NCBI GenBank assembly: GCA_000004985.1
Contig: GG738908.1
Length of the DNA stretch: 64,000 bases
DNA from: Naegleria gruberi
Lineage: Eukaryota
Reading direction: 5' to 3' (one strand)
In this document: positions 1-64,000 of the stretch, piece by piece
How the letters are laid out: the number at the start of each line of letters is the position of its first letter
Numbering within the stretch: position 1 is the stretch's first letter
Notes under the pieces: generated by a model
Told to the model about the DNA's origin: nothing
The model's input: the letters and a program-made list of their open reading frames with translations, nothing else
Database searches by the model: none
Program-made: the position numbers and the translations under genes

Positions 1-3000
1 CTAGCAATAACAATCAACGATCAATAGCCAAACCTCGACTTGTACCAATTATTCCCATTCAAAATATACAAAATCATCATCGAGGTTACTCACCATCCTC
101 CTCCGATTCATCTTCTTCTTCCTCTGAAGAAGATTCAGGCTCCTCTGACTCTCCCAAAGTGAAAACAAGTATAACAACAACACCAACAGGAGACAAGGAA
201 CCATCCTTCTCTTCATCCTCTTCATCATCAGCATTGACTACTAATCAGTCAAATCTTCACCTGACAGAGTATCACAATCATAATAATCGTTTTCATAATC
301 GTACGCCTTCTTCACCCACTGCCAGATTAACTGACGATGTTAATACAATTAAATTATCAACCATTTCTCCAACATCACCTTCTTCACCTTCTGTTCTACC
401 TTGGTCTCCACATACACCACCAGTCAACAAACAACAACAACCACAACAACATGCTCATCTCTTGACTCCCCTTCCAATTCACAAAATTTCTAGTCCTATG
501 GATTCATCAGATGAGCCAGCAAGATTGACTGCTAGAACACAACAACCACTTTCACAATCATTTTCACAGGATGTTTTACCACTTTTTGATGATAATCATG
601 TGGATCAATTGGTTACACATCGTACGAGTTCACTTAATTTACAGGCAAGTTATAAAGGTGGTCATATCAATCATGGCCATTCTCACGATCATGCCATACC
701 TAAAATTCAACAACGTAGAGGTCAATATTTTCCTCACGATCAATTCAAGATTGTAATGACTGATTTCACAATACAAATCACTGAAAAGAACAATGAATCA
801 ATAATTATTGAAGAGTATACAGAATTGAAATCTCTAGGAACTGGTGGACAAGCTACTGTTTTTTCAGGTCTTGAAAAGACTACTGGTGAAAGAGTGGCTC
901 TGAAGGTTATTAATGCTGGAGGAAATTCAGCACAATTGTGGAATGAAGTAAGTTTCTTTAGCATCATTGATTCTAATGTAATTTTCAGTTTAATATTTTG
1001 AGAGTTTTAAAGCATTCTTCAATTATACCCGTATGGAAGTTGTACGAAACAAAGAATATTTTCAATTCAATGATTATGATTACAATGCCAGTGTATATTC
1101 ATGGCGACATGACAGCATTTATTACCAAATTTGCTCCTAAATATGACACAAATCCATTTACACCACACGTAAGTAATTAATACTCTTAATAACAATATCT
1201 AACAATATTTTAACAGTGTATTATAGACATGGTTCTTCAAATAACGGATGCAATTCAATATACACACTCTAAAGGCATTATTCACAGAGATTTGAAACCT
1301 GACAATATTTTCATTTCTTCATTGGAACTTGATAAGAAGAATAGAAAATTAATAACATCATGTAAAGTAACTTTGGGAGATTTTGGACTTTCTAAGAATA
1401 TACAACAATCTATGGCAGTTTCTGTTGTTGGTACACTTGGATGGATGAGTCCAGATCATTTGAATGGTAATTTTTCTCTCAAAACAGACATGTGGAGTCT
1501 GGGATGTATTATATATTATTTGATCAGCTTGGATGCTGCTCTTTTAAACACTAACGATATGATTAACGAGAATCATGCTGCACACAAAGTGAAAATGAGA
1601 GAGAATATGTACAAGGTTTGTATTAATAATTTACGAATGTGTTTGTTTTAACATTGCATTTAGAAAATGAATTCAACATTACCTTCAAAATTTGTGGAAT
1701 TAATAGATATTGTTGTTACTAAGTTATTGGAAAAGAATCCAGAGGAGAGATTATCTTCTCATGAATTCTTTTGGGATTATTTGATACCTTGGAGATTTAG
1801 AATTGATGAAACCGAGTTGACAGAAGTAGTCCCTGGAAAAGAAGGTCTTTATTCTTGGAATGGATCTACTGTAACATTAAGAAGGGTCACTAAAGATCAA
1901 TTTAAAACACTTATTCAACTCCGAGATATTCAATACATTACTAAAGTTCTAGGATACTTTACAACGTATGATGAATTAACAGATCAAGAGGAGATTTACA
2001 TCCTCCACAAACCTCAAGGTACCAATTTGAAGGCCTATCTTGTTCCATCGAATCCAAGATATGTCTCCCTTCATGACAAATTGGAAATTTTGCTCAAAAT
2101 TGCAACAGCCATCGAAGAAATTAATAGAACTACAGATATTAGATTTATTATCAAATTGGACGAATCTAAAATATATGTAAGTATTGTGTAAAGATTGCTA
2201 ATTCGAATACTAATTATTTAGATTGATGAACAAGGAGAAGTTACACTCTCAATTTTGGATGCCGTTCAAGTACAACAACAACCTATGGAAAAGGATAACA
2301 TTTATAATTTATATTTCTTTAGTTTGGATTTATTGGATGATTGTAGAGAAATTTATAACTATCCATTTGAGGAATCATATTCTATGGTTAGGAAAAAGAA
2401 TAGTTTGATTGATTTCCCAAGATTACTAGTTTTCGTCTTTAGTAATTCAATAGTAACTCATCCAAGCAAATATTCATCCATTTACGTCTCACAAAAGTTG
2501 TACACTCAACTCTATATGAATCACAAGTTCCCAGGGGATAAATATGCAGCCGAAAGAAAGGAAAGTGTTACCTCATATCCATCTATCCATTCCCCTAATT
2601 CTTTGAGTATGACTCCTCCAACAGAGAATCCACTTGGACAATCACCACCTCCTTCATCAAATATTGCCATCATTACCCAAACAATGGAAGCAGAGAAATT
2701 GACACCAGAAGAGCAGTTCCATTGTTCACACAAGAGAATTAAGGAAATGATTAGAGCCAACTCAATCAGGCACATTCTCAAATCTTATCATATTGGAAGA
2801 GATGGAAATGATAAAAAGTGGAGTAAAATAATTATTGAAGAAGAAGAGGAGGGTGAAGTTCAAGCTTATGAAGAATACAGTCACCTACAAAACTATCATC
2901 TCACCTCTAACGCTCATGGTACTGATTCTCCTGTGGAAATTTCAGGAAAAGCAAAGAAAAACCCTGAGCTAGTTCATGTTTCTATTGAATGTTTGAACTT

Positions 3001-6000
3001 CCAACCAATTCTATTCCGTGATTATTTCAATGGAAAACAACTAGAACCATTGTATTTATATTGGTACTTGATCGATATCAAACAAAAGAGAAGAATTTCA
3101 GAGACCTTCAGTTGTGATATCAACTCTAGAGAAATGAGAATCTTCCTGGGTGAAGACAATGAGGATGATGATCCACTTTCAGTCAAAAAGAGCAGATGTG
3201 CTGGCTATGAAGTTGATTCTAGTAACTCTGACATCATGGTTTTGTTTGTTGTGACAAAGACTCTACAAGGTTCTGACAGCATGGACGCCTACATTAAACC
3301 TGGTAAATCCAAGTTGTCAGAGGAAAAGTTCACCAAATCTGTCAATACTCTTTTCCCTACCTTAAAGAATTATCAACAAGTTGTTTCATGGGCTTGTGAA
3401 CCTCTCTTTGATTTTGAAGGAAATTTGATTTTACCTAAAGAAATTGAAACATTCTATTATATGGATGAGGTCAGAAATGAACATTCCTTCTATGAATTCT
3501 TTGAAAAGAGAGATGTCAAGAAAGAAAAGTTAGTTCCAATGACACTCAAACTTCACTGTGAGCTTACCAGAGCCTACGAAGCAACAACTGTCTCAAGCAA
3601 AGCAGCCGAAAGCCTTACCGATTTGAATGACCAATTTGCCACTTTGGATTTGAAATCTACTTCGTTTTACTTGAAGCAAACTAATGGCAATAACAATGGT
3701 TCCTACATGTGTAAAATGTTCACATTCGCTCCTAACTTTAGAAGCTCACTTACAGACAGTAACAATTTGTATATCTATCCACTTTCTACTGCTTTCAAAC
3801 GTCGTTTATTCTTGAAAGATATGAATGTTGGTATTATTGTGAAATTTAAGAGGAACGATAGAGATATTAGTGATGAAGGAGAACAAGTTTTCATCAAGAA
3901 GAATAACAAGACCTTCAAGGAAGGATTCAGCTCTGTTTCTTATCAATCTACCTCACCCCAATTCAATGATGAGCTCAAATTGCAACTACCAGAACAATTG
4001 GGCTCTGGTGACCATTTACTCTTTACTTTTGTCAATGTGGATTGTGCTGGAGACGAGAAGAATGTACAAGTTGTTGGTCACTCATACTACATGTTGTTGG
4101 GAAAGCATGGTCTGCTTGCCACCCATGGAAATCTTATTTTACCAATCTATAAGAGACTTACCCCAAAGAGCTACTTGCAGGCTAACGAAGATACAAAGAA
4201 GAATGGAGAGTTCAAGGTTGAATTCCAACCAATTTCAACACTTTACACCACTGATATTAACCTGTACGAATTCTTCTCTGCCAACGAAGTAGTCAAAGTC
4301 ATGAAAAGTATTTATGGAGAAAATTTGGCTGAAATTCAAAATAACATTTCTAAAAAGTTGAAGAATTTGGAAAAGGTTGTTGATTTTAGAAATCTCATCC
4401 AATACATGCCCCAAATTGTGGATGAATTGCTGTTAATGATCACACTAAAGCAATTCCCAAATGTTCAATCAGGAGCTTTTGGTCTACTCAACTCATATCT
4501 AGATAAGCTCAAAAAGACTGAAAGAAATACCAAACAATATATTGAAAGATATATCAAGGAAGCTTTTGTTAATCATCCAGATTCTACAGGTCTTCTTTTT
4601 GAACAACTGTTGAAGAGATATGTCAGAAATCTTGATGAGGAACAAAAGATGCGAGCTGAAAAAAAGGGTGAAAATTTCAATTTTTCAGTGTACAATTTTA
4701 TATCAGGTGGAGGATCACATGACGGATTCTTGATCAACATGCCAAATGATAGCATTACCATTGAAAATAGTTCTATCTACTTCCAACTTATTGAAAAGTC
4801 TTTAATTCTTTACATGAATAATCAAAAGTTACTCAATCAACAATATGGTGCTTATAGCCCTTTGAGGCATTTAAGTAAGAAGAAAGATGATGTTCCTGCA
4901 CCATTCTCTCAACTTTTGGATCTTCTTTCAGAGTTGAGAACACTAGTTGTGAAAGAATGCAAGTTTAGATATTCTACCTCCATGTCAGTTGCCAAGCTCC
5001 TTGTCTCATCTTATGCACAATTCTTGTGTGGATTGATGAATTTGATAGATAGAGGATTTATCATTACAGAAATTGAAATGTTCTTGGATGAATTCCTCCC
5101 ATCAAAAGATCAACAATTTGAACTCTTACAAGAACTGAAGAATATCTTCTTGAAACAAATTTCTTGCTATGACCACTTCCTGTCCATGTGTCTTGCATAC
5201 AGCACCTCAAGCTGCTTGCAATATGTGAAAAAGAATGGTAATTATATTGTTTATCACATGTGTGACACTCACTACTTGTCTGGCATTTTCATCAAGAGAT
5301 TCCTCCTCGACACTCTCCACAAACAACGCAAGGTCAGAGAGAAGGCAGCCATCACATTTAACTTTTTACTCTCCCGACACGAATACGATGCTCGATTCCA
5401 AAGTAAGGAAGAAAGACAAAAGATTGCTTCACTCTACTTCCCTTTCATTATTATAATTTGTGACTTGTGGAAAACTTATGAGGAGCTCACTAAAGCAGAT
5501 TCCAAATCACTGAAGGATACACCAGACAAACGTCCAGAAGCACAAACCATGCTCATCAACTTTTTACACATATTAATCAATACGAGAAAGAAGGTATTCA
5601 GACAGTGGTGGACTCAAGAAGCTGTGGAGAGAAAGAAGCAATTCATCAAGATTCTCTCATCAGTTCCAAAACTATTCAAATATGCCCACTCGAGAAATTC
5701 CAGTGCTGATGAAGATGAAGATCCCTATCATCAACATCAACATCCAATGGCAACTCCAAGAAGTAGCAGTCTCAAACCAGTATCCTCCAGAGAACAATCC
5801 GATGGTGCTCTCTCTCCAAGAGGTAAAAAGTCTGGCACTATGAAAGAAACAACTGGAAGAAAGAGTTTCATTTTCCCATTCGCTTCAAAGGACGATTCAT
5901 TCGATCCAAGGAAGGTTCCTCTTTCTAGATTTTCCTCACCAACTGTTAACAAGCTCTCTCACAGAACTTCTGTCAGCATCTTGAGAAGTCAACAATCCAG

Positions 6001-6841
6001 CTATTCTCAACTTTTCAGAGGTGATTCTAAGAAAAAGGCCAAAGAACAACAAAACAGATGGAGAAGAATTCTCTCAATTCAAGCCAGTATTGCTACTATG
6101 AGAATCATGTCTTGGATTTTCGAAGAGGAACTCTATCAACAACAGCAAAATGCAAGACCAAGTAGTCCTGATGATCTCACTTCGGATTTGTCCTATCTGA
6201 AAATCGTTTTGGAATTCTTCTTTTCACATTTGGAAGTTGAGCAATCCGAAACAACTTATCAATTGGTATTCCAATTACTTGCTCTCTTTGTGAAGAATTA
6301 CAAGATATACAGTTACTATTATTCACGTGAAGATTTAATTAGAAAGGTTAATGAATTTGCAACAAGATCAACCGTTGAATCTACCAAACTTACTGCACTT
6401 GCTTTCACAAAATGGGTCAAATTACAGCAGCAATTATTTGCATCCTTGTCTTTCTCTGCAAATTCTGTCAATAGACAATCCTCTTACAATATCAAACCAA
6501 TAGACAGAACCAAGTCATCAGGTGCTTCCAAATTTGATGGAATATTAAACATTTCTGACTTGTTGTGGAATATTAAAGTCAGATACAAGGAGAGACAATA
6601 CGTAGAACAGTTGAAGGGATGGCTCAACAGTCAACAACCAGATGTGATCACTGCTGTCGAATATTTGGAAAAGGAATTTGTCAAGTACATGTATCCAGAT
6701 GATTTCACACCAACTACAAATGTAAACAGTAAGGCAATGAGAGTTTCTGATAATGACAATGACGAAGAGGATCTTGAAAGTGTTCCTTCTGAAGAGGAAG
6801 GTGAAGAACTCTCGCTCTTCCAAGCACTACGACTAATGTAA
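1..6841 (+). CDS. 5'-partial multi-exon gene encoding, from N- to C-terminus: a low-complexity N-terminus, a Ser/Thr protein kinase domain, a degenerate kinase-like segment, and a ~1500-aa DOCK-like region (C2/DHR-1-like 'GDHLLFTFVNVDC' motif plus a helical DOCK mid-region)
   Basis: The reading frame is open from the window edge, so the gene starts upstream. The kinase carries GTGGQATVF, VALKV, HRDLKPDNIF, DFGLSK and GTLGWMSPD, and its subdomain XI follows a splice. The exon model is 3..947, 989..1168, 1217..1615, 1664..2176 and 2222..6841. All junctions are GTAAGT/GTTTGT...AG with phases conserved. The 45-nt intron at 2177..2221 contains an in-frame TAA and joins ...KLDESKIY to IDEQGEVTLSILDAVQ... 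in frame. The large exon contains HLLFTF and ASLYFPFIIIICD / QWWTQEAV motifs that resemble the DOCK DHR-1 and pre-DHR-2 regions. I recalled these motifs from memory and have not searched them. It ends ...LFQALRLM* at 6839..6841. Confidence 0.6.
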
Positions 6842-6985
6842 AGAATTTAAATAGCTATATAAATTTGAAAAATTTCCTTATTAGAGAATGAGATTAATTA
6901 ATGCTAAATATGTACTTGTAGATCAACCCAATTAGACAAACTTCCAAGTTTGAAAAGATTCCTGATTTTGCAGTGTTGTCCACCC

Positions 6986-6992
6986 TATAAAT
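6986..6992 (+). promoter_or_regulatory. TATAAAT box about 55 bp upstream of the Hsp20 ATG
   Basis: The sequence ccaccctataaattgg lies in the 205-bp interval between the upstream gene's stop and ATG 7047. Confidence 0.4.
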
Positions 6993-7046
6993 TGGACACG
7001 TTAAAAAACTATTTGCATTTCCAACACAAGAAAAACAAGAAGAAAA

Positions 7047-7523
7047 ATGTTAAGCCGTTGGATGGGAGATATTTTCGATGAACCATTTGGAATTACTACT
7101 TGGGATCCATTTCTCAGTAGTGGTGGTGGCACTAGCGATCGTAACAGAGGTGGCGTAGATTTCTATAGAAATCAACTTGGCTCCTTCACTCCTTCAACTG
7201 ATGTCTCTGAAACTGACAAGTGCATTTGTGTTAAATCCAATTTGCCAGGTTTGAAGAAGGAAGATGTCAGAATTGATGTTGATGATGAAAAGAGACTCTT
7301 AACCTTCTCAGGTGAAACCAAATCTGAAAAGACTGATGAGAATGAAATCTATCACAGATCTGAAAGATATTATGGTAAATTCAGTAGATCTATGAGATTG
7401 CCACAAAATGTTGACTTGAATGGAATTAAGGCAAATATGAATGAAGGAGTTTTGAATATTTCAATTCCAAAAGTTGAACAAAAGGAAAAACAAGTCAAGA
7501 CTCGTTCCATTGGAGTTGATTAA
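7047..7523 (+). CDS. Small heat-shock protein (alpha-crystallin / Hsp20 domain)
   Basis: A single 158-aa ORF. The C-terminal ~90 aa have the alpha-crystallin-domain pattern (...VKSNLPGLKKEDVRIDVDDEKRLLTFSGE...YGKFSRSMRLPQNVDLNGIKANMNEGVLNISIPK...). Confidence 0.85.
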   Translation: MLSRWMGDIFDEPFGITTWDPFLSSGGGTSDRNRGGVDFYRNQLGSFTPSTDVSETDKCICVKSNLPGLKKEDVRIDVDDEKRLLTFSGETKSEKTDENEIYHRSERYYGKFSRSMRLPQNVDLNGIKANMNEGVLNISIPKVEQKEKQVKTRSIGVD

Positions 7524-7581
7524 ACTTCGCAATAAAGTTGTGATTTGTGAGCAGATGATTTTGTATTAGAAACTTTAAAAA

Positions 7582-10290
7582 ATGAAACGAAACCATTCTT
7601 CCTTGTCGAGTGGTGAAACAGTGATACAACAAAATGAAGAATTGGAAAGGAAGAAAAAGAAAACACCATCTGCGTTTCTGGATTCCCTATTGGAAAGATA
7701 TGAAAAAGTCTTGTATTCCATTAAATCGGAACTTTCGAATAATACAACAACCATCAATTCCGATTTGAGAAAAGAACTCGACCATTGTCACTTTAGTCTG
7801 ATCAATCTAATGGATAATCCTATTTCAAATCAACCGAAAGAAGACTATTCATCCTACACTGAATATGTCGAACAAAGTATTAATGACGTTTTACCAGATC
7901 ATATTCTCTCACAAATATTCTCCTATTTGAGTTTTCATGATTTCCGAGAGGTTACTAGGACTTGTATGATGTGGAGGAGGATTTGCTTTACAATTCAGAG
8001 TGCTTTGAGCGCATTTGAGATTTCTGATGAGATGCCAGTCGAGTGTGCAATGAGTTTATTCACCAGATTTGTGGAATGGAGAATTGGAAGTATTAGAAAA
8101 GTGAATATTCATTCAATCAATGTGTTTACGAATTGTGGACACAAATTTACTGGTGTCAAGTTTCTGGAAGAAGCAAGTAGTATGGCATTGACTGGATTTC
8201 CAAATATTGAAAGGGTTAAAGAATTGGAAATTACATCAACCTTCTTTGGAGATATGTACAAATATCCTGGATTGGAATCAATCAAATTTTTGAAATTTAA
8301 GGATGCTGTAATTGATTTCTTTCATTGCTCATTGTTTGGATTGACTTTGGTAGAATCGCTTCTTCCATTAATTGATTTTGAAAAGGTTGACTCACTCAAA
8401 TTGGTAACTAATTCAAAATTACTGAATTCCTTAGCTTGTTATGCCAAAGAAAATATCCAATCAAAAGCAAATCTACTCTTTCAGAATATCAACTCTAAGA
8501 TTAAATATTTGAGAATCACTCTAGCTGAAGAATCAACTGAAGATGACGATTTTGAAGGAGAAGTTGACATTCCACTTTCCAATTTAGAGGAATTATATGT
8601 TGAATTCGCAACCGTACGAACGGTGAATATGCTCCATTTTGATCCAGAGAAATTGAAAAGATTACAGATTGGATCTTGGCACGGCAAACACACAATTGAA
8701 AATCCACTACAGCCAAGAGTTAGTTTTGAGTTGTTTCTCGTTTCAGAATTTCACCAATTGCTAAACAGATCGGCAAAAATTCAAACTCTAGTTTTGGATA
8801 ATGTCAAGCCATTATTTTACAGAACCTTTGCGTTTTCACAATTTAAAAACTTGACACATCTCCATGTTGCAGAAATGAGTAATTCTAATCTAACCCAACT
8901 TGCACCAAAGCTTCAAGTTCTCAAAGTTGGCACAATTACTGAATTTAATCCAGAGATTTTCAAATTATTTGGATCATTGAAGGAACTTGAAATGGATCCT
9001 AAATATGCTTCAAAGATTGACTTTAAAGACCTACCGAAACTTTCAAATATTACTTTACAATCATTTTCAGCTCATTACTCGATGGATATTAATTCAGATT
9101 CTTTGAAGAGTATTCGGGTTATGTCCCGAATAAGAACTCTCACCATCAATGCAATCAATCTTGAAACATTCGATTTGAAGGGAAATATTGACAAACTCTC
9201 TATCCGATCGAACCAATTAGAAGCATTAGGTGTGATGTCTTATAATCAAATAGGGGATTTGTCAATTCTTTCATTCCAAATTCCAAACCATGGATGTGAA
9301 AATGTGTCCCCTCTAAAGGAGTTAAATTTGGCTAATGTCTCAACTGTAAGACAATTGCATTGTCCTTATTTGAAAACAATTAAGGTTCAATCTATGGCAT
9401 CTATTTGCCAACTTGTAGATTTGGATCAAACTCCTCTTATTGAAATGATAATATTTGAAAAGGCGTTTATTGAACCAGATGCTTTCAAGACATGTTTGGA
9501 TTATTTTGAAAATCTCAAAACGATTGAATTTTTTGATTGTAATCTTGGATCCTCAGCAAATGAAATCATTGAATTCTCATCCACAATTGAAGTTATTGAA
9601 ATTTATGAGGGAAGTCCAGAATTGATCAGATTTTTAACTAGCTTATTCTCAGAATCACCAAGTATGAAAGCTATCTATTTAATGGACACGGAGGTTGAAG
9701 AAACCTTTATTGAATCCATTTCACAACCAAAAGCAGATCAGTGGAAGAATCTCGAATTAATATCCCTCCAGAATTGTGTCAACATTTCAGGAAAGGCAAT
9801 TTCAGACTTTTATTCAAATATCAAACATTATGCATCCCTCAAATCTCTCACTCTGGTCCTTTCACCAGGAAATGAAATTGTCTACGATGCAAGAATTCCA
9901 CAAACTTTGGAATCCTTTACTGGAATTTTCAATTCTGTGGAAATTATTCCAACCAGCACGGCAAGAAGCAATATGGTGAATTTAAAGACAATTACATTGG
10001 ATGGAAGAAATTCTACATTTTCAAATTTTGAGATTAATACATTTTTACAATCGATATTCGATTTGTTTGTGGATGATAAGGAAGAAATGGCTCCATTCAG
10101 GACAGAGTTATATTCGCTGTTAGCTTGTGAAAGGTTGATTGCAGATTCTGAAAGTGATCCTCCAGATTTCAAACTAATCAATAAGGTAGTTGCTGGAATT
10201 CCTTCTATTCGAATCGTTTCGAAACAGTTATTTACAGATGATCCAGTTTTATTGCTCAGTCAGCGGCCACATCTCAAATTGTGTGATTAA
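7582..10290 (+). CDS. F-box protein with long leucine-rich (LRR-like) C-terminal region
   Basis: A single 902-aa ORF. The F-box motif LPDHILSQIFSYLSFHDFREVTRTCMMWRRIC is followed by about 700 aa of L/I/N-rich repeats of the form L..L.L. Confidence 0.75.
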   Translation: MKRNHSSLSSGETVIQQNEELERKKKKTPSAFLDSLLERYEKVLYSIKSELSNNTTTINSDLRKELDHCHFSLINLMDNPISNQPKEDYSSYTEYVEQSINDVLPDHILSQIFSYLSFHDFREVTRTCMMWRRICFTIQSALSAFEISDEMPVECAMSLFTRFVEWRIGSIRKVNIHSINVFTNCGHKFTGVKFLEEASSMALTGFPNIERVKELEITSTFFGDMYKYPGLESIKFLKFKDAVIDFFHCSLFGLTLVESLLPLIDFEKVDSLKLVTNSKLLNSLACYAKENIQSKANLLFQNINSKIKYLRITLAEESTEDDDFEGEVDIPLSNLEELYVEFATVRTVNMLHFDPEKLKRLQIGSWHGKHTIENPLQPRVSFELFLVSEFHQLLNRSAKIQTLVLDNVKPLFYRTFAFSQFKNLTHLHVAEMSNSNLTQLAPKLQVLKVGTITEFNPEIFKLFGSLKELEMDPKYASKIDFKDLPKLSNITLQSFSAHYSMDINSDSLKSIRVMSRIRTLTINAINLETFDLKGNIDKLSIRSNQLEALGVMSYNQIGDLSILSFQIPNHGCENVSPLKELNLANVSTVRQLHCPYLKTIKVQSMASICQLVDLDQTPLIEMIIFEKAFIEPDAFKTCLDYFENLKTIEFFDCNLGSSANEIIEFSSTIEVIEIYEGSPELIRFLTSLFSESPSMKAIYLMDTEVEETFIESISQPKADQWKNLELISLQNCVNISGKAISDFYSNIKHYASLKSLTLVLSPGNEIVYDARIPQTLESFTGIFNSVEIIPTSTARSNMVNLKTITLDGRNSTFSNFEINTFLQSIFDLFVDDKEEMAPFRTELYSLLACERLIADSESDPPDFKLINKVVAGIPSIRIVSKQLFTDDPVLLLSQRPHLKLCD

Positions 10291-10300
10291 TAAAAGTGGT

Positions 10301-11636
10301 TTATTTTCTTAAAATTCGGCCTCTGAACAAATCACTATCCAAGAATCGAACATAAATATCCTGAAGTGAATCAGATTCGATATTCTTGATTAATTCAGTA
10401 AAGAGATGAGGGACAGATCCTTCATTCTTGTATCGTTGCATGATGGCTTCTCTCACATTGGAGGCTACATTGAGTTCAGTTGGTGAGTTTGAATTTAAAT
10501 AGGAATCTATAATCTTCTTTGCTAATGCCTTTCGTTTGGTTTCGTTTTGAACTTTCTGATAACAGTGAGCTTCTTCCCAAAACATTAAACTTTCAGCAGC
10601 GTAAATCTTTGTAGAAAATAACTTTAAAACCTTTCTATAATTCTTATCTGCCAAAATCTTTTGAAGTGGAAATTGCTGAGTTAAATCTTGATTTGAAATT
10701 TCTTCAATTTGAGCAGAAAAACAAGAATTTGATTTCTTCTTTGCAGTTTTGAGAATTGGTTCATAAATTGGCTTTACCTCTACAGCAATCTTTTGAAATT
10801 CTGAAATTGTCGTTTCAATATTTTCAGTTCTTGACATTTGACTTGACATTTCGGCAGAAGAATTTACATATTCTGATTGATCTTTCAATAAATCAAACAA
10901 ATCATCACTTCCTTTTCCTTCCAAGTCAAGTAAAACTTCCATAAAATCTGGAACTACATAAACCTTATCATTCAAATGTCTATTTACAATCTTTCCATTT
11001 GCAATTACGAAAGTTGCCGAAAGCTGACTTCTAGATGCTCGCTCAGCTACATAATTAGTCAATTTGTAACCTTGAGAAAGTGCCACTTTCACAGTTTCGA
11101 TGACAACTTTCAGATTATTTGACATGTCAGATGCATTACTGGTCTTGACACCAAATTGTTGGTAATAGTAATTTCCTTCAGGATCTGCAACTCGTAGGAA
11201 TTTACTCATCAATTCTCCTCGTTGGTTCACTTGATTCTTTGTTGAGTTCAGAGTTGGACGAATCTTGTGAAGTTTCGAATTGTTTGTTCGAAAGTGGTTT
11301 TGGCATTCCAGCCCGTGAAAAGAATTCATCTGCCTCTTGCTCACTTTCCTGATGTACAAAAACAGGTATACAGTTTAGTTTAATCAAGCTGGATAAACTA
11401 TTTACAATATCCACAATACTTCTCTGACAGAAAACACATCCAAAATATCGAAGAAACACCAACAAAACAACATGCTTCTTGGAAAGATCAGCAACACTAA
11501 CTCCAATGTTAGTTATCATGGTTTCTAATAAATGATGTGGAAGGCCATTAAGACCAGAAATGTTATTCGAAACTAAATGTTGGTTCTCCGAAGAATCTAT
11601 TGGAGTTGTGAAGGTTTGGATGTTATCTTGTGACAT
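10301..11636 (-). CDS. RGS-domain protein with N-terminal thioredoxin-like (PRXL2/AhpC-TSA-like, CxxC) half; the gene model has an internal frame discontinuity
   Basis: The minus-strand ORFs 11202..11636 and 10301..11359 overlap by 158 nt in different frames. The N-terminal part has VVLLVFLRYFGCVFCQ (CxxC) and IPVFVHQESEQEADEFF, as in PRXL2/AhpC-TSA-like proteins. The C-terminus has an RGS pattern (FWEEAHCYQKV...IIDSYLNSNSPTELNV...YVRFLDSDLF). No clean GT-AG intron longer than 40 nt reconciles the two frames. Confidence 0.6.
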
Positions 11637-11825
11637 TGTGTGTGGTTGTTTTTTTGTGTATGTTGTTGTTCTGAAAATAAGAACGGAGACAGATCGGTAA
11701 AAGTTATTCGAAAGTTCAAGCTGGATTTAATCCACACGTAGAAAAATAATATTTGCCTTAACTCCATACTTGAAGAATGTTTGCTTCAAATTGATGTAGT
11801 AGTATGAGCCAAATTCATAAGTGAA

Positions 11826-12095
11826 ATGAATCAATTAACATCACTTGATGTATACGATAATCAAATTGGTATAGAAGGATCCCAATTCATAAGTGAAATG
11901 ACACAATTAACATCACTTAATATATGTTACAATCAACTAGGTGATGAGGGAGCCAAAATCATAAGTAAAATGACACAACTAACATCACTTGATATATTTA
12001 GCAATGAAATTGGTGATGAGGGAGCCAAATCAATAAGTGAAATGAAACAATTAACATCACTTAATATTGCTGACAATCAGGTTGTTTTCTATTAG
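11826..12095 (+). CDS. Short ORF made of RNI-type leucine-rich repeats (ISEMTQLTSL.I..N.IGDEGAK); probably a gene fragment or relic
   Basis: An 89-aa ORF made of four copies of a ~28-aa repeat (QLTSLDVYDNQIGIEGSQFISEM...). The repeat continues upstream across stops, and no start or extended ORF is found. Confidence 0.3.
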   Translation: MNQLTSLDVYDNQIGIEGSQFISEMTQLTSLNICYNQLGDEGAKIISKMTQLTSLDIFSNEIGDEGAKSISEMKQLTSLNIADNQVVFY

Positions 12096-12282
12096 CGTTG
12101 AATAAAACATGAAAGTTTATTAATGTCTTTCTAAAATGAATTCTTGAGCTCGTGGCACAAACTCTTCTTCTGATCTTGTGTTCTGAGTGTTTAGTTACTC
12201 TTATTATCATTAAAAATTAACAAATTAAAAAAAATATTAAAAAAAAAATTCAATCAATTACACTTGAAACTCTTCCATCATC

Positions 12283-13005
12283 ATGAGTACCAACAACACA
12301 GCTGCAGCATCATCAAATCCAATCGGTAGTGATGAGGATTTATATCTCCGATCATTATTTGCTCACAATTCACCAGAGGCTTGTTCATCATTATTCCGAG
12401 CAGCCAATGAAGAGAAGAAATTAAAAGGAATTGAAGGAGGATTTCATACACTCTATGTTGGATGTTTATTAAAAGTATTGACAAAGGCTAAGGAACCACT
12501 TAATTATTGTTTACCTTCGTTTATTAAAAATCCAGGAACAACAGAAGATGATGAAGAAGCAACCTCTGTTATCAAAATGAAAAAGGTTAATGAATGTATC
12601 GGAATGGATGTAGAAACAACTACACATATTTTGGGAGAATTAGATAGAGTGGTTTCTAGAAAACCAGCTGAAGTTTTGGGACATTTAAATTCTATTAGTA
12701 GTAACTTGAATAGTAATGGCTTGCAAATTAATTCATCAGACTCTGTGGATATGATTAGAAATAAGGTCAAGAGTGCTGTTGAATCTAATTGTATGGATTG
12801 CTTTTCGGAAATTGATGGTTCTCAATCGATAGATTCACAAGCTTACTCCATGTTCAAGTCTCATTTGTGCTTGTTTGCATCTGTTTGTAAGAAACAATTT
12901 CAATCTTGTTTGACAAGCCATACTACACATAGAGGATTTTCAAAATGCTTAGAGGAAAGTGCACAAATGGAATGTTTTAAATTATACAAGGATGTTGAAT
13001 TTTAA
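12283..13005 (+). CDS. Hypothetical protein (240 aa), Cys-containing, no recognisable domain
   Basis: A clean single ORF with an ATG, sitting in an intergenic slot between flanking genes. Confidence 0.45.
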   Translation: MSTNNTAAASSNPIGSDEDLYLRSLFAHNSPEACSSLFRAANEEKKLKGIEGGFHTLYVGCLLKVLTKAKEPLNYCLPSFIKNPGTTEDDEEATSVIKMKKVNECIGMDVETTTHILGELDRVVSRKPAEVLGHLNSISSNLNSNGLQINSSDSVDMIRNKVKSAVESNCMDCFSEIDGSQSIDSQAYSMFKSHLCLFASVCKKQFQSCLTSHTTHRGFSKCLEESAQMECFKLYKDVEF

Positions 13006-13192
13006 AATTCATATCTAAAATTTTTTAAAGGATTATTTTACAATGAACTACTCAATTTTCTATTTTGGTAAATCATTTTACCAAAAGTAAATTCCGTCTT
13101 AATTAAGAATTAGAGATGCAATATGAATCAAATGTCAGCGCTGAACCGAGCATATTATTCGAATCTTGACCTAATTGTATTTTTTTACAACT

Positions 13193-14341
13193 TTAATGGT
13201 TTGGTTTGGCAGTGTTTGTGGATTGCTCGCTACTGGCATCACTGCACGACGCTGATTCGTTATCTGATGAAGTTGAATCATCTTGTTGCTTCTTTTCATC
13301 TGTTGTAGGCACAGGTTTCTTTCTTCCTCTTGGAATTGATCCAGGTTTTCTAGGTCTACCTCTAGGTCTCTTTGGCAAACTTTGTATTCTCAATTGTTCA
13401 GTTTTAAACGATTCCAAAGTATGCATAGAAAAGTTGCATGTCAATGCTGATTCTGGAGATGGTCTATGCCTTTCATGTTTCGAGCTCTTCTTAACGCCTC
13501 CTGATAATACAGGGATTGGAATTTCCTCTCGTTTTGAACTCGATGAAGATGCCCTGGATTGATGTTTTGAAATAACTGTAGAGGATTGGTTCACATGGTG
13601 GGACGAAACCAAATCAATTGCGTTGGATGCATGTTGTTGATTCATGGAAGGGAATGCTTCTTGATGAGATGTGAGAGCATTTAAATTATTCGAAAGGTTT
13701 AAACTGGTGGAAGCGTGTGTAGCTGAGAATAGAACATTACTACCTGCACTACTTTCATGTTGTTGCTGTTGATTATGTAAAGCATTTTGTAAGAGCTGCG
13801 ATACACTTTCATGAGAAAAATCATCTTCAATAGAGGATTTGTGTCCAATCGAAATTGTTTGCTTTAGTGGGTTGACCACCACATGTGTTGACTCATTGTT
13901 GATGTTCAGCTGTACAGAGGGTTGTTGATGATGTGAAGAAGGTATTGGTAACTTTTCCAAAACCATGTATAATTGAAATAATTGCTCTGGAGAAAGCTCT
14001 TTGAGTAACTTTTCTTGAATGTACTGTAAATTGTTATGTGTTGGAATTTGTTGTTGATGTATATTTGGGGAAGCAGATAATGAAGTGGAAAAGGAAACAT
14101 TGGAATAGGTATTATGGAGATAGTTCTCGGCTAAATGACTTGTAGGTTGTGAAAATTGGTGACTTGGTATAGTAACAGTGTTTTGTTGACTAATAGAAAG
14201 GTGTTGTTGCTGTAAGTTTAAATTAGGTGTTGTTGACTGTGTATTGTTGGCATTGAAGGTGTTAGTATTATTATTACTTGAAATTGGAAAGAGAGAATTA
14301 TTATGCTGAAGTTGATTATTGATGTTATCTCTGGGAATCAT
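13193..14341 (-). CDS. Low-complexity Asn/Gln/Ser-rich nuclear-type protein with C-terminal AT-hook-like basic motif (KRPRGRPRKPGSIPRGRKKP)
   Basis: A 382-aa ORF. The N-terminus MIPRDNINNQLQHNNSLFPISSNNNTNTFNANNTQS is shared with a paralog at 16659..17047. Confidence 0.6.
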   Translation of the reverse strand: MIPRDNINNQLQHNNSLFPISSNNNTNTFNANNTQSTTPNLNLQQQHLSISQQNTVTIPSHQFSQPTSHLAENYLHNTYSNVSFSTSLSASPNIHQQQIPTHNNLQYIQEKLLKELSPEQLFQLYMVLEKLPIPSSHHQQPSVQLNINNESTHVVVNPLKQTISIGHKSSIEDDFSHESVSQLLQNALHNQQQQHESSAGSNVLFSATHASTSLNLSNNLNALTSHQEAFPSMNQQHASNAIDLVSSHHVNQSSTVISKHQSRASSSSSKREEIPIPVLSGGVKKSSKHERHRPSPESALTCNFSMHTLESFKTEQLRIQSLPKRPRGRPRKPGSIPRGRKKPVPTTDEKKQQDDSTSSDNESASCSDASSEQSTNTAKPNH

Positions 14342-14399
14342 GTTTGATGAGATTAGTATTTTGAGAGAAAGAATAGTAATTATTAGACAACCTCTTTGA

Positions 14400-15543
14400 C
14401 GAACGAAACTAGAAGACTACTTGGGTAGTAGAAAGTTCAGTGCACTGCTTGATGTTGTTTCTCTTTTTTAAATTTTTGCAACACAAACAGATTGCAAAGG
14501 CAATATTGAGAGTGGTGATTAAATCCAGAAAAATACAAAGCGATGTTGGCTTTCTTGTCATAATACGACAAAGAAATCTGCAACCATGTCAGAACGCACT
14601 CCACACAGTTACCTCGATTGTCAGTCTCAATTTTCCTACTCATAAACCACATTGCCAAACAACAAGTTGTAGACTACCAATTACCAATACAGGTGTGGAA
14701 GTTACTCTTCAATCTTCTCATGCAAACAACCAAGAAGAAAAATACCTTTAATTCTTAACAATGCTAACATGGTGTCTATCTTCATTTTGTAAATTGTGGG
14801 CCAACCAGATCTTTTGATAACTATTGGAAGCTGGTAGACACTTAATTACGTGTGGGTTGCAATATAGCCAATTGGTTTTGGGGAGGGATTCTTTCATTGC
14901 CACACTTTAGTGTTACGGTTACTGGACTCAATAAATACATATATGTAAATATGTAGGAGGTCCATATTTACTGTTTAAGTTGGCAACACGTCAAGATATG
15001 TCACCGAAGCCCAATACCGCTTACCTGTTAGTATTTTCCAATCCAAGTTGTAGGATGTAAAACAAGTATGACTAAGGTTGACAGGAATCTCCTGCTCCTA
15101 CTACCGAGCTCATTTCGCATTTGCATTAACTTTAAACATCATCTAAGGCAACCTTCATTTCTAACGGCTGTATTCGAAAGCGATTCATTTCTCCCACTGA
15201 ACTTGCTCCCTTCCTTAAACTTCAACTACTTCTAATAATCGATTCAAATTACATCCAAATATGACTATGAAAGTTGGTTCAAGAATAATTTACTAGTTGA
15301 GTTTCCTTTTCAAACTTCTTTTCTCTTGTCTAAATTCTCAATATGGAGAAATTACTCATCAATTTTTATTCCCTACCTCAGGTATTATTAAGAATGTTGT
15401 AACATCAAAATGGCTTCATATGTTTAGAGTTTGGTTCAACAATATCTGAAGATGACCAAAAATTATCCATTAAACAACTCAAAGTTCCTAGCTCTGCAAT
15501 TTGAATATATAAGAAGAGATGCATCATAATTATATTGAGGAAT
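14400..15543. repeat. Copy 1 of a ~1.1-kb non-coding block (the upstream region of the AT-hook gene), duplicated at 17100..18358 and 18409..19330
   Basis: Blocks shared across copies include gggttttggggagggattctttcattg, ttggcaacacgtcaagatatgtcac, ctttaaacatcatctaaggcaacc, cttccttaaacttcaactacttctaataatc and catccaaatatgactatgaaagttggttc. These occur at ~75-85% identity with indels, and I judged this by eye. The last ~55 bp (15490..15543) match the 3' end of the 7TM gene at 19330..19385. Confidence 0.6.
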
Positions 15544-16658
15544 NNNNNNNNNNNNNNNNNNNNNNNNNNNNNNNNNNNNNNNNNNNNNNNNNNNNNNNNN
15601 NNNNNNNNNNNNNNNNNNNNNNNNNNNNNNNNNNNNNNNNNNNNNNNNNNNNNNNNNNNNNNNNNNNNNNNNNNNNNNNNNNNNNNNNNNNNNNNNNNNN
15701 NNNNNNNNNNNNNNNNNNNNNNNNNNNNNNNNNNNNNNNNNNNNNNNNNNNNNNNNNNNNNNNNNNNNNNNNNNNNNNNNNNNNNNNNNNNNNNNNNNNN
15801 NNNNNNNNNNNNNNNNNNNNNNNNNNNNNNNNNNNNNNNNNNNNNNNNNNNNNNNNNNNNNNNNNNNNNNNNNNNNNNNNNNNNNNNNNNNNNNNNNNNN
15901 NNNNNNNNNNNNNNNNNNNNNNNNNNNNNNNNNNNNNNNNNNNNNNNNNNNNNNNNNNNNNNNNNNNNNNNNNNNNNNNNNNNNNNNNNNNNNNNNNNNN
16001 NNNNNNNNNNNNNNNNNNNNNNNNNNNNNNNNNNNNNNNNNNNNNNNNNNNNNNNNNNNNNNNNNNNNNNNNNNNNNNNNNNNNNNNNNNNNNNNNNNNN
16101 NNNNNNNNNNNNNNNNNNNNNNNNNNNNNNNNNNNNNNNNNNNNNNNNNNNNNNNNNNNNNNNNNNNNNNNNNNNNNNNNNNNNNNNNNNNNNNNNNNNN
16201 NNNNNNNNNNNNNNNNNNNNNNNNNNNNNNNNNNNNNNNNNNNNNNNNNNNNNNNNNNNNNNNNNNNNNNNNNNNNNNNNNNNNNNNNNNNNNNNNNNNN
16301 NNNNNNNNNNNNNNNNNNNNNNNNNNNNNNNNNNNNNNNNNNNNNNNNNNNNNNNNNNNNNNNNNNNNNNNNNNNNNNNNNNNNNNNNNNNNNNNNNNNN
16401 NNNNNNNNNNNNNNNNNNNNNNNNNNNNNNNNNNNNNNNNNNNNNNNNNNNNNNNNNNNNNNNNNNNNNNNNNNNNNNNNNNNNNNNNNNNNNNNNNNNN
16501 NNNNNNNNNNNNNNNNNNNNNNNNNNNNNNNNNNNNNNNNNNNNNNNNNNNNNNNNNNNNNNNNNNNNNNNNNNNNNNNNNNNNNNNNNNNNNNNNNNNN
16601 NNNNNNNNNNNNNNNNNNNNNNNNNNNNNNNNNNNNNNNNNNNNNNNNNNNNNNNNNN
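15544..16658. other. Assembly gap (1115 N)
   Basis: A run of n. Both flanks carry partial paralogous genes, so the true size is probably underestimated. Confidence 0.99.
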
Positions 16659-17047
16659 GCTTGATGTTGTAGTAGGTTGTGTGCGCGATTTTGTGTAGTA
16701 ACAACGTTTTGTTGATTAATCGAAAGGTGTTGTTGCTGTAAGTTGTCTATAGTTGAGAACATGTTGCTATTCAACATGTGATGGAGAGGATTCTGTGAGG
16801 ATTGCATGAAACTGGACGAATCACTATTACTCGTTGAAGAACTATTTACACTATTTGTCAACTCTGACCGAATGTCAAATAAGGAGTTTAAACCTTGTGA
16901 TTGTATAAATGTTAAATTAGATGTTATTGACTGTGTATTATTGGCATTGAAGGAGTTTGGATTATTACTGCTTGAAATTGGAAAGAGAGAATTATTCTGC
17001 TGCTTATGTTGATTATTACTATTGATGTTGTTATCTCTGGGAAACAT
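16659..17047 (-). CDS. 5' portion of a paralog of the AT-hook low-complexity gene; the rest is lost in the gap
   Basis: MFPRDNNINSNNQHKQQNNSLFPISSSNNPNSFNANNTQSITSNL... aligns with the N-terminus of the 14341 gene. The ORF runs into the N-gap. Confidence 0.5.
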
Positions 17048-17099
17048 GTTTGATGAGATTACAGAAAGGTAGTAGGAAATCTGCTTTAAAAACTAAATT

Positions 17100-18358
17100 A
17101 CCTTCTCTCAACCTCTTGGAAGAACGAAACTAGAAGAAACACTCGAGTAGTAGAAAGAGTTCAGTGTTTGATGTTGTTTCTTTTTAATATTTTTGCACCA
17201 CAAACAAGATTGCAAAGGCAATCTGAGCGACGTCTTTTGATGAAATCCAGAAATATACAAAGCGATGGTGGCTTTAATTCCAAAGTAATCTCAACTTCCA
17301 ACCCTGTCATTACGCACTCCACATAGTTACCCCAATGGTCAGTCTCAATTTTCCAACTCAGAAACAAAAAATATAGCCAGAACAAGTTTAAGACAGGTTG
17401 ATGTTACTCGTCGATCTTTTCTCAAGCAAAACAACCGAGAAATAACTTTAATTCTTAACAATGCTGGTCTGTGCGAACATGATTTCTGTTTTATCCAAAT
17501 GAAAGAGATTGTGGGCCAACCAGCTCTCTCTATAACTATTGGAAGCAGTTAGAGTAAATTCAATTGGATTGGCAAGCTTTCATCTTTCATTAAAAATCTT
17601 AAGAGTCCGAGTTTCGTACATGTAAAATCAATGATGAACCTTTCTTAATTGTTCAGAGCAATCGTGGCTACGTAGTCACTGGGTTTTGGGGAGGGATTCT
17701 TTCATTGTCACATATAGTGCTACTGAAATATAGGAAAGTGGTCCTTATTTACTAATAAGTTGGCAATACGTCAGGACATGTCACAGAATCCTAATAACGC
17801 TTACCTGTTGGAATTTCCAGAAACTGTAGGGCGTAAAAAAGCATGACAATGGTTGACAAGGATTCTCCTCCTATTACTGAGCTTTCGTTTCGCAACACGA
17901 ATCAATAGCATTGACTTTAAACATCATCTAAGGCAACCCGCATATCTAACAGCTGAATTGGAATGTATTCCCTCCCACCACAGAACATACTACCTTCCTT
18001 AAACCTCAACTACTTCTAATAATCAAATAACATCCAAATATGACTATGAAAGTTGGTTCTGAATTGTTCAAGGAGAATCCAAGTTGAGTTACCTTTTTAA
18101 ACTTCTTTTCCTTCATTTTCATTCAGCAAATTGGGTATCACTGGAGAAAAGTTGTTTTGGTCTTGTCTCAATAATGGAGAAATTACTTTATTATTCCCAA
18201 ACTTCAGTTATTACCAAGATTGTTTAACGTCCTTATTACTTCAATTGTAATTCTTCGTTGGCTTGTCTAGCTTCCATCAATTGTTGTTTAACCATCATTA
18301 ATTGGATTTTGAACGGGAAATGGTGTCTCTTACGATTCTTTAATAGCCATCTCTTCTT
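17100..18358. repeat. Copy 2 of the ~1.1-kb upstream block
   Basis: Colinear with 14400..15543. Its distal ~900 bp (17461..18358) are ~97% identical to 18421..19278, judged by eye. Confidence 0.6.
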
Positions 18359-18408
18359 NNNNNNNNNNNNNNNNNNNNNNNNNNNNNNNNNNNNNNNNNN
18401 NNNNNNNN
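18359..18408. other. Assembly gap (50 N)
   Basis: A run of n flanked on both sides by the same ~900-bp sequence. Confidence 0.99.
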
Positions 18409-19330
18409 CAAGCAAAACAACTGAGAAATAACTTTATTCTTAACAATGCTGGTCTGTGCGAACATGATTTCTGTTTTATCCAAATGAAAGAGATTGTGGG
18501 CCAACCAGCTATCTCTATAACCTCATCATGATAACTATTGGAAGCAGTTAGAGTAAATTCAATTGGATTGGCAAGCTTTCACGTAGTCACTGGGTTTTGG
18601 GGAGGGATTCTTTCATTGTCACATATAGTGCTACTGAAATATAGGAAAGTGGTCCTTATTTACTAATAAGTTGGCAATACGTCAGGATATGTCACAGAAT
18701 CCTAATATCGCTTACCTGTTGGAATTTCCAGAAACTGTAGGACGTAAAAAAGCATGACAATGGTTGACAAGGATCCTCCTCCTATTACTGAGCTTTCGTT
18801 TCGCAACACGAATCAATAGCATTGACTTTAAACATCATCTAAGGCAACCTTCATATCTAACAGCTGAATTGGAATGTATTCCCTCCCACCACAGAACATG
18901 CTACCTTCCTTAAACCTCAACTACTTCTAATAATCAAATAACATCCAAATATGACTATGAAAGTTGGTTCTGAATTGTTCAAGGAGAATCCAAGTTGAGT
19001 TACCTTTTTAAACTTCTTTTCCTTCATTTTCATTCAGCAAATTGGGTATCACTGGAGAAAAGTTGTTTTGGTCTTGTCTCAATAATGGAGAAATTACTTT
19101 ATTACCAATTTTATTCCCAAACTTCAGTTATTACCAAGATTGTTTAACGTCCTTATTACTTCAATTGTAATTCTTCGTTGGCTTGTCTAGCTTCCATCAA
19201 TTGTTGTTTAACCATCATTAATTGGATTTTGAACGGGAAATGGTGTCTCTTACGATTCTTTAATAGCCATCTCTTCTTGTAATTCCTTGTATAAAACAAA
19301 AATTAAACAAACAGATTGTCCTAGAATTGC
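18409..19330. repeat. Copy 3 of the upstream block, nearly identical to 17461..18358
   Basis: Almost base-for-base identical to copy 2. The differences are a few SNPs and a 10-nt insertion near 18521..18531. Confidence 0.6.
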
Positions 19331-19357
19331 AATTTGATTAGAAGAGATGCATCATAA

Positions 19358-20678
19358 TTATATTGAGGAATTGATAGAATCATTGTGGTTGCTTAGTAGT
19401 GATGGAGAGGAGAGACCAAGATCATCTGCTGAGGGAGAAGTTGGTGAAACACAAACAATGGCATCTTGTCCATTAATTGGGCCATTAATCATTAATTCCT
19501 GTGGCTCGTCATGAGGTGAAGTGTCTGCGAACGAGGAAGCCAATGTGTTGCTATTTGCAATTTCCCTAGCTGTTTTTAAGGTTGTGGTCTTGTTATTATA
19601 GAAGGTCATTGTTTTGATTGCCTCTTCTGCATGGATAAACATTGGATAAAACATGGACATGCTCAGGGAGGAGCAGACGAGCACTGAAAAACTTGTTGAA
19701 ACTTGCCAAACAATTTTCACAACAGTATTTTCTGATCCACCAACAAGTGTGGCCACTCCTCCAGCAACTATATGGAGAAATACGCTCAATACCATGGCAC
19801 TAATCAGTAGAATAGTGATAAGAAATGGATTGACCTGTCTTTTTACAAATCCTTTCTGTTGTAAAGGTTCTATGTGTGCAATGGAGAGTCTGTGAGTATT
19901 TCTCTTAATTGCCTTAATGACGACAATACCAGACCAAAGGGTGAAAACAGCTTTGAATACTAACATGCAAGATACCACAGCGAATATAACACTATTCGAA
20001 ATTGTAATTGGTGTCTGAGGCAAAATGTCCATCAAGTGAAGGAAATGAAATAGAGAAACAACTGAAACAATAATGAACATGGAGAAGGAAAATAGCCCAG
20101 TGATCACGTACAATCCCTTCTTTAAATTATTGGCCAACTTGGCTGAAAGAGCTTTCGCCCGATATGAAGAATTCAAACTATTTCAATAATAAAATTGGAA
20201 ATGATTAGATGTTGTTAATAAATTACCTTCTCCTTACTTACAATATAGTCTGTACATAACTAATAATCACAAACAAGGTTACAAAACTCAACAACAAAAC
20301 ATAATCAGATGCAGTTGACAACAAGGCATAAACCACATACAGAGCTTTCGTAATATGAAACCCTTCCTCCATTTTCATTCTCAATTCAATCACTACAAAA
20401 TCTGAAACAATCCTCACCACAATATTCACCATCTGAATGCTCATAAATACCGAATTCAGAATGAAGAATTTCTTGGCATTCGTTGACAATCGAATCTTTT
20501 TTAAATGATTCAAGAGAGAAACCAATGCCACACAACAAGCAATGAAACTTGCCAGGAAACCAAATTCAATTCCAATGGAAATACCACTCACTCCAATCGG
20601 AGCAAAATGATCTAAAGAAGTTATATTGACAAAATTTCTTCCGAATTCATCTTTATAAAAGTTAATGTGCTCCGCCAT
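19358..20678 (-). CDS. Seven-transmembrane receptor-like protein (short N-terminus, 7 hydrophobic helices, ~100-aa Ser-rich C-terminal tail); 2 exons
   Basis: The exons are 20678..20242 and 20177..19358. The intron has a GTAAGTAAGG donor and a TTGAAATAG acceptor and is 64 nt. Total CDS is 1257 nt, or 419 codons. I see seven hydrophobic segments (IGVSGISIGIEFGFLASFIACCVALVSLL ... VSTSFSVLVCSSLSMSMFYPMF). Confidence 0.6.
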
Positions 20679-21035
20679 TATTATTTGATAATGATGGCTG
20701 TTCAGGTCTTTTTTGTTTTGTTCAGAGATGCAGAAATTACATGATTACCTTCTTGTTTACAATTTTACTTAATAATTGTTGTTGATTGGGAGAGAAAAGA
20801 AGAAGTTTGCTGGGTGTAATCGTTTTGCGCGCTTAAACCTGCCGTTAATCTTTTATTTCAAAAATAAAATTGATAAATAAAAAATATATTTATAAATCAA
20901 TCCCAAAGAAAACCTTCTTTCATGATGATGAGAGAAATATTTTCTCAAGACTGCTTTTTCTCTCCGAGAAAATTATCTTTCGCTCCAGCATGGAAAGTAG
21001 AAAGCCTTCAATCTCCAGGTTGAATTTCTTCCTTT

Positions 21036-22712
21036 ATGCTAACAATTGAATCAAAACTCAACAAAACAAAATACACAACAATATCATCCCTTTCAATGTC
21101 CTTTAATTCATCTTCATCATCAACATCATCATCATCATTGCAAAATAATTCCACAATTGTGTACACGAACATGAATCAATTAAATATTGATATTCTCGAG
21201 TATGTGTTTGAATTTATTCCGAGAGGAATGGACAGGAGGAGAATAACACTGGTCAACAAGGCTTTTCACGATTCCAGATACTTGCTGGAGAAACATGAAA
21301 TGGCTCGGATGTGGCACGATGAGAATACTTGTCTTTTAAATCCTCTCGTGGAAGAAGTGGTGAGTGAAGAAGAATTGGAGACGAAACAGGAAGAATTACA
21401 AATTGCCATACCTTTCCATTTGAAATGGTTTGTAACTGGCTTTACGAATGGTAGAAAGGCATGGTCTAATTCTGTTGTGCATGTTAGTAATTTGTTGGGA
21501 CCTGTCAAATCTTGGAAAATGGACACACAGAATGGTTATGTAGTGTTGGGAGTTGATACTCAATTCTCGAACATGTTAACATTGAGTAGGGATGGAAGGA
21601 TTAGAGTGAATAGAGACACGGTTGACTTTTTTGATTTTGTAACGATGGTAAATCGTCCATTGAATCCAGAATTTTACAATTTTGAAAAGTTTAAAGAAAG
21701 AGTGTACTTCCCCTTCTCAATGACTAAGGGATTTTATAGTATTTTGCCAGACAAGTACAAGTTTGTGGACAGGTTGACCATGCATGCTATTGAATTGGAT
21801 CCAAAATGTTATACTTATGTTCCAGATTATATCAAGAGGATGAAACATATTGCCAAGAAGGTGTTTATTAGAAATCCATCCTTGGGCAGATTAATTCCAA
21901 AAGAAATTTTGGAAGATACAGATTTTGTTATGGATATTTACAAATCATCACAATCAATTCTGTTTTATGCTTCTCCTAAAGGAAAATGGTGGAGTGATAG
22001 GGGTTTTATGATTGAGGCATTGAAGCGTGATGTATGTTTAATAAGAAACTGTTCTGAGGAAATACGGACTGATAGAGAAATTATTGACATGATTATTGAC
22101 ATTGATGCAGCAAGTTCTTTTCAATATATTGGAAAATTCAAGGAAGACGAAGATATTGTGAAAACGGCACTATTTAAATCAAACTTCAAGATTCTGCATT
22201 ATATCAATAGTGATTTTCTACTTAATAATAGAGAACTAGTTCTCACAATACTGAAAAGTAATGGAAAGTATATTAACGAAATGCCAGAGTCAATCAAAAA
22301 GGATAGAGAATGCTTTTTCCTAGCTGCAAGAACGCCTTATTTCACATACAAAGTTCAATCTCTTTACAAAATAATAGAGAGTGACAGAGAGGATTTCAAA
22401 TCAATTCTGCAATTTAATCCGGACCTTTTGGAGAAGACCATTTTCAAACACGACAGAGAGCTCCTTAAAGAGGCTCTTTCACACAGTGGATATTGTCTCA
22501 GATTTGCAAGTGAAGAATTCAAGGCAGATAAGGAACTTGTTTTGACAGCCGTAACAAACAATGGATCTGCCCTAATGTATGCTTCTCCAAAACTCAAAGA
22601 TTGTGAAGAGGTTGTCTTGGCAGCTGTAATGAATAATGGAAAAGCAATTCGCTTTGCTTCAAAGAGATTATCATCCAATCAGAAAATTATCAAATCAAGA
22701 AAGTTAAAGTAA
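21036..22712 (+). CDS. DUF4116-repeat protein (558 aa)
   Basis: A single ORF. The C-terminal half holds repeated ~35-aa units of the form ...LK.D.E.VL.AV..NG.AL.YAS..LK.D... (for example ELVLTAVTNNGSALMYASPKLKDCEEVVLAAVMNNGKAIRFASKRL). Confidence 0.65.
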   Translation: MLTIESKLNKTKYTTISSLSMSFNSSSSSTSSSSLQNNSTIVYTNMNQLNIDILEYVFEFIPRGMDRRRITLVNKAFHDSRYLLEKHEMARMWHDENTCLLNPLVEEVVSEEELETKQEELQIAIPFHLKWFVTGFTNGRKAWSNSVVHVSNLLGPVKSWKMDTQNGYVVLGVDTQFSNMLTLSRDGRIRVNRDTVDFFDFVTMVNRPLNPEFYNFEKFKERVYFPFSMTKGFYSILPDKYKFVDRLTMHAIELDPKCYTYVPDYIKRMKHIAKKVFIRNPSLGRLIPKEILEDTDFVMDIYKSSQSILFYASPKGKWWSDRGFMIEALKRDVCLIRNCSEEIRTDREIIDMIIDIDAASSFQYIGKFKEDEDIVKTALFKSNFKILHYINSDFLLNNRELVLTILKSNGKYINEMPESIKKDRECFFLAARTPYFTYKVQSLYKIIESDREDFKSILQFNPDLLEKTIFKHDRELLKEALSHSGYCLRFASEEFKADKELVLTAVTNNGSALMYASPKLKDCEEVVLAAVMNNGKAIRFASKRLSSNQKIIKSRKLK

Positions 22713-22768
22713 CTTATTCGGTTATGCGCATATTAACATTTATCTGGATTTCTGTCAATACCCATCTC

Positions 22769-25700
22769 NNNNNNNNNNNNNNNNNNNNNNNNNNNNNNNN
22801 NNNNNNNNNNNNNNNNNNNNNNNNNNNNNNNNNNNNNNNNNNNNNNNNNNNNNNNNNNNNNNNNNNNNNNNNNNNNNNNNNNNNNNNNNNNNNNNNNNNN
22901 NNNNNNNNNNNNNNNNNNNNNNNNNNNNNNNNNNNNNNNNNNNNNNNNNNNNNNNNNNNNNNNNNNNNNNNNNNNNNNNNNNNNNNNNNNNNNNNNNNNN
23001 NNNNNNNNNNNNNNNNNNNNNNNNNNNNNNNNNNNNNNNNNNNNNNNNNNNNNNNNNNNNNNNNNNNNNNNNNNNNNNNNNNNNNNNNNNNNNNNNNNNN
23101 NNNNNNNNNNNNNNNNNNNNNNNNNNNNNNNNNNNNNNNNNNNNNNNNNNNNNNNNNNNNNNNNNNNNNNNNNNNNNNNNNNNNNNNNNNNNNNNNNNNN
23201 NNNNNNNNNNNNNNNNNNNNNNNNNNNNNNNNNNNNNNNNNNNNNNNNNNNNNNNNNNNNNNNNNNNNNNNNNNNNNNNNNNNNNNNNNNNNNNNNNNNN
23301 NNNNNNNNNNNNNNNNNNNNNNNNNNNNNNNNNNNNNNNNNNNNNNNNNNNNNNNNNNNNNNNNNNNNNNNNNNNNNNNNNNNNNNNNNNNNNNNNNNNN
23401 NNNNNNNNNNNNNNNNNNNNNNNNNNNNNNNNNNNNNNNNNNNNNNNNNNNNNNNNNNNNNNNNNNNNNNNNNNNNNNNNNNNNNNNNNNNNNNNNNNNN
23501 NNNNNNNNNNNNNNNNNNNNNNNNNNNNNNNNNNNNNNNNNNNNNNNNNNNNNNNNNNNNNNNNNNNNNNNNNNNNNNNNNNNNNNNNNNNNNNNNNNNN
23601 NNNNNNNNNNNNNNNNNNNNNNNNNNNNNNNNNNNNNNNNNNNNNNNNNNNNNNNNNNNNNNNNNNNNNNNNNNNNNNNNNNNNNNNNNNNNNNNNNNNN
23701 NNNNNNNNNNNNNNNNNNNNNNNNNNNNNNNNNNNNNNNNNNNNNNNNNNNNNNNNNNNNNNNNNNNNNNNNNNNNNNNNNNNNNNNNNNNNNNNNNNNN
23801 NNNNNNNNNNNNNNNNNNNNNNNNNNNNNNNNNNNNNNNNNNNNNNNNNNNNNNNNNNNNNNNNNNNNNNNNNNNNNNNNNNNNNNNNNNNNNNNNNNNN
23901 NNNNNNNNNNNNNNNNNNNNNNNNNNNNNNNNNNNNNNNNNNNNNNNNNNNNNNNNNNNNNNNNNNNNNNNNNNNNNNNNNNNNNNNNNNNNNNNNNNNN
24001 NNNNNNNNNNNNNNNNNNNNNNNNNNNNNNNNNNNNNNNNNNNNNNNNNNNNNNNNNNNNNNNNNNNNNNNNNNNNNNNNNNNNNNNNNNNNNNNNNNNN
24101 NNNNNNNNNNNNNNNNNNNNNNNNNNNNNNNNNNNNNNNNNNNNNNNNNNNNNNNNNNNNNNNNNNNNNNNNNNNNNNNNNNNNNNNNNNNNNNNNNNNN
24201 NNNNNNNNNNNNNNNNNNNNNNNNNNNNNNNNNNNNNNNNNNNNNNNNNNNNNNNNNNNNNNNNNNNNNNNNNNNNNNNNNNNNNNNNNNNNNNNNNNNN
24301 NNNNNNNNNNNNNNNNNNNNNNNNNNNNNNNNNNNNNNNNNNNNNNNNNNNNNNNNNNNNNNNNNNNNNNNNNNNNNNNNNNNNNNNNNNNNNNNNNNNN
24401 NNNNNNNNNNNNNNNNNNNNNNNNNNNNNNNNNNNNNNNNNNNNNNNNNNNNNNNNNNNNNNNNNNNNNNNNNNNNNNNNNNNNNNNNNNNNNNNNNNNN
24501 NNNNNNNNNNNNNNNNNNNNNNNNNNNNNNNNNNNNNNNNNNNNNNNNNNNNNNNNNNNNNNNNNNNNNNNNNNNNNNNNNNNNNNNNNNNNNNNNNNNN
24601 NNNNNNNNNNNNNNNNNNNNNNNNNNNNNNNNNNNNNNNNNNNNNNNNNNNNNNNNNNNNNNNNNNNNNNNNNNNNNNNNNNNNNNNNNNNNNNNNNNNN
24701 NNNNNNNNNNNNNNNNNNNNNNNNNNNNNNNNNNNNNNNNNNNNNNNNNNNNNNNNNNNNNNNNNNNNNNNNNNNNNNNNNNNNNNNNNNNNNNNNNNNN
24801 NNNNNNNNNNNNNNNNNNNNNNNNNNNNNNNNNNNNNNNNNNNNNNNNNNNNNNNNNNNNNNNNNNNNNNNNNNNNNNNNNNNNNNNNNNNNNNNNNNNN
24901 NNNNNNNNNNNNNNNNNNNNNNNNNNNNNNNNNNNNNNNNNNNNNNNNNNNNNNNNNNNNNNNNNNNNNNNNNNNNNNNNNNNNNNNNNNNNNNNNNNNN
25001 NNNNNNNNNNNNNNNNNNNNNNNNNNNNNNNNNNNNNNNNNNNNNNNNNNNNNNNNNNNNNNNNNNNNNNNNNNNNNNNNNNNNNNNNNNNNNNNNNNNN
25101 NNNNNNNNNNNNNNNNNNNNNNNNNNNNNNNNNNNNNNNNNNNNNNNNNNNNNNNNNNNNNNNNNNNNNNNNNNNNNNNNNNNNNNNNNNNNNNNNNNNN
25201 NNNNNNNNNNNNNNNNNNNNNNNNNNNNNNNNNNNNNNNNNNNNNNNNNNNNNNNNNNNNNNNNNNNNNNNNNNNNNNNNNNNNNNNNNNNNNNNNNNNN
25301 NNNNNNNNNNNNNNNNNNNNNNNNNNNNNNNNNNNNNNNNNNNNNNNNNNNNNNNNNNNNNNNNNNNNNNNNNNNNNNNNNNNNNNNNNNNNNNNNNNNN
25401 NNNNNNNNNNNNNNNNNNNNNNNNNNNNNNNNNNNNNNNNNNNNNNNNNNNNNNNNNNNNNNNNNNNNNNNNNNNNNNNNNNNNNNNNNNNNNNNNNNNN
25501 NNNNNNNNNNNNNNNNNNNNNNNNNNNNNNNNNNNNNNNNNNNNNNNNNNNNNNNNNNNNNNNNNNNNNNNNNNNNNNNNNNNNNNNNNNNNNNNNNNNN
25601 NNNNNNNNNNNNNNNNNNNNNNNNNNNNNNNNNNNNNNNNNNNNNNNNNNNNNNNNNNNNNNNNNNNNNNNNNNNNNNNNNNNNNNNNNNNNNNNNNNNN

Positions 25701-25800
25701 NNNNNNNNNNNNNNNNNNNNNNNNNNNNNNNNNNNNNNNNNNNNNNNNNNNNNNNNNNNNNNNNNNNNNNNNNNNNNNNNNNNNNNNNNNNNNNNNNNNN
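22769..25800. other. Assembly gap (3032 N)
   Basis: A run of n. Confidence 0.99.
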
Positions 25801-26445
25801 GCTGAAGAATTATTAAGCCAAGAGTTTACTCCTCGTCTTTTTACAAAATTAAGCACGAAATATGATGTTGGTGTTGTGCCAAGTATGTGTACAGCATGTC
25901 GAGATGACAGAATCAACTGCTTTAAAGAAAGACCAATTTGTTCACATTGTCTTGAGAAAGGAATTCCTTGCATTTATCCCAAATTTCTTAGGTTAGCTCG
26001 TAAGTATTCCTATTACAAATGTATGTAATTTATTATTTGCAAAGCATGTGTTCCTTGTACGCAACACAGAAGCAAAGTCTGCAATAGACAAAAACCATCT
26101 TGTAACCGTTGTGCAAAAGGTGAATGTTTTTATTTCACTTCAGATACAGGTCTAATAATTGGTGATATGAAAATACGGGCAGCCAAAGAGCTCTATGCCA
26201 ATTTGGATGCAAAAGAACTAGAAGAGCCAAAAGAGAATGAACAAATGTCTGTTTCTCAGACTTTTGAAGGTTCAGATAGTGAGGATAACGATGAATCATC
26301 AATGTTGGAAATTGAGGAAAACAAAAAGAATGCATTAAAGCTTAAGGAGCAAATTCACAAGTGGAAAAAAATAGTGCAGGAAGAAAAGGAATTGAATAAC
26401 AAGAAATTGAACCAGTTGAATTATATTATTTCCGAGTTTAAATGA
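25801..26445 (+). CDS. 3' part of a gene encoding two Zn(II)2Cys6 (fungal-type binuclear cluster) motifs followed by an acidic/coiled-coil tail; the 5' end is in the gap
   Basis: The frame is open from the gap edge. Motif 1 is MCTACRDDRINCFKERPICSHCLEKGIPC (CX2CX6CX6CX2CX6C). A 45-nt intron follows at 26000..26044 with a gtaagt donor and a ttgcaaag acceptor. Motif 2 is CVPCTQHRSKVCNRQKPSCNRCAKGEC (CX2CX7CX6CX2CX4C). The ORF then runs to the stop at 26443..26445. Confidence 0.55.
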
Positions 26446-26559
26446 ATTATGATCATTTATTACCAATAGAAAGTATATTATTGACAAGGAAATAATATTC
26501 GAAGCGCTTCCTGATACAACCCTGATATCATTGGATTTGTGTGGTGATGGTACTAAGCT

Positions 26560-27600
26560 AGGTTGTGGTTTAACACTATAATACTGTGGAGTTGGGGAGT
26601 AGTAAGGTTTTGGAGATGGTTGTGGATTAATAGATGGCTGAGGAGTTGGGGGCTTTATGGAAGGTGGAGCTGGTGGATTGGTATCATTTGATGGGTTAGT
26701 ATCATTTAATATCATTTGCATTTGGTGGCAACAATCCAATTTCATCAAATGGAATTAATGTAAAATTAACACCATAGCTTGAGCTTACAATTGTAAAGCT
26801 CAAAGCAGTGATGTTGGCATAAATTGTTTTTGGAACATTGAAAGTATTGTTCGTGTAGGTACTGTACTGATAGACAGAAGAATCAATGGATGTTTATGCC
26901 TTTCCACTAATCAAATTGAATCTGATATCATTTCCCTTTGGAGCTCTTAAAGATTTCAAAAAGATTTAGTTGAAAAATATACAAGAAGTGCCACCAGCTC
27001 CTGGACCTTTAATTCTATAAACCAAGTTGTGCTTATCTTGTTGAGTGAAATAACATGATTAGCATTTGCCACTCCACAAGATAGCTACATGGTCAGCATT
27101 GTAGAGATAGTTTTGAGTGACAAGACCACCAACACCTTGTAAGTGAATGCCAGCTCTGTATGCTTTCCGATTCTTGAAAAAAAGACATTATTGTTAGAAA
27201 CATCAATAAAACTTGGAAGGAGAGTTCTTCTAACACCTCCATTAATACACCTTGTCCATTCTCATAAATGACATTATTGACAATTTTACTTCCACCATGA
27301 CATGCAGTAATCCAAATTGCATTGCTACCAGTATTTGATTTGATTGCTGTACCAGTTGTCATTTCCAATTCTATTCCTTACGTAGCAACTTTTGGTTTCA
27401 GTAGAACATTTGATTGAATGCTAACAATGTCTTCCACTGCCTCAGCCCAATCCCAATACAAATGTCCAGCAAGGAATGGCCACTTTTCTCTATTTTCACA
27501 TTTTGGATGAAGCATGTTGAAACCATTTGGATTATTCATGGATGTAACATTTTGCACACAAAGGAAGAGGAAAACCTCCTGTCACTTTCAATGACGGTCT
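26560..27600 (-). pseudogene. Disrupted ORF fragments (possible relic of a secreted beta-helix / CAZyme-like gene with Pro-rich tail)
   Basis: The minus-strand pieces are ...NPNGFNMLHPKCENREKWPFLAGHLYWDWAEAVEDIV...KPKVAT*, an in-frame TAA, then ...TGTAIKSNTGSNAIWITACHGGSKIVNNVIYENGQGV. After that the frame shifts into RAGIHLQGVGGLVTQNYLYNADHVAILWSGKC and VYRIKGPGAGGTSC, followed by a Pro-rich tract PPAPPSIKPPTPQPSINPQPSPKPYYSPTPQYY. No consistent GT-AG model joins these pieces. Confidence 0.3.
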
Positions 27601-27757
27601 CCAAATAGTTGGCGAATTGGTTTTTTTATGATTGTTTTATGTGAATTGTTACCTAATTAATGATTTTCGTTCTACGTTTGTTGAAAAACAAAATGAACAG
27701 TCAAACTTAACTGTAGATTTGGAACTAATTCAGAGCAATCAATGATATGATAGTATT

Positions 27758-28651
27758 TTACAAAGATTGGTGTCTTACTTCTTGAATGAAACTGCACTTG
27801 TCATAGGAACAGATTTCAAAGCATTTCATTTTCATTCTTCTATTATCGTACAGGATACTGACACAGGGTAAAATTGACTGGTTTTCATGTAATTTTTCAG
27901 CAATATTCGGAGCTACCACGTTCAAATAAATCTTTTCGAAAGTAATATCTGTGACATACTCCAAAGTTAAATTGTCAGTATCAATCAACAACCCAAGTAC
28001 CAATTGTTTGTACATTTTAATACCATACCCTGATTTCACACTCTTTCCTCCATAATAAATTGCTCCATCACTAAAGTAATAACCCACTGAATTCTTATCA
28101 GATCCAATATAACCTTCATTAGATTGATTTTCCAATACAATTCCAAAAAGAACGTTATCAGTCGAATCAATTTTATCCATAAACACACATTCGAAATAGT
28201 AACATCCAGTATTGATCTTGAGTGGTCTATTGATCGAGGCAATAGAGCTACCGACTGACTTTTTAAAAACAATCACATTATTTTTCAATAGTGATCGATC
28301 TTGAACAACTCTATAACTTTCCTTTCCTGCAATAACATTACAATTTCTGTAAAAGTTAATTTCCCACTTCAATTGATCAAACCAGAAATTATTCGATCCA
28401 TCTTCCTTCAATCCCTTGTTATTCCTCCACATAAACATCTTTTCATACATGAATTTGTAAAAGAAATTACCCTGTTCCGACATTCTCAACACGTGATAAA
28501 ACCTTTTGCAAACCATCGGCAAGTTAATCATAAAGAATAACCACTCTTCATTATTAGGAGGCTTGATCCATCGAAAAATCTCAACCCACAACTCATCAGG
28601 AATTTCCAAAATATGAGGATAAGTATTATTTGTTATTATTATTGATTGCAT
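27758..28651 (-). CDS. F-box-like / SPRY (B30.2) domain protein (297 aa)
   Basis: The N-terminus has IPDELWVEIFRWI (F-box-like). The C-terminus has a SPRY pattern (GCYYFECVF...LFGIVLENQSNEGYIGSDKNSVGYYFSDGAIYYGGKSVKSGYGIK...LVLGLLIDTDN). Confidence 0.7.
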   Translation of the reverse strand: MQSIIITNNTYPHILEIPDELWVEIFRWIKPPNNEEWLFFMINLPMVCKRFYHVLRMSEQGNFFYKFMYEKMFMWRNNKGLKEDGSNNFWFDQLKWEINFYRNCNVIAGKESYRVVQDRSLLKNNVIVFKKSVGSSIASINRPLKINTGCYYFECVFMDKIDSTDNVLFGIVLENQSNEGYIGSDKNSVGYYFSDGAIYYGGKSVKSGYGIKMYKQLVLGLLIDTDNLTLEYVTDITFEKIYLNVVAPNIAEKLHENQSILPCVSILYDNRRMKMKCFEICSYDKCSFIQEVRHQSL

Positions 28652-28923
28652 TTATTTCGTGTTATTCTTCACTACGATGGATAATTAGCAACCAACACTT
28701 GAAGGCTTTTTTTTGATTTTTTTGTAATGGGTTCAATCTGCCGCGCTTAAATTAAGGCTTTTTTTAATTATTAAAAAAAAATTTAGCGCCACGACTTGCC
28801 GTGCTTTTTTAGTATGAAGTTTAAAAGTCTCCGAACTGGAAAATATCTTTTGTTGAGACCTTTCGAAATTATAATGAAAGATGGAATGGTGGTAACCTAT
28901 GTGGGTGTTATCATTTCTAAAAA

Positions 28924-31900
28924 ATGGATTCCAATAACCAGCACCATCAGATTCTAATAATTTGGTTATTGTTGTTGGCAATTTTATTATTATTAACAAG
29001 TTTGCCTACTGTTGACTGCACAACATCAACTGCAAATTCATCATCATCACAAAATATTAATTATAATGAATTGGAAAACTCTCCCTCTTTTTCACTGTAT
29101 CAATTCGAACAATCACCTCCTGTAAATATTCAAGAACTTTCCGGAAAGAGAGAAATTCAAAACAACTTTATGAGTATTGCTACCATGCAAAACAAATTCT
29201 ACAGCTCTGCTTCACAGATAATTGTCCGTTTGATGATGAAAAACACATCAAATACAGAAGCAATTTGTTCGGAGAATGATCCTTGTTATAGTTTTAGTCA
29301 ACTGTTTGACAGTATGAAATTATTGATGGATAGAAATATTCAAGCGATGACTGCCAAAAATGTTACTGTTAATATTCTGTTTCTTGTAAATATTGATAGT
29401 GACCTATTGTTAAATACCTATGGGGATGTTAATTTACCATCAAATCCATTGATTTCTTACTTTTTCATGTTCCAAAGTTCTGACAAGAGAGTTTTGAATT
29501 TTCAAATTGAACCTACAATATATTTGGATTTGAAAAATAGATCTGATATTTCTTGGATGTTATTTAATAATCTTGAAATGGTAAACTTTGGCATTATGAC
29601 AACCTTTATCAATCTTGATATTGGATATGTGAATTGCAAATTGAAAACGTGTCAAATACAGCATATTTTCCAAGGTGATTACCAGGAAATGTCCACAACA
29701 ACAAATTTCCTAGTAGAGAGTACTGAAATATTCGATTCTTACATTGCTGTTGCCTCTTCCTTCCTAACCTTATTCAAAGATTGTAAATTTATTGGAAATG
29801 ATAACCTTGGGACCAATTTACTACTGAAATTATCCAATCAACTTGTTTTTGATAATATTGTGATGAGTAATGCTTATTTGTTGATATCAATTGATGAAAC
29901 CAATATTGTCATATTTAAGCAGGGACAATTTACAACTTCTCGATTAATTGTTTCTACTATTAATGTGAAGAAAGTCCACATTAGCTATGTGAATGCTATT
30001 GACTGTTCCAAAGATAATATTTTCTTTGCAATATTATTTTCTGATTCGTGCACAATAGTGAATTCATTCTTCCAGAGATCAGGTTCAATTCTGAATATAA
30101 GAGGTGTAAAGAACCTTAATATTGCAAACGTTGAATTCGATGAAAATGTTCAAACCGAGGCAGTTTCAAATGCTCAAACCTCACCAATTGAACTCAAAAT
30201 CATTGACAACTTGTTAATGATAAATGTCACTGTTCGAAATCAGTACAGCAACTATTTAAATACTGCCTACGCACTATATATTCAGGATGTTATCAGGTTG
30301 AAAATTGATGATTGTTATTTTGTGAATAACAGAATTGGAGCTCTGAGAATTCACAATCCAATTTTTTCTGAATCCTACAAGTATTCGGCTTCCATTACCA
30401 AGACACGTTTTGTTGCCAACAAATGTTCAACTGCTGGATGTGCAATGTCTTTGGAAATGATATTCTACTTGAATATTTCGGAATGCCAATTTAATGATAA
30501 TGATTCACCATCAGATGGAGGTGCGATTGTTGCTACTGCATTACAGAGATCTCTTATTTCTGATTGCACTTTTCAAAATAATATAGCTCAAGGAAATGGT
30601 GGTGCAATTGCTTTTGGAGGTATTATTGTTTATCCAAACGAGGTTTCAGGTTGTGTGTTTATTCGAAATAAGGCAAAAAAGGCAGGAGGTATTTATTTTG
30701 AGAAAAATAATTTAAAATCAATCAAAAATTCCAAATTTTTCGAGAATAGTGCTGATTATGCTGGTGCCATCTACTCATTAGGTAGCTTACCTCAATCATT
30801 TGTGAATTCATGTTCGTTCTCTAACAATCAAGCTTTCAAGTTTGGTGATAATTTTTTGGCACTAGCTGAAAGAGTTGCTCCCACACAAATATTGGAAGGA
30901 ATGAAACTTCTCAAGCCAGGACAAACCGTAAGCATCAATGTAACTGCATATTCATACGATGGCGAACCAATTCCTCTAGACTCAATGCCTTTCATATGGC
31001 CTAAACGATTTTTTGGTAAGAGACTTTTTGTTGATGTTGTGCAAGAAGCTTTCAAAATGAGCTTCACACCATATGTTGTGAACTATCCAGAGTTGGACGA
31101 AGAGTACTCAGTGATCATTTCTGTTGCGAATATTACCGCTGTATCAATAGTTGTTAGTAACTGTTCAGAAGGAGAACAACTGAAACCTTTTGCATTGGCC
31201 TCGGTAGCCAATATCTATTCTTGTGAACAGATTTCACAACTTTCATTCACACTATTTCTTGCTATTTTACTCCCTGTTTCACTTATTGTATTTGGTCTCG
31301 GTATTATTGTGACAATTTGTATAATGAAAGGGATAGTTCATATTCGAAAGAGACTTGTTTTATTAAGAGAGAAGGAACATGCTGAGAGATCAGTAGAAAA
31401 GAGAATAATAGATAAGAAAATTATTTTTGGAGATTCATATCAGCCATTAATTGATGAGAGTGAGAATAGTCTTGATAGCATGCGTTATGGACAGGAATTG
31501 AAAGCACGATCATTCATCATACCAATTTCTGAACTTACAATTGAAAGGAAATTAGCTGAGGGTGGTCAAGGAGTTGTATATGTGGGTAATTGGGGTTCTT
31601 CAACTGTTGCAATTAAATCTTTGAAATCAGATCAAAGTGAAGGTTTTGAAACTGAAGTCAGTTTACTAGCATCTCTTAGACATCCATGTATTTTGACATT
31701 CTATGGAATTTCCATAACAAATGACAGCAAATACATGATAACTGAATATTTGTCAGGTGGAAGTTTGGAGAAATTGATTTATTCAAGCAAGACAAAAACA
31801 ATTGCTTTGACATATATGGAAAAGATAAATATCCTTAAAGATATTGCAATAGGAATGAATTATTTGCATACATTGACACCTCCTATAATTCATAGGGATC

Positions 31901-32477
31901 TGGTAAGTTTTAAAATATTCACATTGTATTCATTGAAAATTATTAGAAACCTGGCAATGTATTGCTTGACAACAACAATAGATGTAAAATTGCTGATTTC
32001 GGCTTGAGCTTGCCTCTTTCGCAATCCAATACTACAATGACCAAAAATATTGGCACTTTTATTTACATGGGACCTGAATCTATCAGTTCAAACACAACAA
32101 GTAATTCAGGTGTTGACAAATCTCAAAGAGCTCCCAAAGTTGATGTGTACAGCTTTGCTATTATTATGTGGGAGCTATTCTTTGAGGTATCTCCATATTC
32201 TCAATCGGAGAAGGTTAATTATGTATTACAACATTCAATAGGTGATATAATTGCACGAGTTTTACAAGGAGAAAGACCAAGTATTCCATTTCAAAATGAA
32301 ATTGAGCTCGAGGAATGGTTACTATTGTATCCAGTACGTGAAAACCTATCAAAAGAAGCACTTGTGAAGAGTATTCTTAAGTATTGTAATATTGTCAGGC
32401 AGTGTTGGCATTCAAATCCAATGGAGAGGCCTTCGTTTTCACAAATAATTCAATTATTGAATGGTTTGACGAATTGA
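28924..32477 (+). CDS. Receptor-like protein kinase. It has a signal peptide, a ~740-aa ectodomain with parallel beta-helix (PbH1, 'GGAI') repeats, one transmembrane helix and a TKL-type kinase domain. 2 exons
   Basis: The exons are 28924..31902 and 31947..32477. The intron falls inside the kinase catalytic loop: HRDL|gtaagtttt...tattag|KPGNVLLDNNNRCKIADFGLS. The signal peptide is MDSNNQHHQILIIWLLLLAILLLLTSLPTVDC. The transmembrane helix is FTLFLAILLPVSLIVFGLGIIVTICIM. The kinase has GGQGVVYVGNW...VAIKSLK, DFG and (C)WHSNPMERPSF. Confidence 0.75.
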
Positions 32478-32743
32478 TTTATACCGTTACAAAATAAATA
32501 TTGTGAAAATTAAAAATCCACCGCAAAAAATAAAACAACAACATAACTTTGATGCAAGCCATTTCATCATCTTCTTTTATAATAACAGTTACTTGGCAAG
32601 AAGGAGATAAAAAGAAATAGAATTTGTAGTTCATATTCCATTGTAGTTTGAAAACCGCCTTTTTGAGAAGAGGTTTGGATTCATAGATATGATAACTACA
32701 ATCGCCATGAACCTCCAAATACTAATAAGAAAAATTATCGTAA

Positions 32744-33327
32744 ATGTCTCATGCAATTGGTGTATTGTTATTGTTCATTATTTGTATGATGGTAAGTAGA
32801 GTTGCAACCATAAATTAATTTATTCTTCGTGATGATAACAGAGTGTTTTGAGCAATGTTCTCGGCTCAGCCTCATCATCTTCATTATCGGGATGTGTAAC
32901 AGATGTCTATTCAATTCCCTATGAAATGTTTGCGAGTCGAATTATTGTTAATAAGGATCAAGATTTGCAATACAAAGTCAAGATTGTAAAGAAGGCTAGT
33001 AATACAAGGAGCAGTAATCTTCTCTCCTCTGATAATACATTGGTAGAGCTCAAGATTGCCTATGATGCTGGATTGAGCGGTGTTGGATCTGTTGGCTATT
33101 CTTTCAATGACACATTAGGATCCATCGTTTTAGAAATCAAATCCAATACTAATGATAATAGTAATAATAATAATAATAATACTGATATCAGCAATCCTAA
33201 CAATTCAACCATTTTCAATTCAACACAACCTGTAAATAATTCATCCAACAATAGTAATTCAACAACAACAACTAATCCTCAAACAAGTACAAATCCAACA
33301 AAACCTTCACCCACCATATTATGGTAA
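32744..33327 (+). CDS. Putative secreted Ser/Thr/Asn-rich protein (2 exons)
   Basis: Exon 1 is 32744..32791 (MSHAIGVLLLFIICMM, hydrophobic leader). The intron has a gtaagtag donor and an ataacag acceptor. Exon 2 is 32842..33327. The C-terminal third is a poly-N/S/T tract. Confidence 0.4.
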
Positions 33328-33770
33328 AACCGAAAAAGTCTTTGGTTGTTTCATGTGCATCATCGAATAGAGGATTTGTGGAGGGTGTCATTGTTAAATT
33401 GATGAAGAATGGTCTATTCCTTATCTATTCATCAGTTGCATTGTTGTTATTGGGTATTTTCAATTCCATTCATATTACCCAAACAAGAAATGGATTAATA
33501 TTCTCAATGATAGTGTTGGTAATTGCATTTATTGTAATGGGAGGTCAAGTATCACATGCAGTCACAGATCAAGTTTCAGAGATGAAAAGTGGTCTTTCTT
33601 GTGCCATTCCAACTATTACCATCACTGTTCCATCCACATTTGAAATAGATTTAAAACAGGAGGATCCTTCACTTTCACCTGAATTCAAAACAGAAGTGAA
33701 CTTTCTTCCAAAACAAATACAGCTTCATTTCAAAATGGAAGAAATGGATATCAAGGCGAAGAGGCTCTAA
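33321..33770 (+). CDS. ORF with two predicted TM helices; could be a separate small gene or an unresolved exon of a neighbouring gene
   Basis: A 149-aa ORF in a different frame from both neighbours. The TM segments are LFLIYSSVALLLLGIF and LIFSMIVLVIAFIVMGG. Confidence 0.25.
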   Translation: MVKPKKSLVVSCASSNRGFVEGVIVKLMKNGLFLIYSSVALLLLGIFNSIHITQTRNGLIFSMIVLVIAFIVMGGQVSHAVTDQVSEMKSGLSCAIPTITITVPSTFEIDLKQEDPSLSPEFKTEVNFLPKQIQLHFKMEEMDIKAKRL

Positions 33771-33781
33771 CCATCTCTACT

Positions 33782-36700
33782 ATGTATATTGACAACTGGA
33801 ATGAAATGAATGGACAAACATTCTATGAAGATGATGTTTTATTTGTTGGTTTCTCTGGAACCAGTTTCGAGGGAAGAACGTTAATGAGATTCAGCAACTT
33901 GCAAGGTAAATTACCAGTTGGTGCCTATATTAGCTCTGCATCATTGGATTTGACCTATGTAGCCTGGGTGAAAGGATGTAAGATTAGAGTCAATTATTTG
34001 AATAATACTTGGGTTGTGGCCAAGAAAACAGGTTGGAGATTTAGAAATTACGACCAGAAACTGGAATGGATTAGTGCAGGAGGAGATGTATTATCTAATT
34101 CTTATTCTGTTATGGAAAGTGGAATGAGTGATGATGGAAATCAAATCAAATCCATAGCTCTGGATCCTTATATTGTACAATCGTGGTTTGATGATAATTC
34201 AAAGAATAATGGCGTCATGATTAGCGAGGTTATAGGAACCACCATCAAACCAACAATCTTCGGAGGAAACTCTACTATTAGCTTCAGACCAAGATTAACA
34301 ATAACCTACCAATTACAACCAACCAAGCCTCCACAATACCCAATGGTTTTAGGCTTATTACCACTGAGAATATTTGTACAATCCAAGACTGTTAATTGCT
34401 CACAAATTGATTGTGGCGATGATGATACTGGATCTGGAGCTATCAATGCTCCTTTCAGATCCCTCGCGAAGGCCATCACATTTGCACAACCAAATGATAT
34501 TATTTTGTTGAGAGAGGGTGTTCATGCAGGTAATGTTCAAATTACAAGAAGAAATATTACCATTCAGTCCTACTCAAATGAGAAGGCAATCATTGCTAGC
34601 CCTGTGAATGACCCATCCATTGCAATAGCTCTCTATTTTAGAAGAGATTCTTCGTATTCTACTCTGAGAAATGTAGAACTTGTGGGAGGTTTTGATTATG
34701 CAATCAGATTAGAGTCCAGTATTGATTGGGGTGGAAATAACCTGAAATATGGAGCATCTAATATTGTTATTGAAAATTGTAAGATACACGGTAGTGGCTA
34801 TCACCTAATTAAGATTGACTCTCTTTGTGAGAATGTAAATATTAGAAATAATGAACTTTTTGATGCTGGTAAAAGAGTTAGAACTGGTGGAAGTGCTATT
34901 GTTTGCTATGATACTTTCATGACCAGAATCCAGGATAATTACATTCACCACACTATGGGCGCAGCAGTAATGATCAAGTCAGGTGCCAGAAATTCAATAA
35001 TTGAAAGAAATTATATTAACAAAATTTATGGAGCTGGTATTTTAGTTGGTTTTTATGAGACTGGAGAGTATTTTAGTGATCCAAGCCAGAATCCTCTCTA
35101 TTATCAAGCCGTTAATACCATTGTGAGAAACAATATTCTGAATGATATTTCTGGAGCTGGAATAGGACTTTATTCTGCAAAAAATACACTTATCCTATTC
35201 AACACTATTTGGAAAGCTGCAAAAGATAACCAGGCAGGTATTTTAATTAATGTTGTTCAAACATGGGTCAGTAACAGCTACTCGCCTATTGTACCTTGTA
35301 CCAATGTTACAATCATGAATAATATCATTGGTACAGCTACTGAAAGAATTATAGAGATTCGAACACTCACTAGCTATGTTGATGATTCAGTTGTTGGAGG
35401 ACTAGAGGGTAATATGAATGTATCTTTCAATATTTACTATTCCATGAAGAATGCTAATGGAGTGAATGGTCTCTTTTCTGATCAGAGAAATACTATTGGT
35501 TATGTTGGAGGATTCTCAGGATGGCAAACTAAATATCAGGATTATGGAAGTGTTGAAGGAAATCCTCTAATTGATCCAATAGCTTATTATCCCACCTCAA
35601 CTTCAAATGCTATCGGAAAAGGAATGTATATTCCCTCCACAATCTCAGATTACTTTGGAAGACCAATGAAATCCAAGTTGGTGACTATTGGTGCCTTACA
35701 GTTCCTCAATGATGGTTTCGAAGATGATCCAACCATGAAATATTCCATTACTAACATTATTTACAATCCTTCATTTAATGGAACTGTTCCACCAAAAGAT
35801 GTGCCAACTTGGGCACCTCCAACCACATACAGAACTATTTACGTATCTGCAACCAATGGTAACGACAATTCAGGAAATGGTACCATTGTCAATCCTTTTA
35901 AAACCATCAAAAAGGTTACTGATTCCTCTTTCGCAAAGGATAATGATATTGTAATTGTGAGAGGTGGTATTTATCAAGAAGGAGCCATTCGTATATCTTC
36001 AACCAATTATACTATCAAATCTTATGAGAATGAGATTGTCACGATTGTTAGTGATATTAACAATGGTAATATTTTATGGGGAATTAAAACCTTTTCCAAA
36101 TTTGTAACCATTGAAGGGTTGGAAATTGTTGGTTCATTCTACTATGGACTAATGATTGACTCTTCAGATGTTACCATAAGAAAGGTCAAGATTCATGATA
36201 CAGGTTCAGATTGTATTAAACTTTCTCCTTTCACCAAGAGAATTTCCATTCTCCAGAGCGAAATTTACCATTGTGGAAAGAGAAAAACCTATCAAGCAGG
36301 TAATCCAAATCAAGATTCAGCAAGTGGTGATGGCATTCGATGTGTTAATGTAGATGATGTATTCATTAGTAGAAATTACATTCACGATCTCACTGGAACA
36401 GCCATAAAAACTCAAGGAGGAGGTCTTAGGGCTATAATTGAGAGAAATCTCATTCTTAATATTGGAGGCTTAGGAATTACTTTAGGATTTTATGAAGAAA
36501 CTTCCTATATGGATCCAACACAGAATGTATACTACTATGAAGCTATTGAAGGATTAGTGAGGAATAATATTATAGTCAATGTGCAAGGATGTGGTGTAGG
36601 TCTCTATGCATCGAAAAATTCTAGAGTTTTACACAATACCATTGTGAGTTCAGCCCTTTCGATGCAAGTTCCTATTTTATTGGCTGCTAGTCCTCATACA

Positions 36701-39622
36701 ATCAATAGCGTAGAGATTGCAGGTCAGAGTAATCACAATCCAATGGTTAAGAATAATATTGTGCAAGTTTCAGAATCTGGTATAACTCAGACAATTTATG
36801 AAATCAGAGTTCAGGATGGAGATGCTTTGGATAACTCTAAACTAGATTCAAATTTCAATATTTATTACAGTAATTTCAATAATTACCATGGAAACTCTTT
36901 GGCGAATATCAATTTTATGGATAGAAGATTATCAAGCTACCTGTTTACTTCTGATTTTCATTTATGGAGAGCTCATATTCAATCTGATTACAACTCGTCT
37001 ATAACTGATCCAAAACTTGATTTCAATTTGAACATTGGAGAAGACAGTCCAGCTAGAAATACAGCACCTCTTCTTTCTGAAGTTTCTGAAGATTTCTATG
37101 GTAATTCAAGATCAGAAAACAATAATGACATTGGTGCCCTATTATTCACAACTGATTTGTCAAATTCTTCGTACTATCCTCCTGTAGTTGGAAGTTTATT
37201 ATTGAAGAGTGGTAAAAACGTATGCTCTGGAAATATGAGCTCGTTTGAAACTCCTAGAACCTACTATGTACATAATATTGAGGGTTCGGACACTGATTGT
37301 TTGGGAACTTTTGACATGCCCTTCAAAACTATTCAACAGGCACTCGCGGTAGCTTCTCCCTTCAGTAATATAACGATAAGGTACACTGGAGTGTCCTACA
37401 ATGAATCGTTATCTATCAAGACACCCTATTTGAGAATTTCAACATTTGAGAATGATCCATACGAGGCATTGATTCTTTCTTCAATTTATTCACCATCTAT
37501 TCTTCATACTTTGAGATTTGAATCAACTGCTTTCGGTTGTTCTCTTAGTAGATTACATCTTCAAGGAGGATATTTCTATACTCTTAAAGTAGATGCAGAT
37601 AATATTCAAGTAGATCGCTCAATTATTCACTATTGCGGTACTAAATGTGTGTTTGCCTTAAATGCTGATAATTTCACACTCACCAACAGCGAAGTGTATG
37701 ATTCTGGAATGAGAGATCCAAGCGAAGGTGAAGGAGTTCATGCGGTTGTTTCCCATAACTTTGAATGTAAGGACAACTATGTTCATGACATTACTGCCGA
37801 TGCTATCAAATTAGAAGGAGGGTCATCTCACGCAATAATTGCTGGTAATGCTATTTCTAATGCAGATAGAGGTATTCTAGTTGGTGGAAGAATTGATAAT
37901 TTGGATTTATTTGAAAAATCTAATACTCATCTTTATGAAACGTATAATTCTTCGGTTTATAATAATATTATTTCAAACACATTTGGAGTTGGAATTGCAA
38001 TGTATGGAGCTAAGCAATGTGAAATTTATTTCAATACCATTCTGAATACATGTATTACTAACACACAAGGAGCAGCCATTCATTTGGCTAGTACGAAACA
38101 TAGAAATTTAGTTATTACTCCAGTTGACTCCCTAGTTATTGTAAACAATATTGTTTATAATAGCGATCCAAGCAATGCAGGTGCCATGATTAGAATTGAT
38201 GAAGGTCTTGAGGGTTTTTCAGCATCCATCACTGGATCTGTCGTAATGAACAATAACCTGTATTATTCCAACAAATCATCCGTGTTTGTGGATGGAAGAA
38301 AGGCAACTAAATTTTCAGGAAACTTTAATATTTGGAAAACTCAAATCTCCAACTACTTTGGAAATGGAAACGAAGTCAACAGCTTGAACGTAGCTCCATT
38401 ATTAGATACTGATAATCTTTCTCCAAAGGGCTCTTCACCTGTGATATCTTCTGGACAAATTTCTTCAATAACTCAATCCATAACAAGCGATTTTTATGGC
38501 AATGTCAGAGATTCAATTAATTCTTCTGATATTGGTGCCATAGTGGGTGATGCTCTCATTGTTTCCAAATCAAAGCCAAGAACTATTCCACTGAATATTT
38601 CTAAGATTGCCCTCTCCAAAAGTTCAAACATTGTTAGATATCCTCCAAGCGGAAAGCAATCAACATGGTTTGTTCCTGGCTATACAACAGTTGACGATCC
38701 ATCCCTGTTTGATTTGTCCAATTGTTCTATCTATCCTTCTGATAATCCATGGAATCAAGATATTTCCAATCTACCTGTTCATCCTCGATCTGATGCCTTC
38801 ATTAATAATGTACCAAAGAAGTTTCTTCATGCAGACTTTGGAACGACATACGATGGTGCACTGAATGGTATTCCTTATGTAATTGTAACCAAAGATCAAG
38901 AAAAAGTTGGAATTACTCTGACTTCCTATGCTTCTGAATCTGATCCAGGTCCATATCCATTTCCAGAAGGAGCTCCTATTGAGGGAGGCCCTAATTCTAA
39001 TGGAGATCGACATATAATTGTATTGGAAAAGGATAGTTGTAAGCTGTACGAAACTTGGAGAACTTTCCCTATTTTGAAACAGTATCGTGAATCAGAGGGA
39101 GGAAACTTTTTCACAGCCGAATGTGGAGCTATTTTCGATTTGAAGTCAAACAATTTAAGACCACTTGGATATACTTCATCTGATGCGGCTGGTTTACCTG
39201 TTTATCCAGGACTTGTAAAGTATGACGAAATTGTTGTAAAGAAACAACTCAATCATGCTGTCAGATTCACAGTAATGACAAGTCAGAAAGCTTACATCTT
39301 ACCAGCTACTCACTTTGCCTCCTCAAATACGAATCCAAATATCATGCCAATGGGATTGAGATTGAGAATGAAGGCAACCTATGATTGTTCTCTCTTATCA
39401 GAGGAAATTCAAGTAATTTGCGCAGGATTGAAAAAGTTTGGCATGATTTTGGCAGACAATGGTGGAGATTTTTATGTTTCAGGATCTCCACATCCATTGT
39501 GGGATGATAATCACCTCAATGATATGAAGAAGATTCCATCTCTTGCCTTTGAAGTTGTCTACACTGGAAAGACATGTATTGATCCTAGTTGTAACACATG
39601 GAGAGATGAAATTATCAATTAA
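33782..39622 (+). CDS. Giant (1946 aa) protein with three tandem right-handed parallel beta-helix (pectin-lyase-fold) modules and a conserved ~330-aa C-terminal domain
   Basis: One uninterrupted ORF. Three modules each start with a NPFKTIKK / APFRSLAKA / MPFKTIQQAL ... (R)GG(I)Y motif. Each is followed by about 20 NxI/NNxI beta-helix rungs (IHHT/IHD motifs, FYE(E)T..Y.DP.QN..YY.A insertions). The C-terminal domain is GDRHIIVLEKDSCKLYETWRTFP...ICAGLKKFGMILADNGGDFYVSGSPHPLWDD. Confidence 0.8.
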   Translation: MYIDNWNEMNGQTFYEDDVLFVGFSGTSFEGRTLMRFSNLQGKLPVGAYISSASLDLTYVAWVKGCKIRVNYLNNTWVVAKKTGWRFRNYDQKLEWISAGGDVLSNSYSVMESGMSDDGNQIKSIALDPYIVQSWFDDNSKNNGVMISEVIGTTIKPTIFGGNSTISFRPRLTITYQLQPTKPPQYPMVLGLLPLRIFVQSKTVNCSQIDCGDDDTGSGAINAPFRSLAKAITFAQPNDIILLREGVHAGNVQITRRNITIQSYSNEKAIIASPVNDPSIAIALYFRRDSSYSTLRNVELVGGFDYAIRLESSIDWGGNNLKYGASNIVIENCKIHGSGYHLIKIDSLCENVNIRNNELFDAGKRVRTGGSAIVCYDTFMTRIQDNYIHHTMGAAVMIKSGARNSIIERNYINKIYGAGILVGFYETGEYFSDPSQNPLYYQAVNTIVRNNILNDISGAGIGLYSAKNTLILFNTIWKAAKDNQAGILINVVQTWVSNSYSPIVPCTNVTIMNNIIGTATERIIEIRTLTSYVDDSVVGGLEGNMNVSFNIYYSMKNANGVNGLFSDQRNTIGYVGGFSGWQTKYQDYGSVEGNPLIDPIAYYPTSTSNAIGKGMYIPSTISDYFGRPMKSKLVTIGALQFLNDGFEDDPTMKYSITNIIYNPSFNGTVPPKDVPTWAPPTTYRTIYVSATNGNDNSGNGTIVNPFKTIKKVTDSSFAKDNDIVIVRGGIYQEGAIRISSTNYTIKSYENEIVTIVSDINNGNILWGIKTFSKFVTIEGLEIVGSFYYGLMIDSSDVTIRKVKIHDTGSDCIKLSPFTKRISILQSEIYHCGKRKTYQAGNPNQDSASGDGIRCVNVDDVFISRNYIHDLTGTAIKTQGGGLRAIIERNLILNIGGLGITLGFYEETSYMDPTQNVYYYEAIEGLVRNNIIVNVQGCGVGLYASKNSRVLHNTIVSSALSMQVPILLAASPHTINSVEIAGQSNHNPMVKNNIVQVSESGITQTIYEIRVQDGDALDNSKLDSNFNIYYSNFNNYHGNSLANINFMDRRLSSYLFTSDFHLWRAHIQSDYNSSITDPKLDFNLNIGEDSPARNTAPLLSEVSEDFYGNSRSENNNDIGALLFTTDLSNSSYYPPVVGSLLLKSGKNVCSGNMSSFETPRTYYVHNIEGSDTDCLGTFDMPFKTIQQALAVASPFSNITIRYTGVSYNESLSIKTPYLRISTFENDPYEALILSSIYSPSILHTLRFESTAFGCSLSRLHLQGGYFYTLKVDADNIQVDRSIIHYCGTKCVFALNADNFTLTNSEVYDSGMRDPSEGEGVHAVVSHNFECKDNYVHDITADAIKLEGGSSHAIIAGNAISNADRGILVGGRIDNLDLFEKSNTHLYETYNSSVYNNIISNTFGVGIAMYGAKQCEIYFNTILNTCITNTQGAAIHLASTKHRNLVITPVDSLVIVNNIVYNSDPSNAGAMIRIDEGLEGFSASITGSVVMNNNLYYSNKSSVFVDGRKATKFSGNFNIWKTQISNYFGNGNEVNSLNVAPLLDTDNLSPKGSSPVISSGQISSITQSITSDFYGNVRDSINSSDIGAIVGDALIVSKSKPRTIPLNISKIALSKSSNIVRYPPSGKQSTWFVPGYTTVDDPSLFDLSNCSIYPSDNPWNQDISNLPVHPRSDAFINNVPKKFLHADFGTTYDGALNGIPYVIVTKDQEKVGITLTSYASESDPGPYPFPEGAPIEGGPNSNGDRHIIVLEKDSCKLYETWRTFPILKQYRESEGGNFFTAECGAIFDLKSNNLRPLGYTSSDAAGLPVYPGLVKYDEIVVKKQLNHAVRFTVMTSQKAYILPATHFASSNTNPNIMPMGLRLRMKATYDCSLLSEEIQVICAGLKKFGMILADNGGDFYVSGSPHPLWDDNHLNDMKKIPSLAFEVVYTGKTCIDPSCNTWRDEIIN

Positions 39623-40150
39623 AAGTTTCTTTTTAAGATGAAAAAAGGTGACAGAAGGATCAGGTCGATCTCTTTTCACAGCAATCCAATCTTCCTGACT
39701 TCTGCCACCCATATAGTATATTGGTATATTTCTTTTGCTGAATAGATTGCTGATAATCTTGTTGAAGCAAATGATTTACAATCATGACAACAACAGTAGA
39801 GATTGAACCATTTTGGTTTTCCTTTAATTTGTTTTTGAAAATATCCAAATTGAACTTTCATTAAGGTTGGTTTATAATCTTTCCAACCATTACAACAGGA
39901 TTCCTTGTCTGGTTCATCTTTTACATCCCAAATAAATTGACTTTGTGTTCATTACATTCCTGTAACATGAACAGGTTGCAATAGTTTCAAAGTTGTGTAA
40001 CAAATGAAACGTTGAGATTTTATTAAGGACCTTATTTCATTTCTAATTGAAAACTGATATTTGAGGAGATAAAATGGATCTTATTTGATGTTTCTTATCG
40101 GTGTTATTCTTTACAAAAATATAATACCATAAGAGCGATTATAGCGCAAC

Positions 40151-41791
40151 ATGAAACTAAAGGATCGAGATTCTAATAACCAATCGGACAACCAGGAGTG
40201 TGAAAAGAATGAATTCGAAAAAATGTCGCAAGAGAATGAAGAGGAGATTGTTATTGTTGGTAGTAGTAGCTTGGAGCAGGAGGAAAACGGCATGAAGAGA
40301 ATATTTAGTTGGATTTCGTCTCGTTTAAAATCTGAAAAAACTAACAATGGACCAAAACTTTATTCCAAACGATGGGGAATTTTATTAATTTATGGCTTGA
40401 CTTTATTAATTTCCATCATGTACCAATCCACATTTTCGTCCATAAGGTATTTAGTCAACTTTCTAATAGAAATTACAACTAACTGAATAATAATTAGCAC
40501 CATAGCAATGCAATATTACAAAATTCCAAACCAAAACTGGAAAATCAACATGATGACCCTCATTTACATGATCCTAAACATTCCCGCCTCAATCACAGGT
40601 TCCTTCCTCACCAAAAAGTTTGGCCTCAGATTTGGCATGATTCTCGTGGCGTGGTTAAATTTCATTGGTGGTTGCATTCGATGTTTAGGATACAAAAAGG
40701 GAAACGAAACATTCTTTTGGATTGCATTTGGTGGTCAGATTTTCTGTGCCCTAGCTCAACCATTGGCCTTAAATAGTGCAACACTTTTGGCATTTAATTG
40801 GTTTGGTGAGAAGGAGAGAACTGTTGTGTCTGTGGTTAGTGTATTGATGGCCATATTTGGAGGTGGTGCTTCTTTTGCAATTGGTCCAAGTTTACTAACT
40901 GCTGGATCGACGGATATGTCAGGTTCTGAATTTGGAATGTTGACTTTTTTGGGAGCTCAGGTTTTGATTGCCACGATGAATTTATTGTTGGTTGTAGTAT
41001 TTTTCAAAGCAAATCCTCCAACGCCACCTATTCTACTCAAGAGCTCAAAATCAGAAGAAACCATTGCTTCCATCAATAGTGAGCCAGCAATGGAGGACGA
41101 AAGTAGTCGAAAGAATGACGAAACTTTATCACTAATTGACATTGGCACAAAACAAACATTCTTTGAAGGTGTCAAATCAATCATCACAGACATTCATTTC
41201 ATCAACTTGGCTCTTGCCTTTACCTTTGTCAATTCTGTATTTAGCTCATTCGCCTCAATTCTAAATCAAGTAATTCAATCGAAAGGATACACACCATTCG
41301 ATGGTTCCAAATTCAACATAATCATGATGGTTTGCAGTGTGATTGGATCCATCGTCATGGGAATTCTCTTTGACAAGACGAAACGTTACAAACTCATTGC
41401 CATGATGAGCAGTTTATTAGCAACTTTTGGATTTGCATGTTTTGCAACTGTCATGATTTGGAATCGATCTGATTTTCTATTTGGAATGGGTTTATTTTCT
41501 CATTTGTTTATTGGGCTATTTGCCATTCCAACACTTCCTCTCATTGCACAAATGATTGCTGACGTGACCTTTCCAGTCTTACCTTCCACTTCGGCTGCTC
41601 TTGCTGGAGGTTTTGGAACTGTTTGTGCTGGAATTTATTTGATTATTATTAATTTTATTCAGGAATATGTTTCGAATGAAACTTCTTCGATTGTGATATT
41701 GTGGATGGATGTTGGAATGATGCTAATGTGTTTTATCATGTTGAGTTTATTTAGAGGAAAATTCAAAAGAACACTTTCAGAAAAATCCTAA
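40151..41791 (+). CDS. Major-facilitator-superfamily transporter (FLVCR/DIRC2-like), 2 exons
   Basis: Exon 1 is 40151..~40446 and exon 2 is ~40498..41791. The intron has a gtatttagtc donor and an aataattag acceptor and is ~51 nt. Exon 1 ends in frame on ...STFSSI and exon 2 begins STIAMQYYKIPNQNW.... There are about 12 TM helices, and the FGLRFG motif follows TM2. Confidence 0.7.
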
Positions 41792-41908
41792 TTCTTAATT
41801 TCCTAAAATAGTAATAGTTTCAAATTTATTGAAAATTGAACTAATTGTAAATTAATTGTAATATATTATAAATGGATGCTTGACCATCAATATTGCTAAA
41901 ATTGCGAA

Positions 41909-42205
41909 TTATTTCCTTATCTTCCTATTATATTCAATTATGAAATCTTGAATTTTAATGTAAATATTATCCTGAACTGCATAATCATGAACCTCTTCAA
42001 ATCCCTCAACATAATCTGATTCATCATATTTGCTGGGATTTACTTGAGAAAGACCCATTTCTTCGACTAGATCTTCAATTTGCTTTACAATGCAATTGAT
42101 TTTGTAAAATTCCAAGTCGAGTGGGAGAGAATTTCTCTCTGTCAGGTGATTTAAAACTTGGTTTAGAACCCTTTCGACTGCCTTGTCGCCGGCACTGCTG
42201 AACAT
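41909..42205 (-). CDS. Hypothetical small acidic protein (98 aa)
   Basis: A clean ORF between genes. I recognise no domain. Confidence 0.35.
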   Translation of the reverse strand: MFSSAGDKAVERVLNQVLNHLTERNSLPLDLEFYKINCIVKQIEDLVEEMGLSQVNPSKYDESDYVEGFEEVHDYAVQDNIYIKIQDFIIEYNRKIRK

Positions 42206-42465
42206 GGCGAAACATTTTTTTGAATCGTTTCAATTGTTGTTCTTCTTGATTAGTAGAAATTTATGGTAAAATTACAAATATGGATAATTTCTTTTTTAGA
42301 TATTTTCAAAAAACATAATTTAATAATAAATTGAACTAGTAGGAATGTAAATTATTGGTCATCTGAAATGATCTTGTTGATAAGATTTGATATTTATTTT
42401 GTGTTGAGATGTGAACTAATTCTCTCACATCGTGAAGTGAAATCAATAATTCTTTGATTGCTTCC

Positions 42466-45400
42466 TTATTGTCTCTTATATTTAATAATAAATTCAGGAT
42501 AACATTGACATTTATCATAGACAATGAATTCTCTATATGAATTAGTTGAAGTATTTGATTGACCAATAACACTATCATAAACTCTATTGTTACTTCCTGA
42601 AATTTCAGGTGGTCTTCTCTGATTATTCATCACTTGTTTTGTGAAATGAATTTGTCTTCCCATTACAACTCTACATAATAATAGAGTATATTCATTGGAA
42701 TGATCAGGTGTACAATATTGATCACTCTTTGAACAATATTCTGCAAAATAAATACCTGCTCCAAATAATCCATTTAAATTTGCAACTCTTTCATCAAATC
42801 CATGTTCTGCAATTGTATTCACAAATTCAGGTTTTGTTCCATGCCATAAATATTTTTCATTCATATTAGAATTTAATCCAATTGTTTTCATCCATTCAAA
42901 TGATTTTGATGTTTTTGAAATATTTTCAGTTTGAACTTGAAGTGAATTAATTGAATCTTGATATGAAATTAAATGATTCATTCTTGATTTGAATGAAGTG
43001 AAAAGTGTTGAATTTTCAATTCTTGAAACACTTGAAACAATTAATTTAGAATAATTAATTCTTGATAATTGATCTCTTCCAGATCCAAGTGTTGCAGAAT
43101 TACACGATACATTCATAATTTCTTGCATTGTATCTTTTAAATATTGTGTAACATCAACAGTGTAATATCTTTTCGAATAAGTTTGGAATGTGTTTCTTTT
43201 CCAATAACTTGGAAGTGAAATTGTTAATTGTTTGGATTTTGATTCTTTAATTTCCTTTTCCATCTTCTCAATTTCAATTTCTTTTTGTTTCAAATTTTGT
43301 AATTTCTTTGAAATTTCTTCACTTTTCTTTGACTTTGAATTTGAAAATTGTTTCTTTTCCTTTTCTAGATTTAAAATTTCAATTTTCAAATTTTCATGAT
43401 TTTTTTTCATTTTCAATTCAAATTCATTCAATTGATTCTGATAATCTTTCAATTCCTTTGATTGATTTTCCATTAATTGAACATGTTTCTGAATTTTAAC
43501 TTCATCTAATAATGTTCCTTTCAAAAAGAATTCATTTGCAAGTGCATCAGATGCAAATGGTCTCAAATTTACATCTGAATTCAAACATTCATCACATAAA
43601 TTATTCAATGATTTGAATTGTTTCAATTCTTGTTCTTTCATACAATTTTTAATTGTTTTACCAAATGCAAACATGTCAGATTTAAATGTTGCTGATGTTT
43701 TTCCATTCACTAATTCAGGTGCTAAATAATCCAATGTACCAGCAATTCCACTTGTTCTTGTGAATAAATTCATTGTTCTACTTGTTATATCTAAACTAAT
43801 ATCAAAATCACCTAAAATAATTGGATAATATTCTGTGATCATNNNNNNNNNNNNNNNNNNNNNNNNNNNNNNNNNNNNNNNNNNNNNNNNNNNNNNNNNN
43901 NNNNNNNNNNNNNNNNNNNNNNNNNNNNNNNNNNNNNNNNNNNNNNNNNNNNNNNNNNNNNNNNNNNNNNNNNNNNNNNNNNNNNNNNNNNNNNNNNNNN
44001 NNNNNNNNNNNNNNNNNNNNNNNNNNNNNNNNNNNNNNNNNNNNNNNNNNNNNNNNNNNNNNNNNNNNNNNNNNNNNNNNNNNNNNNNNNNNNNNNNNNN
44101 NNNNNNNNNNNNNNNNNNNNNNNNNNNNNNNNNNNNNNNNNNNNNNNNNNNNNNNNNNNNNNNNNNNNNNNNNNNNNNNNNNNNNNNNNNNNNNNNNNNN
44201 NNNNNNNNNNNNNNNNNNNNNNNNNNNNNNNNNNNNNNNNNNNNNNNNNNNNNNNNNNNNNNNNNNNNNNNNNNNNNNNNNNNNNNNNNNNNNNNNNNNN
44301 NNNNNNNNNNNNNNNNNNNNNNNNNNNNNNNNNNNNNNNNNNNNNNNNNNNNNNNTGTTATCACTTTCAGTGTAAATTCCTTCAATTTCAATAATATTTG
44401 AATGTTTTAACTTGTTTGTAATTNTCAATTCCTTTTCTAAACCTTCAATTGATTTCTTATCTTTTAAATTATATTGTTTAATTATATGTTTTTTATCATT
44501 TAAATCAATTCCAATAAAAACATTATGATTTCCATTCCAATTTTGAATTGGTTTAATTTCTTTAAACATTTCAGGTGTCATTTCATTAATATTTAAATTA
44601 GATAATAAATCACTTGCCATGTTTGATTTAATATCAAATCCAATTGTCGTTAATTGAAGAAATTTCATTTTAATTTCATTTAATTTTTGAATATTTTCCT
44701 TCAAATTAGATTTTAATTCAATTAAATTAAATTCTTTAATTTGAATTTCATCTTTAATATCATTCATTTCATCTTCATTATTAACATGTTTCAATTCATC
44801 TTTTAATCCTTCAATATCTAGATTTAACATATTTAAATTTCTTGTAATTCTTGTTTTTTGTCTTTGAATGGTTTTAAATTGTTCAGATAAATTTGAATAA
44901 TTATTCATAATATTTATAATATTTTGTAACATTTCATATTTTTCAATTATATATGGAATTGTTTCTTGAATTAATAATTTACAATTTAATTCTTGTTTTT
45001 GATAATAATTATATAATTCTAAAATATTCATTTGATCATTGTCTGAAATTAATACTTTACAATTTGATAATATATTATTTAAATATAATTCTTCTTGTTC
45101 TGATAATTCCATTGCTTTTTGTAAATTATTTGAAAATTGTGTCAAATCAATTTCATTACAATAATTGATAGAGTTTACAATATTTGATAATTGTTTTGTA
45201 ACTTGTTGTAATATTGTTTTAGTTTCATTTCCAAATTTATTATGAGTTGGAACTATATTAATACTGTTTATATTCTTAATAGATTGTTCACTCATTTCAA
45301 TACTGTCAAATAATTCTTGTTTAATAAATTGAGAATTAAATTCATTAAATAATTCTAATTTTTCACTTAATACTTCTAAATAAGATTGTAATTTAAATAA

Positions 45401-46954
45401 ATATTTTTGATTATTAATAAATTCCAATATAGTTCTAATATTATTCATTAAATTATTAATAGTTAATAAATGTTCATTATTTTCAATATTATAATTATTA
45501 CTTGTTAATCTTTCAATTAAATTACAACAATTATTTAAATTATTACAAATTGTTAAATATTCATCTTGAAATTCTTTCTTAATTTGAATAGAAGAAGAAA
45601 ATGATTGAATCGATTCAAATTGTTTTTCAACTTTTCTTCTATTATTATCAACTTGTTGGTTGAGTGAACATAATTTTGAAAATGTTTCAGATGTGATTAT
45701 GAATGATTGTTTTTTCTCTAATTCTTTTCTTTCTCTTTCTATTTTTAGTAAACATTCTTTTTCAATTCTTTCCTTTTCAATTCTTTCCATTTCTAATTTT
45801 TTAATTCTTTCTCTTTCTAATCTTTCCATTTCTAGTTGGTTAAATTTTAATTGTTCCGATTGTTCTTTTAATAGTTGTTGTTCTTTTTCCATGTCACTTT
45901 TAATTGTTTGAATATTAATTCCATTCACTGACCATGTGTAATTTATGTTAATATTTGGATGTTGAAGTAATTGTTTAACAATTTCTAAATGCCCATTTTG
46001 GCAAGCAGTGTATAATGGTGGCTAATATATAAAAATAAAAATTAAATTAAATATTAAATACTTACAAACTAATATTATAAATATAAAAATTAAATTAAAT
46101 ATTAAAATACTTACTTTCTAATATTATAAATAAAATTAAATTAAATATTAAAATACTTACACGCTAATATTATAAATATAAATATAAATTAAATATTAAA
46201 ATACTTACACCCAAATTAACATCAATTGTTTTACATGATAATAATAATTTAACAATTTCTAAATAACCATTTTGGCAAGCAGTGTATAATGGTGTCTAAT
46301 ATTATAAATATAAAATTAAATTAAATATTAAAATACTTACATCCTAATATTATAAATAATATTAAATTAAATATTAAAATACTTACAAACTAATATTATA
46401 AATATAAAATTAAATTAAATATTAAAATACTTACATCCTAATATTATAAATATAAACTAAAATTAAATATTAAAATACTTACAACCTAATATTATAAATA
46501 ATATTAAATTAAATATTAAATTACTTACATCCTAATATTATAAATAATATTAAATTAAATATTAAAATACTTACAAACTAATATTATAAATATAAAATTA
46601 AATTAAATATTAAAATACTTACAACCTAATATTATAAATAATATTAAATTAAATATTAAAATACTTACATCCTAATATTATAAATAATATTAAATTAAAT
46701 ATTAAAATACTTACAAACTAATATTATAAATATAAATTAAATATTAAAATACTTACACCCAAATTAACATCAATTGTTTTACATGATAATAATAATTTAA
46801 CAATTTCTAAATGTCCTTTTTGGCAAGCAATAATTAACATGGTACAACCTTCTGATTTATTATTAACATCTTGTTCATTAAAATAATTATTAAATTCATC
46901 AATTTTGCCGTCTCTCGCAGCATCAAGCGCCTTCTGAAAATCTCGTGTGGCCAT
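42466..46954 (-). CDS. Multi-domain protein with 3 ankyrin repeats, a long E/K-rich coiled coil, a protein kinase domain (interrupted by a gap), a second coiled coil and a PARP catalytic domain; at least 3 exons
   Basis: Exon 1 is 46954..46757 (MATRDFQKALDAARDG...GCTMLIIACQKGHLEIVKLLLSCKTIDVNLG). Exon 2 is 46295..46209 (TPLYTACQNGYLEIVKLLLSCKTIDVNLG, exactly one ANK repeat). Exon 3 runs from 46021 (PPLYTACQNGHLEIVKQLLQHPN...) through the N gap 43843..44355 to the stop at 42466. The kinase N-lobe is ...VFIGIDLNDKKHIIKQYNLK...HSNIIEIEGIYTESDN, then the gap, then the C-lobe ...IILGDFDIS...GTLDYLAPE. The PARP has YLWHGT (H), GIYFAEY (Y) and YREFIVYD (E). The frame across the gap cannot be checked. 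Confidence 0.65.
43843..44355. other. Assembly gap (513 N) inside the kinase domain; also a single n at 44424
   Basis: A run of n. Confidence 0.99.
46022..46208 (-). repeat. Intron 2 of the ANK-kinase-PARP gene, built from ~4 tandem copies of a ~47-bp mini-intron-like unit
   Basis: On the minus strand each unit reads (N2-3)GTAAGTATTTTAATATTTAATTTAAT(T)ATATTTATAATATTAG. Confidence 0.7.
46296..46756 (-). repeat. Intron 1 of the same gene, built from ~10 tandem copies of the same 47-bp GTAAGT...TATTAG unit
   Basis: The ~47-nt period and unit variants cctaatattataaataatattaaattaaatattaaaatacttaca(t/aa/ac) are visible directly. Confidence 0.7.
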
Positions 46955-47560
46955 TTTTTTAAATTTGTTTTTGTCTACACGTCAAAGGAGAAATGACGAG
47001 TGACTTGACTGAACAATAAATTTGACAGCTCGATCAATGTCAACAATGAAGATCTGTTGGTGATAGAACGAACATAAGACCACTCCACACTGCTAAAACC
47101 CACGAGGGCAATCATTCAGCATGATTAAACAGGAAGATTGGCAACTTCAACAATTGTTGCCATCATTTACTCACAAAAATCTAATAAAAGCGTGAATTCT
47201 TCTCCTTCAATCGCAACAACAATACCACAATATTTAAAAACTCGTGCAATATTCATCAATTTCATTCAATTAAATATTTATATAGTATCGAATCCTTGCG
47301 AGAGAAGACCTTTCTACTACTATTGAATCTTACAACAATCTGATTCAACACTTTAAAACCTTGCTTAAATAAACATAATTTTTTAATAAGATTAAATGGT
47401 GATGGGATTATTTTACACAGTTATTGTGAAGAATTATTTTAGGAGAGTTGTCTCTGTGAAAAGAGATAAAGGTAGAGTAAATTATTGTAAATGATGTCAG
47501 ACGTAACAAGACGAATAAGTGGTGGTGGTGGTGAACAAGTAAGGATTCTCTCATTGTAAA

Positions 47561-49061
47561 TTACAACATGTTCATATCTTTCATATAATCTACGATAATA
47601 CTGTTTTTGACATCATCCAAAACTTTTTTCATTGTACCTGTATCTGTGGCACAAGTTATGTGATGATAAAGTTGACGTCCTGTCTTTGAACTTTGAGATT
47701 TGGCAGCTCCAGCTCGAGAAATGAATTGATCCATAATGTAAGTTCTGGCCTTACCAACATCTCGTCCACCTGTATATTCAGGGAAACACTTGTCCAAATC
47801 CTTAACTTTGATTTTCTCTTCAAACAAGTCATTCTTATTGAAGAAAATAATAAGTGGAGTTGTTTTAAAGTAACGAGATTGACAAATTTCAGTAAAAAGA
47901 GTCAATGATTCAATCATACGATTCATATCCTTATCTTCAAATAAAACTTGATCGTATTCACTCAATGCAGCAACGAAAATAATTGCTGTAACATCATCAA
48001 AACAGTGAATCCTTTTTAAAATAACATCAATTGACATTAATTAACAATGATGATGAATGGTAAATAAACAGTTTTCACACAAGTGACAATAACCATCAAT
48101 AACAATATAGATCAAAGATTTAGCCAAATAGTATGTTAATTAACAAGACACAATAACAAAAACTAACCATTTTCTTCTTTCGTTTCTTTGACCACCAACG
48201 TCAATCATCTTGAATTTGTATCCTTCAATACTAAAATCTGCTTCTACGATACCAACTGTCTTGACTCTTGAACGGAGAACATCTTGTTGGGTTGGTTGAT
48301 AATTGTTACTTGTCAATCTTTCAATATCTCTCAAATAACTATTACAAAATAACATAAAAACATTATATTCGAAACACATTCGAAACCAATAGAAACTTAC
48401 TATTCAGCAGAATCATTCAATTGATATTCACTTCTTCTCCTATAAGCTTCTTGAATACCAGCATCAGACCACAGTAATTTAATATCCTTTCCGAGTTCAG
48501 GTGAAATTATACTTCCAGCATTGAGAATAATTTGTTGTTCTGGAATTCTGGTAAACTTTTCTGCACGTTCGATATTTGATGAATTTGAAAATGAAATTTG
48601 TGGATTCAGAGTTTGCATTGCTTCGATCAAAACTCTGATGGATTGTAAAGTATTTCCATAGATAACATCTTTGAAACGTATACATTCTTCTGGTGTGTAG
48701 CCTTTGTGGTGAATAATTTTCATTTGTTTAAAGATGGTGGATTTCCCTGATTCACCTATTGTTGTTGATATTTAGATTAGTTTCGTCATGTTTAGTTTTG
48801 TTGTTGTTGTTGTTGATATTTAGATATTATACGATAAATAATCATTGGTATTATTCAATTATTGGTATTGTTATTCACAATCGTTCACAAAAAGTATGGA
48901 CGAAACACTTAAGAATATATCACACGAAACTAAACTAAACTTACCAGCTCCTAGTAACAAAAGTTTCAACTCTGACTTTTGTTTTTGATTATCCCTAGTC
49001 AATTTAGCATTAATTTCCTTGTTTTTGGTGGATTCTGCTGATTGTTCTTTAAAGCAAGGCA
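47561..49061 (-). CDS. Heterotrimeric G-protein alpha subunit, 4 exons (367 aa)
   Basis: The exons are 49061..48945, 48755..48401, 48338..48168 and 48021..47561. All introns are GTAAGT/GTTAGT...AG. Total CDS is 1104 nt, or 368 codons. The exons encode in turn MPCFKEQ...[24 protein letters not shown]...[14 protein letters not shown]...[19 protein letters not shown]...[14 protein letters not shown], and [26 protein letters not shown]...[12 protein letters not shown]...TCATDT.... Confidence 0.9.
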
Positions 49062-49838
49062 TCGTTTGATGTGTTAAAAATTTTAGTCTAGATTCGAATA
49101 GTAATAAATTGTTGTTGTAGTAATATTTGATGAGAGATAAAATATTCTTGTTGTTGAGACTGTTGTGGACGTTTTGATTTTTTTTTCTTTCTGCTTGTTC
49201 ACAAGTCACCTGACAGCTGTCAAGGCGAGAAAATTAAACGGGAAAGAGGCAAACAGTCTATCGGCATTCCTGCTGAAAAATATTGCCAATAATTACCCAG
49301 CATGAGATTTACTTTGGAATAATTGTAACGAATTTTTGAATATCTCTCATCTTCTCAGTTGACTAATTTAAATATATTTAAAAAATATTTAATATTTAAA
49401 AATTGGCAAATTGATGATGGTTGGTAATCAAGTGGCAACAAGAGTAAAGGTTGAAAGGTTTCAACAACTATTCTAATTGATAATACTAAACTGAAAATCA
49501 TTTCCTTATTCAAAACCTTCCGCATAGTTTCCATAAATGGGACTTGTTACAATGAGCAAAGAATTATTCCAATAACTGCATTATTCAAGATTCAAAGATG
49601 AAGCTGAAATGTTGAATGTTCTTGTCATTTCCCGCCAAATTACTACAATTCAAAATGAAAAAAAGCAAACAACAACAAGGCTTTGAGTGTTTGATGGTTT
49701 GTTGTCATTAGCCCTTGAGATTTAGATATTGAGACGAAAATCCGCAAAGAAAATAATTATCTAGTTAATTAATTAGTAAAATTGAAAAATTACAAAAATG
49801 TGTGTTTTATATTGGAAGAAGTATTTGTTCAGTGAAAT

Positions 49839-50858
49839 TTAGAAAATTCTGAATTGTAAATTGGTGCTATTAGTCTTTTTGTTGTTGTTATTATTATTAT
49901 TGTTATTGTTATTGTTGTTTGGCAATGGTACGAATTTCATAACAATAGCAAAGATGCAACCACCCAAGATGGCCAAAGCAACTAACAAACACAAAACAGC
50001 ACAACACTTATCAGTTTGAATTCTCCTCATGAAACTGGTAATTTCCTTTTGAGCTCTTTTCACATTGCTTCCGAGAGCATCCATTTCTTCATCAATTCTC
50101 CTCAATTGGTCTCTTTGTTGTCTCAGTAAATCAGCAGAATCAGTTGCCAAAGCAATAGTTTCCTCTGATTTCTTATTCAAACGATCGATAATGTCCAAAC
50201 ATTCCTTCTGAGTTGAAAATACTTCAGAAAATAATTCCTTTTCAATTTCATCGTGCCTTTGACGTTGTTCCTGTGTCAGATTGGCATTTCCCTTGTACAT
50301 ATTTGTCACATCAGCATCACTGTTTCTCTTAACTTCCACAACATCATCTTCTTCAATGGCATTGGATGAATTCTTTCCTTCATTCAATTTGTTTGCAAAT
50401 GTAAAGAAACCTTCCTTTTTACGAACACCACCACTATTTGTTGCTGATGATGATGAATTTGATGTTAAATTGGAATTTGTTGATTCTAAAGCAGAGTTAT
50501 TTGATGATTTACCATCATTCAACCCCTTTGCTTTAGTTTCAATAAATGTTTTTGATTGTTTGTAACTTGCTCTCAACTTGGCAATAATTTCCTTGTGTTT
50601 CTTCTTGGTATCGGATACTTGATTTTCAACGGATGGATCATTCTTTGTCAAGTTATTAATCTTGTTATATAATTTCCTACATTTTTCCAATAATTCTTCA
50701 ATAGTTTCGGATAGTGTGGAAATTTGTGAGGAAATAAAATTTGGATCCGATTGATTGGTAATGTTTAGACGACGAAGAGTGGTGATGTTTTCTTCAATCT
50801 TTGACTCGACACTTTCCAACTCGTGTGTGTAGGTTGAAAGTTTTTCGAGACTGCTCAT
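49839..50858 (-). CDS. Syntaxin-like Q-SNARE (t-SNARE coiled-coil homology domain plus C-terminal TM), with a poly-Asn tail after the TM
   Basis: A 339-aa ORF. The SNARE motif is LRQQRDQLRRIDEEMDALGSNVKRAQKEITSFMRRI. The TM is CCAVLCLLVALAILGGCIFAIVM. A 14xN tract follows, encoded by an (AAT/AAC)n repeat at 49878..49925. Confidence 0.7.
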   Translation of the reverse strand: MSSLEKLSTYTHELESVESKIEENITTLRRLNITNQSDPNFISSQISTLSETIEELLEKCRKLYNKINNLTKNDPSVENQVSDTKKKHKEIIAKLRASYKQSKTFIETKAKGLNDGKSSNNSALESTNSNLTSNSSSSATNSGGVRKKEGFFTFANKLNEGKNSSNAIEEDDVVEVKRNSDADVTNMYKGNANLTQEQRQRHDEIEKELFSEVFSTQKECLDIIDRLNKKSEETIALATDSADLLRQQRDQLRRIDEEMDALGSNVKRAQKEITSFMRRIQTDKCCAVLCLLVALAILGGCIFAIVMKFVPLPNNNNNNNNNNNNNKKTNSTNLQFRIF

Positions 50859-51036
50859 TTTTTGTTGATTTTTTTGACTGGGATGACAGATGACTTGAAG
50901 CCAAATTTCGAATTGATTTCGAATGAATTATTAGAATTTTAATTATTAAATAAATTATTCTCTACATGGAATTGAAACTTGAAAAATTCAGCTTTGTAAG
51001 AAGGATTGTTAATAATTCTTGTTTTAGTAAAATGAA

Positions 51037-51155
51037 TGGCTACGGCCATATCACGATGAATGCACCTCATCCCGTCCGATTTGAGAAGTTAAGCATCGTC
51101 GAGCCACATCAGTACTGAGGTTGGAGACAACTTGGGAACCTGTGGTGCTGTAGTC
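51037..51155 (+). rRNA. 5S ribosomal RNA gene
   Basis: GGCTACGGCCATATCACGATGAATGCACCTCATCCCGTCCGATTTGAGAAGTTAAGCATCGTCGAGCCACATCAGTACTGAGGTTGGAGACAACTTGGGAACCTGTGGTGCTGTAGTC matches the 5S consensus blocks ACGGCCATA, CCCGTCCGAT, GAAGTTAAGC, AGTACT, TGGGAGACC-like and GGTGCTGTA. The 5' GGCUAC pairs with the 3' GUAGUC. Confidence 0.8.
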
Positions 51156-51158
51156 TTT
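51154..51158 (+). terminator. Pol III T-run terminator at the 3' end of the 5S gene
   Basis: TTTTT immediately follows the 5S 3' stem. Confidence 0.55.
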
Positions 51159-52472
51159 TTCATGCTTCATATCTTTGAATCTCTTTATCTCTTACAGAAT
51201 GGATAAATTGCAGCATTTCTAACGGTGCCAATTAAGGCACTGAAAAAGAGCAAAAATAAAAAAACGAAAAAAAAAGCAAACAATAAGTTGAAGCGATATT
51301 AAGCTGCAACAATAGCGGAGGGAATTTCTTACTGCTTATTATTGTAGGCTATTTTGTTATGGATGGTTTTCCGTTCATGTTTTGAATCATGAAGAAGAAT
51401 ATTTTGTAATAGGTTTTTAAGTGGAACAAGAACAATAATAATGGAGAGACTCGGATGAAGGTTAATGCTGGAGACTCGGATCCAATTCTCTCATCATCGA
51501 TGTTGATTGATTCCCTCCCTATTAATAATAACAATCAATCGTGTTGGGGTAGAGTAATTATTTCAAAATTGTAGAATTGTTGTTGTTCGGAGAAGGAGAG
51601 GGAACATTTGGGTGCAACAATTAAGGACAAGGGATTCTATTGGATTTGGTAAATTTGGAAATCCGAGAAGAGGAAATTTGTTCAGATTGGATTTAGAGAA
51701 GGGCATATATGGATTTTTCAGACAATTCAATTCTTCAATGTGTAAACAACATGGATGTGAGATATTTTCACATACTCGTATGTATATAAAGCTTACAACA
51801 GATTTGGAGTTAATACAAACACAAAAGAGATGGATAGGTGCCACCAAATTACATTTCATTGGGTGGAAGAAATGGAGTATTATTAATGAGCAACTCTATT
51901 AAGTGAATGAAAAACAATACATATGGAATTAGATTTTATTTGGGAATTGAGGAGACAGATAGGGAGGATTATTTTACCTGAACCTTTTTCAAGGGTTCAC
52001 TTCTTTGGAATTGGGGGAAAAACTCATCACAATCTACAAGGGTCCAAGCAATTTCGGAACGTTTGGTTTTCCTATGAAAAATTATTCTTGCAGCTGTTTA
52101 ATGATAGAATGACTTAGAAGACTATTTCAGATTTACAAAATGTGACAGATAGTCTCCAATATCAAAACTCCTTGCAAATTATGCACAGCAATAGCATAAA
52201 AATGAAATTAGCTTGATATTCTCGTTTCAAGATTGGTCTTCAACCATTATTCTAAAAGGTTTCTGCAAACGAATTTCAGAACTTTGTACTTCTCTCGAAC
52301 AAACAACTGCAAATTCTGTGGACCAGAGAAAATGAGCAATCTTCGTGGAACAGTTTCGTAATTTTGTTGTGACCATGTCTGAAAGTGGAGTAGTGCAAAG
52401 ATGTTAGACAAGATTTTGGATTGAACAGAGATTTGAAATGGAAGAGAGAAAAACTGAAACATGTTCGATTTA

Positions 52473-55400
52473 TTAAGCAGTATTTTGAGTTCTTTGATTT
52501 GTTTTCTTGTGGAATAAAACTGTTCCGTAGTGTTGATTACCCATTACAATATTGCCATGATCCATTGGTATTTCATCTTTTCCAGTAAGTGTGGGCACAA
52601 TACTAACCATGCTTGGTATTGTTCTGTGTTTATCACCCCAACCTTTCTTCAGCTTGGTACCTATGTAAAATAAGACAAATATTGCCACCAATATAATCAC
52701 CAAAACAACCACAACAGAAATAACTGCTCCTATGATAATGGAGGCAAATTGAGCGTTTGCATCCACAACAGAACAATCAGATCCCAAAAATCCTGATAAA
52801 CATTGACATACACCATCCAAACAAATTCCATTCAAACTGCAATGATTTGGACAGGTAACATTTGCACAGGAAGCTGGGTTGGATTCACATGCATCAGCAG
52901 CAACTGCATTAGCACTAGCCATTGCAAAGGAAGTGTCACCAGTTGAAATTACATCGAACAAACAAGTCTGATAGAAAGTTCCAGTTAAACCAAGATTTGT
53001 GCAAATCTTTTTAGCAAGTTCGTTCAAGGTTTGATTTTCGGATGTGGCAGAAATAGCTGGTTCAAAATCGACAATGTTAATTGAGTTGTACGTTTCATCT
53101 GCTGTATAAATGAAATAGGATTCGCTTTGTGGCACTCTCCAGCTCTCTCCAAATCGTTTATGAATATCTGTGGCAGATGGATCATTCAATACAAGACCAT
53201 TCCTCAAAGTAAATTCATTGGATGCATTACCATCTAGTGTTCCATATAAACCTCCCTTTTCAGTTCCTGTAAAGTTAGTGTCCTTTGCAGGTGAGAAGGA
53301 GACACTAAGCCACTTGATTCCATCATTTTTCAATCTGAGCTGGCCTGAAAAGATTCCAGAAAACTTGATTAAAATTACTTTGAATGGAATGGAAGTGTCG
53401 TTCACCTTGTAAGAATTCACTGGATCCTTCTCTTCAACAATAGTAGCACCTCCATTCAATACATAGACTGGTTGTGAAGGTGGTTTGTAAGCGAGAGCAG
53501 TTTGTTGAATTTGTGGAATTTCATTAGTATCAGGATCTCTTTGATATTTGATTTGATCATAAAAGTTTTGTAAATCTTTTGGTATTTCAAGTGTTGCATT
53601 ATTTTCCACTGCTTGAACATTAACAACAGTTTCCTTGAGGTCTACAACTTGTCCATTGACATATACTACCACATCATTCGTTCCATCTGAAGAAACTTCA
53701 ACTGTATCAGTTCCACTTTGGAATGAAATAGCTTTCATGCAAGAGGTCTTGGAGTCCTTAGTACATTTAAGCAATCTTCCTTGCATGGTAAATTCAGTTA
53801 GATTTGTACAAGTAAAACTCTCCCAATGAATTGAAAGAGTACAACAGACCATCCACAGTTCTCAAGTGGATATCCCCAAAGGCAAGTACTCTGTTGAAAA
53901 GTTCAAACTCTTCAATCTTGTTGCACTTTGCTCCTGCAAAACCTGGGAAGCAACTGCAGATATTTGGGCCAACACAGGTTCCGTGCTCTGAACACCAGTC
54001 TTTATGAGCACAATGGAATTTAGAACAGTCATCGCCCATCCAGCCCCATCTACAAACACAATCATTCAATCCAACACATTTTCCTCTCTTTGCTCCTCCA
54101 CAATTTGAATAATTTGCACACAGTGAGTTGTCAAAAGTAATACAATCCAACTCTGGTGGAACATATGTAGCATCTTGGACGAAGATTGTTGAATACGAGT
54201 CAACTTTCAAGTACACCATGTTTGATTTGCAATCATACGATGTTTCTCCATCAGTTCTATTGGATGGGGATAGAATATATTCCTTATTTGGGCTAACAAT
54301 GTTAATAGAGATAGGGCCCCATGCACTGAACTTGAATCCCAAACTTATACCATATTTTCCTAACCAAGATATTTCAATCTTCTCTGGGGTACCAACAACT
54401 CCTAGCCATTCAACAGTATAACTGTTTGTGATATTATCCAAATATAGAGCTCTGTACTGCCATTCTCCTCCAGTTGTTAATTCTCCCAACAAATTTTCAG
54501 TTTGAAGATTTGATGTAGAGTTAATTCTTGTTTGATCGACAGAGTTTGTAATAGCTGGTGAGACAAACTCCAACTTGGACCAATTTACAGTCTCGTCACA
54601 CATGTATGCATTCCATGCTGAAACGTAAAAGCACTTATCAAAATCTACCATAATATTGTTTGCTGGAATGACTCTAGAATTGACTCTATTGAATCCGGCA
54701 GGAACAGTAATGTTATAGGATAAGCAACCATCTAGATCGATAATAATAGAGTGTTTGTAATTATCGTGTAGACCATTACTCTTACCAACCAATAGATATA
54801 TGACGTTAGAGTTGTGGAACTTTAAATTCTTGACGAGGTAATCGCCTTGAACCATTCTTGCCATCTTATCATTCTTAATACTAATAGCATTTGCTTTTCT
54901 GTTGCAATTATCAACAAAATTGAAAAACTCAATTCCGTCCAAAGTCATTGGTTTTCCGTCTCTGTGAAATTCTACACCAACAATTGGTTGGGTTCTGTAA
55001 TTTGCATAGGATCTGTGATAGGTAGAATTTGGATTTTTGTAATTACCACAAGAATAACAACCATAAGCACAACTACCAGTATTTCCCTTATTTCCAGACT
55101 CTCCAATGAAAATGCAGTCTTTGGCTGTGAACTTGTCTTGGTTGATCACATTGAAAGTATAACCAATAGGATTATCTGCATAGATACTATCCTTCATGGC
55201 TATTTCTCCTTGCACATAGGCAAATTGTCCTTGTACCTTATTTCTATAAGAGACGAGTTTTGTAAATTCGGCTACGGCCCAAGGATTTTCGGCACTACCA
55301 CACCTAATCTTTTGGAAGATTTCTAATCTAGGATCGGTACAAACAAAGAAATCGTGCCATAAATTGAGACCATGCTGTCTATTACTATGAACTGTGTTGT

Positions 55401-57868
55401 TGTAAAATTTTCCCCAATACCATCTGCTGGGTTGGATGTAAGGAGACATACTTGGACCTAAACTGTAAGGTTCTAATTGATACCAAATTCCATGACCTTC
55501 ACTACCAGCAGCTCTATTGTTGATAAGAGTATTGTGAGGATTAGTCATCCAGAATGTTGCTGGGGAAGCATCATGATTGGTAGGACTTAGAATAGCTCTC
55601 GAGTCTGGGATGGCTTTTGTTACAAGTCCCAAACAATTCTCAATAATATTTCCCTCTTCAACTGCATCTTCCAAAAAGAAAGTATGTCCAAAAACATTGT
55701 AAGCAACAATACCCTCAGCGTGTAAGTTATTCACGCCGTGGAATGTAATTCCTCTCTGATAGGTGTCGTGGATTGATAACTTTTTAACATAGGAAGTTGA
55801 AGCATTGTTAAACAAGTGGAAGTGAACTGGATATCTGAAAAATGTGTAAATAAATTGAATTCAATTTTTGAATAACTTACCTTCCCAAAGTTCCTGCCTG
55901 ACCACATCTCCTAAATTCTGCATTATTCAATCTGATGTACTTGGCTGTTCTCATGTAAATAGTGTGACATCCGAACAAGCTGTTATCACTACTTTCATCT
56001 CCTTGCACCTTAATGTTGTGTGTCAATAAGGCGACTTCAGCTCTCTGGTCAAACTCTACAACCGTACCATCTGCTTTTGTGTAGTATTCAGTTTCAGCGT
56101 AGTGACCATAAACAAGTGGTGAGTGCAATTCAAAAGCTGTTCCACTAATTCTTCTGGTGATAAATCTTCTCTCGGCCTGATACAAGTCATAATCTGTCGA
56201 TGCAATCACAATCTCATCACCCACATCCCACAATGTCTCTTGAGCGAGGTAAATGATGTTATCTCCAACTTTTGATGATTGTTTCAATAAAGTCCAAGTT
56301 ACCTCATGTCTCTTTCCATGCAAACTCAAGACGCCTCCACTCATCACAGCAATATTCTTGTTACCAACACCCTTATCACTCAATGGTGTCTTCTCTCCAT
56401 ACAGAGTGATTGTTGCTTTGTGTTGATATGGTGTTGACTCGTTACCGATTTGGAGAGAACCAGTAACAACCATACTGTTCATTTGTAATTGAAGATCAAG
56501 AGTTTCATTTCCGTAATCATTATTATCAAATATGAGACATCCATAAACCATGACTGTATCCAATTTAGGTGGGCTGACATCTAGAATAATTGTCTTGTCA
56601 GATGGAATTGTCACAAATGAAGCAGATGCAAGAGTTTTACAGGTTGTGTTCTTATAACTTGTTTTACATATTGGATTGTTTTCAACATAGTAGGTTGTTG
56701 AACAATTTTCAGACATTGAATCATTGGAACAATAAACGAAAGAGAAGGAACATGAAGGCATTGTAAAACTTGTAGTATTAAGCCCATTTAGCCCCATCTC
56801 ACATAATGAACAATTTGTTCCACTATCTGTAAAATTGCAAATGTCAGTTAAATTCATAGCCACTCTTTCTGTACAATTTACCTCAGTGTCATTAAATGAA
56901 TCACAAATGGTAAGGGAATAGCTACTTTCGCATTCGACAATTTGCTGAGTTGAAGGACATTTTACAGTTTCATTTGATACGGTGCTATAATTCGAATAGG
57001 TAGAGTTCACTAATTCTGGGAAATATTCTGACCATTTCACAGTCTCTGAAGGACAATTATCACCAATTCCAGTTCCATAAGGATCTGTTGTGGTTTTGGT
57101 AAAAATTATTGCTTGTTTTCCAACTCCATAAGCATTATATCCTTTAAATTTGTTATAGGGAAGAACTCTGAAACTGTATGTTACATTCTGATCCAAATTA
57201 AATCTAGTGTATGTTTCAGCTTGGTGAGTCTTGTACATTACAGTTACATATCCCAAAGAATTGAGAGTTGACATTTGTATTTGATAGTAACAAATAACAT
57301 TTGTCGTATCATTTGATAATTTCCACCTCAGCTCAATACTAAAATAAGTTGGTATTGCCACAAAATTTTCAACAATTGAAATGTTGGCAGCTGTTGAAAA
57401 TCTATTAGTAATATTTCCATCAGATGGATCTGACAAATCCGAGAGTAAATACCTCCTTGGAGCTCCCTGTCCAATCGACCAATAACAACAAGGGTCTCCT
57501 AGTTCATCACCATTTGTTAGACCATCTCCATCTGAGTCCATCAAGCAAAATGTTTCATCCCAAACATACTTATTCTTTGCAAAGTCCTTTGCAAACTTGG
57601 TCATTGTCCCATTCTTGAAGAAGATATTAGTAAAGAGTTGTGAGTCAGGATAGATTGCACCATTTGGTAGTTTTGTGATATCAAAATCTGCATATAAACT
57701 CGATAAGGGTTTTGAATACGTCGAAGGCAATTGGCTCACCAATAGAAGAATATATACAATGATAGAAGAACAATACAAAAACCATGATATCTTATCATAT
57801 CGGCTTGTTCTTATTGAGGAGTAAGATGATGAATAGTCCGAGTAGGACCTCTGTTCTCTCCTCATCAT
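52473..57868 (-). CDS. Large type-I membrane glycoprotein. It has a signal/anchor, a TSP3-like Ca-binding DxDxDG motif, an FN3-like segment, a G8-type domain, a PbH1/beta-helix region (CEMIP/TMEM2/fibrocystin-like), EGF-like Cys modules, a TM and a short tail. 3 exons (1759 aa)
   Basis: Exons are 57868..55881, 55834..53850 and 53779..52473. Intron 1 runs GTAAGTTATTC...TTTTTCAG (46 nt). It splits ...RCGQAGTLG|R from YPVHFHLFNNASTSY. Intron 2 (70 nt) has a GTCTGT donor and a CATGCAAG acceptor. Total CDS is 5280 nt, or 1760 codons. The TM is IIIGAVISVVVVLVIILVAIFVLFYI. The EGF-like part is CPNHCSLNGICLDGVCQCLSGFLGSDC. The family call rests on the 'GRYPVHFH' junction and the GG / G8-like glycine pattern, which I recalled rather than searched. 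Confidence 0.65.
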
Positions 57869-58209
57869 ATTTTGTTTTTCAATGATAGTTAGTATTATAT
57901 ATTTACTAGATAATTAACAAGTAACAATTTCTCGCGAGCAATAGTTTTCTCTTATTACCCAATGAACAAGATAATCCCTTCCTAGTACTTTTTTTTAATA
58001 ATGTCTATTCATTAATAACCGGCAATTTACGGTTTTTTGATTCTTGTTGATGGTATCTCTTCTAATCATCTGATAAATAGTAATAGATGCAATTGATGAA
58101 ATGAAAAAAATATTCATTGAGCGGGAAGATTGGTTTGAGGCTTTCTGATGAACAGCTTCGGGATGATAATATTTAATTTTTATCAGTTGAATTTGCTGTT
58201 CATTATTTA

Positions 58210-60814
58210 TTAAGCAATATTGATGGAGGATATTTCGATTTTATCGTTCAGATGAGAAATTCCTTTAAGGGATTTTTGAAGAGTGGTATGATAATTGTGG
58301 AGAGCCTGAGCCAAGTTTTGACTCTTCTGATTGGTGAGAGTATCAAGAATAGTAAGCAAACGATTCGTAATAATTTGATCCTCTGGATACTTATTCAAAT
58401 GATCTTGAAGAATATTGACCGATTCTTGGATTCGGTCCAGAACTTGAGAATCAGACATCGAAGAAACAGTCTTTGGATCAAAGATTGCAAAGGCAGCTTC
58501 AAAATCTTTGAACTTTTTGTTTGCTTTTTGCTGTTCCAGTTCATACATCCATTCTGATAGGTATCAATTTGTAATGAATTGAATTAGTGAAATTATTAAT
58601 TACTAACAAACTTACCATCTTTTTCATAACTATTCTCCTTAATGACTTCATAGACAACTGTTGGAGTTTTGCCTTCGCTATTCTCCAAAACAAATCTTTC
58701 GACAGGTCTCACAACAAATGCAGAAGTGGCCTCAGTGCAAACACTCTCACTATCTGCAAGGATCTTACAACCAAGTGAACAACCTAGAATGGAGAGGTTC
58801 TTTGAATTGGTAACCATTGGACCGACGATTGAGTAATATCTCAAATTGTTTGTTCCCAAATTACCCACATTGGCCATTCCAGAGCTAATACCGATAGAAT
58901 AACTTGATAATTTACCAAGGTTGTCCAAAACTTTGGAAACCTTGAGAGCACTTTCCATAGCTGCCAAGTTTTGTTTCTTCTTACAATCAGCAAATGAGAG
59001 TTGGAATTCTTCAACTGATAGGATTTGCAAATCAGCTTGCAAACTCTTTGCCAAAACACTCAATCCTGATGCTACCTTTGCAAATAAATTCGTTACTTCC
59101 AAAGGATTTAACTTTCCAAATTCATTCAAATGAATGTAGACGATACTGACTGGCTTGATGGAAAGACCCAATTTGAATAATCCACCACCAGATTTCAAGT
59201 CATGTTTGGAAGATTTCAGAGAGCTGTGGGCTGAGCTTCTATTAGAGAGTGAATGTCTGCTCTCTTTCATGCTTTCATTATTCTTATCCGTTTGTGATTG
59301 CTCCTGTTCAGCCTTCTCCATATTTCTCAACTGATTGAAAATTGTCTCTGGTAAGAAACTCTTAAATTCATTCAACCAATTCACCATTTCGTGTAAGTCT
59401 TCATAAATTCTATTGACTTCCCTAAATTTACTTGAAATAAAGTTGACATTCTCCAAATCAAACTTCTTAATGAGGAAGAATTGACTTTCCAAATATCTCA
59501 ATGGTTGAGTTATTAAATATCCGATACCAATACTGAGAATCAAACCAACAATCACCACTGCTACTGCCACACCAACAGATATACCAGTGTTAATATTGGT
59601 AGTCTTGGCAATATCACTCTTGTAAACAACAAGGAAAACATTCCATCTGATATTTTCTAAAGAGAAGGATAATCTGGAAATTAGATAATCGACTCCCTTA
59701 CTAGTGAATTCAAAATCTGAGGGAGAAGATGTCAGATTTGAGTACTTGGCAGCTATTCCTGACATGAGAGCTCCAGAATCTTTGGCAATTAGATCAAATA
59801 TCTTGACACGAGACTTGCTGTCAGCTGCTGTGGTGTTAATCGAGCCTCCAATGACGAAGTCATTCGTTTCTGAAACGAGTACATAACCGTCTCCAATTAG
59901 AGTTAATGTTTTAAGGAACTTTTCAATATTCAACAATGACAAGTTGACCTTTGAAATACCAATTGTCTTTTTTGTTCCGTTCAATGCCAGCAAGTATGGA
60001 TCATACAATTTTACAGAATAATAAATACAAGTTGTTGAATTGACAACAGTGTAAGGCAATCCATAAACCCTATCCGTTTGATACAAATCAAAAAAGTTGA
60101 AACTTGTAACCCAATATGCCAATGAAGTAATTACAAAAGGAGTTGTCTGATTGACCACCAAATTAATAAAAGATCCATCAGTTTCATTTGCATACCATTG
60201 TTCAACTCCAATATATCCCTTCGGTTTGACATAATAAGTGAACGATTGTTTTGGTTTTCCATCGGGAAAGATTGTCAAATTGAAATAGGTATTCACCTCA
60301 TCTGGAAAGAACAACCCAACAGCTGATGGATAGAATATCTGATTCTTGGAAAATAAGTAACTCAAATCAGGTTTTCTTCCAATGAGTCCTCTATTGAAAT
60401 CTTCAGCCAAAACTCGAGCCAAGTGAGCTGAAGGAGAAATTTCTCCCTTCAAGAAGGCCATTACATTCTCTCCAACTTTATGGATTAAATCAGTAGAAAG
60501 TGAGTCCAATGCTTGAGTGGAACCAATATACGAAGCTAACCAAATGAAGAAGGAACAGGTAATGAGGAGAATGATCATAATGATAATGATGGTCAATCGC
60601 ATGGAGAACCAACCTTCCATTTTGGTTGGAATTTTTGGTTTGACCTTTTGTCCAGAGACGAGTTCTTCATTTTCATGATTGAGGCCAGCAGAAGAACCCT
60701 ATTGTTGATTTCAGTTTCGAATAGTGCAATTTGTAGTGCATTTAGTCAGTTGCTTTGAAATGTATTGTTACTTACAGAAAACTCTGAAGGTGATGCAGGT
60801 GCAATTTTAGACAT
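58210..60814 (-). CDS. Two-TM receptor with ~310-aa extracellular sensor-like domain and intracellular cyclase-homology-like domain that looks catalytically degenerate; 3 exons (821 aa)
   Basis: Exons are 60814..60776 (MSKIAPASPSEFS), 60698..58616 and 58553..58210. The terminal-exon splice ...SYEKD|gtaagtttg...cctatcag|EWMYELEQQ... keeps the frame. Total CDS is 2466 nt. The topology is a cytosolic N-terminus, TM1 (LTIIIIMIILLITCSFFIWLASYI), an ectodomain, TM2 (ISVGVAVAVVIVGLILSIGIGYLI), then a class-III cyclase fold signature (SIGISSGMANVGNLGTNNLRYYSIVGPMVTNSKNLSILG). The metal-binding Asp residues are absent (SIVYIHLNEFGKL in place of the F.D..GFT motif). Confidence 0.6.
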
Positions 60815-61443
60815 TTCTTTGATATTGAATCTCTAAGACATTAGAACTAAACTTCATCTGCCAAATTGTTAAGTGACAGCAATCACTAACCATCAATACA
60901 GAGATACTTCTCTTACATCATTCAAAATTGCCTTGAACAGTAGTGACAATTTTTGGCGCCAATTCGAATGGCCATTTTCGTTTTGCATCTCGAAATAATG
61001 TGAAGTGAAGTGATGGGAAATATTTACAACTAAGGTTCACCCGCGTCGATACAATCAATATTCGCCTTAGTATGGAGATGAATACATTTTGTTATTGAAT
61101 TGGAGCTCTGGATAAATTGTTTTGTGGGTTACTATTAACATATTTTAATTATTTGTTATTCAATAGTTTCGCGCCAAGCTAAAACCGTTACATAAATGAA
61201 AATCTTTAGATAAAATATTTTGAAAATAAATAAATTTATTATTAAAAGAATAAAAAATAGCATCACAGGACGGACTTAGGCCTTCCTTCGTGAAAGAGGC
61301 AACTCCACGTATGTTTTTGATAACAACAAGACTTTAACATTTCCTTTAACACAACCAATATTCACAATTGGGGAATTTTTATTGTTTAAATTATAGACTA
61401 CTTGATGATGGACTATTTACATGGAAGATATACACTAGGAAAT

Positions 61444-61764
61444 TTAAGGAATGGTGGTGATTGTTGGCTGTCCTATTGATGTCGTATGAATATGATCAAT
61501 TGGATCCTTGGTAAATGAGGATGATTTTCTCATCATGATTGCCAATATCAACATTCCAGCAATACCACTCAAACATACCAGAAAACTACCAATGGCAAAG
61601 ACAATCTCTGCAGCTCCAACATTGTATGAAACTTGAGAGTTTGGTGAATTGGTAATGGTAATCAAACCAAATATCATCAAGCAAATGAAGGCTAAACAAG
61701 TGAGTGATGAAGTTACTCCAAAAGCAATCATCATTAATTTACTACGTTCTGCGTCGAGGGCCAT
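61444..61764 (-). CDS. Hypothetical small membrane protein (106 aa, 2 TM)
   Basis: A clean ORF with two hydrophobic helices and no recognisable family. Confidence 0.35.
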   Translation of the reverse strand: MALDAERSKLMMIAFGVTSSLTCLAFICLMIFGLITITNSPNSQVSYNVGAAEIVFAIGSFLVCLSGIAGMLILAIMMRKSSSFTKDPIDHIHTTSIGQPTITTIP

Positions 61765-61931
61765 TTTTTAATATTGGGTTTGAAGGATATTTCATTGAGG
61801 ATGTAGTTGGATTTATCCAAAATTGCATTGTTGCAATTTGGAAAGTATCCATTTATTGATTCTTCTCATTTCTGTGGATGTCACGAAATCGTCATCTGGT
61901 AAATTTCCAATTTTGGTACATGATTTTCAAG

Positions 61932-63817
61932 TTATTGATCTTTCACATAGGCGACCCAATTGGTGTTGTAATCGTTCCAATTAGATTTGTTGTTATGTTT
62001 TCTTATTAATCTGCCATATGCTCTATCATACATGTCCCACAAAACTTCATGCTTTTTGGCATCCAACTTGTCATAATTCATAGATTTGATAAATTCCTCA
62101 AATTCAATCTTTCCCACACGGTAATATTTTGGTTTGAGTCCCAATTTGAATAGCAAGTATCTGGACAACTTCATTTCACCAATGGCAGTACACAACTTAC
62201 AAGGCGACTTGATGACATTGGCCAAGTGAAATTTGAGCGACATATCCTGAATACCCTTCTTGGTTTCATCTGACATTCTCTGTTTGAAATATTCGTTAAA
62301 CTTTTGATCGTCATCACAATAAGGTTTGATATGTTGTGCCATCTCTGTTGGTGATTTAAAATCATGAATGCTAATGAAACTATCTTTTGGAAAACCATAC
62401 TCATTGATATTGGGAGCACCTCGATAGATTGACACTAGCTTTCCACCCAATCCCAAAGGAGTGAAACCTTCAAAGAACTTTTCAGTAATGTAATCATCCA
62501 ACATGCTATTTTCAAATGCTAGATAGAATTTGCAACTTCTTGCCAATTCTGCAACCTTTCCTCCTTGTTCATGAGCATTTCTTCCACATCCTTTCCAAAA
62601 CAGCAGAATATTAGCACTTGATTCAGGTATTTGAAAATCAAAGTCAACTTACCACCATATTGTCTAACTGGAAGGACATTGCTAATTTCCTTCACAACAT
62701 CCATTCTCTCCTTGACACAATTACTGATGAATGCACAAATGCAATGTGGAGGAATTCTAGAACTATCTCTAAATTCAAAATCCATTTTCGTATAGAAATA
62801 GGTTGTCCAAATACTACACTGTGCACTCCAACACATTGTCATGTCCATGTGAGATTGGTCATTTCTGGCATGTGGTTCAATTTCTCTAAGAGCATTAGGT
62901 TCGTTACAGAGAAATACATTGATTGGTCGCATGGCCAACCAAGTTTTCAAAGCAAATTCCTTATCAAATTGTTGTGACAATTCAACACTTGACAAATCTG
63001 AATTTGATTTTACAAAATTGTCAATTTCCTCTTGGACTTTTCTTTCCTCCTCAACTTTTTCCAATCCAAGACCTCTATCTCTATATTCCAAATGTTCAAT
63101 ATTGGCATCGAGACTAATTCCTTCTGCCTTTCCACTTGTGAAATAACTTCTCGAGTCTTCATATGGAAAAACTTGACATGCAGTTTGTTTACAGTGAGCT
63201 TGATTGTACTTTCTAAAGAAACCAAACCAATTCGGTCTCGTAGTCTGCTCCTCACCGAAACCATATTGAATTAACTGGGTTTTTACACTTGGATCGAATT
63301 TGTAGCCACCTATGGATTGAGTATTGGTCAACTTGTCCAAATACCAACCATAGGTTCCTTCCTTTGACTGTTCATAGGACAACATGTTTTGTGCCAATCT
63401 AAAGAATGGAGAATGGCTCTCTAGTAGTGGATTCTCACTTAACTCTTCTAATTCAGTTATTTTCAATGAAGGTTGTTGTTCGAGTGAAACTTTCTCTGGA
63501 TGAATCGAAGTCGAATCCACTCTACTCTTTCTACTCAATATGAATACGATGAAAACAACGTAGAAAGATGAAAAGATGAATAGAGAGGCTTTCCAAGGTG
63601 TAATTTTCATTTTTTTGTTTCGATAAGTGATAAGGTTAATGTTCCAACCTCCATGGAGGATTGTAAACAGTTGAAAATAGGGAATGTTATTCTGGATTTT
63701 TGACTTTTGTTCTATGGAGGATACATGGTCAGAAACAGACTCGTCTATTGAGAGTTTGGATTCCAAAGAGGTCTTGGAAAGTTTTGGTAAGTTCTTATTC
63801 GAGTTGAGTTCTGTCAT
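61932..63817 (-). CDS. Glycosyltransferase family 10 (alpha-1,3/4-fucosyltransferase), type-II membrane topology, 2 exons
   Basis: Exons are 63817..62653 and 62590..61932. The intron has a GTAAGTTGAC donor and a TTTTGGAAAG acceptor and is 62 nt. Total CDS is 1824 nt. The signal-anchor is ASLFIFSSFYVVFIVFIL. The catalytic motifs are AFISNC...R....L......V..YGxC and CKFYLAFENSMLDDYITEKFF, the GT10 signature. Confidence 0.8.
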
Positions 63818-64000
63818 TTGAACAAACAATCAAAATAAACTTTGTGCGAAACAATTCAACAAAAAATCAAGATGAGTGATTCTAATCCTTCACACTTTAA
63901 GTTTTGGGGAACAGATTGGGGAATTTGCTTTAAAGTTCTTAGAGGTCAAACAGATGATACGAATATTAATCCTGAAGATAAACTTTACAAAATATAAGCT

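What the first reader, a model, noticed from the sequence alone, without database searches (positions are those of the whole stretch)
1..6841. Protein kinase and DOCK-like region encoded in one continuous gene
A conventional kinase domain is followed by a degenerate kinase-like stretch (...TVTLRRVTKDQF...EIYILHKPQGTNLKAYL...IRFIIKLDESKIY|IDEQGEVTL...). This joins through a 45-nt phase-0 intron straight into a 1528-aa ORF. Only 45 nt lie between the two coding blocks, so there is no room for an independent promoter. Reading through the intron gives TAA, while splicing keeps the frame. The large ORF carries a C2/DHR-1-like core (GDHLLFTFVNVDCAGDEKNVQVVGHSYYMLLGKHG) and DOCK-like helical motifs (ASLYFPFIIIICD, QWWTQEAV). 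It stops about 150 aa into what looks like DHR-2 lobe A. The GEF catalytic lobes therefore seem missing or encoded elsewhere. A kinase fused to a DOCK-type scaffold would couple phosphorylation to Rho/Rac regulation in a single polypeptide.
Basis: partly seen in the sequence, partly recalled or inferred. Interest (0 to 1): 0.6.

Follow-up and report, generated by a model that had tools for sequence, protein, structure and literature searches.

The report
Kinase fused to GEF-less DOCK scaffold
This Naegleria gruberi gene really does join an active-looking protein kinase and a dead kinase-like domain to the membrane-binding and helical parts of a DOCK protein, but the part that would switch on Rho/Rac is missing, so it is probably a membrane-targeted kinase rather than a Rho/Rac activator.

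Summary
Window 1-6841 (+ strand) is the 3' 87% of one Naegleria gruberi gene, NAEGRDRAFT_81641 / XP_002671092.1 / UniProt D2VXT8, annotated only as "predicted protein". It has five exons and four short phase-0 GT-AG introns.

The 45-nt intron at 2177-2221 is real. It sits at the same codon in four Naegleria genomes, with lengths of 45, 40, 69 and 61 nt. Read-through hits an in-frame stop in all four, and the flanking coding sequence is conserved.

The protein carries these parts:
- a kinase with all catalytic motifs (Pfam E 2e-46);
- a kinase-like stretch that has lost them (profile-profile E 3e-5; 0 of 200 shuffles reach its score);

No DHR-2 is present in the protein or anywhere in the 64-kb window. 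The gene ends at a conserved C-terminus, followed by an HSP20 gene, in all four species. The claim that it runs 150 aa into lobe A is not supported. All regions are under purifying selection (dN/dS 0.03-0.14).

Best reading: a DOCK-derived scaffold without GEF activity that places a kinase at membranes. It is a new variant of known kinds, of modest interest, and restricted to Naegleria in the searched databases.

The parts
3..947 (+). Exon 1, 5'-truncated by the window edge. It encodes the low-complexity Ser/Thr/Gln-rich N-terminal region and the start of the kinase domain.
   Evidence: The frame is open from window base 3. The translation is identical to XP_002671092.1 from residue 321.
816..1768 (+). 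Ser/Thr protein kinase domain (aa 272-543), interrupted by introns 1-3. Motifs present: G-loop GTGGQA, VALK, alphaC Glu, HRDLKPDN, DFG.
   Evidence: Pfam Pkinase E 2.3e-46. The motifs are invariant in three species. The closest solved structures are ULK1/2, E about 3e-22.
948..988 (+). Intron 1 (41 nt, GTAAGT..CAG, phase 0)
   Evidence: Its removal reproduces the annotated protein.
1169..1216 (+). Intron 2 (48 nt, GTAAGT..CAG, phase 0)
1616..1663 (+). Intron 3 (48 nt, GTTTGT..TAG, phase 0)
1790..2530 (+). Kinase-like (pseudokinase) domain, aa 551-782, split by intron 4. Beta3 Lys is Arg, the HRD Asp is Ile, the catalytic Asn is Glu, and there is no glycine loop.
   Evidence: hhalign against 113 kinase domains: E 3.3e-5, probability 72%, aligning beta4 through DFG. 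None of 200 shuffles reach the score. The part encoded in exon 5 has dN/dS 0.058. Pfam and HMMER give no hit.
2177..2221 (+). Intron 4 (45 nt, GTAAGT..TAG, phase 0). This is the junction in the finding. Read-through hits TAA at 2189-2191.
   Evidence: The intron is at the same position in four Naegleria genomes, with lengths 45/40/69/61 nt, and read-through hits an in-frame stop in all four. Nucleotide identity is 48-68% in the intron and 78-92% in the flanking 63 nt.
2222..6841 (+). Exon 5, including the stop codon. It encodes the end of the pseudokinase, the whole DOCK-like region and the C-terminal domain.
   Evidence: The 21 codons between the acceptor and the first ATG (2285) are conserved as coding sequence in four species.
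3038..3286 (+). DOCK-C-type upstream C2 ("DHR-3"-like) motif EPLYLYWYLIDIKQKRRISETFSCDINS
   Evidence: phmmer alignment to DOCK6 9vm2 chain residues 279-359. The hhalign match to DOCK-C/D starts here. The DOCK6 domain map is taken from PMC13503879.
3758..4255 (+). DHR-1 / DOCK-C2 domain
4256..5674 (+). ARM/TPR helical solenoid of DOCK type (precomputed Pfam PF28208 TPR_DOCK9)
5690..5959 (+). Ser/Pro-rich linker predicted to be disordered
   Evidence: AF2 pLDDT is below 50 at model residues 687-776. This region has the highest dN/dS, 0.14.
5960..6838 (+). Naegleria-specific C-terminal region: helical repeats, a loop, three short helices and an acidic tail. This is where DHR-2 would begin in a DOCK.
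   Evidence: Only Naegleria proteins match among 1.84e9 representatives. There is no PDB, Pfam or DOCK-profile match. A weak collinear hit lies upstream of lobe A. AF2 predicts helices at 776-940 with pLDDT 70-87. dN/dS 0.10.

Best explanation
Window 1-6841 encodes most of one Naegleria gruberi protein (2538 aa in full).

Order of parts: a long low-complexity N-terminus, a catalytically competent Ser/Thr kinase, and a pseudokinase. These are followed by the N-terminal two thirds of a DOCK-C/D (zizimin-type) protein: an upstream C2-like region, the DHR-1 C2 domain and the ARM/TPR solenoid. A Ser-rich disordered linker and a lineage-specific helical C-terminus complete it. The DHR-2 GEF domain has been lost or was never acquired.

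Shown:
- the single spliced gene;
- the domain identities;
- the absence of DHR-2;
- strong purifying selection on every part.

Inferred mechanism:
- The DOCK-derived module no longer exchanges nucleotide on Rho/Rac.
- It instead serves as a targeting and scaffolding chassis. DHR-1, and perhaps the upstream C2, would bring the protein to phosphoinositide-containing membranes. The solenoid would bind partners.
- The adjacent pseudokinase would regulate the active kinase, which phosphorylates substrates there. One possible substrate is its own Ser-rich linker.
For: Single gene:
- The spliced model equals XP_002671092.1.
- Independent annotations in N. fowleri (two of them) and N. lovaniensis carry the same fusion.
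- Intron 4 is positionally conserved in four genomes, with variable length and in-frame stops on read-through.
- Exon flanks are 78-92% identical against 48-68% for the intron. The 21 codons upstream of the first ATG of the large ORF differ mostly at third positions.
- The kinase-like domain spans the intron.

Domains:
- Pkinase E 2.3e-46 and DOCK-C2 E 7.4e-28.
- DOCK6 gives collinear matches.
- hhalign to DOCK-C/D gives E 2.3e-46.
- The kinase catalytic motifs are invariant.
- The pseudokinase gives hhalign E 3.3e-5, with 0 of 200 shuffles reaching its score.

No DHR-2:
- Pfam finds none, although the same search finds lobes A, B and C in the control DOCK P0005.
- The C-terminal profile finds only Naegleria.
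- tblastn of five DHR-2 regions against the whole window gives nothing below E 2.
- All four orthologous ORFs end at the same conserved C-terminus, and the next called gene downstream is HSP20.

Functional constraint:
- N. fowleri against N. lovaniensis gives dN/dS 0.025-0.14 in every region.

Membrane targeting:
- One of the two PIP-binding arginines of DOCK6 DHR-1 (Arg563, PMC13503879) aligns with a conserved Arg. A Lys/Arg lies two residues before the position of the second. This is my reading of the alignment.
Against: - No transcript, protein or functional data were available, so splicing and expression are inferred from comparative genomics and existing annotations.
- The pseudokinase call rests on a single profile-profile result of moderate probability (72%). 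The AF2 model of that region failed (pLDDT 36.6 with a 3-sequence alignment).
- Lipid binding by this DHR-1 is untested, and only part of the basic pocket is conserved.
- The C-terminal 290 aa is unexplained. By eye, 6551-6634 resembles the first helices of lobe A. If real, this could preserve a dimerisation element, although statistics do not support it.
- The AF2 model of the DOCK part is only moderately confident (mean pLDDT 60, pTM 0.58).
Confidence: 0.6

Rival explanations
1. It is still tied to Rho/Rac signalling. In this reading it acts as a non-catalytic DOCK paralogue (decoy or adaptor). It would bind the partners of canonical Naegleria DOCK/zizimin GEFs (GTPases, ELMO-like proteins, or DOCK itself) through the retained scaffold and phosphorylate them.
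For: - The retained region is the regulatory part of DOCKs. In DOCK6, the N-terminal region, DHR-1 and ARM mediate autoinhibitory oligomer contacts (PMC13503879).
- Naegleria is reported to encode both Dock and Zizimin proteins (PMC3620097) and ELMO-domain genes (PMC9928731).
- The ARM region is the most constrained part of the protein (dN/dS 0.025).
Against: - No partner-binding element specific to Rho GTPases was detected.
- Lobe A, the conserved DOCK dimer interface, is not detectably present.
- The DOCK_C-D_N region (PF11878) found in relatives is not detected here.
- This reading is entirely inferential.
Confidence: 0.25
2. It is a genuine DOCK GEF. In this reading the DHR-2 is too diverged to detect in the last 290 aa, or is supplied by further exons or a separate polypeptide.
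For: - By eye, ISDLLWNIKVRYKERQYVEQLKGWLNSQ (6551-6634) resembles the DLyxxIaxxYxxxPxLRxxWL start of lobe A seen in the DOCKs aligned.
- The weak collinear hit suggests the chain ends close to the ARM/DHR-2 boundary.
Against: - About 440 aa separate the start of lobe A from the end of lobe C in the control DOCK P0005. Here only about 100 residues follow the candidate motif, and half of them are an acidic tail.
- The hhalign score against lobe A (11.3) is below the shuffle mean (11.9).
- No DHR-2 match was found in the window.
- The C-terminus and the downstream HSP20 gene are conserved in four species.
- Lobes B and C carry the catalytic nucleotide sensor, which is invariant in all DOCKs (PMC10152721).
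Confidence: 0.07
3. It is an annotation artefact. In this reading two adjacent genes (a kinase and a DOCK-like gene) are wrongly merged, or the gene is a decaying DOCK pseudogene.
For: - Prokaryote-style gene callers on metagenome contigs do split it at the intron. P0010 ends in the read-through peptide and P0004 starts at the first ATG.
- No transcript data were examined.
Against: - Only 45 nt separate the coding blocks.
- The splice signals and the phase-0 position are conserved in four genomes, while the intron's length and sequence are not.
- Conserved coding sequence extends 63 nt upstream of the first ATG of the large ORF.
- One homology unit, the kinase-like domain, spans the junction.
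- dN/dS is 0.03-0.14, with no frameshifts or stops in 1524-1544 codons in four species.
Confidence: 0.03

Closest known systems
DOCK-C/D (zizimin-related / zizimin) Rho-family GEFs, e.g. human DOCK6 (PDB 9vm2), Tieghemostelium and Balamuthia DOCKs (P0005, P0006)
   Same: - The order of upstream C2-like motif, DHR-1 C2 and ARM/TPR solenoid is collinear.
- Sequence matches are significant (phmmer E 2.3e-18 to DOCK6; hhalign E 2.3e-46).
- A short loop follows the LYFPF-type motif, where DOCK6 has its disordered phospho-regulated segment.
   Different: - There is no DHR-2 (lobes A-C), so no nucleotide-sensor valine and no canonical dimer interface.
- The N-terminal DOCK_C-D_N region and PH domain are not detected.
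- A kinase and a pseudokinase are fused at the N-terminal side.
- A long Ser-rich linker and a Naegleria-specific C-terminus replace the end of the protein.
Tandem kinase-pseudokinase proteins (JAK family JH1/JH2, GCN2, plant tandem kinase proteins); comparison from general knowledge
   Same: An active protein kinase domain sits directly next to a degenerate kinase-like domain in one chain. In the known cases the degenerate domain regulates the active one.
   Different: - The order here is kinase then pseudokinase.
- No sequence relationship to those families was shown. The nearest solved kinases are ULK1/2, at only E about 1e-22.
- No regulatory role has been demonstrated.
Class I/II PI3K catalytic subunits (C2 + helical domain + kinase)
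   Different: - The matches cover only the generic C2 domain (134-206 aligned residues at high overall rmsd).
- The kinase here is a protein kinase placed N-terminal to the C2, not a lipid kinase placed C-terminal to it.
- This is an analogy in layout, not homology.

Membership tests
DOCK family of Rho GEFs | DHR-1 (DOCK-type C2) domain | tested here: met
DOCK family of Rho GEFs | Catalytic DHR-2 domain (lobes A, B, C) with the invariant nucleotide-sensor valine in lobe C (PMC10152721) | tested here: not met
   There are no PF06920, PF20422 or PF20421 hits even at E<=10, while the control DOCK P0005 hits all three. The C-terminal profile finds no DOCK in PDB or in 1.84e9 proteins. hhalign scores lie within the shuffle null. 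tblastn finds no DHR-2 in the window.
DOCK family of Rho GEFs | ARM/TPR solenoid linking DHR-1 to DHR-2 | tested here: met
DOCK family of Rho GEFs | Guanine nucleotide exchange activity on Rac/Cdc42 | not testable with these tools
   This needs a biochemical assay. Activity is predicted to be absent because lobes B and C are absent.
DOCK-C/D subfamilies | N-terminal DOCK_C-D_N region (PF11878), and a PH domain in DOCK-D | tested here: not met
   PF11878 is found in P0005 (E 4.2e-9) but not in the Naegleria protein. The best sequence relatives nevertheless all carry PF11878.
Eukaryotic protein kinases (active) | Kinase fold with Gly-rich loop, VAIK Lys, alphaC Glu, HRD Asp, catalytic Asn and DFG Asp | tested here: met
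   Pkinase E 2.3e-46. GTGGQA, VALK, WNE, HRDLKPDN and DFG were read directly in the sequence and are invariant in three species.
Pseudokinases | Kinase-like fold lacking one or more essential catalytic residues | tested here: inconclusive
   hhalign against 113 kinases gives E 3.3e-5, probability 72%, and beats 200 of 200 shuffles. The alignment puts Arg at the beta3 Lys, Ile at the HRD Asp and Glu at the Asn. Pfam, HMMER and the neighbouring kinase give nothing, and the AF2 model failed, so the fold itself is not shown.

The most novel reading that the evidence does not exclude
The DOCK scaffold (C2 domains plus ARM solenoid) would have a function of its own, independent of nucleotide exchange. 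Naegleria would have captured it as the membrane-sensing and regulatory chassis of a tandem kinase-pseudokinase. That would create a phosphoinositide-gated protein kinase of a type not described in any other eukaryote. Its conserved Naegleria-only C-terminus would take the place of DHR-2.
Probability: 0.35. Interest if true: 0.55.

Novelty: new variant of a known kind. Interest (0 to 1): 0.4.

Why it matters
DOCK proteins are defined and studied as Rho-family GEFs. A conserved, strongly constrained paralogue that keeps DHR-1 and the solenoid but drops DHR-2 is a natural experiment on what the non-catalytic two thirds of a DOCK does on its own: membrane targeting, oligomer contacts and partner binding. 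The added kinase pair makes that function easier to probe.

The orthologue exists in the pathogen N. fowleri (FDP41_010484). No relative turned up outside Naegleria in the searched databases, and the nearest solved kinases (ULK1/2) match only at E about 1e-22. A genus-specific kinase is therefore of some practical interest.

The gene model and its Pfam hits are already public. Domain shuffling in signalling proteins is common in this organism (general knowledge). No experiment supports any function yet.

Tried and rejected
- AF2 on the kinase plus pseudokinase, with a 3-sequence alignment. Mean pLDDT was 36.6 and even the canonical kinase did not fold, so the model was not used for fold search. 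Only the order of secondary-structure elements was noted.
- Pfam, HMMER against PDB, and hhalign against the gene's own kinase for the pseudokinase. All gave nothing. A broader kinase profile was needed.
- P0123, which covered 93% of the kinase-plus-pseudokinase query. It looked like a second tandem-kinase relative. The alignment is a BLAST over-extension into a non-kinase region, and P0123 has a single Pkinase domain.
- C-terminal 290 aa. A profile against PDB and hhalign against five DOCKs gave no significant match. A profile against 1.84e9 representative proteins matched only Naegleria. My own eyeballed lobe-A motif also failed when hhalign was restricted to lobe A.
- PI3K, Munc13, karyopherin and CAND1 fold hits. 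These are generic C2 or solenoid matches with very low TM-scores and were rejected as relatives.
- The afdb50 fold library was unavailable.
- Literature searches for the locus tags and accessions and for a Naegleria kinome found no description of this protein. Two searches combining Naegleria with DOCK and kinase or Rho terms surfaced none either; I checked only one listed paper from each.
- A fourth pseudokinase sequence from the metagenome locus L001 could not be used because of Ns in that contig. The read-through ORF P0010 supplied it instead.
Full report
WHAT THE WINDOW IS

The sequence is eukaryotic. It is about 34% G+C and has 41-48 nt GT-AG introns and several runs of N. A protein search identifies the region as Naegleria gruberi. 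The large ORF is 100% identical to the "predicted protein" XP_002671092.1 / EFC38348.1 / UniProt D2VXT8, locus NAEGRDRAFT_81641, 2538 aa. No paper in the searchable library mentions this locus or its orthologues.

GENE MODEL

Reading the DNA and testing splice choices gives five exons on the + strand: 3-947, 989-1168, 1217-1615, 1664-2176 and 2222-6841. They are separated by four phase-0 introns of 41, 48, 48 and 45 nt. The 5' ends are GTAAGT (three introns) or GTTTGT (one), and the 3' ends are CAG or TAG. The spliced product is 2218 aa and is identical to residues 321-2538 of the NCBI protein. The frame is open to the first base of the window, so the window cuts exon 1.

IS THE 2176/2222 JUNCTION REAL?

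I fetched the orthologous loci of three other Naegleria:
- N. fowleri (L002);
- N. lovaniensis (L003);
- an unnamed Naegleria-like organism from a JGI metagenome (L001).

All four have an intron at exactly the same codon boundary, FIIKLDxxKI[YF] | IDxxGEVxLSILDA. The introns are 45, 69, 61 and 40 nt long. Each starts with GTAAGT and ends with AG, and each puts an in-frame stop into the read-through.

Nucleotide identity between species is 48-68% in the intron and 78-92% in the 63 nt on either side. In the 63 nt between the acceptor and the first ATG of the large ORF, the differences are mostly at third codon positions. That stretch is therefore coding, which a separate downstream gene starting at an ATG could not explain. 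Three further annotations, two for N. fowleri and one for N. lovaniensis, also give the fused protein of 2408-2429 aa. Prokaryote-style gene calls on metagenome contigs split it at the intron (P0010 and P0004). I had no transcript data.

DOMAINS

Pfam on the spliced protein gives two strong hits:
- Pkinase, aa 272-543, E 2.3e-46;
- DOCK-C2 (DHR-1), aa 1192-1357, E 7.4e-28 (98 bits, cut-off 33.6).

Kinase. It has GTGGQA, VALK, the alphaC Glu, HRDLKPDN and DFG, all invariant in three species, so it looks active. Its nearest solved relatives are ULK1/2 at only E about 3e-22.

DOCK-like region by sequence. phmmer against PDB sequences gives four collinear stretches to human DOCK6 (E 2.3e-18):
- the upstream C2 ("DHR-3") motif EPLYLYWYLIDIKQKRRISETF;
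- DHR-1;

A profile of the four Naegleria sequences against a profile of five DOCK-C/D proteins gives probability 100%, E 2.3e-46, over about 800 columns. The match runs from that C2 motif to just before the Ser-rich linker. Public precomputed Pfam also lists PF28208 (TPR_DOCK9) for all four orthologues.

DOCK-like region by structure. An AF2 model of the last 1069 aa has mean pLDDT 60 and pTM 0.58. It shows:
- a beta-sandwich;
- about 470 residues of helices;
- a 90-residue disordered linker;
- about 165 residues of confident helices;
- a low-confidence end.

THE KINASE-LIKE STRETCH (aa 551-782, window 1790-2530)

Pfam, HMMER against PDB, and hhalign against the gene's own kinase give nothing. 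I therefore built a 113-sequence alignment of diverse kinase domains from the hits and compared it with the four-sequence Naegleria alignment.

The result is score 37.8, E 3.3e-5, probability 72%. The aligned segment runs from beta4 through the hinge, alphaE and the catalytic loop to DFG. None of 200 column-shuffled queries reached this score (mean 14.5, sd 2.8, maximum 31.8), and the reversed query scored 14.4.

In the alignment:
- the beta3 Lys is Arg;
- the HRD Asp is Ile;
- the catalytic Asn is Glu;
- there is no glycine loop;
- the DFG Asp is kept.

The fold itself is not shown, because the AF2 run on this region failed (pLDDT 36.6). The domain spans intron 4, which is further evidence for one gene.

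IS THERE ANY DHR-2?

No.
- Pfam finds no lobe A, B or C model in the last 479 aa even at E<=10. The same call finds all three in the control DOCK P0005.
- A profile of the last roughly 290 aa finds no PDB chain.
- Among 1.84 billion representative proteins it finds only the two Naegleria cluster representatives.
- hhalign of this profile against the DOCK profile scores 23.0, inside the shuffle null of 18.1 +/- 3.0, maximum 25.7.
- Its best local hit is not significant, but it is almost exactly collinear with the main alignment. It maps about 120 residues upstream of lobe A in P0005.
- tblastn of the C-terminal 650 aa of five DOCKs against the whole 64-kb window gives nothing better than E 2.4.

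The ORF ends at the same conserved C-terminus (...S[IL]FQALR[QL][LM]) in all four species. The next called gene downstream is an HSP20 gene on the same strand.

By eye, 6551-6634 (ISDLLWNIKVRYKERQYVEQLKGWLNSQ) recalls the DLyxxIaxxYxxxPxLRxxWL start of lobe A. An hhalign restricted to lobe A scores 11.3 against a null mean of 11.9, so this remains a lead only. The statement that the protein runs about 150 aa into lobe A is not supported. The chain most likely ends near the ARM/DHR-2 hinge.

SELECTION

Between N. fowleri and N. lovaniensis, exon 5 has dN 0.034 and dS 0.574. dN/dS by region:

| Region | dN/dS |
|---|---|
| C-terminal half of the pseudokinase | 0.058 |
| Pre-C2 region | 0.057 |
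| DHR-1 | 0.056 |
| ARM | 0.025 |
| Ser-rich linker | 0.14 |
| C-terminal 290 aa | 0.10 |

No frameshift or stop occurs in 1524-1544 codons in any of the four species. This is a working gene, not a decaying DOCK.

HOW IT PROBABLY WORKS

In DOCKs, lobes B and C with an invariant valine catalyse exchange. Lobe A forms the dimer interface. DHR-1 binds phosphoinositides (PMC10152721; PMC13503879). This protein keeps only DHR-1, the upstream C2-like region and the solenoid, so exchange activity is not expected.

My best reading is inference, not demonstration. The DOCK-derived part would target the protein to phosphoinositide membranes and bind partners. The kinase, regulated by its neighbouring pseudokinase, would be the output. 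One of the two PIP-binding arginines of DOCK6 DHR-1 aligns with a conserved Arg, and a basic residue lies two positions before the other. This is my reading of the alignment with the residue numbers of PMC13503879.

A related alternative is a non-catalytic DOCK paralogue that binds and phosphorylates components of canonical DOCK signalling. Naegleria is reported to have both Dock and Zizimin proteins (PMC3620097) and ELMO-domain genes (PMC9928731).

COMPARISON AND NOVELTY

The protein works partly like, and descends from, DOCK-C/D proteins, but it fails the defining DHR-2 test. It should not be filed as a DOCK GEF.

It is a new variant of known kinds: a GEF-less DOCK scaffold fused to a kinase-pseudokinase pair. 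The architecture was found only in Naegleria. The gene model and its Pfam hits are already in public databases, but no description was found in the literature. Interest is moderate.

Noticed in passing
window 15544-16658, 18359-18408, 22769-25800, 43843-44355: Runs of N (assembly gaps, 4711 bases in all). They explain the apparent G+C dips to 4-25% in the composition profile.
   Followed up: partly
window 7047-7523 (+); L001 7161-7478, L002 10910-11374, L003 10780-11232: A small heat-shock protein gene (Pfam HSP20 E 1e-23) lies about 200 bp downstream of the kinase-DOCK gene on the same strand. It occupies the same position in all four Naegleria loci, so the gene pair is syntenic.
   Followed up: partly
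window 7582-10290 (+): A 902-aa ORF with an F-box (PF12937 E 4.9e-8) follows HSP20 in N. gruberi. N. fowleri and N. lovaniensis have an RGS-domain gene on the opposite strand at that position. The metagenome contig has an LRR gene on the opposite strand. Synteny therefore breaks just after HSP20.
   Followed up: partly
window 1169-1216 versus L003 4607-5320: Intron 2 of the N. gruberi kinase region may be absent in N. lovaniensis, where one tblastn segment runs uninterrupted across the corresponding position. This would be an intron gain or loss within the genus.
   Followed up: no
L001 2010-2268 and proteins P0010, P0004: Metagenome gene catalogues hold this gene split in two at the intron. 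P0010 ends in the read-through peptide VSFTMSHIYSF, and P0004 starts at the first ATG after the acceptor. The kinase-DOCK fusion is therefore invisible in such catalogues.
   Followed up: yes
window 6551-6634 (+): ISDLLWNIKVRYKERQYVEQLKGWLNSQ resembles, by eye, the conserved start of DOCK DHR-2 lobe A. Two indels are needed to align it, and hhalign does not support the match. It could be a vestige of lobe A or a chance resemblance.
   Followed up: yes
window 5690-5959 (+): A Ser/Pro-rich disordered linker interrupts the solenoid. DOCK6 has a phospho-regulated disordered loop (residues 1185-1242) a little earlier in its ARM domain, apparently matching the shorter Naegleria loop around window 5500. 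Whether the long linker is a substrate of the kinase in the same chain is an open idea.
   Followed up: no

What the first reader, a model, noticed from the sequence alone, without database searches (positions are those of the whole stretch)
10301..11636. RGS domain protein with a thioredoxin-fold (PRXL2-like CxxC) N-terminal half and an unresolved frame break
The C-terminal ~120 aa have a clear RGS signature. The N-terminal ~200 aa resemble the PRXL2/AhpC-TSA-like redox fold (VVLLVFLRYFGCVFCQ, IPVFVHQES...). Two overlapping ORFs in different frames (158-nt overlap at 11202..11359) cover the gene. No GT-AG intron longer than ~40 nt fixes the frame. This is therefore either a sequencing indel in a low-complexity stretch (...SQDSSNSELNKESSEPT...), a very short intron, or a recent pseudogenising frameshift. 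A redox-sensing module on a GTPase-activating protein for G-alpha would be a notable regulatory coupling. An intact G-alpha gene sits 36 kb away in the same window.
Basis: partly seen in the sequence, partly recalled or inferred. Interest (0 to 1): 0.5.

Follow-up and report, generated by a model that had tools for sequence, protein, structure and literature searches.

The report
Redox-domain RGS gene with frame break
This is one Naegleria gruberi gene that joins a thiol-redox (thioredoxin-fold, CxxC) domain to a G-protein "off-switch" (RGS) domain, an undescribed but conserved combination, and its apparent split into two reading frames is most likely a one-base indel in the draft assembly rather than an intron.

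Summary
On the minus strand, ORF A (11636..11202, 144 aa) and ORF B (11359..10301) overlap by 158 nt in different frames. ORF B ends in an RGS domain (Pfam E=1e-17). The window is Naegleria gruberi. Joined, the two ORFs align end to end with single-exon proteins of N. lovaniensis, N. fowleri, a N. gruberi paralogue and an environmental relative. A neighbouring DOCK gene (70% identical) shows that the locus is the positional orthologue of N. lovaniensis C9374_009195.

The N-terminal half is a peroxiredoxin-like thioredoxin fold with a CVFC motif. It needs residues from both ORFs (AlphaFold pLDDT 87.8). A family profile matches human PRXL2B at E=2.7e-9 and NCBIfam "SelL-related redox protein" at E=1.6e-18. 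The fusion recurs: 47-49 of 149 cluster representatives related to the N-terminal domain carry RGS, and 46 of 49 keep CxxC. Named examples are Naegleria and Acrasis.

The break lies in a variable disordered insertion, most likely at about 11216-11230. The region has no canonical donor, whereas five real introns in the window start GT[AT]AGT. A second break without an intron at about 53.8 kb favours assembly error, but a real recent frameshift is not excluded. GenBank holds only the 144-aa fragment. The redox-to-GAP coupling is inferred, not shown.

The parts
10301..11636 (-). Whole gene (conceptual single-exon CDS of about 445 codons, including the stop at 10301-10303). It is the N. gruberi positional orthologue of N. 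lovaniensis C9374_009195.
   Evidence: End-to-end alignment of the joined ORFs with P0001-P0004. The orthologues are single continuous ORFs. Synteny with the DOCK gene.
11202..11636 (-). ORF A, 144 aa. It is annotated in GenBank as the stand-alone 'predicted protein' NAEGRDRAFT_73873 (XP_002671141.1). It holds only the first half of the thioredoxin fold plus the out-of-frame tail RRIDE*.
11427..11438 (-). CVFC (CxxC) redox motif at the start of helix 1 of the thioredoxin fold.
   Evidence: The first Cys is invariant and the second is at least 90% conserved in alignments A3 and A4. 46 of 49 RGS-fused relatives keep CxxC.
10886..11555 (-). SelL-related / PRX-like2 (PRXL2-type) thioredoxin-fold domain. 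It spans the frame break.
   Evidence: AF2 pLDDT 87.8, pTM 0.86. Foldseek hits to AhpC, PRXL2B and Prx6. Profile against PDB: 9us9_A at E=2.7e-9. NF040769 at E=1.6e-18.
11222..11291 (-). Lineage-specific, length-variable, low-complexity insertion inside the thioredoxin fold (SNKQFETSQDSSNSELNKESSEPT). The frame break must lie here, between the conserved GMPKPL (11292-11309) and RGELM (11207-11221).
   Evidence: Alignment A1. Low pLDDT of 53-59 for this stretch. Stand-alone relatives lack the insertion (two matched stretches).
11216..11230 (-). Most likely position of the +1-type break (one base too many or two too few), in the context GAA CCA ACG AGG AGA.
   Evidence: Codon log-odds: frame A totals +7.5 and frame B -5.6 over the overlap, with the best change points at 11206-11224. 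Homology requires frame B from CGA GGA GAA (RGELM) onward.
10322..10666 (-). RGS domain.
   Evidence: Pfam PF00615 at E=1e-17. PDB RGS10 at E=1.7e-8. The Asn equivalent to RGS4 N128 and the D/R of DxYxRFL are conserved.
10715..10741 (-). Basic plus Cys motif (KKKSNSCFS) just upstream of the RGS box. It is conserved in all Naegleria homologues. A role as a lipidation or membrane-contact site is inference only.
   Evidence: Alignment A1 columns 392-410. Coordinates.

Best explanation
The interval holds one intronless Naegleria gruberi gene for a two-domain protein of about 445 aa.

Domains. The N-terminal domain is a peroxiredoxin-like thioredoxin fold of the SelL-related / PRX-like2 (PRXL2) type. 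It has a CVFC dithiol motif and a disordered, length-variable insertion. The C-terminal domain is an RGS domain that keeps the Asn and Asp/Arg residues which contact G-alpha switch regions in R4/RZ-type RGS proteins.

The frame break. In this assembly the reading frame is broken by a +1-type indel (one extra base or two missing). It sits in the last codons of the disordered insertion, at about 11216-11230. The break is not an intron. It is most likely a base-calling or consensus indel of the draft assembly, possibly a chimera of haplotypes that differ in insertion length (my estimate about 0.6). Otherwise it is a very recent real frameshift, possibly in one allele only (about 0.35). Because of the break, the public annotation holds only the 144-aa N-terminal fragment, and I found no annotation for the RGS half.

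How the protein works (inferred, not shown). The RGS domain accelerates GTP hydrolysis on one of Naegleria's many G-alpha subunits. The CxxC domain either gates that activity through its thiol/disulfide state or carries out a thioredoxin-dependent reduction at the site of G-protein signalling.
For: - Organism: two window ORFs are identical to N. gruberi proteins XP_002671142 and XP_002671144.
- Family: the joined ORFs align over 94-97% of their length with P0001-P0004 at 45-54% identity.
- No intron in relatives: the homologues in N. lovaniensis and an ENA contig are single uninterrupted ORFs.
- Orthology: the convergent DOCK gene is 70% identical between the window and the N. lovaniensis locus.
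- One domain across the break: the AF2 model built from alignment A4 has pLDDT 87.8, with strands from both ORFs in one sheet. Foldseek gives 135 PDB hits at E<=1e-3, led by AhpC, PRXL2B and Prx6.
- Domain type: profile A4 hits PRXL2B 9us9_A at E=2.7e-9 over the whole domain. NF040769 matches at E=1.6e-18. Of 149 relatives, 98 hit AhpC-TSA, 67 hit AhpC-TSA_2 and 47 hit RGS.
- Motif: CxxC is kept in 46 of 49 fused proteins.
- RGS: E=1e-17, and the key residues are conserved in the alignment with RGS10.
- Not degenerate: the window copy keeps 127 of 150 columns (85%) that are invariant in four homologues, like the intact P0003 (85%) and P0004 (83%).
- Not an intron: five canonical introns in the window start GT[AT]AGT with GC 0.24-0.26, and the overlap has no such donor.
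- Second break: a break without an intron splits a VWD domain at about 53.8 kb.
- Draft quality: the window has five N-runs.
Against: - No reads, traces, transcripts or independent assembly of N. gruberi could be reached. No near-identical sequence was found elsewhere. Error and real mutation therefore cannot be told apart directly.
- The break is not in a long homopolymer, so it is not a classic error context.
- The insertion varies in length between species, so it is also a natural hotspot for real indels.
- Single-sequence Pfam scores for AhpC-TSA and AhpC-TSA_2 stay below the gathering scores even with the insertion removed.
- The full-length AF2 model was poor (pLDDT 45), so nothing is known about contact between the two domains.
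- No biochemical data exist for any member of the family.
Confidence: 0.8

Rival explanations
1. The frameshift is real. The N. gruberi NEG-M copy, or one of its alleles, is a very young pseudogene or null allele of the redox-RGS gene, and the paralogue XP_002674500 (P0004) covers the function.
For: A paralogue with the same architecture exists in N. gruberi. The break lies in a length-variable insertion where real indels occur between species. It is not in a homopolymer. I found no annotated full-length model.
Against: Apart from the single break, both frames are fully open. Conservation of family-invariant columns (85%) equals that of intact homologues, so any inactivation would be extremely recent. 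A second similar break in an unrelated gene 42 kb away is explained more simply by assembly error than by two coincident young pseudogenes.
Confidence: 0.3
2. A very short or non-canonical intron restores the frame. The only candidate that keeps the flanking motifs is a 55-nt GT..AG interval at 11259..11205.
For: It restores a continuous ORF (...FETSQDS|KFLRV...). Canonical introns as short as 44 nt exist in this window, at 31903-31946.
Against: The donor is GTCCAA, whereas all five checked introns have GT[AT]AGT. Its GC content is 0.42 against 0.24-0.26. It would remove RGELM, which is readable in frame B and matches TRGELM in N. lovaniensis. The orthologues have no intron here.
Confidence: 0.03
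3. Programmed +1 ribosomal frameshifting at ACG-AGG-A (11224-11218). The rare AGG codon would stall the ribosome as at the yeast Ty1 and Ty3 sites, giving ...SSEPT-GELMSKF...
For: The codon-statistics change point falls on this site, and AGG is disfavoured in frame (score -1.1). The resemblance to CUU-AGG-C (Ty1) and GCG-AGU-U (Ty3) is from my own knowledge, not from a test.
Against: None of the five homologues has a frameshift. The product would lose the Arg before GELM that four of five homologues keep. I know of no precedent in Heterolobosea. A single 7-nt resemblance is expected by chance.
Confidence: 0.02
4. Two genuinely separate genes, as in the current annotation: a 144-aa protein plus an independent RGS protein starting at an internal ATG (MSKFLRV..., where the ATG overlaps the ORF A stop in ATGAGTAA).
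For: GenBank annotates ORF A alone. An ATG lies 5 nt before the ORF A stop.
Against: Each piece would carry only half a thioredoxin fold, since the strands of one sheet come from both ORFs. That Met is an internal conserved residue in the intact homologues. All relatives are single polypeptides.
Confidence: 0.02

Closest known systems
Uncharacterised heterolobosean 'RGS domain-containing proteins': N. lovaniensis C9374_009195 (P0001), the N. fowleri homologue (P0002), N. gruberi XP_002674500 'G protein signaling regulator' (P0004), and Acrasis kona KAL0479601, KAL0490379 and KAL0490954.
   Same: Same two-domain architecture, the same FLRYFGCxFC motif and the same RGS box. P0001 is the positional orthologue.
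   Different: Those genes are intact single ORFs, while the window copy has a frame break. In public records only the RGS half is recognised for the Naegleria proteins (precomputed Pfam shows PF00615 only). I found no publication on the N-terminal domain.
PRXL2B / prostamide-prostaglandin F synthase (PDB 9us9, 9usa) and the Pfam AhpC-TSA_2 (PRX-like2) family.
   Same: Peroxiredoxin-like thioredoxin fold with a CxxC motif in the context (L/F)R(R/Y)FGCxxC. The profile match covers the whole domain at E=2.7e-9, and Foldseek TM (target-normalised) is 0.67-0.71.
   Different: Identity is only 14-15%. The window sequence scores below the Pfam gathering score. It has a disordered insertion of about 25-50 aa. 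The GG of the PRXL2 'Q.GG' motif is replaced (QLSATF). PRXL2 proteins are not fused to signalling domains.
NCBIfam NF040769, SelL-related redox protein (stand-alone bacterial CxxC proteins of about 175 aa, such as P0011, P0018 and P0023).
   Same: Closest sequence family, with E=1.6e-18 and both halves of the domain matched. They share GVSVA(E/D)LS..VLLVFLR(H/Y)FGCxFC and DP...Y..FG.
   Different: The score of 66.9 bits is below the curated cut-off of 120. The bacterial proteins are single-domain and lack the insertion and the RGS domain.
Animal R4/RZ-type RGS proteins (RGS10, RGS17, GAIP/RGS19, RGS1-4).
   Same: Best solved-structure matches for the C-terminal domain (E=1.7e-8 to 2e-6). The G-alpha-contacting Asn and the D..R of DxYxRFL are conserved.
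   Different: About 25-30% identity. The N of the SEEN motif is Ser here. The N-terminal partner domain is different. The only redox link I know of for animal RGS4/5/16 is oxidation of the N-terminal Cys2 in the Arg/N-degron pathway (my own knowledge), which is a different mechanism from a fused CxxC domain.

Membership tests
RGS domain (Pfam PF00615) | Score above the Pfam gathering threshold over the full model | tested here: met
   65 bits against 23.9, model positions 2-115 of 117.
RGS domain (Pfam PF00615) | Conserved G-alpha switch-contact residues (equivalents of RGS4 E87, N128, D163 and R167) | tested here: met
   The alignment to RGS10 shows E in yAaES, N in teLNV, and D and R in qDiYvRFL. 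The N88 equivalent is Ser. The mapping to RGS4 numbering is from my own knowledge.
RGS domain (Pfam PF00615) | GAP activity towards a G-alpha subunit | not testable with these tools
   Needs a single-turnover GTPase assay.
PRX-like2 / PRXL2 (Pfam AhpC-TSA_2, PF13911) | Score above the Pfam gathering threshold | tested here: not met
   15.1 bits for the joined protein and 20.3 bits with the insertion removed, against 27. 67 of 149 relatives match at E<=1e-3, best 4.6e-16.
PRX-like2 / PRXL2 (Pfam AhpC-TSA_2, PF13911) | Thioredoxin fold with CxxC at the N-terminus of helix 1 and homology to a solved PRXL2 protein | tested here: met
   AF2 pLDDT 87.8. Foldseek hits to PRXL2B 9usa and 9us9. Profile A4 against 9us9_A at E=2.7e-9 over profile positions 10-170. 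CVFC at 11427-11438.
SelL-related redox protein (NCBIfam NF040769) | Score above the curated cut-off (120 bits) | tested here: not met
   66.9 bits, E=1.6e-18, in two stretches split by the insertion. Stand-alone relatives score 118-152 bits.
Canonical peroxiredoxin (AhpC/TSA, PF00578) | Pfam gathering threshold and the peroxidatic PxxxT/SxxC motif | tested here: not met
   16.8-20.8 bits against 26. The sequence before the first Cys is VFLRYFGC, with no Pro at -7 and no Thr/Ser at -3 (read directly from the sequence). The motif definition is from my own knowledge.
Spliceosomal intron of N. gruberi | GT[AT]AGT donor, AG acceptor, AT-rich sequence, and length 3n+1 to repair the frame | tested here: not met
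   There is no GT[AT]AGT in the overlap. The only frame-restoring GT..AG longer than 40 nt has donor GTCCAA and GC 0.42. The five control introns have GT[AT]AGT and, for the three measured, GC 0.24-0.26.

The most novel reading that the evidence does not exclude
The SelL-like CxxC domain is a built-in thiol redox switch or redox enzyme that directly gates the GAP activity of the fused RGS domain. If so, Naegleria, including the pathogen N. fowleri, together with Acrasis and unidentified environmental eukaryotes, couples oxidant or oxygen status to shut-off of heterotrimeric G-protein signalling through a dedicated protein family. That family has at least 49 cluster representatives at 50% identity, and 46 of them keep CxxC.
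Probability: 0.25. Interest if true: 0.65.

Novelty: new variant of a known kind. Interest (0 to 1): 0.4.

Why it matters
RGS proteins are usually regulated through accessory domains. A fused CxxC thioredoxin-fold module would be a direct, testable route from cellular redox state to deactivation of G-alpha. I found no description of it in the searchable literature.

The family is conserved across Heterolobosea, including N. fowleri, where G-protein signalling has been proposed as a drug-target area (PMC9283941).

There is also a practical point. The N. gruberi reference annotation appears wrong here. XP_002671141.1 is a 144-aa fragment and the RGS half appears unannotated. At least one further gene in the window shows the same kind of break. 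Domain inventories for this genome, such as RGS counts, may therefore be undercounted.

Tried and rejected
- Splice enumeration. I enumerated every GT/GC-AG and AT-AC pair that repairs the frame. All either delete conserved residues or are 10-16 nt long. The one 55-nt candidate was rejected on donor, composition and conservation.
- Independent copies of the locus. Exact-product look-ups for three window proteins found no N. gruberi contigs. The ENA contig L004, from a N. gruberi-like organism, stops about 1 kb short of the gene. The JGI metagenome scan returned only distant relatives of at most 39% identity, apparently stand-alone (matches confined to the N-terminal domain).
- Searches with ORF B. 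A protein search with ORF B alone found no near-identical hit. Exact look-ups of five Met-start versions of ORF B found nothing.
- Weakness of negative search results. The word-indexed protein search gave inconsistent lists: P0010 was missing and P0001-P0004 were missing. Its negative results are therefore weak evidence.
- Full-length AF2. With a 6-sequence alignment it failed (pLDDT 45), so there is no information on domain-domain contacts.
- PDB search with the shallow profile A2. It gave only E=0.45 to PRXL2B. The deeper profile A4 was needed.
- Programmed +1 frameshifting and termination-reinitiation at ATGAGTAA. Both were considered and judged unlikely, because all homologues are in frame.
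- Genomic linkage to the G-alpha gene. Rejected as evidence, because both gene families are very large in Naegleria.
- Literature. Searches for a Trx, AhpC or peroxiredoxin-RGS fusion found nothing relevant.

Full report
**1. What is in the sequence**

On the minus strand, ORF A runs 11636..11202 (144 aa, ATG start). ORF B runs 11359..10301 (352 codons from the preceding stop). Frame B is one base downstream of frame A. Repair therefore needs removal of 3n+1 bases or addition of 3n+2.

ORF B residues 232-346 (window 10322..10666) match Pfam RGS at E=1e-17, 65 bits against a gathering score of 23.9. ORF A alone gives only a weak AhpC-TSA hit (E=0.002, below threshold).

**2. Organism and annotation**

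Two other window ORFs are identical to N. gruberi XP_002671142 and XP_002671144, which lie on a 259-kb scaffold. The window has five N-runs, so it comes from a gapped draft scaffold.

ORF A is annotated on its own as the 'predicted protein' NAEGRDRAFT_73873 / XP_002671141.1. No annotated protein matching ORF B was found, either by exact look-up of five Met-start versions or by search. The search tool gave inconsistent lists, so this absence is only weak evidence.

**3. It is one gene**

The joined ORFs align over 94-97% of their length with four proteins:
- N. lovaniensis C9374_009195 (P0001): 50% identity in the BLASTP search, 54% in the alignment.
- A N. fowleri protein (P0002).
- An ENA environmental protein (P0003).
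- A N. gruberi paralogue, XP_002674500 'G protein signaling regulator' (P0004, 45%).

The N. lovaniensis and ENA genes are single uninterrupted ORFs of 1530 and 1314 nt.

The DOCK-C2 gene at 2255..6841 converges on the 3' end of the RGS gene. It is 70% identical to the DOCK gene in the same relative position in N. lovaniensis. The window gene is therefore the positional orthologue of C9374_009195, and P0004 is a paralogue.

The window copy keeps 127 of 150 columns that are invariant in the four full-length homologues (85%). The intact P0003 and P0004 score 85% and 83% in the same leave-one-out test. Apart from the frame break, it shows no sign of decay.

**4. The N-terminal domain**

- *Pfam, single sequence.* Scores are below threshold: AhpC-TSA 16.8-20.8 bits, AhpC-TSA_2 15.1-20.3 bits. 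This holds even with the insertion deleted.
- *Search of 1.84 billion representatives.* A six-sequence profile found 436 relatives. Of the best 149, 98 match AhpC-TSA, 67 match AhpC-TSA_2, 44 match Redoxin and 47 match RGS.
- *PDB.* A 64-sequence profile with the window sequence first hits human prostamide/prostaglandin F synthase (PRXL2B, 9us9_A) at E=2.7e-9 over the whole domain, followed by ResA.
- *NCBIfam.* 'SelL-related redox protein' NF040769 matches at E=1.6e-18 in two stretches, at 66.9 bits against a cut-off of 120. Stand-alone relatives of about 175 aa score 118-152 bits.
- *Structure.* AlphaFold2 with that alignment gives pLDDT 87.8 and pTM 0.86. The beta-strands come from both ORFs: residues 31-36 and 64-70 from ORF A, and 123-126, 183-188 and 191-197 from ORF B. 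Only the insertion (about residues 90-113) has low confidence. Foldseek against the PDB returns AhpC, PRXL2B, Prx6 and BCP, with 135 hits at E<=1e-3.
- *Motif.* CVFC (11427..11438) sits in FLRYFGCVFCQ, matching LRRFGCVVCR of PRXL2B. The canonical peroxiredoxin PxxxTxxC motif is absent, as can be read directly from the sequence.

The nearest curated family is the SelL-related group.

**5. The fusion recurs**

A local RGS HMM confirms an RGS domain C-terminal to the redox domain in 49 of the 149 representatives, with a median length of 420 aa. Of those, 46 keep CxxC.

Named members come from Naegleria and Acrasis kona, for example KAL0490379 'Rgs9' and KAL0490954. The others are unnamed JGI, ENA and Logan proteins.

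Literature searches found no description of this architecture. The N. fowleri G-protein paper lists 79 RGS proteins outside the 7TM class and does not mention redox domains.

**6. The RGS domain**

The best solved relatives are RGS10, RGS17, RGS1-3 and GAIP, at E=1.7e-8 to 2e-6. The alignment conserves the Glu of the SEEN segment, the Asn equivalent to RGS4 N128 (ELNV) and the Asp/Arg of DxYxRFL. The residue numbering is from my own knowledge. GAP competence is therefore plausible but untested.

**7. The frame break**

*Position.*
- Homology fixes frame A up to GMPKPL (11292-11309) and frame B from RGELM (11207-11221), since N. lovaniensis reads TRGELMKKFLRV. The break therefore lies within 11222-11291.
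- That stretch is a low-complexity insertion whose length differs in every homologue.
- Codon log-odds trained on window ORFs favour frame A across almost the whole overlap (+7.5 against -5.6). The best change points fall at 11206-11224, with only small score differences between them.
- Taken together with the RGELM constraint, this places the break at about 11216-11230. Deleting one A from CCAACG would give ...SSEP-RGELM...

*Not an intron.*
- I enumerated all splice pairs that repair the frame. Only one GT..AG longer than 40 nt keeps the flanking motifs (11259..11205, 55 nt). It has donor GTCCAA and GC 0.42, and it would remove RGELM.
- The controls are five bona fide introns in the window: three in the G-alpha gene (189, 62 and 156 nt), a 44-nt intron in a kinase-like gene at 31903-31946, and one near 62.6 kb. 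All begin GT[AT]AGT. The three G-alpha introns have GC 0.24-0.26.
- The overlap contains no GT[AT]AGT.

**8. Error or real mutation?**

No direct evidence was reachable. There were no N. gruberi contigs in the encoding index and no near-identical sequences elsewhere.

The indirect evidence is as follows:
- The gene is otherwise intact and constrained.
- The scaffold is gapped.
- A second frame break without an intron, in the same +1 direction, splits a VWD domain at about 53797-53810 in an unrelated EGF/CEMIP/VWD gene. Joining the frames raises the VWD score from 15.4 to 31.0 bits and extends the match to profile positions 3-95.

Two such breaks in 64 kb fit draft-assembly indels better than two coincident single-lesion pseudogenes. 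My estimates are about 0.6 for an assembly or consensus artefact, about 0.3-0.35 for a real recent frameshift that may be allelic, and less than 0.1 in total for an intron, programmed frameshifting or two separate genes.

**9. Mechanism (inference)**

The RGS domain would act as a GAP on a Naegleria G-alpha. The conserved CxxC domain has two possible roles. It could make that activity depend on thiol/disulfide state. Or it could be a thioredoxin-dependent reductase, as in PRXL2B, that the RGS domain brings to activated G-alpha. Neither is shown.

The G-alpha gene at 49062..47561 is intact (Pfam E=1e-130). It is one of many, so its distance of 36 kb is not evidence of a functional link.

**10. 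Verdict**

The frame break is mundane and most likely an artefact. It has caused a mis-annotation.

The architecture itself is a conserved but undescribed variant of multidomain RGS proteins. It is moderately interesting and directly testable using the intact N. fowleri and N. lovaniensis orthologues.

Noticed in passing
window 52473..55815 (-), break at about 53797-53810: A second frame break without an intron. Two overlapping minus-strand ORFs encode one EGF/CEMIP/VWD protein. Joining them raises Pfam VWD from 15.4 to 31.0 bits (profile positions 3-95). There is no GT[AT]AGT donor. The shift is in the same +1 direction as in the RGS gene.
   Followed up: partly
window 11202..11636 (-): GenBank XP_002671141.1 (NAEGRDRAFT_73873, 144 aa 'predicted protein') is the N-terminal fragment of the redox-RGS gene. 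No annotated product was found for the RGS half.
   Followed up: yes
window 2255..6841 (+) and L001 6441..9530: A DOCK-C2 gene that is 70% identical to the DOCK/kinase gene convergent with the N. lovaniensis orthologue. Local synteny is conserved, but the gene in between differs: F-box/LRR here, HSP20 in N. lovaniensis.
   Followed up: yes
window 47561..49062 (-): An intact G-alpha gene of 364 aa with four exons. Its introns are 189, 62 and 156 nt, with donors GTAAGT, GTAAGT and GTTAGT. Pfam G-alpha E=1e-130.
   Followed up: yes
window 31903..31946 (+): A canonical 44-nt intron (GTAAGT...TTAG) that splits the kinase motif HRDL|KPGNVLLD. It shows that very short introns exist in this genome but keep the consensus donor.
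   Followed up: partly
window 10715..10741 (-): A basic plus Cys motif (KKKSNSCFS; NKESSSCLCFS in N. lovaniensis) conserved just upstream of the RGS box. It is reminiscent of the palmitoylated Cys strings of RZ-type RGS proteins (from memory, untested).
   Followed up: no
window 11202..11211 (-): The ORF A stop and the first in-frame ATG of ORF B overlap (ATGAGTAA). The Met is an internal conserved residue in intact homologues, so this is probably coincidence.
   Followed up: partly
window 11218..11224 (-): ACG AGG A, with a rare AGG codon, lies at the statistically best change point. It has a superficial resemblance to the yeast Ty1 and Ty3 +1 frameshift sites.
   Followed up: partly
L003 2797..3585 (Logan SRR15442814): The homologue P0005 ends at a stop codon right after the thioredoxin-fold domain (…SSDNSFFK*). 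No RGS is encoded downstream in any plus-strand frame. It may be a stand-alone form or a contig artefact.
   Followed up: partly
window 15544-16658, 18359-18408, 22769-25800, 43843-44355, 44424: Assembly gaps (N-runs). They create spurious long 'ORFs' of X residues in mechanical ORF lists.
   Followed up: yes
window 33276..33770 (+): Two more pairs of overlapping ORFs in different frames, upstream of the 1946-aa ORF. The sequence is low-complexity and has no canonical donor. It is undetermined whether they are chance, 5' exons or further frame breaks.
   Followed up: no
window 11826..12095 (+): A short ORF of LRR_6-type leucine-rich repeats (E=3e-18) immediately upstream of the RGS gene. It is probably a fragment or exon of a larger LRR gene.
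   Followed up: no

What the first reader, a model, noticed from the sequence alone, without database searches (positions are those of the whole stretch)
26560..39622. Cluster of parallel beta-helix (PbH1) protein genes: a degraded relic, a receptor kinase and a 1946-aa triple beta-helix protein
Three neighbouring loci within 13 kb encode right-handed beta-helix repeat proteins. The first is disrupted fragments at 26560..27600 that show an in-frame stop and frame shifts. The second is a receptor-like kinase whose ectodomain is made of 'GGAI' PbH1 repeats (28924..32477). The third is a giant protein with three tandem pectin-lyase-fold modules and a distinctive C-terminal domain (33782..39622). 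A fourth PbH1/G8 gene lies at 52473..57868. These could be carbohydrate-binding or carbohydrate-degrading proteins. If so, this is a local family expansion with one member decaying and one recruited as a kinase-coupled sensor. The giant protein has no obvious signal peptide in its own ORF. An upstream exon providing a leader could exist; 32744..33770 holds a hydrophobic-leader gene and a TM-containing ORF in other frames.
Basis: partly seen in the sequence, partly recalled or inferred. Interest (0 to 1): 0.55.

Follow-up and report, generated by a model that had tools for sequence, protein, structure and literature searches.

The report
Unrelated beta-helix surface genes in Naegleria
Four neighbouring genes in the amoeba Naegleria gruberi all use beta-helix-type repeats but are not copies of one another, and the most interesting part is an uncharacterised, highly conserved end-domain on a giant membrane-anchored surface protein that probably acts on polysaccharides.

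Summary
The window is a Naegleria gruberi NEG-M draft scaffold. The idea that they are a local family expansion is not supported.

- **Giant protein.** Its three modules are homologous to each other (27-31% identity). A profile built from them finds nothing else in the window.
- **Other loci.** The kinase ectodomain carries Chlamydia-Pmp-type GGAI repeats. The fourth gene is G8/CEMIP-type. The "relic" has no detectable homologue.
- **Relic.** It is a coding-like stretch on the minus strand with at least 5 frame switches and at least 3 in-frame stops, so it looks like a pseudogene. Its beta-helix identity is not shown.
- **Kinase.** It is an intact TKL receptor-like kinase with one 44-nt intron.
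- **Giant gene extent.** It starts at 32744. The full order is signal peptide, N-domain, TM hairpin, DNRLRE/CBM96-like domain, three ancient beta-helix modules, then a 296-aa C-terminal domain.
- **C-terminal domain.** It has thousands of bacterial relatives at 55-60% identity, no Pfam or PDB match, and weak double-psi-barrel and phage tail-protein fold resemblance.
- **Conservation.** Orthologues exist in N. fowleri, N. lovaniensis and a malawimonad, without the kinase next door.
- **Reference annotation.** Model XP_002671097.1 wrongly fuses the kinase and the giant gene.
- **Open point.** Two frameshifts in the giant gene's 5' part are unresolved.

The parts
26470..27580 (-). Pseudogene-like remnant (the 'relic'). 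Coding-like codon usage runs through frames f2>f1>f0>f1>f0>f1 with in-frame stops. A Pro-rich stalk and a hydrophobic tail continue to about 26338. Family not established.
   Evidence: codon-usage LLR; 0/500 shuffles. (no significant family or homologue).
28924..31902 (+). Receptor-like kinase, exon 1. Contains the signal peptide (aa 1-32), the ectodomain, a TM segment (about aa 775-800) and the N-lobe of the kinase up to HRDL.
30556..30873 (+). Pmp-type 'GGAI ... FxxN' repeats in the kinase ectodomain (aa ~545-650).
   Evidence: Pfam Chlam_PMP 34.8 bits (cut-off 20.6). TIGR01376 POMP_repeat 23.3 bits (cut-off 15).
31903..31946 (+). 44-nt GT-AG intron of the kinase gene. Removing it restores HRDL|KPGNVLL.
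   Evidence: sequence; spliced 1169-aa product.
31947..32477 (+). Kinase exon 2: the C-lobe (DFG, GPE) and the stop codon. TKL-group kinase.
   Evidence: best PDB relatives CTR1, TNNI3K, RIPK2, LysM-RLKs.
32744..32791 (+). Giant gene exon 1: a 16-codon hydrophobic leader (MSHAIGVLLLFIICMM).
   Evidence: The N. fowleri orthologue also starts with a hydrophobic leader.
32792..32841 (+). 50-nt GTAAGT...AG intron of the giant gene.
   Evidence: The acceptor at 32841/32842 is also used by the reference model.
32842..33324 (+). Giant gene: a conserved small N-domain (CVTDVYSIPY...), then an Asn/Ser/Thr-rich linker. The first frame break lies at about 33310..33327.
   Evidence: (colinear tblastn with P0001/P0002).
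33414..33545 (+). Two hydrophobic segments (TM hairpin) in the frame +3 piece 33327..33716.
   Evidence: Also present in orthologues P0001-P0003.
33717..33717 (+). Second frame break: a 1-base deletion relative to N. lovaniensis (CAA-ATACA versus CAATATACA).
33812..34306 (+). DNRLRE / CBM96-like domain.
   Evidence: NF033679: 33.4-33.6 bits in the window (cut-off 34), 44.6 and 44.9 bits in orthologues. PMC9971899.
34367..35851 (+). Beta-helix module 1, with a DUF1565-like N-cap.
35852..37426 (+). Beta-helix module 2.
37427..38731 (+). Beta-helix module 3.
38732..39622 (+). C-terminal 296-aa domain of an uncharacterised, very large family, followed by the stop codon.
   Evidence: no Pfam, PDB-sequence or NCBIfam match. 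(6671 representative clusters; 55-61% identity to bacterial proteins). (pLDDT 93). (fold searches).
52473..57868 (-). Temptin/fn3/G8/CEMIP-beta-helix/EGF/VWD/TM surface protein gene. It has a 46-nt intron at 55835..55880 and an apparent frameshift near 53800..53830.

Best explanation
The interval holds three unrelated genes on a Naegleria gruberi scaffold. It is not a duplicated family.

**1. Relic (26470..27580, minus strand).** This is the decayed remnant of a small surface-protein gene of unknown family.

**2. Kinase (28924..32477).** This is an intact single-pass TKL receptor-like kinase. Part of its ectodomain carries Chlamydia-Pmp-type repeats.

**3. Giant gene (32744..39622).** It encodes a surface protein of about 2270 aa. 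The order of parts is:
- signal peptide;
- small N-domain;
- TM hairpin;
- DNRLRE/CBM96-like carbohydrate-binding-type domain;
- three ancient tandem right-handed beta-helix modules that keep the same conserved polar residues;
- a 296-aa C-terminal domain.

**Inferred mechanism.** The TM hairpin anchors the protein in the plasma membrane. Both the N-domain and the long beta-helix arm face outward. The arm binds extracellular polysaccharide and probably cleaves it. The substrate could be prey bacterial envelope or biofilm matrix, or the amoeba's own wall material. The C-terminal domain would be a further glycan-active module.

**Shown versus inferred.** The domain identities, the internal triplication, the orthology and the lack of relatedness between the loci are shown. 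The membrane topology, the catalytic activity and the substrate are inferred.
For: **Species and gene identity**
- Orthologues at 66%, 65% and 49% identity over 100% of the ORF.
- The N. gruberi protein XP_002671097.1 matches the window translation wherever it was compared by eye.

**Gene extent**
- The N-terminal 260 aa of the orthologues map colinearly onto 32887..33734.

**Modules**
- Internal similarity. Each module is above the Pfam Beta_helix cut-off.
- Orthologous modules are 50-73% identical and paralogous ones 28-33%. The triplication is therefore old.
- A colinear homologue exists in the malawimonad Gefionella.

**No relationship to neighbours**
-.
- No conserved synteny.

**Carbohydrate link**
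- DNRLRE domain.
- Profile hits to solved structures are all beta-helix proteins that act on carbohydrates, or phage tailspikes, but they are weak.
- The C-terminal domain co-occurs with GH44, heparinase II/III, CBM60, agarase-type GBD, PKD, BACON and Beta_helix domains.
- Foldseek matches phage minor tail proteins and phage beta-helix proteins at E 1e-12 to 1e-9.

**Topology**
- Hydropathy analysis.
Against: - Bacterial gene neighbourhoods of C-domain homologues are uninformative.
- The window sequence has two frame breaks in the 5' part of the giant gene. As it stands, the leader and TM hairpin are not in frame with the 1946-codon ORF, so the gene may be inactive in this strain.
- Beta-helix arrays can be adhesins rather than enzymes.
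- The Pmp assignment of the kinase ectodomain covers only about 100 of 760 residues. The AF2 model of the ectodomain was unusable (pLDDT 35).
Confidence: 0.6

Rival explanations
1. The four loci are a local expansion of one beta-helix gene family. One copy is decaying (the relic) and one has been recruited as the ectodomain of a kinase-coupled sensor.
For: - All loci have beta-helix-type sequence features and lie within 31 kb.
- hhalign of the module profile gives marginal one-on-one P values: 0.02 for the G8 gene and 0.05 for the relic.
Against: - The loci fall in different Pfam families.
- The module HMM and phmmer find no cross-hits in the window.
- The relic's hhalign score is matched by 8 of 80 shuffles.
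- The relic has no homologue at all.
- The giant gene's neighbours differ in other Naegleria species.
- The triplication inside the giant gene predates the species split.
Confidence: 0.05
2. The giant gene is a recently inactivated pseudogene in strain NEG-M. On this view the frame breaks at about 33320 and at 33717 are real mutations rather than draft-sequence errors. The break in the G8 gene would be real too. Relaxed selection in bacteria-free culture might explain this.
For: - Three frame breaks sit in otherwise conserved coding sequence.
- The break at 33717 is not in a long homopolymer.
- From my own knowledge, NEG-M is an axenically adapted laboratory strain. I did not verify this here.
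Against: - The 1946-codon ORF and the 130-codon TM-hairpin piece between the breaks are both fully open and conserved. Any inactivation would therefore have to be very recent.
- The scaffold is draft quality, with four N gaps in 64 kb.
- The N. fowleri assembly shows an apparent frame break in its copy too, judged from the tblastn coordinates.
Confidence: 0.3
3. The kinase and the giant protein form one fused 3072-aa gene, as in the reference annotation (XP_002671097.1 / NAEGRDRAFT_53111).
For: - The two are on the same strand with only 266 bp between the kinase stop and the giant gene's ATG.
- The reference model exists.
Against: - The model skips the kinase C-lobe exon, which completes a canonical kinase domain after a clean 44-nt intron.
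- It also skips 545 nt whose translation is conserved in orthologues.
- The orthologues are stand-alone genes with their own leaders, and no kinase is called within the 10 kb upstream.
Confidence: 0.03
4. The giant protein is a non-catalytic adhesin or surface-coat protein. Its beta-helix arm and C-domain bind prey or substratum but cleave nothing.
For: - Many beta-helix surface proteins are adhesins, for example the Pmp and autotransporter passenger domains (established knowledge).
- No catalytic family was assigned.
- DNRLRE/CBM96 is a binding module.
Against: - The same polar residues (His, Glu, Arg and the YIHD motif) are invariant in all nine modules compared.
- The C-domain has 49 invariant columns rich in Asp, His, Glu and Arg across 120 sequences, at 55-60% identity between bacteria and the amoeba. 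That pattern is more typical of an enzyme.
- The C-domain co-occurs with catalytic CAZy modules.
Confidence: 0.3

Closest known systems
Archaeal and bacterial DNRLRE-domain / parallel beta-helix surface proteins (Methanosarcina disaggregatase-related proteins; DNRLRE = CBM96 relatives)
   Same: - An N-terminal DNRLRE-type domain followed by right-handed beta-helix repeats in an extracellular protein.
- The literature places DNRLRE in disaggregatase and S-layer proteins and in alginate, hyaluronate and pectate lyases (PMC9971899; PMC2447325 listed).
   Different: - This protein is eukaryotic and anchored by a TM hairpin after a signal peptide.
- It has three tandem modules of about 450-525 aa and an extra C-terminal domain of an unassigned family.
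- The DNRLRE score in the window copy is 0.4-0.6 bit under the cut-off.
Beta-helix polysaccharide lyases and hydrolases, and phage tailspike or minor tail proteins (Pfam Beta_helix PF13229, Pel9A-like PF22842, GH120 xylosidase 3vst)
   Same: - Pfam Beta_helix matches in all modules.
- Pel9A-like hits are precomputed for the orthologues.
- A DUF1565-like N-cap.
- Weak profile hits to GH120, pectin methylesterase, alpha-1,3-glucanase and tailspikes.
- The C-domain fold matches phage minor tail proteins and phage beta-helix proteins.
   Different: - No close characterised relative. The best PDB profile hit, E 2.5e-6, covers only the 60-residue cap.
- No catalytic motif of a named CAZy family was identified.
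- No sequence-level phage homologue.
Double-psi beta-barrel glycan-active proteins (MltA lytic transglycosylases, expansins, GH45, RlpA/loosenins, cerato-platanins)
   Different: - The domain is about 290 aa, far larger than a DPBB core.
- Equivalence of catalytic residues was not examined.
Chlamydial polymorphic membrane protein (Pmp) repeats, and TKL receptor-like kinases (plant CTR1 and LysM-RLKs; amoebal transmembrane kinases)
   Same: - GGAI/FxxN repeats above the Pfam and TIGRFAM cut-offs.
- A kinase domain with intact VAIK, HRDLKPGN and DFG motifs, closest to TKL kinases.
- A single-pass receptor layout.
   Different: - Pmp repeats joined to a eukaryotic kinase are not the bacterial autotransporter context.
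- Only about 4 repeats are detectable.
- The remaining ~650 ectodomain residues have no family assignment.
CEMIP / TMEM2 / PKHD1-type G8 beta-helix proteins
   Same: The gene at 52473..57868 has a G8 domain (E 8e-29) and a CEMIP beta-helix (E 9e-47).
   Different: - It combines these with Temptin, fn3, EGF, VWD/RGM-like parts and a C-terminal TM segment.
- It is unrelated in sequence to the giant gene's modules.

Membership tests
Right-handed parallel beta-helix (Pfam Beta_helix PF13229): giant protein modules | Profile match above the curated gathering score in each module | tested here: met
   48.7, 62.7 and 49.9 bits against a cut-off of 25.9. 122 bits for the whole ORF.
Right-handed parallel beta-helix: giant protein modules | Three-dimensional beta-helix fold of the modules | not tested
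   Both structure-prediction jobs went to the C-domain and the kinase ectodomain.
Parallel beta-helix (PbH1): relic at 26470..27580 | Significant profile or homologue match to a beta-helix family | tested here: not met
   - NosD E 0.012, 15.5 bits against a cut-off of 23.6.
- No homologue. No PDB hit.
- hhalign against the modules is no better than shuffles.
- Only motif-level resemblance remains.
   tblastn, module HMM against the six-frame window, phmmer with the kinase ectodomain, hhalign.
   N. fowleri and N. lovaniensis have peptidase S9 upstream and Kelch/BTB downstream of the giant gene. No kinase or G8 gene is called within the 10-kb flanks.
Chlamydia Pmp repeat (PF02415 / TIGR01376): kinase ectodomain | GGA[ILV] ... 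FxxN repeat profile above the curated cut-off | tested here: met
   34.8 bits against 20.6. 23.3 bits against 15. About four repeats are visible at aa 545-650.
Chlamydia Pmp repeat: kinase ectodomain | Beta-helical fold of the whole ectodomain | tested here: inconclusive
   Single-sequence AF2 model with pLDDT 35.
Eukaryotic protein kinase, TKL group | Complete catalytic domain with VAIK Lys, HRDLKxxN and DFG | tested here: met
   - Pfam PK_Tyr_Ser-Thr hits on both exons.
- Motifs are visible in the spliced product.
- The best PDB relatives are CTR1, TNNI3K and RIPK2.
DNRLRE domain (NF033679; CBM96 relatives) | Profile match above the curated cut-off of 34 bits | tested here: inconclusive
   The window copy scores 33.4-33.6 bits. 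The orthologous domains of N. lovaniensis and of the metagenomic relative score 44.6 and 44.9 bits.
DNRLRE domain (CBM96 relatives) | Carbohydrate binding | not testable with these tools
   Needs binding assays.
Double-psi beta-barrel glycan-active fold: C-terminal domain | Significant structural match to DPBB proteins | tested here: inconclusive
   [not shown]
Double-psi beta-barrel glycan-active fold: C-terminal domain | Catalytic Asp at the psi-loop position | not tested
Invariant Asp, His and Glu columns are listed.
G8 / CEMIP family: gene at 52473..57868 | G8 domain followed by a CEMIP-type beta-helix | tested here: met
   G8 at 100.5 bits and CEMIP_beta-hel at 160 bits. GRYPVHFH is restored across the 46-nt intron.

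The most novel reading that the evidence does not exclude
The 296-aa C-terminal domain (38732..39619) defines a very large family that has not been described. It would be a family of extracellular glycan-active enzymes built around a divergent double-psi-barrel-like core.
- The family has at least 6600 clusters at 50% identity and no match in Pfam, NCBIfam or PDB sequences.
- Soil bacteria carry it, phage tail proteins share its fold, and free-living protists (Naegleria and the malawimonad Gefionella) have it at the tip of membrane-anchored triple beta-helix arms.
- In the amoeba the whole protein would be a surface-displayed depolymerase for prey bacterial envelopes or biofilm matrix.
Probability: 0.3. 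Interest if true: 0.6.

Novelty: new member of a known kind. Interest (0 to 1): 0.3.

Why it matters
- **The cluster itself is ordinary.** Unrelated surface-protein genes happen to share a common repeat architecture. A beta-helix "look" in raw sequence should not be read as evidence of duplication.
- **Annotation correction.** The N. gruberi reference model XP_002671097.1 is a chimera of a receptor kinase and a surface beta-helix protein. The correct models are a 1169-aa kinase and a surface protein of about 2270 aa.
- **A lead worth following.** The C-terminal domain is one of the better-conserved unassigned domains I could find evidence for. It is 55-60% identical between amoeba and bacteria and has thousands of members. 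Its partners include GH44, heparinase-like, CBM60 and PKD domains, and it resembles phage tail proteins in fold. Characterising one small bacterial member would annotate thousands of proteins. It could also show how bacterivorous amoebae handle prey polysaccharides.

Tried and rejected
- **Wrong first guess on the organism.** I initially took the window for a dictyostelid because of the Asn-rich tracts and low GC. The orthologues showed Naegleria.
- **Misread "GC 3.6%" tract.** I first read 22-26 kb as an AT-only repeat, and the >1000-codon ORFs on both strands there as real. It is a 3032-base run of N, an assembly gap.
- **Exact-protein look-ups.** Window ORFs and P0153 are not on record.
- **Splicing the relic.** I looked for GT-AG introns that would join its frames. 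Only 11-15-nt GT..AG stretches exist, so no plausible splice path was found.
- **Splicing around the giant gene's first frame break.** The one candidate I worked through (donor at 33326, acceptor at 33693) creates a TGA, and the skipped segment is conserved in orthologues.
- **Relic homologues.** None by word-indexed search, Pfam or PDB. The comparison with the module profile was no better than shuffles.
- **Kinase ectodomain structure.** The single-sequence AF2 model was unusable, pLDDT 35.
- **Fold libraries.** Foldseek against the PDB gave nothing for the C-domain. The afdb50 library was unavailable.
- **Bacterial gene neighbourhoods.** Three C-domain homologues showed no conserved operon.
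- **Metagenome DNA scans.** The search for a near-identical strain to check the frameshifts found no exact match. Sixteen matches to the degenerate pattern were returned, but those loci were not yet available to the follow-up tblastn, so they remain unchecked.
- **Literature.** Searches on locus tags and conserved motifs found nothing.
- **Phage sequence search.** tblastn with the C-domain found no match.

Full report
**Source of the window.** The long ORF at 33782..39622 has full-length orthologues in Naegleria lovaniensis (P0001, 66% identity), N. fowleri (P0002, 65%) and an environmental relative (P0003, 49%). The Naegleria gruberi protein XP_002671097.1 (NAEGRDRAFT_53111, P0153) matches the window translation wherever I compared the two by eye. 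The window is therefore a N. gruberi NEG-M draft scaffold. It contains four runs of N: 15544..16658, 18359..18408, 22769..25800 and 43843..44355. The "GC 3.6%" tract seen is one of these gaps, not an AT-rich repeat.

**The giant gene.**
- *Internal repeats.* The 1946-codon ORF is real. Its three modules (34367..35851, 35852..37426, 37427..38731) are mutually homologous, with tblastn E 1e-26 to 1e-56 at 27-31% identity. Each passes the Pfam Beta_helix gathering score at 48.7, 62.7 and 49.9 bits against 25.9.
- *Age of the triplication.* In a nine-module alignment, orthologous modules are 50-73% identical and paralogous ones only 28-33%. The same polar residues are invariant in all nine (KIH, SE.Y..G.R, YIHD, Asn ladders). 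The triplication is therefore old. A 2917-aa protein of the malawimonad Gefionella okellyi is colinear with the Naegleria protein at 31-32% identity.
- *Domain before the modules.* A DNRLRE-type domain precedes the modules. It scores 33.4-33.6 bits in the window against a cut-off of 34, and 44.6 and 44.9 bits in two orthologues. The literature relates this domain to the alginate-binding CBM96 and finds it in several polysaccharide lyases (PMC9971899).
- *True 5' end.* The orthologues are 130-260 aa longer at the N-terminus. That extension maps colinearly onto 32887..33734 in three different frames. The gene therefore begins at 32744. Exon 1 is a 16-codon hydrophobic leader, followed by a 50-nt GTAAGT..AG intron (32792..32841). 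Exon 2 then encodes a small conserved N-domain, an Asn/Ser-rich linker and two hydrophobic segments (33414..33545) before the DNRLRE domain.
- *Inferred topology.* A signal peptide followed by a TM hairpin would place both the N-domain and the 2000-aa beta-helix arm outside the cell. This is an inference.

**Frame breaks.**
- In the window, the 5' part of the giant gene is out of frame with the long ORF at two places.
- One break lies near 33310..33327, in a poorly conserved linker.
- The other is a clean 1-base deletion at 33717 relative to N. lovaniensis (CAA-ATACA versus CAATATACA).
- The G8 gene has a similar break inside its VWD-like domain near 53800.
- The intervening and downstream ORFs are fully open and conserved. 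The breaks are therefore either draft errors or very recent mutations, and I could not tell which.
- The reference annotation avoided the breaks by inventing introns. P0153 joins the kinase at "IIHRDL" directly to giant exon 2, and then jumps from "PSPTIL" to "CFEGRTLMRF".
- That model omits the kinase C-lobe and 545 nt of conserved coding sequence, so it is a chimera.

**The C-terminal domain (38732..39619).**
- *No family assignment.* It matches nothing in Pfam, NCBIfam or PDB sequences.
- *Size of the family.* A full HMMER scan found 6671 representative clusters at E ≤ 1e-3 and 1470 at E ≤ 1e-30. The word-indexed search returned about 8000 proteins at E ≤ 1e-20. Most are 280-480-aa "hypothetical proteins". 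The few that carry organism names come from Pyrinomonadaceae, Nannocystaceae, Polyangiaceae, Planctomycetota and Dehalococcoidia. They are 55-61% identical to the amoeba domain.
- *Conservation.* An alignment of 120 sequences has 49 invariant columns, rich in Asp, His, Glu and Arg (for example E84, D92-R93-H94, H175, R178, H194, D242-N243, E274).
- *Phage link.* Foldseek against viral models gives strong matches (E 1.7e-12 to 1e-9, TM 0.58-0.69). These include a Gordonia phage minor tail protein and a phage "parallel beta-helix repeat" protein. There is no sequence-level phage hit.
- *Domain partners.* In other proteins the domain sits beside Beta_helix, PKD, BACON, GH44, heparinase II/III-like, CBM60 and agarase-type galactose-binding domains.
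- *Gene neighbourhoods.* Bacterial contexts were uninformative.
- *Conclusion.* Taken together, these points suggest an extracellular carbohydrate-active module. No activity can be assigned.

**The kinase.**
- The gene runs 28924..31902 plus 31947..32477. A 44-nt GT-AG intron restores HRDL|KPGNVLL.
- The 1169-aa product has a signal peptide, an ectodomain of about 740 aa, one TM segment and a complete kinase domain.
- The kinase domain is closest to TKL kinases such as CTR1, TNNI3K, RIPK2 and LysM-RLKs.
- Its "GGAI" repeats match the Chlamydia Pmp repeat (Pfam PF02415 at 34.8 bits against 20.6; TIGR01376 at 23.3 against 15). They do not match the Beta_helix/PbH1 profile.
- Only about four repeats, at aa 545-650, are detectable. 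The single-sequence AF2 model of the ectodomain was unusable at pLDDT 35.

**The relic.**
- *Coding signal.* On the minus strand of 26470..27580, codon usage is coding-like. It scores 0.23 bits per codon, the same as held-out genes (0.20-0.35). Intergenic controls score at most 0.02, and 0 of 500 shuffles reach the observed value.
- *Disruption.* The best frame changes f2>f1>f0>f1>f0>f1, and at least three stops lie inside positive-scoring frames. One switch sits in a T7 run. No GT-AG path repairs it.
- *Not a sequencing artefact.* The flanking Zn-cluster gene next to the gap and the F-box/SPRY gene both read cleanly. Local sequence quality is therefore not the explanation, and this is most likely a pseudogene.
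- *Family unknown.* The translated fragments look like PbH1 repeats (IVNNVIYENGQG, VSNNNVFF, GIHLQGVGGLVTQNYLYN). The only profile hit is NosD at E 0.012. There is no homologue and no PDB hit. Its hhalign score against the giant-module profile is matched by 8 of 80 shuffles.

**The fourth gene.** The gene at 57868..52473 (minus strand) has Temptin, fn3, G8 (E 8e-29), CEMIP beta-helix (E 9e-47), EGF and VWD/RGM-like parts and a TM segment. Its 46-nt intron restores GRYPVHFH.

**Are the loci related?**
- tblastn with each giant module finds only the other two modules.
- An HMM of 12 modules from four species finds nothing else in the six-frame window; the best other E is 1.4.
- phmmer with the kinase ectodomain finds only itself.
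- hhalign gives P 0.22 for the kinase, 0.02 for the G8 gene and 0.05 for the relic. These values are compatible with a shared repeat architecture at most.
- In N. fowleri and N. lovaniensis the giant gene lies between a peptidase S9 gene and Kelch/BTB genes. No kinase or G8 gene is called within the 10-kb flanks. In the window the downstream neighbour is an MFS transporter.
- The local-expansion reading is therefore not supported.

**Verdict.** The evolutionary interpretation fails. What remains of interest is a corrected pair of gene models, a conserved protist surface protein that probably acts on carbohydrates, and an uncharacterised, very widespread C-terminal domain.

Noticed in passing
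window 28924..39622: The N. gruberi reference protein XP_002671097.1 / NAEGRDRAFT_53111 (3072 aa) is a chimeric model. It joins kinase residues 1-993 directly to exon 2 of the giant gene. It then skips 545 nt of conserved coding sequence (the TM hairpin and the start of the DNRLRE domain).
   Followed up: yes
window ~33310..33327, 33717 and ~53800..53830: Three apparent single-base frame breaks sit in otherwise conserved, open coding sequence of two large surface-protein genes. They are either draft errors or recent strain-specific mutations.
   Followed up: partly
window 15544..16658, 18359..18408, 22769..25800, 43843..44355: These are assembly gaps (runs of N). They produce false very-low-GC readings and false >1000-codon ORFs on both strands at 22724..25973.
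   Followed up: yes
window 25801..26445 (+): A gene fragment emerges from the gap with a fungal-type Zn(2)-Cys(6) binuclear cluster domain (Pfam Zn_clus, E 4e-8). After a GTAAGT intron there is a second Cys-rich stretch of similar pattern and an acidic tail.
   Followed up: partly
window 46022..46764: A tandem array of a 46-bp AT-rich unit (about 16 copies, 81% matches) lies inside a low-GC stretch at 44.4-47 kb.
   Followed up: no
L002 ~15307..15318 (N. fowleri VFQX01000007.1): Judged from the tblastn coordinates, the N. fowleri orthologue shows a frame break inside module 3. The annotated protein P0002 has a short aberrant segment there, and the locus does not translate to the deposited protein.
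   Followed up: no
L003 (JGI metagenome 3300062347, contig Ga0606064_0136, 50 kb): An environmental contig carries a 49%-identical full-length homologue of the giant gene among eukaryote-type genes (Sec5, MFAP1, WD40). It is presumably an unsampled heterolobosean relative.
   Followed up: no
P0006 (Gefionella okellyi transcript, 2917 aa): A malawimonad protein is colinear with the Naegleria giant protein (DNRLRE-like domain, beta-helix modules, C-domain) and has three extra fn3 domains at its N-terminus. The architecture is either old in eukaryotes or was transferred between protists.
   Followed up: partly
window 27758..28651 (-): An intact 297-aa ORF with weak F-box (E 1e-3) and SPRY (E 2e-3) matches separates the relic from the kinase gene.
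   Followed up: no
window 58596..60620 (-): A 674-aa ORF has an N-terminal TM segment and an extracellular-sensor-like region. By eye it has a C-terminal nucleotide-cyclase-like part. It was not scanned against profiles.
   Followed up: no

Follow-up and report, generated by a model that had tools for sequence, protein, structure and literature searches.

Does a single gene of Naegleria gruberi NEG-M encode two protein-modification writers, a protein kinase and a PARP, in one polypeptide? PARPs and protein kinases are two of the main families of such writers, and their cross-talk is mostly investigated with the two activities on different proteins, so that a natural and widely conserved fusion would offer a simple system for the coupling of phosphorylation and ADP-ribosylation. 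In the 64,000-nucleotide stretch of contig GG738908.1 analysed here (the window), an initial annotation had proposed one minus-strand gene from 46954 to 42466, and every feature that it described was recovered in place between a start ATG (46954–46952) and a stop TAA (42468–42466). Two ORFs of the window match the N. gruberi proteins EFC38398 and EFC38400 exactly. The locus is probably a single gene, whose protein of ~1,185–1,200 aa would comprise three ankyrin repeats, helices, a kinase, a coiled-coil linker and a tankyrase-like H-Y-E PARP, and a member of a widespread eukaryotic family. Its features are as follows.

46757–46954, minus strand: exon 1, N-terminal cap and ankyrin repeat 1, residues 1–66 (donor GGT/GTAAGT)
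46296–46756, minus strand: intron 1, 10 tandem mini-intron units
46209–46295, minus strand: exon 2, 87 nt, ankyrin repeat 2 (Pfam Ank)
46022–46208, minus strand: intron 2, four tandem mini-intron units
45941–46021, minus strand: start of exon 3, ankyrin repeat 3, residues 96–122 (Pfam Ank_3 at 97–122)
45707–45898, minus strand: E/R/K-rich charged helix, residues 137–200 (sequence, heptad score, AlphaFold)
44627–45706, minus strand: long all-alpha region, residues 201–560 (heptad score, AlphaFold, N. fowleri alignment)
44356–44518, minus strand: kinase N-lobe, residues 597–650 (Pkinase profile positions 16–72)
43843–44355, no strand: assembly gap, 513 N
43522–43842, minus strand: kinase C-lobe (Pkinase 24.2 bits on its own)
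43231–43515, minus strand: second coiled coil or helical linker, residues 110–204 of the C-terminal part (AlphaFold, heptad score)
42469–43218, minus strand: PARP domain including its N-terminal LPSYW extension (Pfam PARP)
42466–42468, minus strand: stop codon TAA

An in-frame stop lies upstream of the start ATG, and the paralog P0005 begins at the same place (MADFQKAF). Exons 1 and 2 (198 and 87 nt) preserve phase 0, exon 3 provides 555 open codons and the ORF beyond the gap another 458, the remaining two frames being stop-rich. Open frames of this length in DNA of 19.5–26% GC are more than chance would produce and point to maintenance by selection, in a gene of strongly deviant composition (GC3 10–14%). 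The three ankyrin repeats are confirmed by Pfam (Ank 70.7 bits, Ank_2 76 bits) and are spread over three exons (46954–46757, 46295–46209 and 46021 onward), the final ~55 nt of exon 2 being identical to the 3' terminus of exon 1.

The helical segment between the ankyrin repeats and the kinase had been described as a ~350-aa E/K/L-rich coiled coil. A long helical region is indeed present, covering residues ~132–555 (~420 aa) and devoid of Pro or Gly over long stretches, but it is E/R/K-rich over only ~65 aa (137–200), the remainder being rich in N, I, L and Q. An AlphaFold model of low confidence (mean pLDDT 57), used for secondary structure only, renders the region almost wholly helical. Residues 137–200 contain no Pro or Gly, give a weak hydrophobic heptad signal (0.11–0.24, by what is a crude measure) and are modelled as one 67-residue helix (pLDDT ~77), so that they resemble a single alpha-helix rather than a coiled coil of the classical kind. 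The strong heptad signal is found at residues 449–535, immediately upstream of the kinase (0.64–0.78, above the 99th percentile of shuffles), and helices at residues ~465–545 reach pLDDT values of 80–90. Over 420–510 aa the region is ~25% identical to N. fowleri P0045 and P0169. The second coiled coil, following the kinase, was borne out by predicted helices at residues 110–165 and 172–204 of the C-terminal part (pLDDT mostly 85–97 over 131–200), by the lack of Pro or Gly up to ~180 and by a heptad score of 0.35–0.62. From these crude scores and the low-confidence model we infer that the protein may oligomerise through its coiled coils.

Both kinase lobes are recognisable, as originally reported. 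When only residues of the window are scored, N-lobe, X run and C-lobe together match Pkinase with 48.1 bits (cut-off 31.7), and the single lobes reach 19.2 and 24.2 bits, respectively. The N-lobe, in which one ambiguous N at 44424 translates into one X, retains the beta-3 Lys (HIIKQY) and the alpha-C Glu (LEKELxI); the C-lobe holds DFD (GDFDIS, 43809–43801), APE (LAPE, 43722–43714) and the subdomain XI Arg (NLRPFA). The Lys, Glu, DFD and APE motifs all match the family consensus. The Gly-rich loop is degenerate, NWNGNHNV replacing GxGxxG, and the family consensus at this position reads grH.V. With the HCD motif known from its paralogs, the domain would be a Ser/Thr-type kinase of the HCD...DFD subtype.

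The catalytic loop was correctly said to be hidden in the 513-N gap (43843–44355). The accompanying caution, that with an unverifiable frame across this gap the link between kinase and PARP rests on gene continuity, proved unnecessary: the gap lies inside the kinase, and a single ORF of 458 codons runs from the C-lobe through the second coiled coil to the PARP, so that this link is read directly from the sequence. What the gap separates is the two halves of the kinase, N-lobe and C-lobe, which are 84.6% and 89% identical to P0005 (N. gruberi NAEGRDRAFT_70343), a paralog with a contiguous kinase (104 bits). Comparison with P0005 indicates that the gap stands for ~75 residues (about 74 codons, ~221 nt), and the matching P0005 segment includes HCDIKPEN, also present in N. 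fowleri P0169. At 513 N the flanks fall in different frames, a mismatch that is uninformative since gap lengths are estimates. Reading across the gap as one gene from the ankyrin repeats to the H-Y-E PARP is thus supported at the sequence level, because both flanks match two halves of one contiguous P0005 kinase, and because related proteins, described below, carry kinase and PARP in a single chain.

The C-terminal PARP domain is confirmed by Pfam (PF00644, 83.8 bits; cut-off 26.7), and the complete H-Y-E triad annotated in it proved correct. H334, Y365 and E438 of the C-terminal part (42843–42841, 42750–42748 and 42531–42529) align with FHG, GIYFAE and AEYVIY of tankyrase-1, an SKS...Y motif lies at ~42729–42715, and the triad is invariant in an alignment of six sequences and nearly so in larger ones. 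AlphaFold confidence is mostly above 90 across the domain, and the best 50 Foldseek matches are all tankyrase catalytic domains (tankyrase 1/2, target-normalised TM ~0.77, E 1e-14). Tankyrase 1/2 (PARP5a/b, ARTD clade 4) is the closest catalytic domain by sequence as well (phmmer E 3e-17); both proteins share H-Y-E and the GAGIYFAE motif, and neither has the regulatory helical domain of PARP1. The overall logic is also tankyrase-like, with ankyrin repeats at the N-terminus, the PARP at the C-terminus and a module for self-association in between. However, the N. gruberi protein has only three ankyrin repeats in comparison with the five ARC clusters of tankyrase, helical segments with no Pfam match to SAM occupy the SAM position, the zinc-binding CHCC insert is missing (an alignment gap faces tankyrase CPTHKDRSCYICHR), and a whole protein kinase is inserted. 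Matches to Clade 3 PARPs follow (PARP12, E 5e-16; PARP15, E 2e-12), and in its N-terminal extension (LPxxW ... RIEN) the ART domain resembles PARP14/15. Members of this clade (PARP7/TiPARP, PARP12, PARP10/14/15) are H-Y-I/L/Y mono-transferases, whereas the third residue is Glu here, and CCCH zinc finger, macro and WWE domains gave no Pfam match in the N. gruberi protein. The NCBI label of the N. gruberi paralogs is 'TCCD-inducible-PARP-like'.

The assembly contains at least three closely related copies, namely the ankyrin–kinase–PARP locus, a near-identical second copy (P0050) on a 37-kb scaffold, and P0005, which stops inside the second coiled coil through a frameshift relative to the locus under study. 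Two further paralogs, P0002 and P0003, show 64–74% identity, and the P0002 gene model has no kinase. By description, these two fit the N. gruberi models 72525 and 80603 that Citarelli et al. 2010 (PMC2964712) left unplaced outside clades 1–6, and for which a PARP at the extreme C-terminus, a retained H-Y-E, no known N-terminal domains and no kinase were noted. As predicted from the sequence of the present locus, this lineage in its full form carries both ankyrin repeats and a kinase. The 'orphan' H-Y-E PARPs of Naegleria, formerly described as short proteins with no other domains, now look like pieces or descendants of a larger architecture with ankyrin repeats and a kinase.

N. fowleri has two genes with the same core of helices, kinase, coiled coil and PARP, FDP41_002250 (XP_044563143) and FDP41_002169 (XP_044563812), both domains being detected by Pfam in each. 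Their C-terminal part is 46–49% identical to the N. gruberi gene and their helical region ~25%; neither has ankyrin repeats, one carrying an SNase domain instead, and their composition is ordinary (GC 33–37%). Their database entries bear the name 'Poly [ADP-ribose] polymerase' and are uncharacterised. FDP41_002250 is an intact gene of 1353 aa in the order SNase, helices, intact kinase, coiled coil and PARP, with a kinase-to-PARP ORF of 1346 codons. In FDP41_002169 a +1 frameshift occurs right after HCDIKPEN, at the same T5 run in two assemblies, leaving a 663-codon ORF that ends in HCDIKPENFY and a stop, followed by a 471-codon ORF in the +1 frame. The annotation masks this frameshift with a 55-nt 'intron', which was rejected as real since it encodes conserved VAIQHMHSSGVIHCDIKPE in frame. 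Programmed frameshifting was likewise rejected, as a +1 shift is needed and the A-site holds neither a stop nor a rare codon; a plain mutation is favoured. FDP41_002169 is preceded, 103 nt upstream, by a gene for an ADP-ribosylglycohydrolase; a writer–eraser synteny was discarded, as tblastn detected no such gene in the window and none stands beside the other N. fowleri paralog.

A profile search of 1.84 billion representative proteins returned 1564 matches at E<=1e-30, and a Pfam scan of 50 divergent representatives found Pkinase followed by a C-terminal PARP in every one. Transcripts with a complete ORF are available from the choanoflagellate Hartaetosiga gracilis and from Apiculatamorpha spiralis (Prokinetoplastina). 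The family core consists of a helical region, the kinase, an optional coiled coil and a PARP at the extreme C-terminus, preceded by an N-terminal module that varies (Ank, WD40, SNase, WWE and others). Its consensus retains kinase K, E, HCD, N, DFD and APE, and PARP H-Y-E, and the N. gruberi gene fits this definition, with a presumed HCD/DFD-type kinase before a C-terminal H-Y-E PARP with a P.YW extension. Judged in this way, the fusion architecture is no local accident, and defines a putative, widespread and uncharacterised protist family. It is not mentioned in Citarelli 2010, Perina 2014, Sowa 2022, a 2026 fungal PARP preprint or Zhang 2012, and phrase searches of the literature on kinase–PARP fusions returned drug papers only. 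NfTNKSL, which Sowa 2022 describes as consisting of an ART domain alone and as having a zinc motif, appears to differ from the N. gruberi-type fusion, whose ART domain has no such motif.

A disruption such as the frameshift of FDP41_002169 could still lie within the gap. The locus would then be a pseudogene or a split gene, in which a concealed kinase frameshift or stop leaves at most an ankyrin–helix–N-lobe fragment and a separate protein from C-lobe through coiled coil to PARP. That FDP41_002169 is split at exactly the matching place in the kinase, that P0005 and P0002 look truncated or domain-deleted, and that the composition of the gene is so deviant all speak for such decay. We nevertheless regard it as unlikely, given the long ORFs on both gap sides in very AT-rich DNA, the retention of K, E, DFD and APE in the kinase flanks, and the intact kinase found over the matching stretch of P0005 and in the other N. 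fowleri paralog. Mis-scaffolding between near-identical copies is possible in a repeat-rich, very AT-rich region with three or more such copies, and the sequences on either side of the gap would then come from two different paralogs, one supplying the 5' half and the other the 3' half, with no single locus running from ankyrin repeats to PARP. This is highly improbable, since the flanks are similarly diverged from P0005, strand and order are correct and the break points are exactly complementary within one kinase domain; moreover, the ORF from C-lobe to PARP survives even a mis-join.

A more serious alternative, though still one that we consider improbable, accepts an intact gene and holds one of its writers to be dead, the kinase being a pseudokinase scaffold, or the PARP a mono-ADP-ribosyl transferase or mere NAD+ binder. 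It draws on the absence of GxGxxG, replaced here and in the family consensus alike, on the lack of the PARP regulatory helical domain (Pfam), and on the fact that H-Y-E is necessary yet insufficient for chain elongation and thus no guarantee of polymerase activity, PARP3 and PARP4 having retained it. Against this, kinase K, E, D, N and D and PARP H, Y and E are kept in 80–95% of the 50 divergent members, arguing for selection on both chemistries, and two of the scanned members carry WWE domains, which bind poly-ADP-ribose.

Should the single ankyrin-to-PARP gene encode two active writers, its helical regions may oligomerise the protein, as SAM does in tankyrase, and the ankyrin repeats could bring in a partner or substrate. 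The kinase would be competent, judging from the beta-3 Lys, alpha-C Glu, DFD Asp and APE of the N. gruberi copy and from a catalytic loop seen in its paralogs only. The PARP, whose H, G, Y, S-K-S, Y and E are all visible in this copy, might bind NAD+ and ADP-ribosylate itself and recruited proteins, possibly with short chains. One activity would then most likely gate the other, or both would mark the same recruited target; coupling is the most likely reason for finding kinase and PARP in cis, and in the same order, in very divergent lineages. As a tentative and rather doubtful proposal, the helix–kinase–PARP core could be an ancient 'dual writer' effector that couples its marks in cis (kinase-gated PARylation, or two marks on one recruited target, would be examples) and swaps Ank, WD40, LRR-like, WWE or SNase modules, within a protist stress- or conflict-response family that has no animal counterpart. 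The speed at which paralogs turn over in Naegleria would be in keeping with this function.

The presence of a tankyrase-like catalytic domain outside animals is also relevant to the question of how tankyrases arose. In practical terms, the gene was found in no public protein set and is missing from the N. gruberi reference annotation, and the related N. fowleri frameshift is concealed by an artificial intron.

Each of the two introns in the ankyrin part consists of mini-introns of 39–46 nt in tandem, with 3-nt spacers between them. Units of intron 1 read GTAAGT...TTAG and measure 39–45 nt, and are separated by TTT GAT GTT TTT GAT GTT GAT TTT GAT; the spacers of intron 2 are CGT AAA TTT. A dispersed mobile 'introner' was considered and rejected, as 13 of the 13 matches to the unit within the window fall inside the ankyrin–kinase–PARP gene. 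The P0050 gene model translates eight of the intron 1 spacers as DVFDVDFD and reads those of intron 2 as RKF, and the Ank_2 score, 85.5 bits without RKF, climbs to 107.1 bits once these residues are included.

The minus-strand gene between 46954 and 42466 reads as three coding exons, the last of which runs into an assembly gap, and a further open reading frame beyond it:

46954, minus strand: exon 1, 198 nt from the ATG at this position, closed by the donor GTAAGT after GGT
46295-46209, minus strand: exon 2, 87 nt, from the sequence
46021 to the gap, minus strand: exon 3, 555 open codons by ORF reading
43843-44355: assembly gap of 513 N, inside the kinase domain
From the gap to 42466, minus strand: post-gap ORF, 458 codons by ORF reading, stop TAA at 42468-42466

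Both introns of the ankyrin region end in TTAG, and the lengths of exons 1 and 2 are divisible by three. Stop codons crowd the other two frames of the exon 3 and post-gap stretches, and since this coding DNA has a GC content of 19.5-26%, the long ORFs are maintained rather than accidental. The initial annotation had placed all features in one gene spanning 42466-46954, a reading borne out by the exons and ORFs together with the Pfam domains, among which the three models it proposed as a check (PARP, Pkinase and Ank) are all detected. An identical protein to either half of the gene is absent from a collection of 5.8 billion clusters. Taken with the family evidence described below, this places the gene, itself unannotated, in a kinase-PARP family of the PARP superfamily that is widespread yet undescribed.

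The PARP domain scores 83.8 bits against a Pfam cut-off of 26.7, and the solved structures that it matches most closely are those of tankyrase-1 and -2 (E 3e-17). The H-Y-E triad, previously recognized by eye, is confirmed by alignment, since its motifs pair with those of tankyrase (YLWHG with MLFHG, an identical GAGIYFAE, and YREFIVY with YAEYVIY); the nicotinamide-site motif SKS...Y is also present. In an AlphaFold model of the PARP-containing part, built with 40 homologs, pLDDT mostly exceeds 90 across the domain, and the linker preceding it forms two long helices. A Foldseek search with this model returned tankyrase catalytic domains as all 50 of its top matches (target-normalised TM ~0.77, E ~1e-14). 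Despite this closeness in catalytic sequence, fold and triad, the protein resembles tankyrase (PARP5) yet is not one, as the alignment lacks the tankyrase zinc-binding insert and Pfam finds neither a SAM domain nor a PARP regulatory domain in the protein.

The kinase is split by the gap, with the β3 lysine (HIIKQY) and αC glutamate upstream, and DFD, APE and the subdomain XI arginine downstream. While the N-lobe by itself scores 19.2 bits, the two lobes joined by a run of X, with no residues borrowed, reach 48.1 bits for Pkinase against a cut-off of 31.7, so that the earlier recognition of both lobes holds on window residues. A single N lies at 44424 within the N-lobe. The N. gruberi paralog P0005 (NAEGRDRAFT_70343, 788 aa) combines ankyrin repeats, a helical region and a contiguous kinase of 104 bits, and is 84.6% and 89% identical to the upstream and downstream gap flanks, respectively. 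It bridges the flanks with 76 residues, and the missing sequence should therefore be ~221 nt rather than 513. These residues include GVIHCDIKPEN, in agreement with the proposal that the gap hides the catalytic loop. The accompanying concern, that an unverifiable frame across the gap leaves the kinase-to-PARP link in doubt, is largely moot, because C-lobe, linker and PARP share the single 458-codon ORF; it retains its force just for continuity between the two kinase lobes.

At the N-terminus, the three ankyrin repeats previously noted are supported by Pfam (Ank 70.7 bits, Ank_2 76 bits). The region that follows had been described as a ~350-aa E/K/L-rich coiled coil, of which the helical character stands and the composition applies only in part. 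Residues 137-200, the only strongly charged part, are E/R/K-rich, devoid of Pro and Gly and show a small hydrophobic heptad signal; they resemble a putative charged single helix more than a coiled coil. The stretch 201-560 is rich in N, I, L and Q, with a heptad signal at 449-535 above the 99th percentile of shuffles. AlphaFold predicts helices nearly throughout exon 3 at low confidence (mean pLDDT 57, rising to 80-90 just upstream of the kinase). This region is more than mere low complexity, since it is alignable with two N. fowleri proteins (~25% identity across 420-510 residues). N, K and I are abundant in the protein, and the gene is a compositional outlier against its flanks: its coding GC is 19.5-30% and its GC3 10-14%, where neighbouring genes have 32-38% and 27-36%. 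The composition of the related N. fowleri gene is ordinary.

Kinase and PARP are conserved together, and in a fixed order, across very distant lineages. N. fowleri FDP41_002250 (1353 aa) carries an SNase domain, helices, an intact kinase, a coiled coil and PARP, encoded in the reference genome by a short first exon and a single 1346-codon ORF. A profile of the C-terminal part of the gene and five relatives, searched against 1.84 billion representative proteins, gave 1564 matches at E<=1e-30; among the best 150 of these, about half align with the full profile as one continuous match and end in the PARP domain. Pfam detected both Pkinase and PARP in every one of 50 whole-profile representatives scanned, which are 19-39% identical to FDP41_002250. 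Some of these are complete transcriptome ORFs, from the choanoflagellate Hartaetosiga gracilis and the prokinetoplastid Apiculatamorpha spiralis, and so give direct evidence of single mRNAs. In this family the kinase is characterized by grH.V replacing the Gly-loop, LK, E, HCD(I/V)KP.N, DFD instead of DFG, and APE, and the PARP by P.YW, RIEN, (L/F)(W/F)HG, G.YFAE.SKSDQY and REF(V/I)VY. N-termini vary, including Ank, WD40, SNase and WWE (Pfam) as well as LRR-like and other repeats identified by eye. On the 259-kb scaffold to which the window belongs, outside the window itself, a paralog of the PARP domain (NAEGRDRAFT_73830, 66% identical) has a ricin-B lectin domain, not a kinase, as its fusion partner, indicating domain shuffling within the lineage.

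Citarelli et al. 2010 (PMC2964712) described two N. gruberi PARPs, both unplaced, which retain H-Y-E and whose N-terminus has 'no known functional domains'. Perina et al. 2014 noted Ank plus PARP in N. gruberi, and the tankyrase-like ART domain that Sowa et al. 2022 described in N. fowleri appears to be a different one. None of these three accounts mentions a kinase, and phrase searches for the fusion found nothing. As far as can be told, the fusion is visible in databases and undescribed.

Several relatives show signs of decay. In FDP41_002169, the N. fowleri gene closest to the one in the window, frame 0 ends with HCDIKPENFY and a stop codon, and frame +1 continues through to the PARP end. 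The +1 frameshift falls at an A4T5 run that directly follows HCDIKPEN (9960-9996 and 6350-6386 in the two sequences carrying the locus, L002 and L001), and the reference genome shares this T5 run with an independent assembly of low coverage. The public 1105-aa model masks the frameshift with a 55-nt GT..AG 'intron' that removes conserved catalytic-loop coding. This kinase is probably inactivated or the gene split. P0005 ends in ...QRKTKKFQRNYKI and a stop, which corresponds to another reading frame of the second coiled coil of the gene (window 43290-43330). This implies a one-base indel, or else a sequencing error, by which the model stops short of a possible PARP domain. In the paralog model P0002 (EFC38991) the first helical region joins the second directly, without a kinase, and P0003 (EFC39622) is a PARP domain by itself. 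Annotation artefacts may account for some of these decayed models. As a group they caution that the gene itself could be damaged within the gap, which nonetheless seems rather unlikely. Upstream of FDP41_002169 by 103 nt, on the same strand, lies a 540-aa ADP-ribosylglycohydrolase (PF03747, L002 5950-7898), and the neighbours could form a writer-eraser pair; the N. gruberi window contains no such gene, and none flanks the other paralog in N. fowleri.

A plausible working scheme would have the helices drive self-association, the role played by SAM in tankyrase, while the ankyrin repeats would bring in a partner. The PARP domain might modify itself and the recruited proteins, possibly with short chains, and the kinase may gate the PARP, be gated by it, or mark the same target. 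The most speculative step is the biological role, for which a signalling or stress/conflict effector would fit, because variable N-terminal modules sit on a constant enzymatic core and Naegleria paralogs turn over.

The nearest protein in the 5.8-billion-cluster collection, P0050 (391 aa, 37-kb scaffold), is a chimeric model in which the 5' part of the neighbouring syntaxin/SNARE-like gene runs into ankyrin exon 2 and the beginning of exon 3 from a near-identical second copy. Its counterparts in the window are:

49839-50858, minus strand: SNARE-like part
45632-46295, minus strand: exon 2 and start of exon 3

One small indel sets the SNARE part of P0050 apart from the window ORF, and its 140 aa from exon 3 match exactly, which shows that the assembly contains a second, near-identical copy of this region (haplotig or recent duplication). 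The ankyrin-region introns (46022-46756, minus strand) consist of tandem, mini-intron-like GTAAGT...TTAG units of 39-46 nt, 10 in the first and 4 in the second, with perfect splice-site motifs in 14 of 14. Exactly 3 nt separate the units (TTT GAT GTT TTT GAT GTT GAT TTT GAT in one array, CGT AAA TTT in the other), and the P0050 model reads these spacers as micro-exons encoding DVFDVDFD and RKF. Including RKF raises Ank_2 from 85.5 to 107.1 bits (+21.6), as it restores normal repeat spacing, and P0005 carries extra residues at the same ankyrin loops. If this is true, the spacers would form a series of micro-exons of 3 nt each; splicing of such short units would be unusual, given that ordinary introns of the neighbouring G-alpha gene (GTAAGT/GTTAGT...AG) measure ~150-190 nt.

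Two intron-less ORFs identical to N. gruberi proteins, both encoded on a 259,034-bp scaffold, assign the window to the draft genome of strain NEG-M of this heterolobosean amoeba. Elsewhere in the window are the following features, these two ORFs among them; ORFs spanning its gaps are artefacts in which N is translated as X.

15544-16658, 18359-18408, 22769-25800: further assembly gaps (1115, 50 and 3032 N)
47561 to ~48950, minus strand: multi-exon G-protein alpha subunit gene directly upstream of the gene (Pfam G-alpha 174.8 bits, last exon)
33782-39622, plus strand: beta-helix ORF of 1946 aa, an unusually large single-exon gene (repeated right-handed beta-helix PF13229, 122 bits)
13196-14341, minus strand: intron-less ORF, letter-for-letter EFC38398 (NAEGRDRAFT_73875)
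27761-28651, minus strand: intron-less ORF, letter-for-letter EFC38400 (NAEGRDRAFT_73878)

What the first reader, a model, noticed from the sequence alone, without database searches (positions are those of the whole stretch)
52473..57868. Three-exon G8/PbH1/EGF membrane protein (CEMIP/TMEM2/fibrocystin-like architecture)
The ORF finder splits this gene into three overlapping ORFs. Joining them through two phase-consistent introns gives a 1759-aa type-I membrane protein. From the N-terminus it has a signal anchor, a TSP3-like Ca-binding DSDGDGLTNGDELGDPCCYW motif, an FN3-like segment, a G8-like domain ending ...GTLGRYPVHFH and a long beta-helix region. It ends with three EGF-like cysteine modules, one TM and a 50-aa tail. 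In animals this architecture marks hyaluronan/glycan-processing or mechanosensory ciliary proteins. The second intron uses a weak GTCTGT donor and needs confirmation.
Basis: partly seen in the sequence, partly recalled or inferred. Interest (0 to 1): 0.5.

Follow-up and report, generated by a model that had tools for sequence, protein, structure and literature searches.

The report
Naegleria TMEM2-like surface glycoprotein gene
This is an already catalogued Naegleria gruberi gene for a large cell-surface protein built around a TMEM2/CEMIP/fibrocystin-type sugar-chain-handling beta-helix; the first proposed intron is real, but the "second intron" is a patch over one extra base that breaks the reading frame.

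Summary
The three ORFs exist at the stated coordinates and belong to one minus-strand gene, Naegleria gruberi NAEGRDRAFT_73885 ("FM171"). Intron 1 (55880-55835, GTAAGT..CAG, 46 nt) is confirmed. It restores the conserved GRYPVHFH motif, and one Pfam CEMIP_beta-hel match runs across it.

Intron 2 (53849-53780) is also in the public model but is not supported. Five homologues read straight through it, and 14 of the 23 residues it would remove are invariant in the four closest. Deleting one base (53796) gives a gapless match. The VWD score then rises from 21.8 to 36.5 bits (cutoff 22.9).

The corrected product is 1782 aa: signal/anchor, Temptin_C, weak FN3, variable Cys/N-glycan stalk, G8, CEMIP-type beta-helix plus following sandwich, 3 EGF, VWD, EGF, TM, conserved tail.

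The core is homologous to the TMEM2 ectodomain (phmmer 1.3e-58; Foldseek TM 0.78). It lacks both lectin-like GG domains, including the one needed for hyaluronan degradation, and has no TIG repeats. It is therefore a module relative of CEMIP/TMEM2/fibrocystin, not a member of either family.

The likely role, by inference, is surface glycan binding or cleavage. This is ordinary gene annotation plus a gene-model correction.

The parts
55881..57868 (-). Exon 1 (residues 1-662 plus two bases of codon 663); start ATG at 57868
   Evidence: ORF. Residues 59-88, upstream of the public model's start at 57604, are conserved in orthologues.
57722..57793 (-). N-terminal hydrophobic segment (residues 26-49): signal peptide or signal anchor after a 25-residue charged N-region
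   Evidence: Kyte-Doolittle scan. The N. fowleri orthologue has a short classical signal-like N-terminus. Cleavage was not tested.
57458..57616 (-). Temptin_C domain (residues 85-137) containing DSDGDGLTNGDELGDPCCYW
   Evidence: Pfam PF24784, E 1.9e-18, 67.2 bits. The motif is invariant in 5 homologues.
57149..57340 (-). FN3-like segment (residues 177-240), sub-threshold
   Evidence: Pfam fn3, E 1.2e-4, 22.6 bits against a cutoff of 25.
56624..57061 (-). Variable Cys- and NxS/T-rich stalk (residues about 270-415)
   Evidence: Poorly aligned and of variable length among homologues, and absent in Willaertia. It holds many of the 34 sequons.
56285..56623 (-). G8 domain (residues 416-528)
   Evidence: Pfam PF10162, E 7.9e-29. 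Aligns to TMEM2 chain residues 74-164.
55835..55880 (-). Intron 1, 46 nt, GTAAGT..TTTCAG, GC 0.20, phase 2
   Evidence: Sequence. The Pfam CEMIP_beta-hel profile runs 2-32 before it and 33-212 after it. The spliced GTLGRYPVHFH matches all orthologues. It is the same type as other introns in the window.
54127..56656 (-). TMEM2-like core (residues 405-1232): G8, right-handed beta-helix and the following beta-sandwich, interrupted by intron 1. Conserved motifs are RYPVHFH (663-669), GHxFFLEDxxE (712-722), HSN (812-814) and ADN (882-884).
   Evidence: phmmer against PDB: 8c6i_A, E 1.3e-58. AF2 model pLDDT 87.8. Foldseek 8c6i_A, E 4.8e-44, TMq 0.78. Invariant columns in the 23-sequence alignment.
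52473..55834 (-). Exon 2, running continuously to the stop codon at 52475-52473 once the extra base at 53796 is disregarded
53911..54144 (-). Three EGF-like modules (residues about 1227-1304)
   Evidence: Pfam EGF_TEN, EGF_PEAR1L, EGF_Teneurin and EGF_2. WIF-1 and HHIP EGF hits.
52887..53886 (-). VWD domain with C8/RGM_C-like end (residues about 1313-1645). It starts FGDIH, not GDPH.
   Evidence: Pfam VWD, 36.5 bits, profile positions 3-94, only when read through. RGM_C and C8-3_MUC4 hits. Profile hits to MUC2, MUC5AC, VWF and RGMB.
53780..53849 (-). It is judged to be coding sequence for residues 1325-1347.
   Evidence: 14 of 23 residues are invariant across homologues. Orthologue DNA is contiguous here. 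P0034 also reads through. No canonical GT..AG alternative exists.
53796..53796 (-). Extra base (T on the coding strand, or equivalently the preceding C) that shifts the frame by +1 and creates an in-frame TGA
   Evidence: Codon-by-codon alignment with N. fowleri: AAC[T]GAA TTT aligned to CAA GAG TTT.
52770..52871 (-). Fourth EGF-like module (residues 1651-1684)
   Evidence: Pfam EGF_Teneurin and EGF_2.
52656..52745 (-). Transmembrane helix (residues about 1693-1722)
   Evidence: Hydropathy peak 3.66.
52476..52655 (-). Cytoplasmic tail (about 60 aa) with the conserved motifs MVSIVPT and YGxxLFxKK
   Evidence: Alignment A1.

Best explanation
The locus is one Naegleria gruberi gene, NAEGRDRAFT_73885 / FM171, on the minus strand. 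It has one real intron (55880-55835) and encodes a surface glycoprotein of about 1782 aa.

Domain order: signal or anchor, Temptin_C, FN3-like segment, variable Cys/N-glycan stalk, G8, CEMIP/TMEM2-type right-handed beta-helix with a following beta-sandwich, 3 EGF, VWD (C8/RGM_C-like end), EGF, TM, and a conserved tail of about 60 aa.

The apparent second intron is not an intron. The assembled sequence carries one extra base at 53796 inside the VWD domain. I judge the extra base most likely to be an error in this gap-containing draft scaffold, so the real gene is intact.

Mechanism (inferred, not shown): the ectodomain presents a polysaccharide-binding or polysaccharide-cleaving beta-helix at the cell surface. 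The helix carries His/Glu/Asp motifs conserved from bacteria to humans (RYPVHFH, GHxFFLEDxxE, HSN). The EGF and VWD modules would mediate self-association or matrix and partner binding. The conserved tail would couple to trafficking or signalling. Because the lectin-like GG-1 domain is missing, the substrate is unlikely to be hyaluronan.
For: Identity of the gene:
- P0001 (NAEGRDRAFT_73885, 'FM171') is 99% identical and maps exactly onto the window.

Intron 1:
- Canonical signals.
- One Pfam CEMIP_beta-hel match is split 2-32 / 33-212 across it.
- Splicing restores the GRYPVHFH motif, which is conserved in the homologues.

No second intron:
- Homologues P0002-P0005 and P0034 all read ..FGDxH.R(T/S)xDxxxYxFNSxGEFYxxKS..xLQxRL.. 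without a gap.
- N. fowleri genomic DNA is contiguous there.
- Removing base 53796 gives a gapless codon alignment.
- 14 of the 23 residues that the intron would remove are invariant.
- The Pfam VWD score is 36.5 bits read through and 21.8 bits spliced, against a cutoff of 22.9.
- The four clear introns in the window are GTAAGT..YAG, 44-64 nt, GC 0.18-0.24. The candidate is GTCTGT..AAG with GC 0.34. No other frame-restoring GT..AG pair is canonical.
- The window is a draft scaffold with four large N gaps.

Core homology:
- TMEM2 ectodomain 8c6i_A, E 1.3e-58.
- AF2 model pLDDT 87.8.
- Foldseek E 4.8e-44, TMq 0.78. The next hits are capsule depolymerases and polysaccharide lyases.

Glycan link:
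- Relatives fuse the same module to the carbohydrate-binding domains NPCBM and PA14.
- The module family is large, with 5741 representatives at E<=1e-3.
Against: - No reads or transcripts could be examined. Sequencing error, real mutation and real splicing are separated only by comparative evidence.
- No independent N. gruberi assembly was found.
- The biochemical function is wholly inferred. Even for TMEM2 no active site can be assigned, and activity of the isolated ectodomain is weak or disputed (PMC10206443, PMC12423501).
- The AF2 model of the VWD region was uninformative (pLDDT 36.7).
- Pfam CEMIP_X (PF24605) was not detected at E<=0.1, so the post-helix sandwich rests on the structural match.
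- Signal-peptide cleavage was not tested.
Confidence: 0.6

Rival explanations
1. The extra base is real in strain NEG-M, or in the assembled haplotype. The gene is then a very recent pseudogene, or it makes a truncated, unanchored 1342-aa product ending ..GEFYLYKSN*. That product would have the beta-helix and three EGFs but no complete VWD, TM or tail.
For: - The frameshift is in the deposited sequence and creates an immediate TGA.
- A paralogue, P0005, exists and could buffer loss.
- From my own knowledge, not checked here: NEG-M is a long-cultured axenic laboratory strain.
Against: - This is the only disruption in about 5.3 kb.
- The 440 codons downstream remain open and keep the conserved motifs, including the tail.
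- The scaffold is draft quality.
- None of this excludes a very recent mutation.
Confidence: 0.25
2. The model of the reader and of JGI is right. A 70-nt intron (53849-53780, GTCTGT..AAG) is spliced out, giving a 1759-aa protein with a shortened VWD domain. It could be an intron recently created from exon sequence that rescues the frameshift.
For: - GT..AG borders exist and restore the frame.
- The public model P0001 uses the same junction.
Against: - The 'intron' encodes 23 residues, of which 14 are invariant in homologues.
- The spliced VWD falls below the Pfam threshold.
- Donor, acceptor, length class and GC content differ from the four clear introns in the window.
- No orthologue has an intron there.
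Confidence: 0.08
3. There is a programmed +1 ribosomal frameshift at AAC-UGA-A, of the antizyme or RF2 type. Ribosomes pausing at the in-frame UGA would skip the U and continue in the VWD frame.
For: The shift site coincides exactly with an in-frame stop codon, and the +1 frame continues the conserved protein without a gap.
Against: - The shift is absent from all five homologues.
- There is no significant downstream RNA structure (z = -1.31).
- There is no slippery P-site re-pairing.
- A T inserted before GA creates TGA trivially.
Confidence: 0.02
4. The third ORF (52473-53852) is a separate gene.
For: It has its own ATG at 53852.
Against: - The VWD domain starts in ORF2 and continues in ORF3 (Pfam profile 3-94).
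- All homologues are single polypeptides across this point.
- There is no intergenic space, because the two ORFs overlap.
Confidence: 0.01

Closest known systems
TMEM2 (CEMIP2) and CEMIP/HYBID/KIAA1199, vertebrate hyaluronan-depolymerisation proteins; solved structure 8C6I
   Same: - The G8 domain is continuous with a right-handed parallel beta-helix and followed by a beta-sandwich.
- Sequence homology runs over about 640 residues (E 1.3e-58).
- The fold matches at TMq 0.78.
- The motifs GRYPVHFH, GHxFFLEDxxE, TFW..P.N.LINN.AAGS and FYNN.VHSN are shared.
- Both are cell-surface or extracellular proteins.
   Different: - Lectin-like GG-1 is absent. Nine residues replace about 174 (query 532-540 against chain 165-338). 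GG-1 carries the residues whose mutation abolishes hyaluronan degradation (PMC10206443, PMC12423501).
- There is no GG-2. No PF15711 hit was found.
- The topology is a C-terminal TM, whereas TMEM2 is type II and CEMIP is secreted.
- It carries extra Temptin_C, FN3, EGF and VWD modules.
Fibrocystin (PKHD1) / PKHD1L1-like giant proteins
   Same: - The best non-heterolobosean matches to the core are 3000-4600-aa proteins with IPT/TIG repeats and two G8 plus beta-helix units (E about 1e-100 to 1e-112, 36-39% identity).
- Both have a C-terminal single TM and a short tail.
   Different: - There are no IPT/TIG repeats.
- There is only one G8/beta-helix unit.
- It is less than half the size.
- It has VWD and Temptin_C modules, which the two TIG-containing giant relatives scanned here (P0035, P0036) lack.
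Bacterial and metagenomic G8 plus CEMIP_beta-hel proteins of about 800 aa, for example Capsulimonas corticalis CCAX7_22670
   Same: They share the same G8, beta-helix and sandwich core without GG domains, at 29-33% identity over about 73% of the query. Relatives are fused to the glycan-binding NPCBM or PA14 domains.
   Different: - They have no eukaryotic adhesion modules (Temptin_C, EGF, VWD).
- They have no C-terminal TM and tail.
- They are uncharacterised.
VWD-containing membrane mucin and RGM type C-terminal modules (MUC4, MUC2 D domains, RGMB)
   Same: A VWD domain is followed by a C8/RGM_C-like cysteine segment, then EGF and TM.
   Different: - The start motif is GDIH or GDVH in all homologues, not GDPH, so the Asp-Pro autocleavage site is absent.
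- There is an insertion of about 100 aa within the VWD.
- The similarity is marginal (E about 1e-3 against solved structures).

Membership tests
CEMIP/TMEM2 family | G8 domain (PF10162) | tested here: met
   E 7.9e-29, residues 416-528.
CEMIP/TMEM2 family | CEMIP-type parallel beta-helix (PF24606) continuous with G8 | tested here: met
   E 1.4e-50 across intron 1. 8c6i_A at E 1.3e-58. Foldseek TMq 0.78.
CEMIP/TMEM2 family | Lectin-like GG-1 domain inserted in the helix. It is required for hyaluronan degradation (R187 in HYBID; R265, D273 and D286 in TMEM2). | tested here: not met
   The alignment jumps from TMEM2 chain residue 164 to 339 while the query advances only from 531 to 541. There is no PF15711 hit at E<=0.1. 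The role of GG-1 is taken from PMC10206443 and PMC12423501.
CEMIP/TMEM2 family | C-terminal GG-2 lectin-like domain | tested here: not met
   No PF15711 hit. The region after the sandwich is EGF, VWD, EGF, TM. The target-normalised TM-score is only 0.52.
CEMIP/TMEM2 family | Domain X beta-sandwich after the helix (PF24605) | tested here: inconclusive
   There is no Pfam CEMIP_X hit. However, the phmmer alignment extends to TMEM2 chain residue 913, and the model is all-beta and confident over model residues 540-815.
CEMIP/TMEM2 family | Hyaluronan binding or depolymerisation | not testable with these tools
   This needs biochemistry.
Fibrocystin / PKHD1 family | Arrays of IPT/TIG domains (PF01833) | tested here: not met
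   No TIG hit in any of the three ORFs. The giant relatives P0035 and P0036 do have them.
Fibrocystin / PKHD1 family | Two G8 plus beta-helix units | tested here: not met
   One G8 and one beta-helix match only.
Fibrocystin / PKHD1 family | Ciliary localisation | not testable with these tools
   The only hint is the gene name FM171. From memory, it denotes the flagellar-motility phylogenetic-profile set of the 2010 genome paper. That paper is not held.
VWD-domain proteins (PF00094) | Complete VWD domain above the Pfam threshold | tested here: met
   36.5 bits against a cutoff of 22.9, only for the read-through sequence. The spliced model scores 21.8 bits.
VWD-domain proteins (PF00094) | GDPH autocatalytic cleavage motif (RGM, MUC2 and MUC4 type) | tested here: not met
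   The motif is GDIH or GDVH in all homologues.
Spliceosomal intron (candidate intron 2) | GT..AG borders that restore the frame | tested here: met
Spliceosomal intron (candidate intron 2) | Local intron signature: GTAAGT donor, YAG acceptor, AT-rich, not coding | tested here: not met
   It is GTCTGT..AAG with GC 0.34, against 0.18-0.24 for the clear introns. It encodes 14 invariant residues.
Programmed +1 frameshift (antizyme/RF2 type) | Shift at an in-frame stop codon | tested here: met
   AAC UGA A.
Programmed +1 frameshift (antizyme/RF2 type) | Shift site conserved in orthologues, and a stimulatory downstream structure | tested here: not met
   Orthologues are in frame. The downstream fold has z = -1.31.
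Temptin-like proteins | Temptin_C domain (PF24784) | tested here: met
   E 1.9e-18, 67.2 bits against a cutoff of 27.

The most novel reading that the evidence does not exclude
FM171 could be a flagellum-associated, lectin-less relative of the fibrocystin/TMEM2 beta-helix module. Its conserved His/Glu/Asp face would be the real, still unidentified, active or ligand site of the whole G8/beta-helix superfamily. Naegleria builds flagella de novo within about an hour. It could therefore make the unresolved biochemical function of fibrocystin, CEMIP and TMEM2 directly testable in a simple cell. A separate low-probability reading is that the frameshift is bypassed by recoding or by a newly born intron.
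Probability: 0.12. Interest if true: 0.55.

Novelty: new member of a known kind. Interest (0 to 1): 0.2.

Why it matters
- **Annotation.** The public model for NAEGRDRAFT_73885 appears wrong at both ends of the problem. It starts 88 residues too late, which loses the signal or anchor sequence. It also splices out 23 conserved VWD residues to hide a 1-nt frameshift. This shows how automated models, and sequence-only readers, can invent weak-donor introns to absorb indels.
- **Biology.** A TMEM2/CEMIP/fibrocystin-type G8 beta-helix core exists in a heterolobosean without the lectin-like domains that animals need for hyaluronan degradation. It is attached instead to EGF and VWD adhesion modules. 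The G8 beta-helix is therefore an old, widely shuffled glycan-handling cassette (5741 representatives, including bacterial ones) and not a marker of hyaluronan or ciliary function.
- **Scale.** It is useful context but not a surprise to a specialist.

Tried and rejected
- **AF2 model of the VWD region.** I modelled the read-through sequence with a 5-sequence alignment to see whether the 23 residues form core strands. Mean pLDDT was 36.7, so it was uninformative.
- **Independent N. gruberi assemblies or transcripts.** I looked up the exact ORF products and P0001/P0005. None is on record. Error and real mutation could therefore not be separated.
- **Literature.** Searches for FM171, 73885 and Naegleria with G8 found nothing relevant. 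The 2010 genome paper is not held. The meaning of 'FM' therefore rests on my memory.
- **Third homologue search.** A search with the C-terminal part returned no proteins. Searches also failed to re-list P0001-P0005, so the tool may skip proteins it has already returned. I treat as 'no new relatives', not as 'no relatives'.
- **Alternative introns.** Of the 156 frame-restoring GT..AG pairs around the junction, the 25 shortest (34-202 nt) all have non-consensus donors, and every one shorter than 148 nt ends in an AAG acceptor. An independent screen of the junction found no GTAAGT-like donor paired with a YAG acceptor among 47 candidates.
- **Frameshift-stimulating RNA structure.** The fold downstream of the UGA has z = -1.31, which is not significant.
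- **Other odd ORF junctions in the window.** Pfam scans of these, intended to estimate a local frameshift rate, were not informative.
- **TSP3 calcium-binding repeat.** Rejected in favour of Temptin_C (E 0.063 against 1.9e-18).

Full report
**What the window is.** The window has about 35% GC and five runs of N (four of 50 to about 3,000 bases, plus one single N), so it is a draft scaffold. A search with the joined protein returned NAEGRDRAFT_73885 of Naegleria gruberi at 99% identity. UniProt names it 'Uncharacterized protein FM171'; it is 1671 aa (P0001). The same search returned orthologues and paralogues in N. fowleri (P0002, 64%), Willaertia magna (P0004), an unnamed Logan assembly (P0003) and N. 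gruberi itself (P0005). P0001 maps exactly onto the window as three blocks: 57604-55880, 55836-53848 and 53780-52476.

Intron 1 (55880-55835, 46 nt, GTAAGT..TTTCAG, phase 2) is real by three independent criteria:
- Its signals are canonical and match the other clear introns in the window. Those are GTAAGT..YAG, 44-64 nt, GC 0.18-0.24.
- A single Pfam CEMIP_beta-hel match is split by it, with profile positions 2-32 in ORF1 and 33-212 in ORF2.
- Splicing recreates GTLGRYPVHFH, which is conserved in the homologues.

The N. fowleri orthologue has no intron here. Its only intron (69 nt, GTAAGT..TAG) lies in the EGF region.

**The second 'intron'.** The candidate (53849-53780, GTCTGT..GCAAG, 70 nt, GC 0.34) is not supported.
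- ORF2 continues past the proposed donor as ..FGDIHLRTVDGLLYSFNSLGEFYLYKSN*. ORF3's frame then reads ..EFTMQGRLLKC...
- All homologues, including the more distant P0034, read ..FGDIH.RT.D..NYTFNS.GEFYLYKS.EF.LQGRL.. as one uninterrupted stretch.
- A codon-by-codon alignment with N. fowleri genomic DNA shows one extra base in the window at 53796 (AAC-T-GAA). Removing it gives a gapless match.
- Of the 23 residues the intron would delete, 14 are invariant across five sequences.
- The Pfam VWD score is 36.5 bits (profile 3-94) for the read-through sequence and 21.8 bits for the spliced one. The cutoff is 22.9.
- A profile of the read-through region hits the start of the MUC2 and MUC5AC VWD domains across this segment.
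- None of the short frame-restoring GT..AG pairs at the junction has a canonical donor and acceptor.

The sequence therefore contains a +1 frameshift inside a conserved VWD domain, and the intron is a modelling device. Whether the extra base is an assembly error or a real mutation cannot be settled here. No independent assembly or transcript could be retrieved. I favour error at about 0.6, real mutation at about 0.25 and a real intron at about 0.08. A programmed +1 shift at AAC-UGA is formally possible because the shift coincides with the stop codon. However, it is absent from orthologues and has no downstream structure (z = -1.31), so I put it at about 0.02.

**Corrected product.** The corrected protein is 1782 aa.

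| Residues | Feature | Evidence |
|---|---|---|
| 26-49 | Hydrophobic signal or anchor; the public model starts at M89 and lacks it, yet residues 59-88 are conserved | |
| 85-137 | Temptin_C, containing the DSDGDG..CCYW motif; TSP3 scores only E 0.063 | E 1.9e-18, |
| 177-240 | FN3-like, below threshold | |
| about 270-415 | Variable Cys/NxT-rich stalk, absent in Willaertia | |
| 416-528 | G8 | E 7.9e-29, |
| 632-819 | CEMIP_beta-hel | E 1.4e-50, |
| to about 1225 | All-beta region | |
| about 1227-1304 | Three EGF modules | |
| about 1313-1645 | VWD with C8/RGM_C-like end; starts GDIH, not GDPH | |
| 1651-1684 | Fourth EGF | |
| about 1693-1722 | TM | |
| last about 60 aa | Tail with conserved MVSIVPT and YGxxLFxKK | |

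There are 34 N-glycosylation sequons, all in the ectodomain.

**Relation to known proteins.**
- *TMEM2.* By sequence, residues 441-1081 match the human TMEM2 ectodomain (8c6i_A, E 1.3e-58). An AlphaFold model of residues 405-1232 (pLDDT 87.8, pTM 0.87) has that structure as its top Foldseek hit (E 4.8e-44, TM 0.78 on the query and 0.52 on the target). Phage capsule depolymerases and polysaccharide lyases follow.
- *Missing lectin domain.* The alignment skips TMEM2 chain residues 165-338 while the query advances only nine residues. That interval is the small sandwich plus lectin-like GG-1 domain. GG-1 carries the residues whose mutation abolishes hyaluronan degradation (PMC10206443; PMC12423501).
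- *Other missing features.* No GG (PF15711) or TIG (PF01833) hit exists anywhere in the protein.
- *Size of the family.* An exhaustive search with the core finds 5741 representatives at E<=1e-3 and 1529 at E<=1e-30.
- *Closest outsiders.* The closest relatives outside Heterolobosea are giant TIG-rich proteins with two G8/beta-helix units, which are fibrocystin-like. Next come proteins of 800-1300 aa that fuse the module to NPCBM, PA14, Big, cadherin-like, PKD or FG-GAP domains. Bacterial members exist, for example in Capsulimonas.
- *Same full architecture.* Only heterolobosean-type proteins (P0002-P0005, P0034) share the EGF and VWD-like C-terminus.

**How it probably works.** The following is shown here: a heavily glycosylated single-pass surface protein whose core is a TMEM2-type beta-helix with motifs conserved from bacteria to humans. 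Those motifs are RYPVHFH, GHxFFLEDxxE, HSN and ADN.

The following is inferred. The helix binds or cleaves an extracellular polysaccharide. The support is its fold relatives and the carbohydrate-binding partners of the module in other proteins. The EGF and VWD modules would mediate self-association or matrix contacts. The conserved tail would link to sorting or signalling. Hyaluronan is an unlikely substrate because GG-1 is absent. Even for TMEM2 no active site can be assigned (PMC10206443), so this mechanism is a best guess.

The gene name FM171 suggests, from my memory of the 2010 genome paper, membership of the flagellar-motility phylogenetic-profile set. I could not verify this.

**Verdict.** This is a real gene and a real G8/beta-helix protein. 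It is one exon fewer than claimed and has an overlooked VWD domain and a frameshift. At the module level it is a relative of CEMIP/TMEM2 and fibrocystin, but it is not a member of either family, because defining features were tested and not met. The gene is already in public databases as a hypothetical protein. The main practical output is a correction of its gene model. Interest is low to moderate.

Noticed in passing
window 33782-39619 (+), with upstream stop-free segments 32839-33324 and 33276-33767: A second giant ORF (1946 aa) has a right-handed beta-helix (PF13229, E 2e-35) and a DUF1565 hit, about 13 kb from the target. The overlapping upstream ORF segments have no canonical intron between them. 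This may be another weak intron or another frameshift.
   Followed up: partly
window 28924-32004 (+) and 31947-32474 (+): A receptor-kinase-like gene has a Chlam_PMP repeat ectodomain and a C-terminal protein kinase domain. The kinase appears to be interrupted by a 44-nt GTAAGT..TAG intron at 31903-31946.
   Followed up: partly
window 57604-57868 (-): The public model P0001 starts at M89 (57604) and lacks the hydrophobic N-terminus. Residues 59-88 are conserved in four homologues. The deposited protein is therefore N-terminally truncated.
   Followed up: yes
L001 6811-6879 (N. fowleri VFQX01000052.1) compared with window 55835-55880: The N. fowleri orthologue's only intron lies in the EGF region, between GTCIG and PNICRC. 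N. gruberi's only clear intron lies in the beta-helix. Neither position is shared, so intron positions have turned over between the two Naegleria species.
   Followed up: yes
window 15544-16658, 18359-18408, 22769-25800, 43843-44355: These are runs of N (scaffold gaps). The ORF finder lists spurious long ORFs across them, for example 22724-25816 and 15463-16704, and GC drops to 0.04-0.13 in those bins.
   Followed up: yes
window 58596-60620 (-): The upstream neighbour is a 674-aa ORF with an N-terminal hydrophobic segment, a second hydrophobic stretch in the middle and a Ser-rich region. It has no Pfam match at E<=1e-3.
   Followed up: partly
window 52476-52655 (-), cytoplasmic tail: Two short tail motifs, MVSIVPT and YG(T/E/M)(V/L)LFxKK, are conserved across Naegleria and the Logan homologue and partly in Willaertia. 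The surrounding tail is variable. They may be sorting or partner-binding signals.
   Followed up: no
window 2255-6838 (+), 7582-10287 (+), 10304-11374 (-), 49842-50858 (-): Other neighbours are a DOCK-C2 protein, an F-box protein, an RGS-domain protein and a SNARE-domain protein (SNARE is below threshold at 23.9 bits). None has an evident functional link to the target gene.
   Followed up: partly
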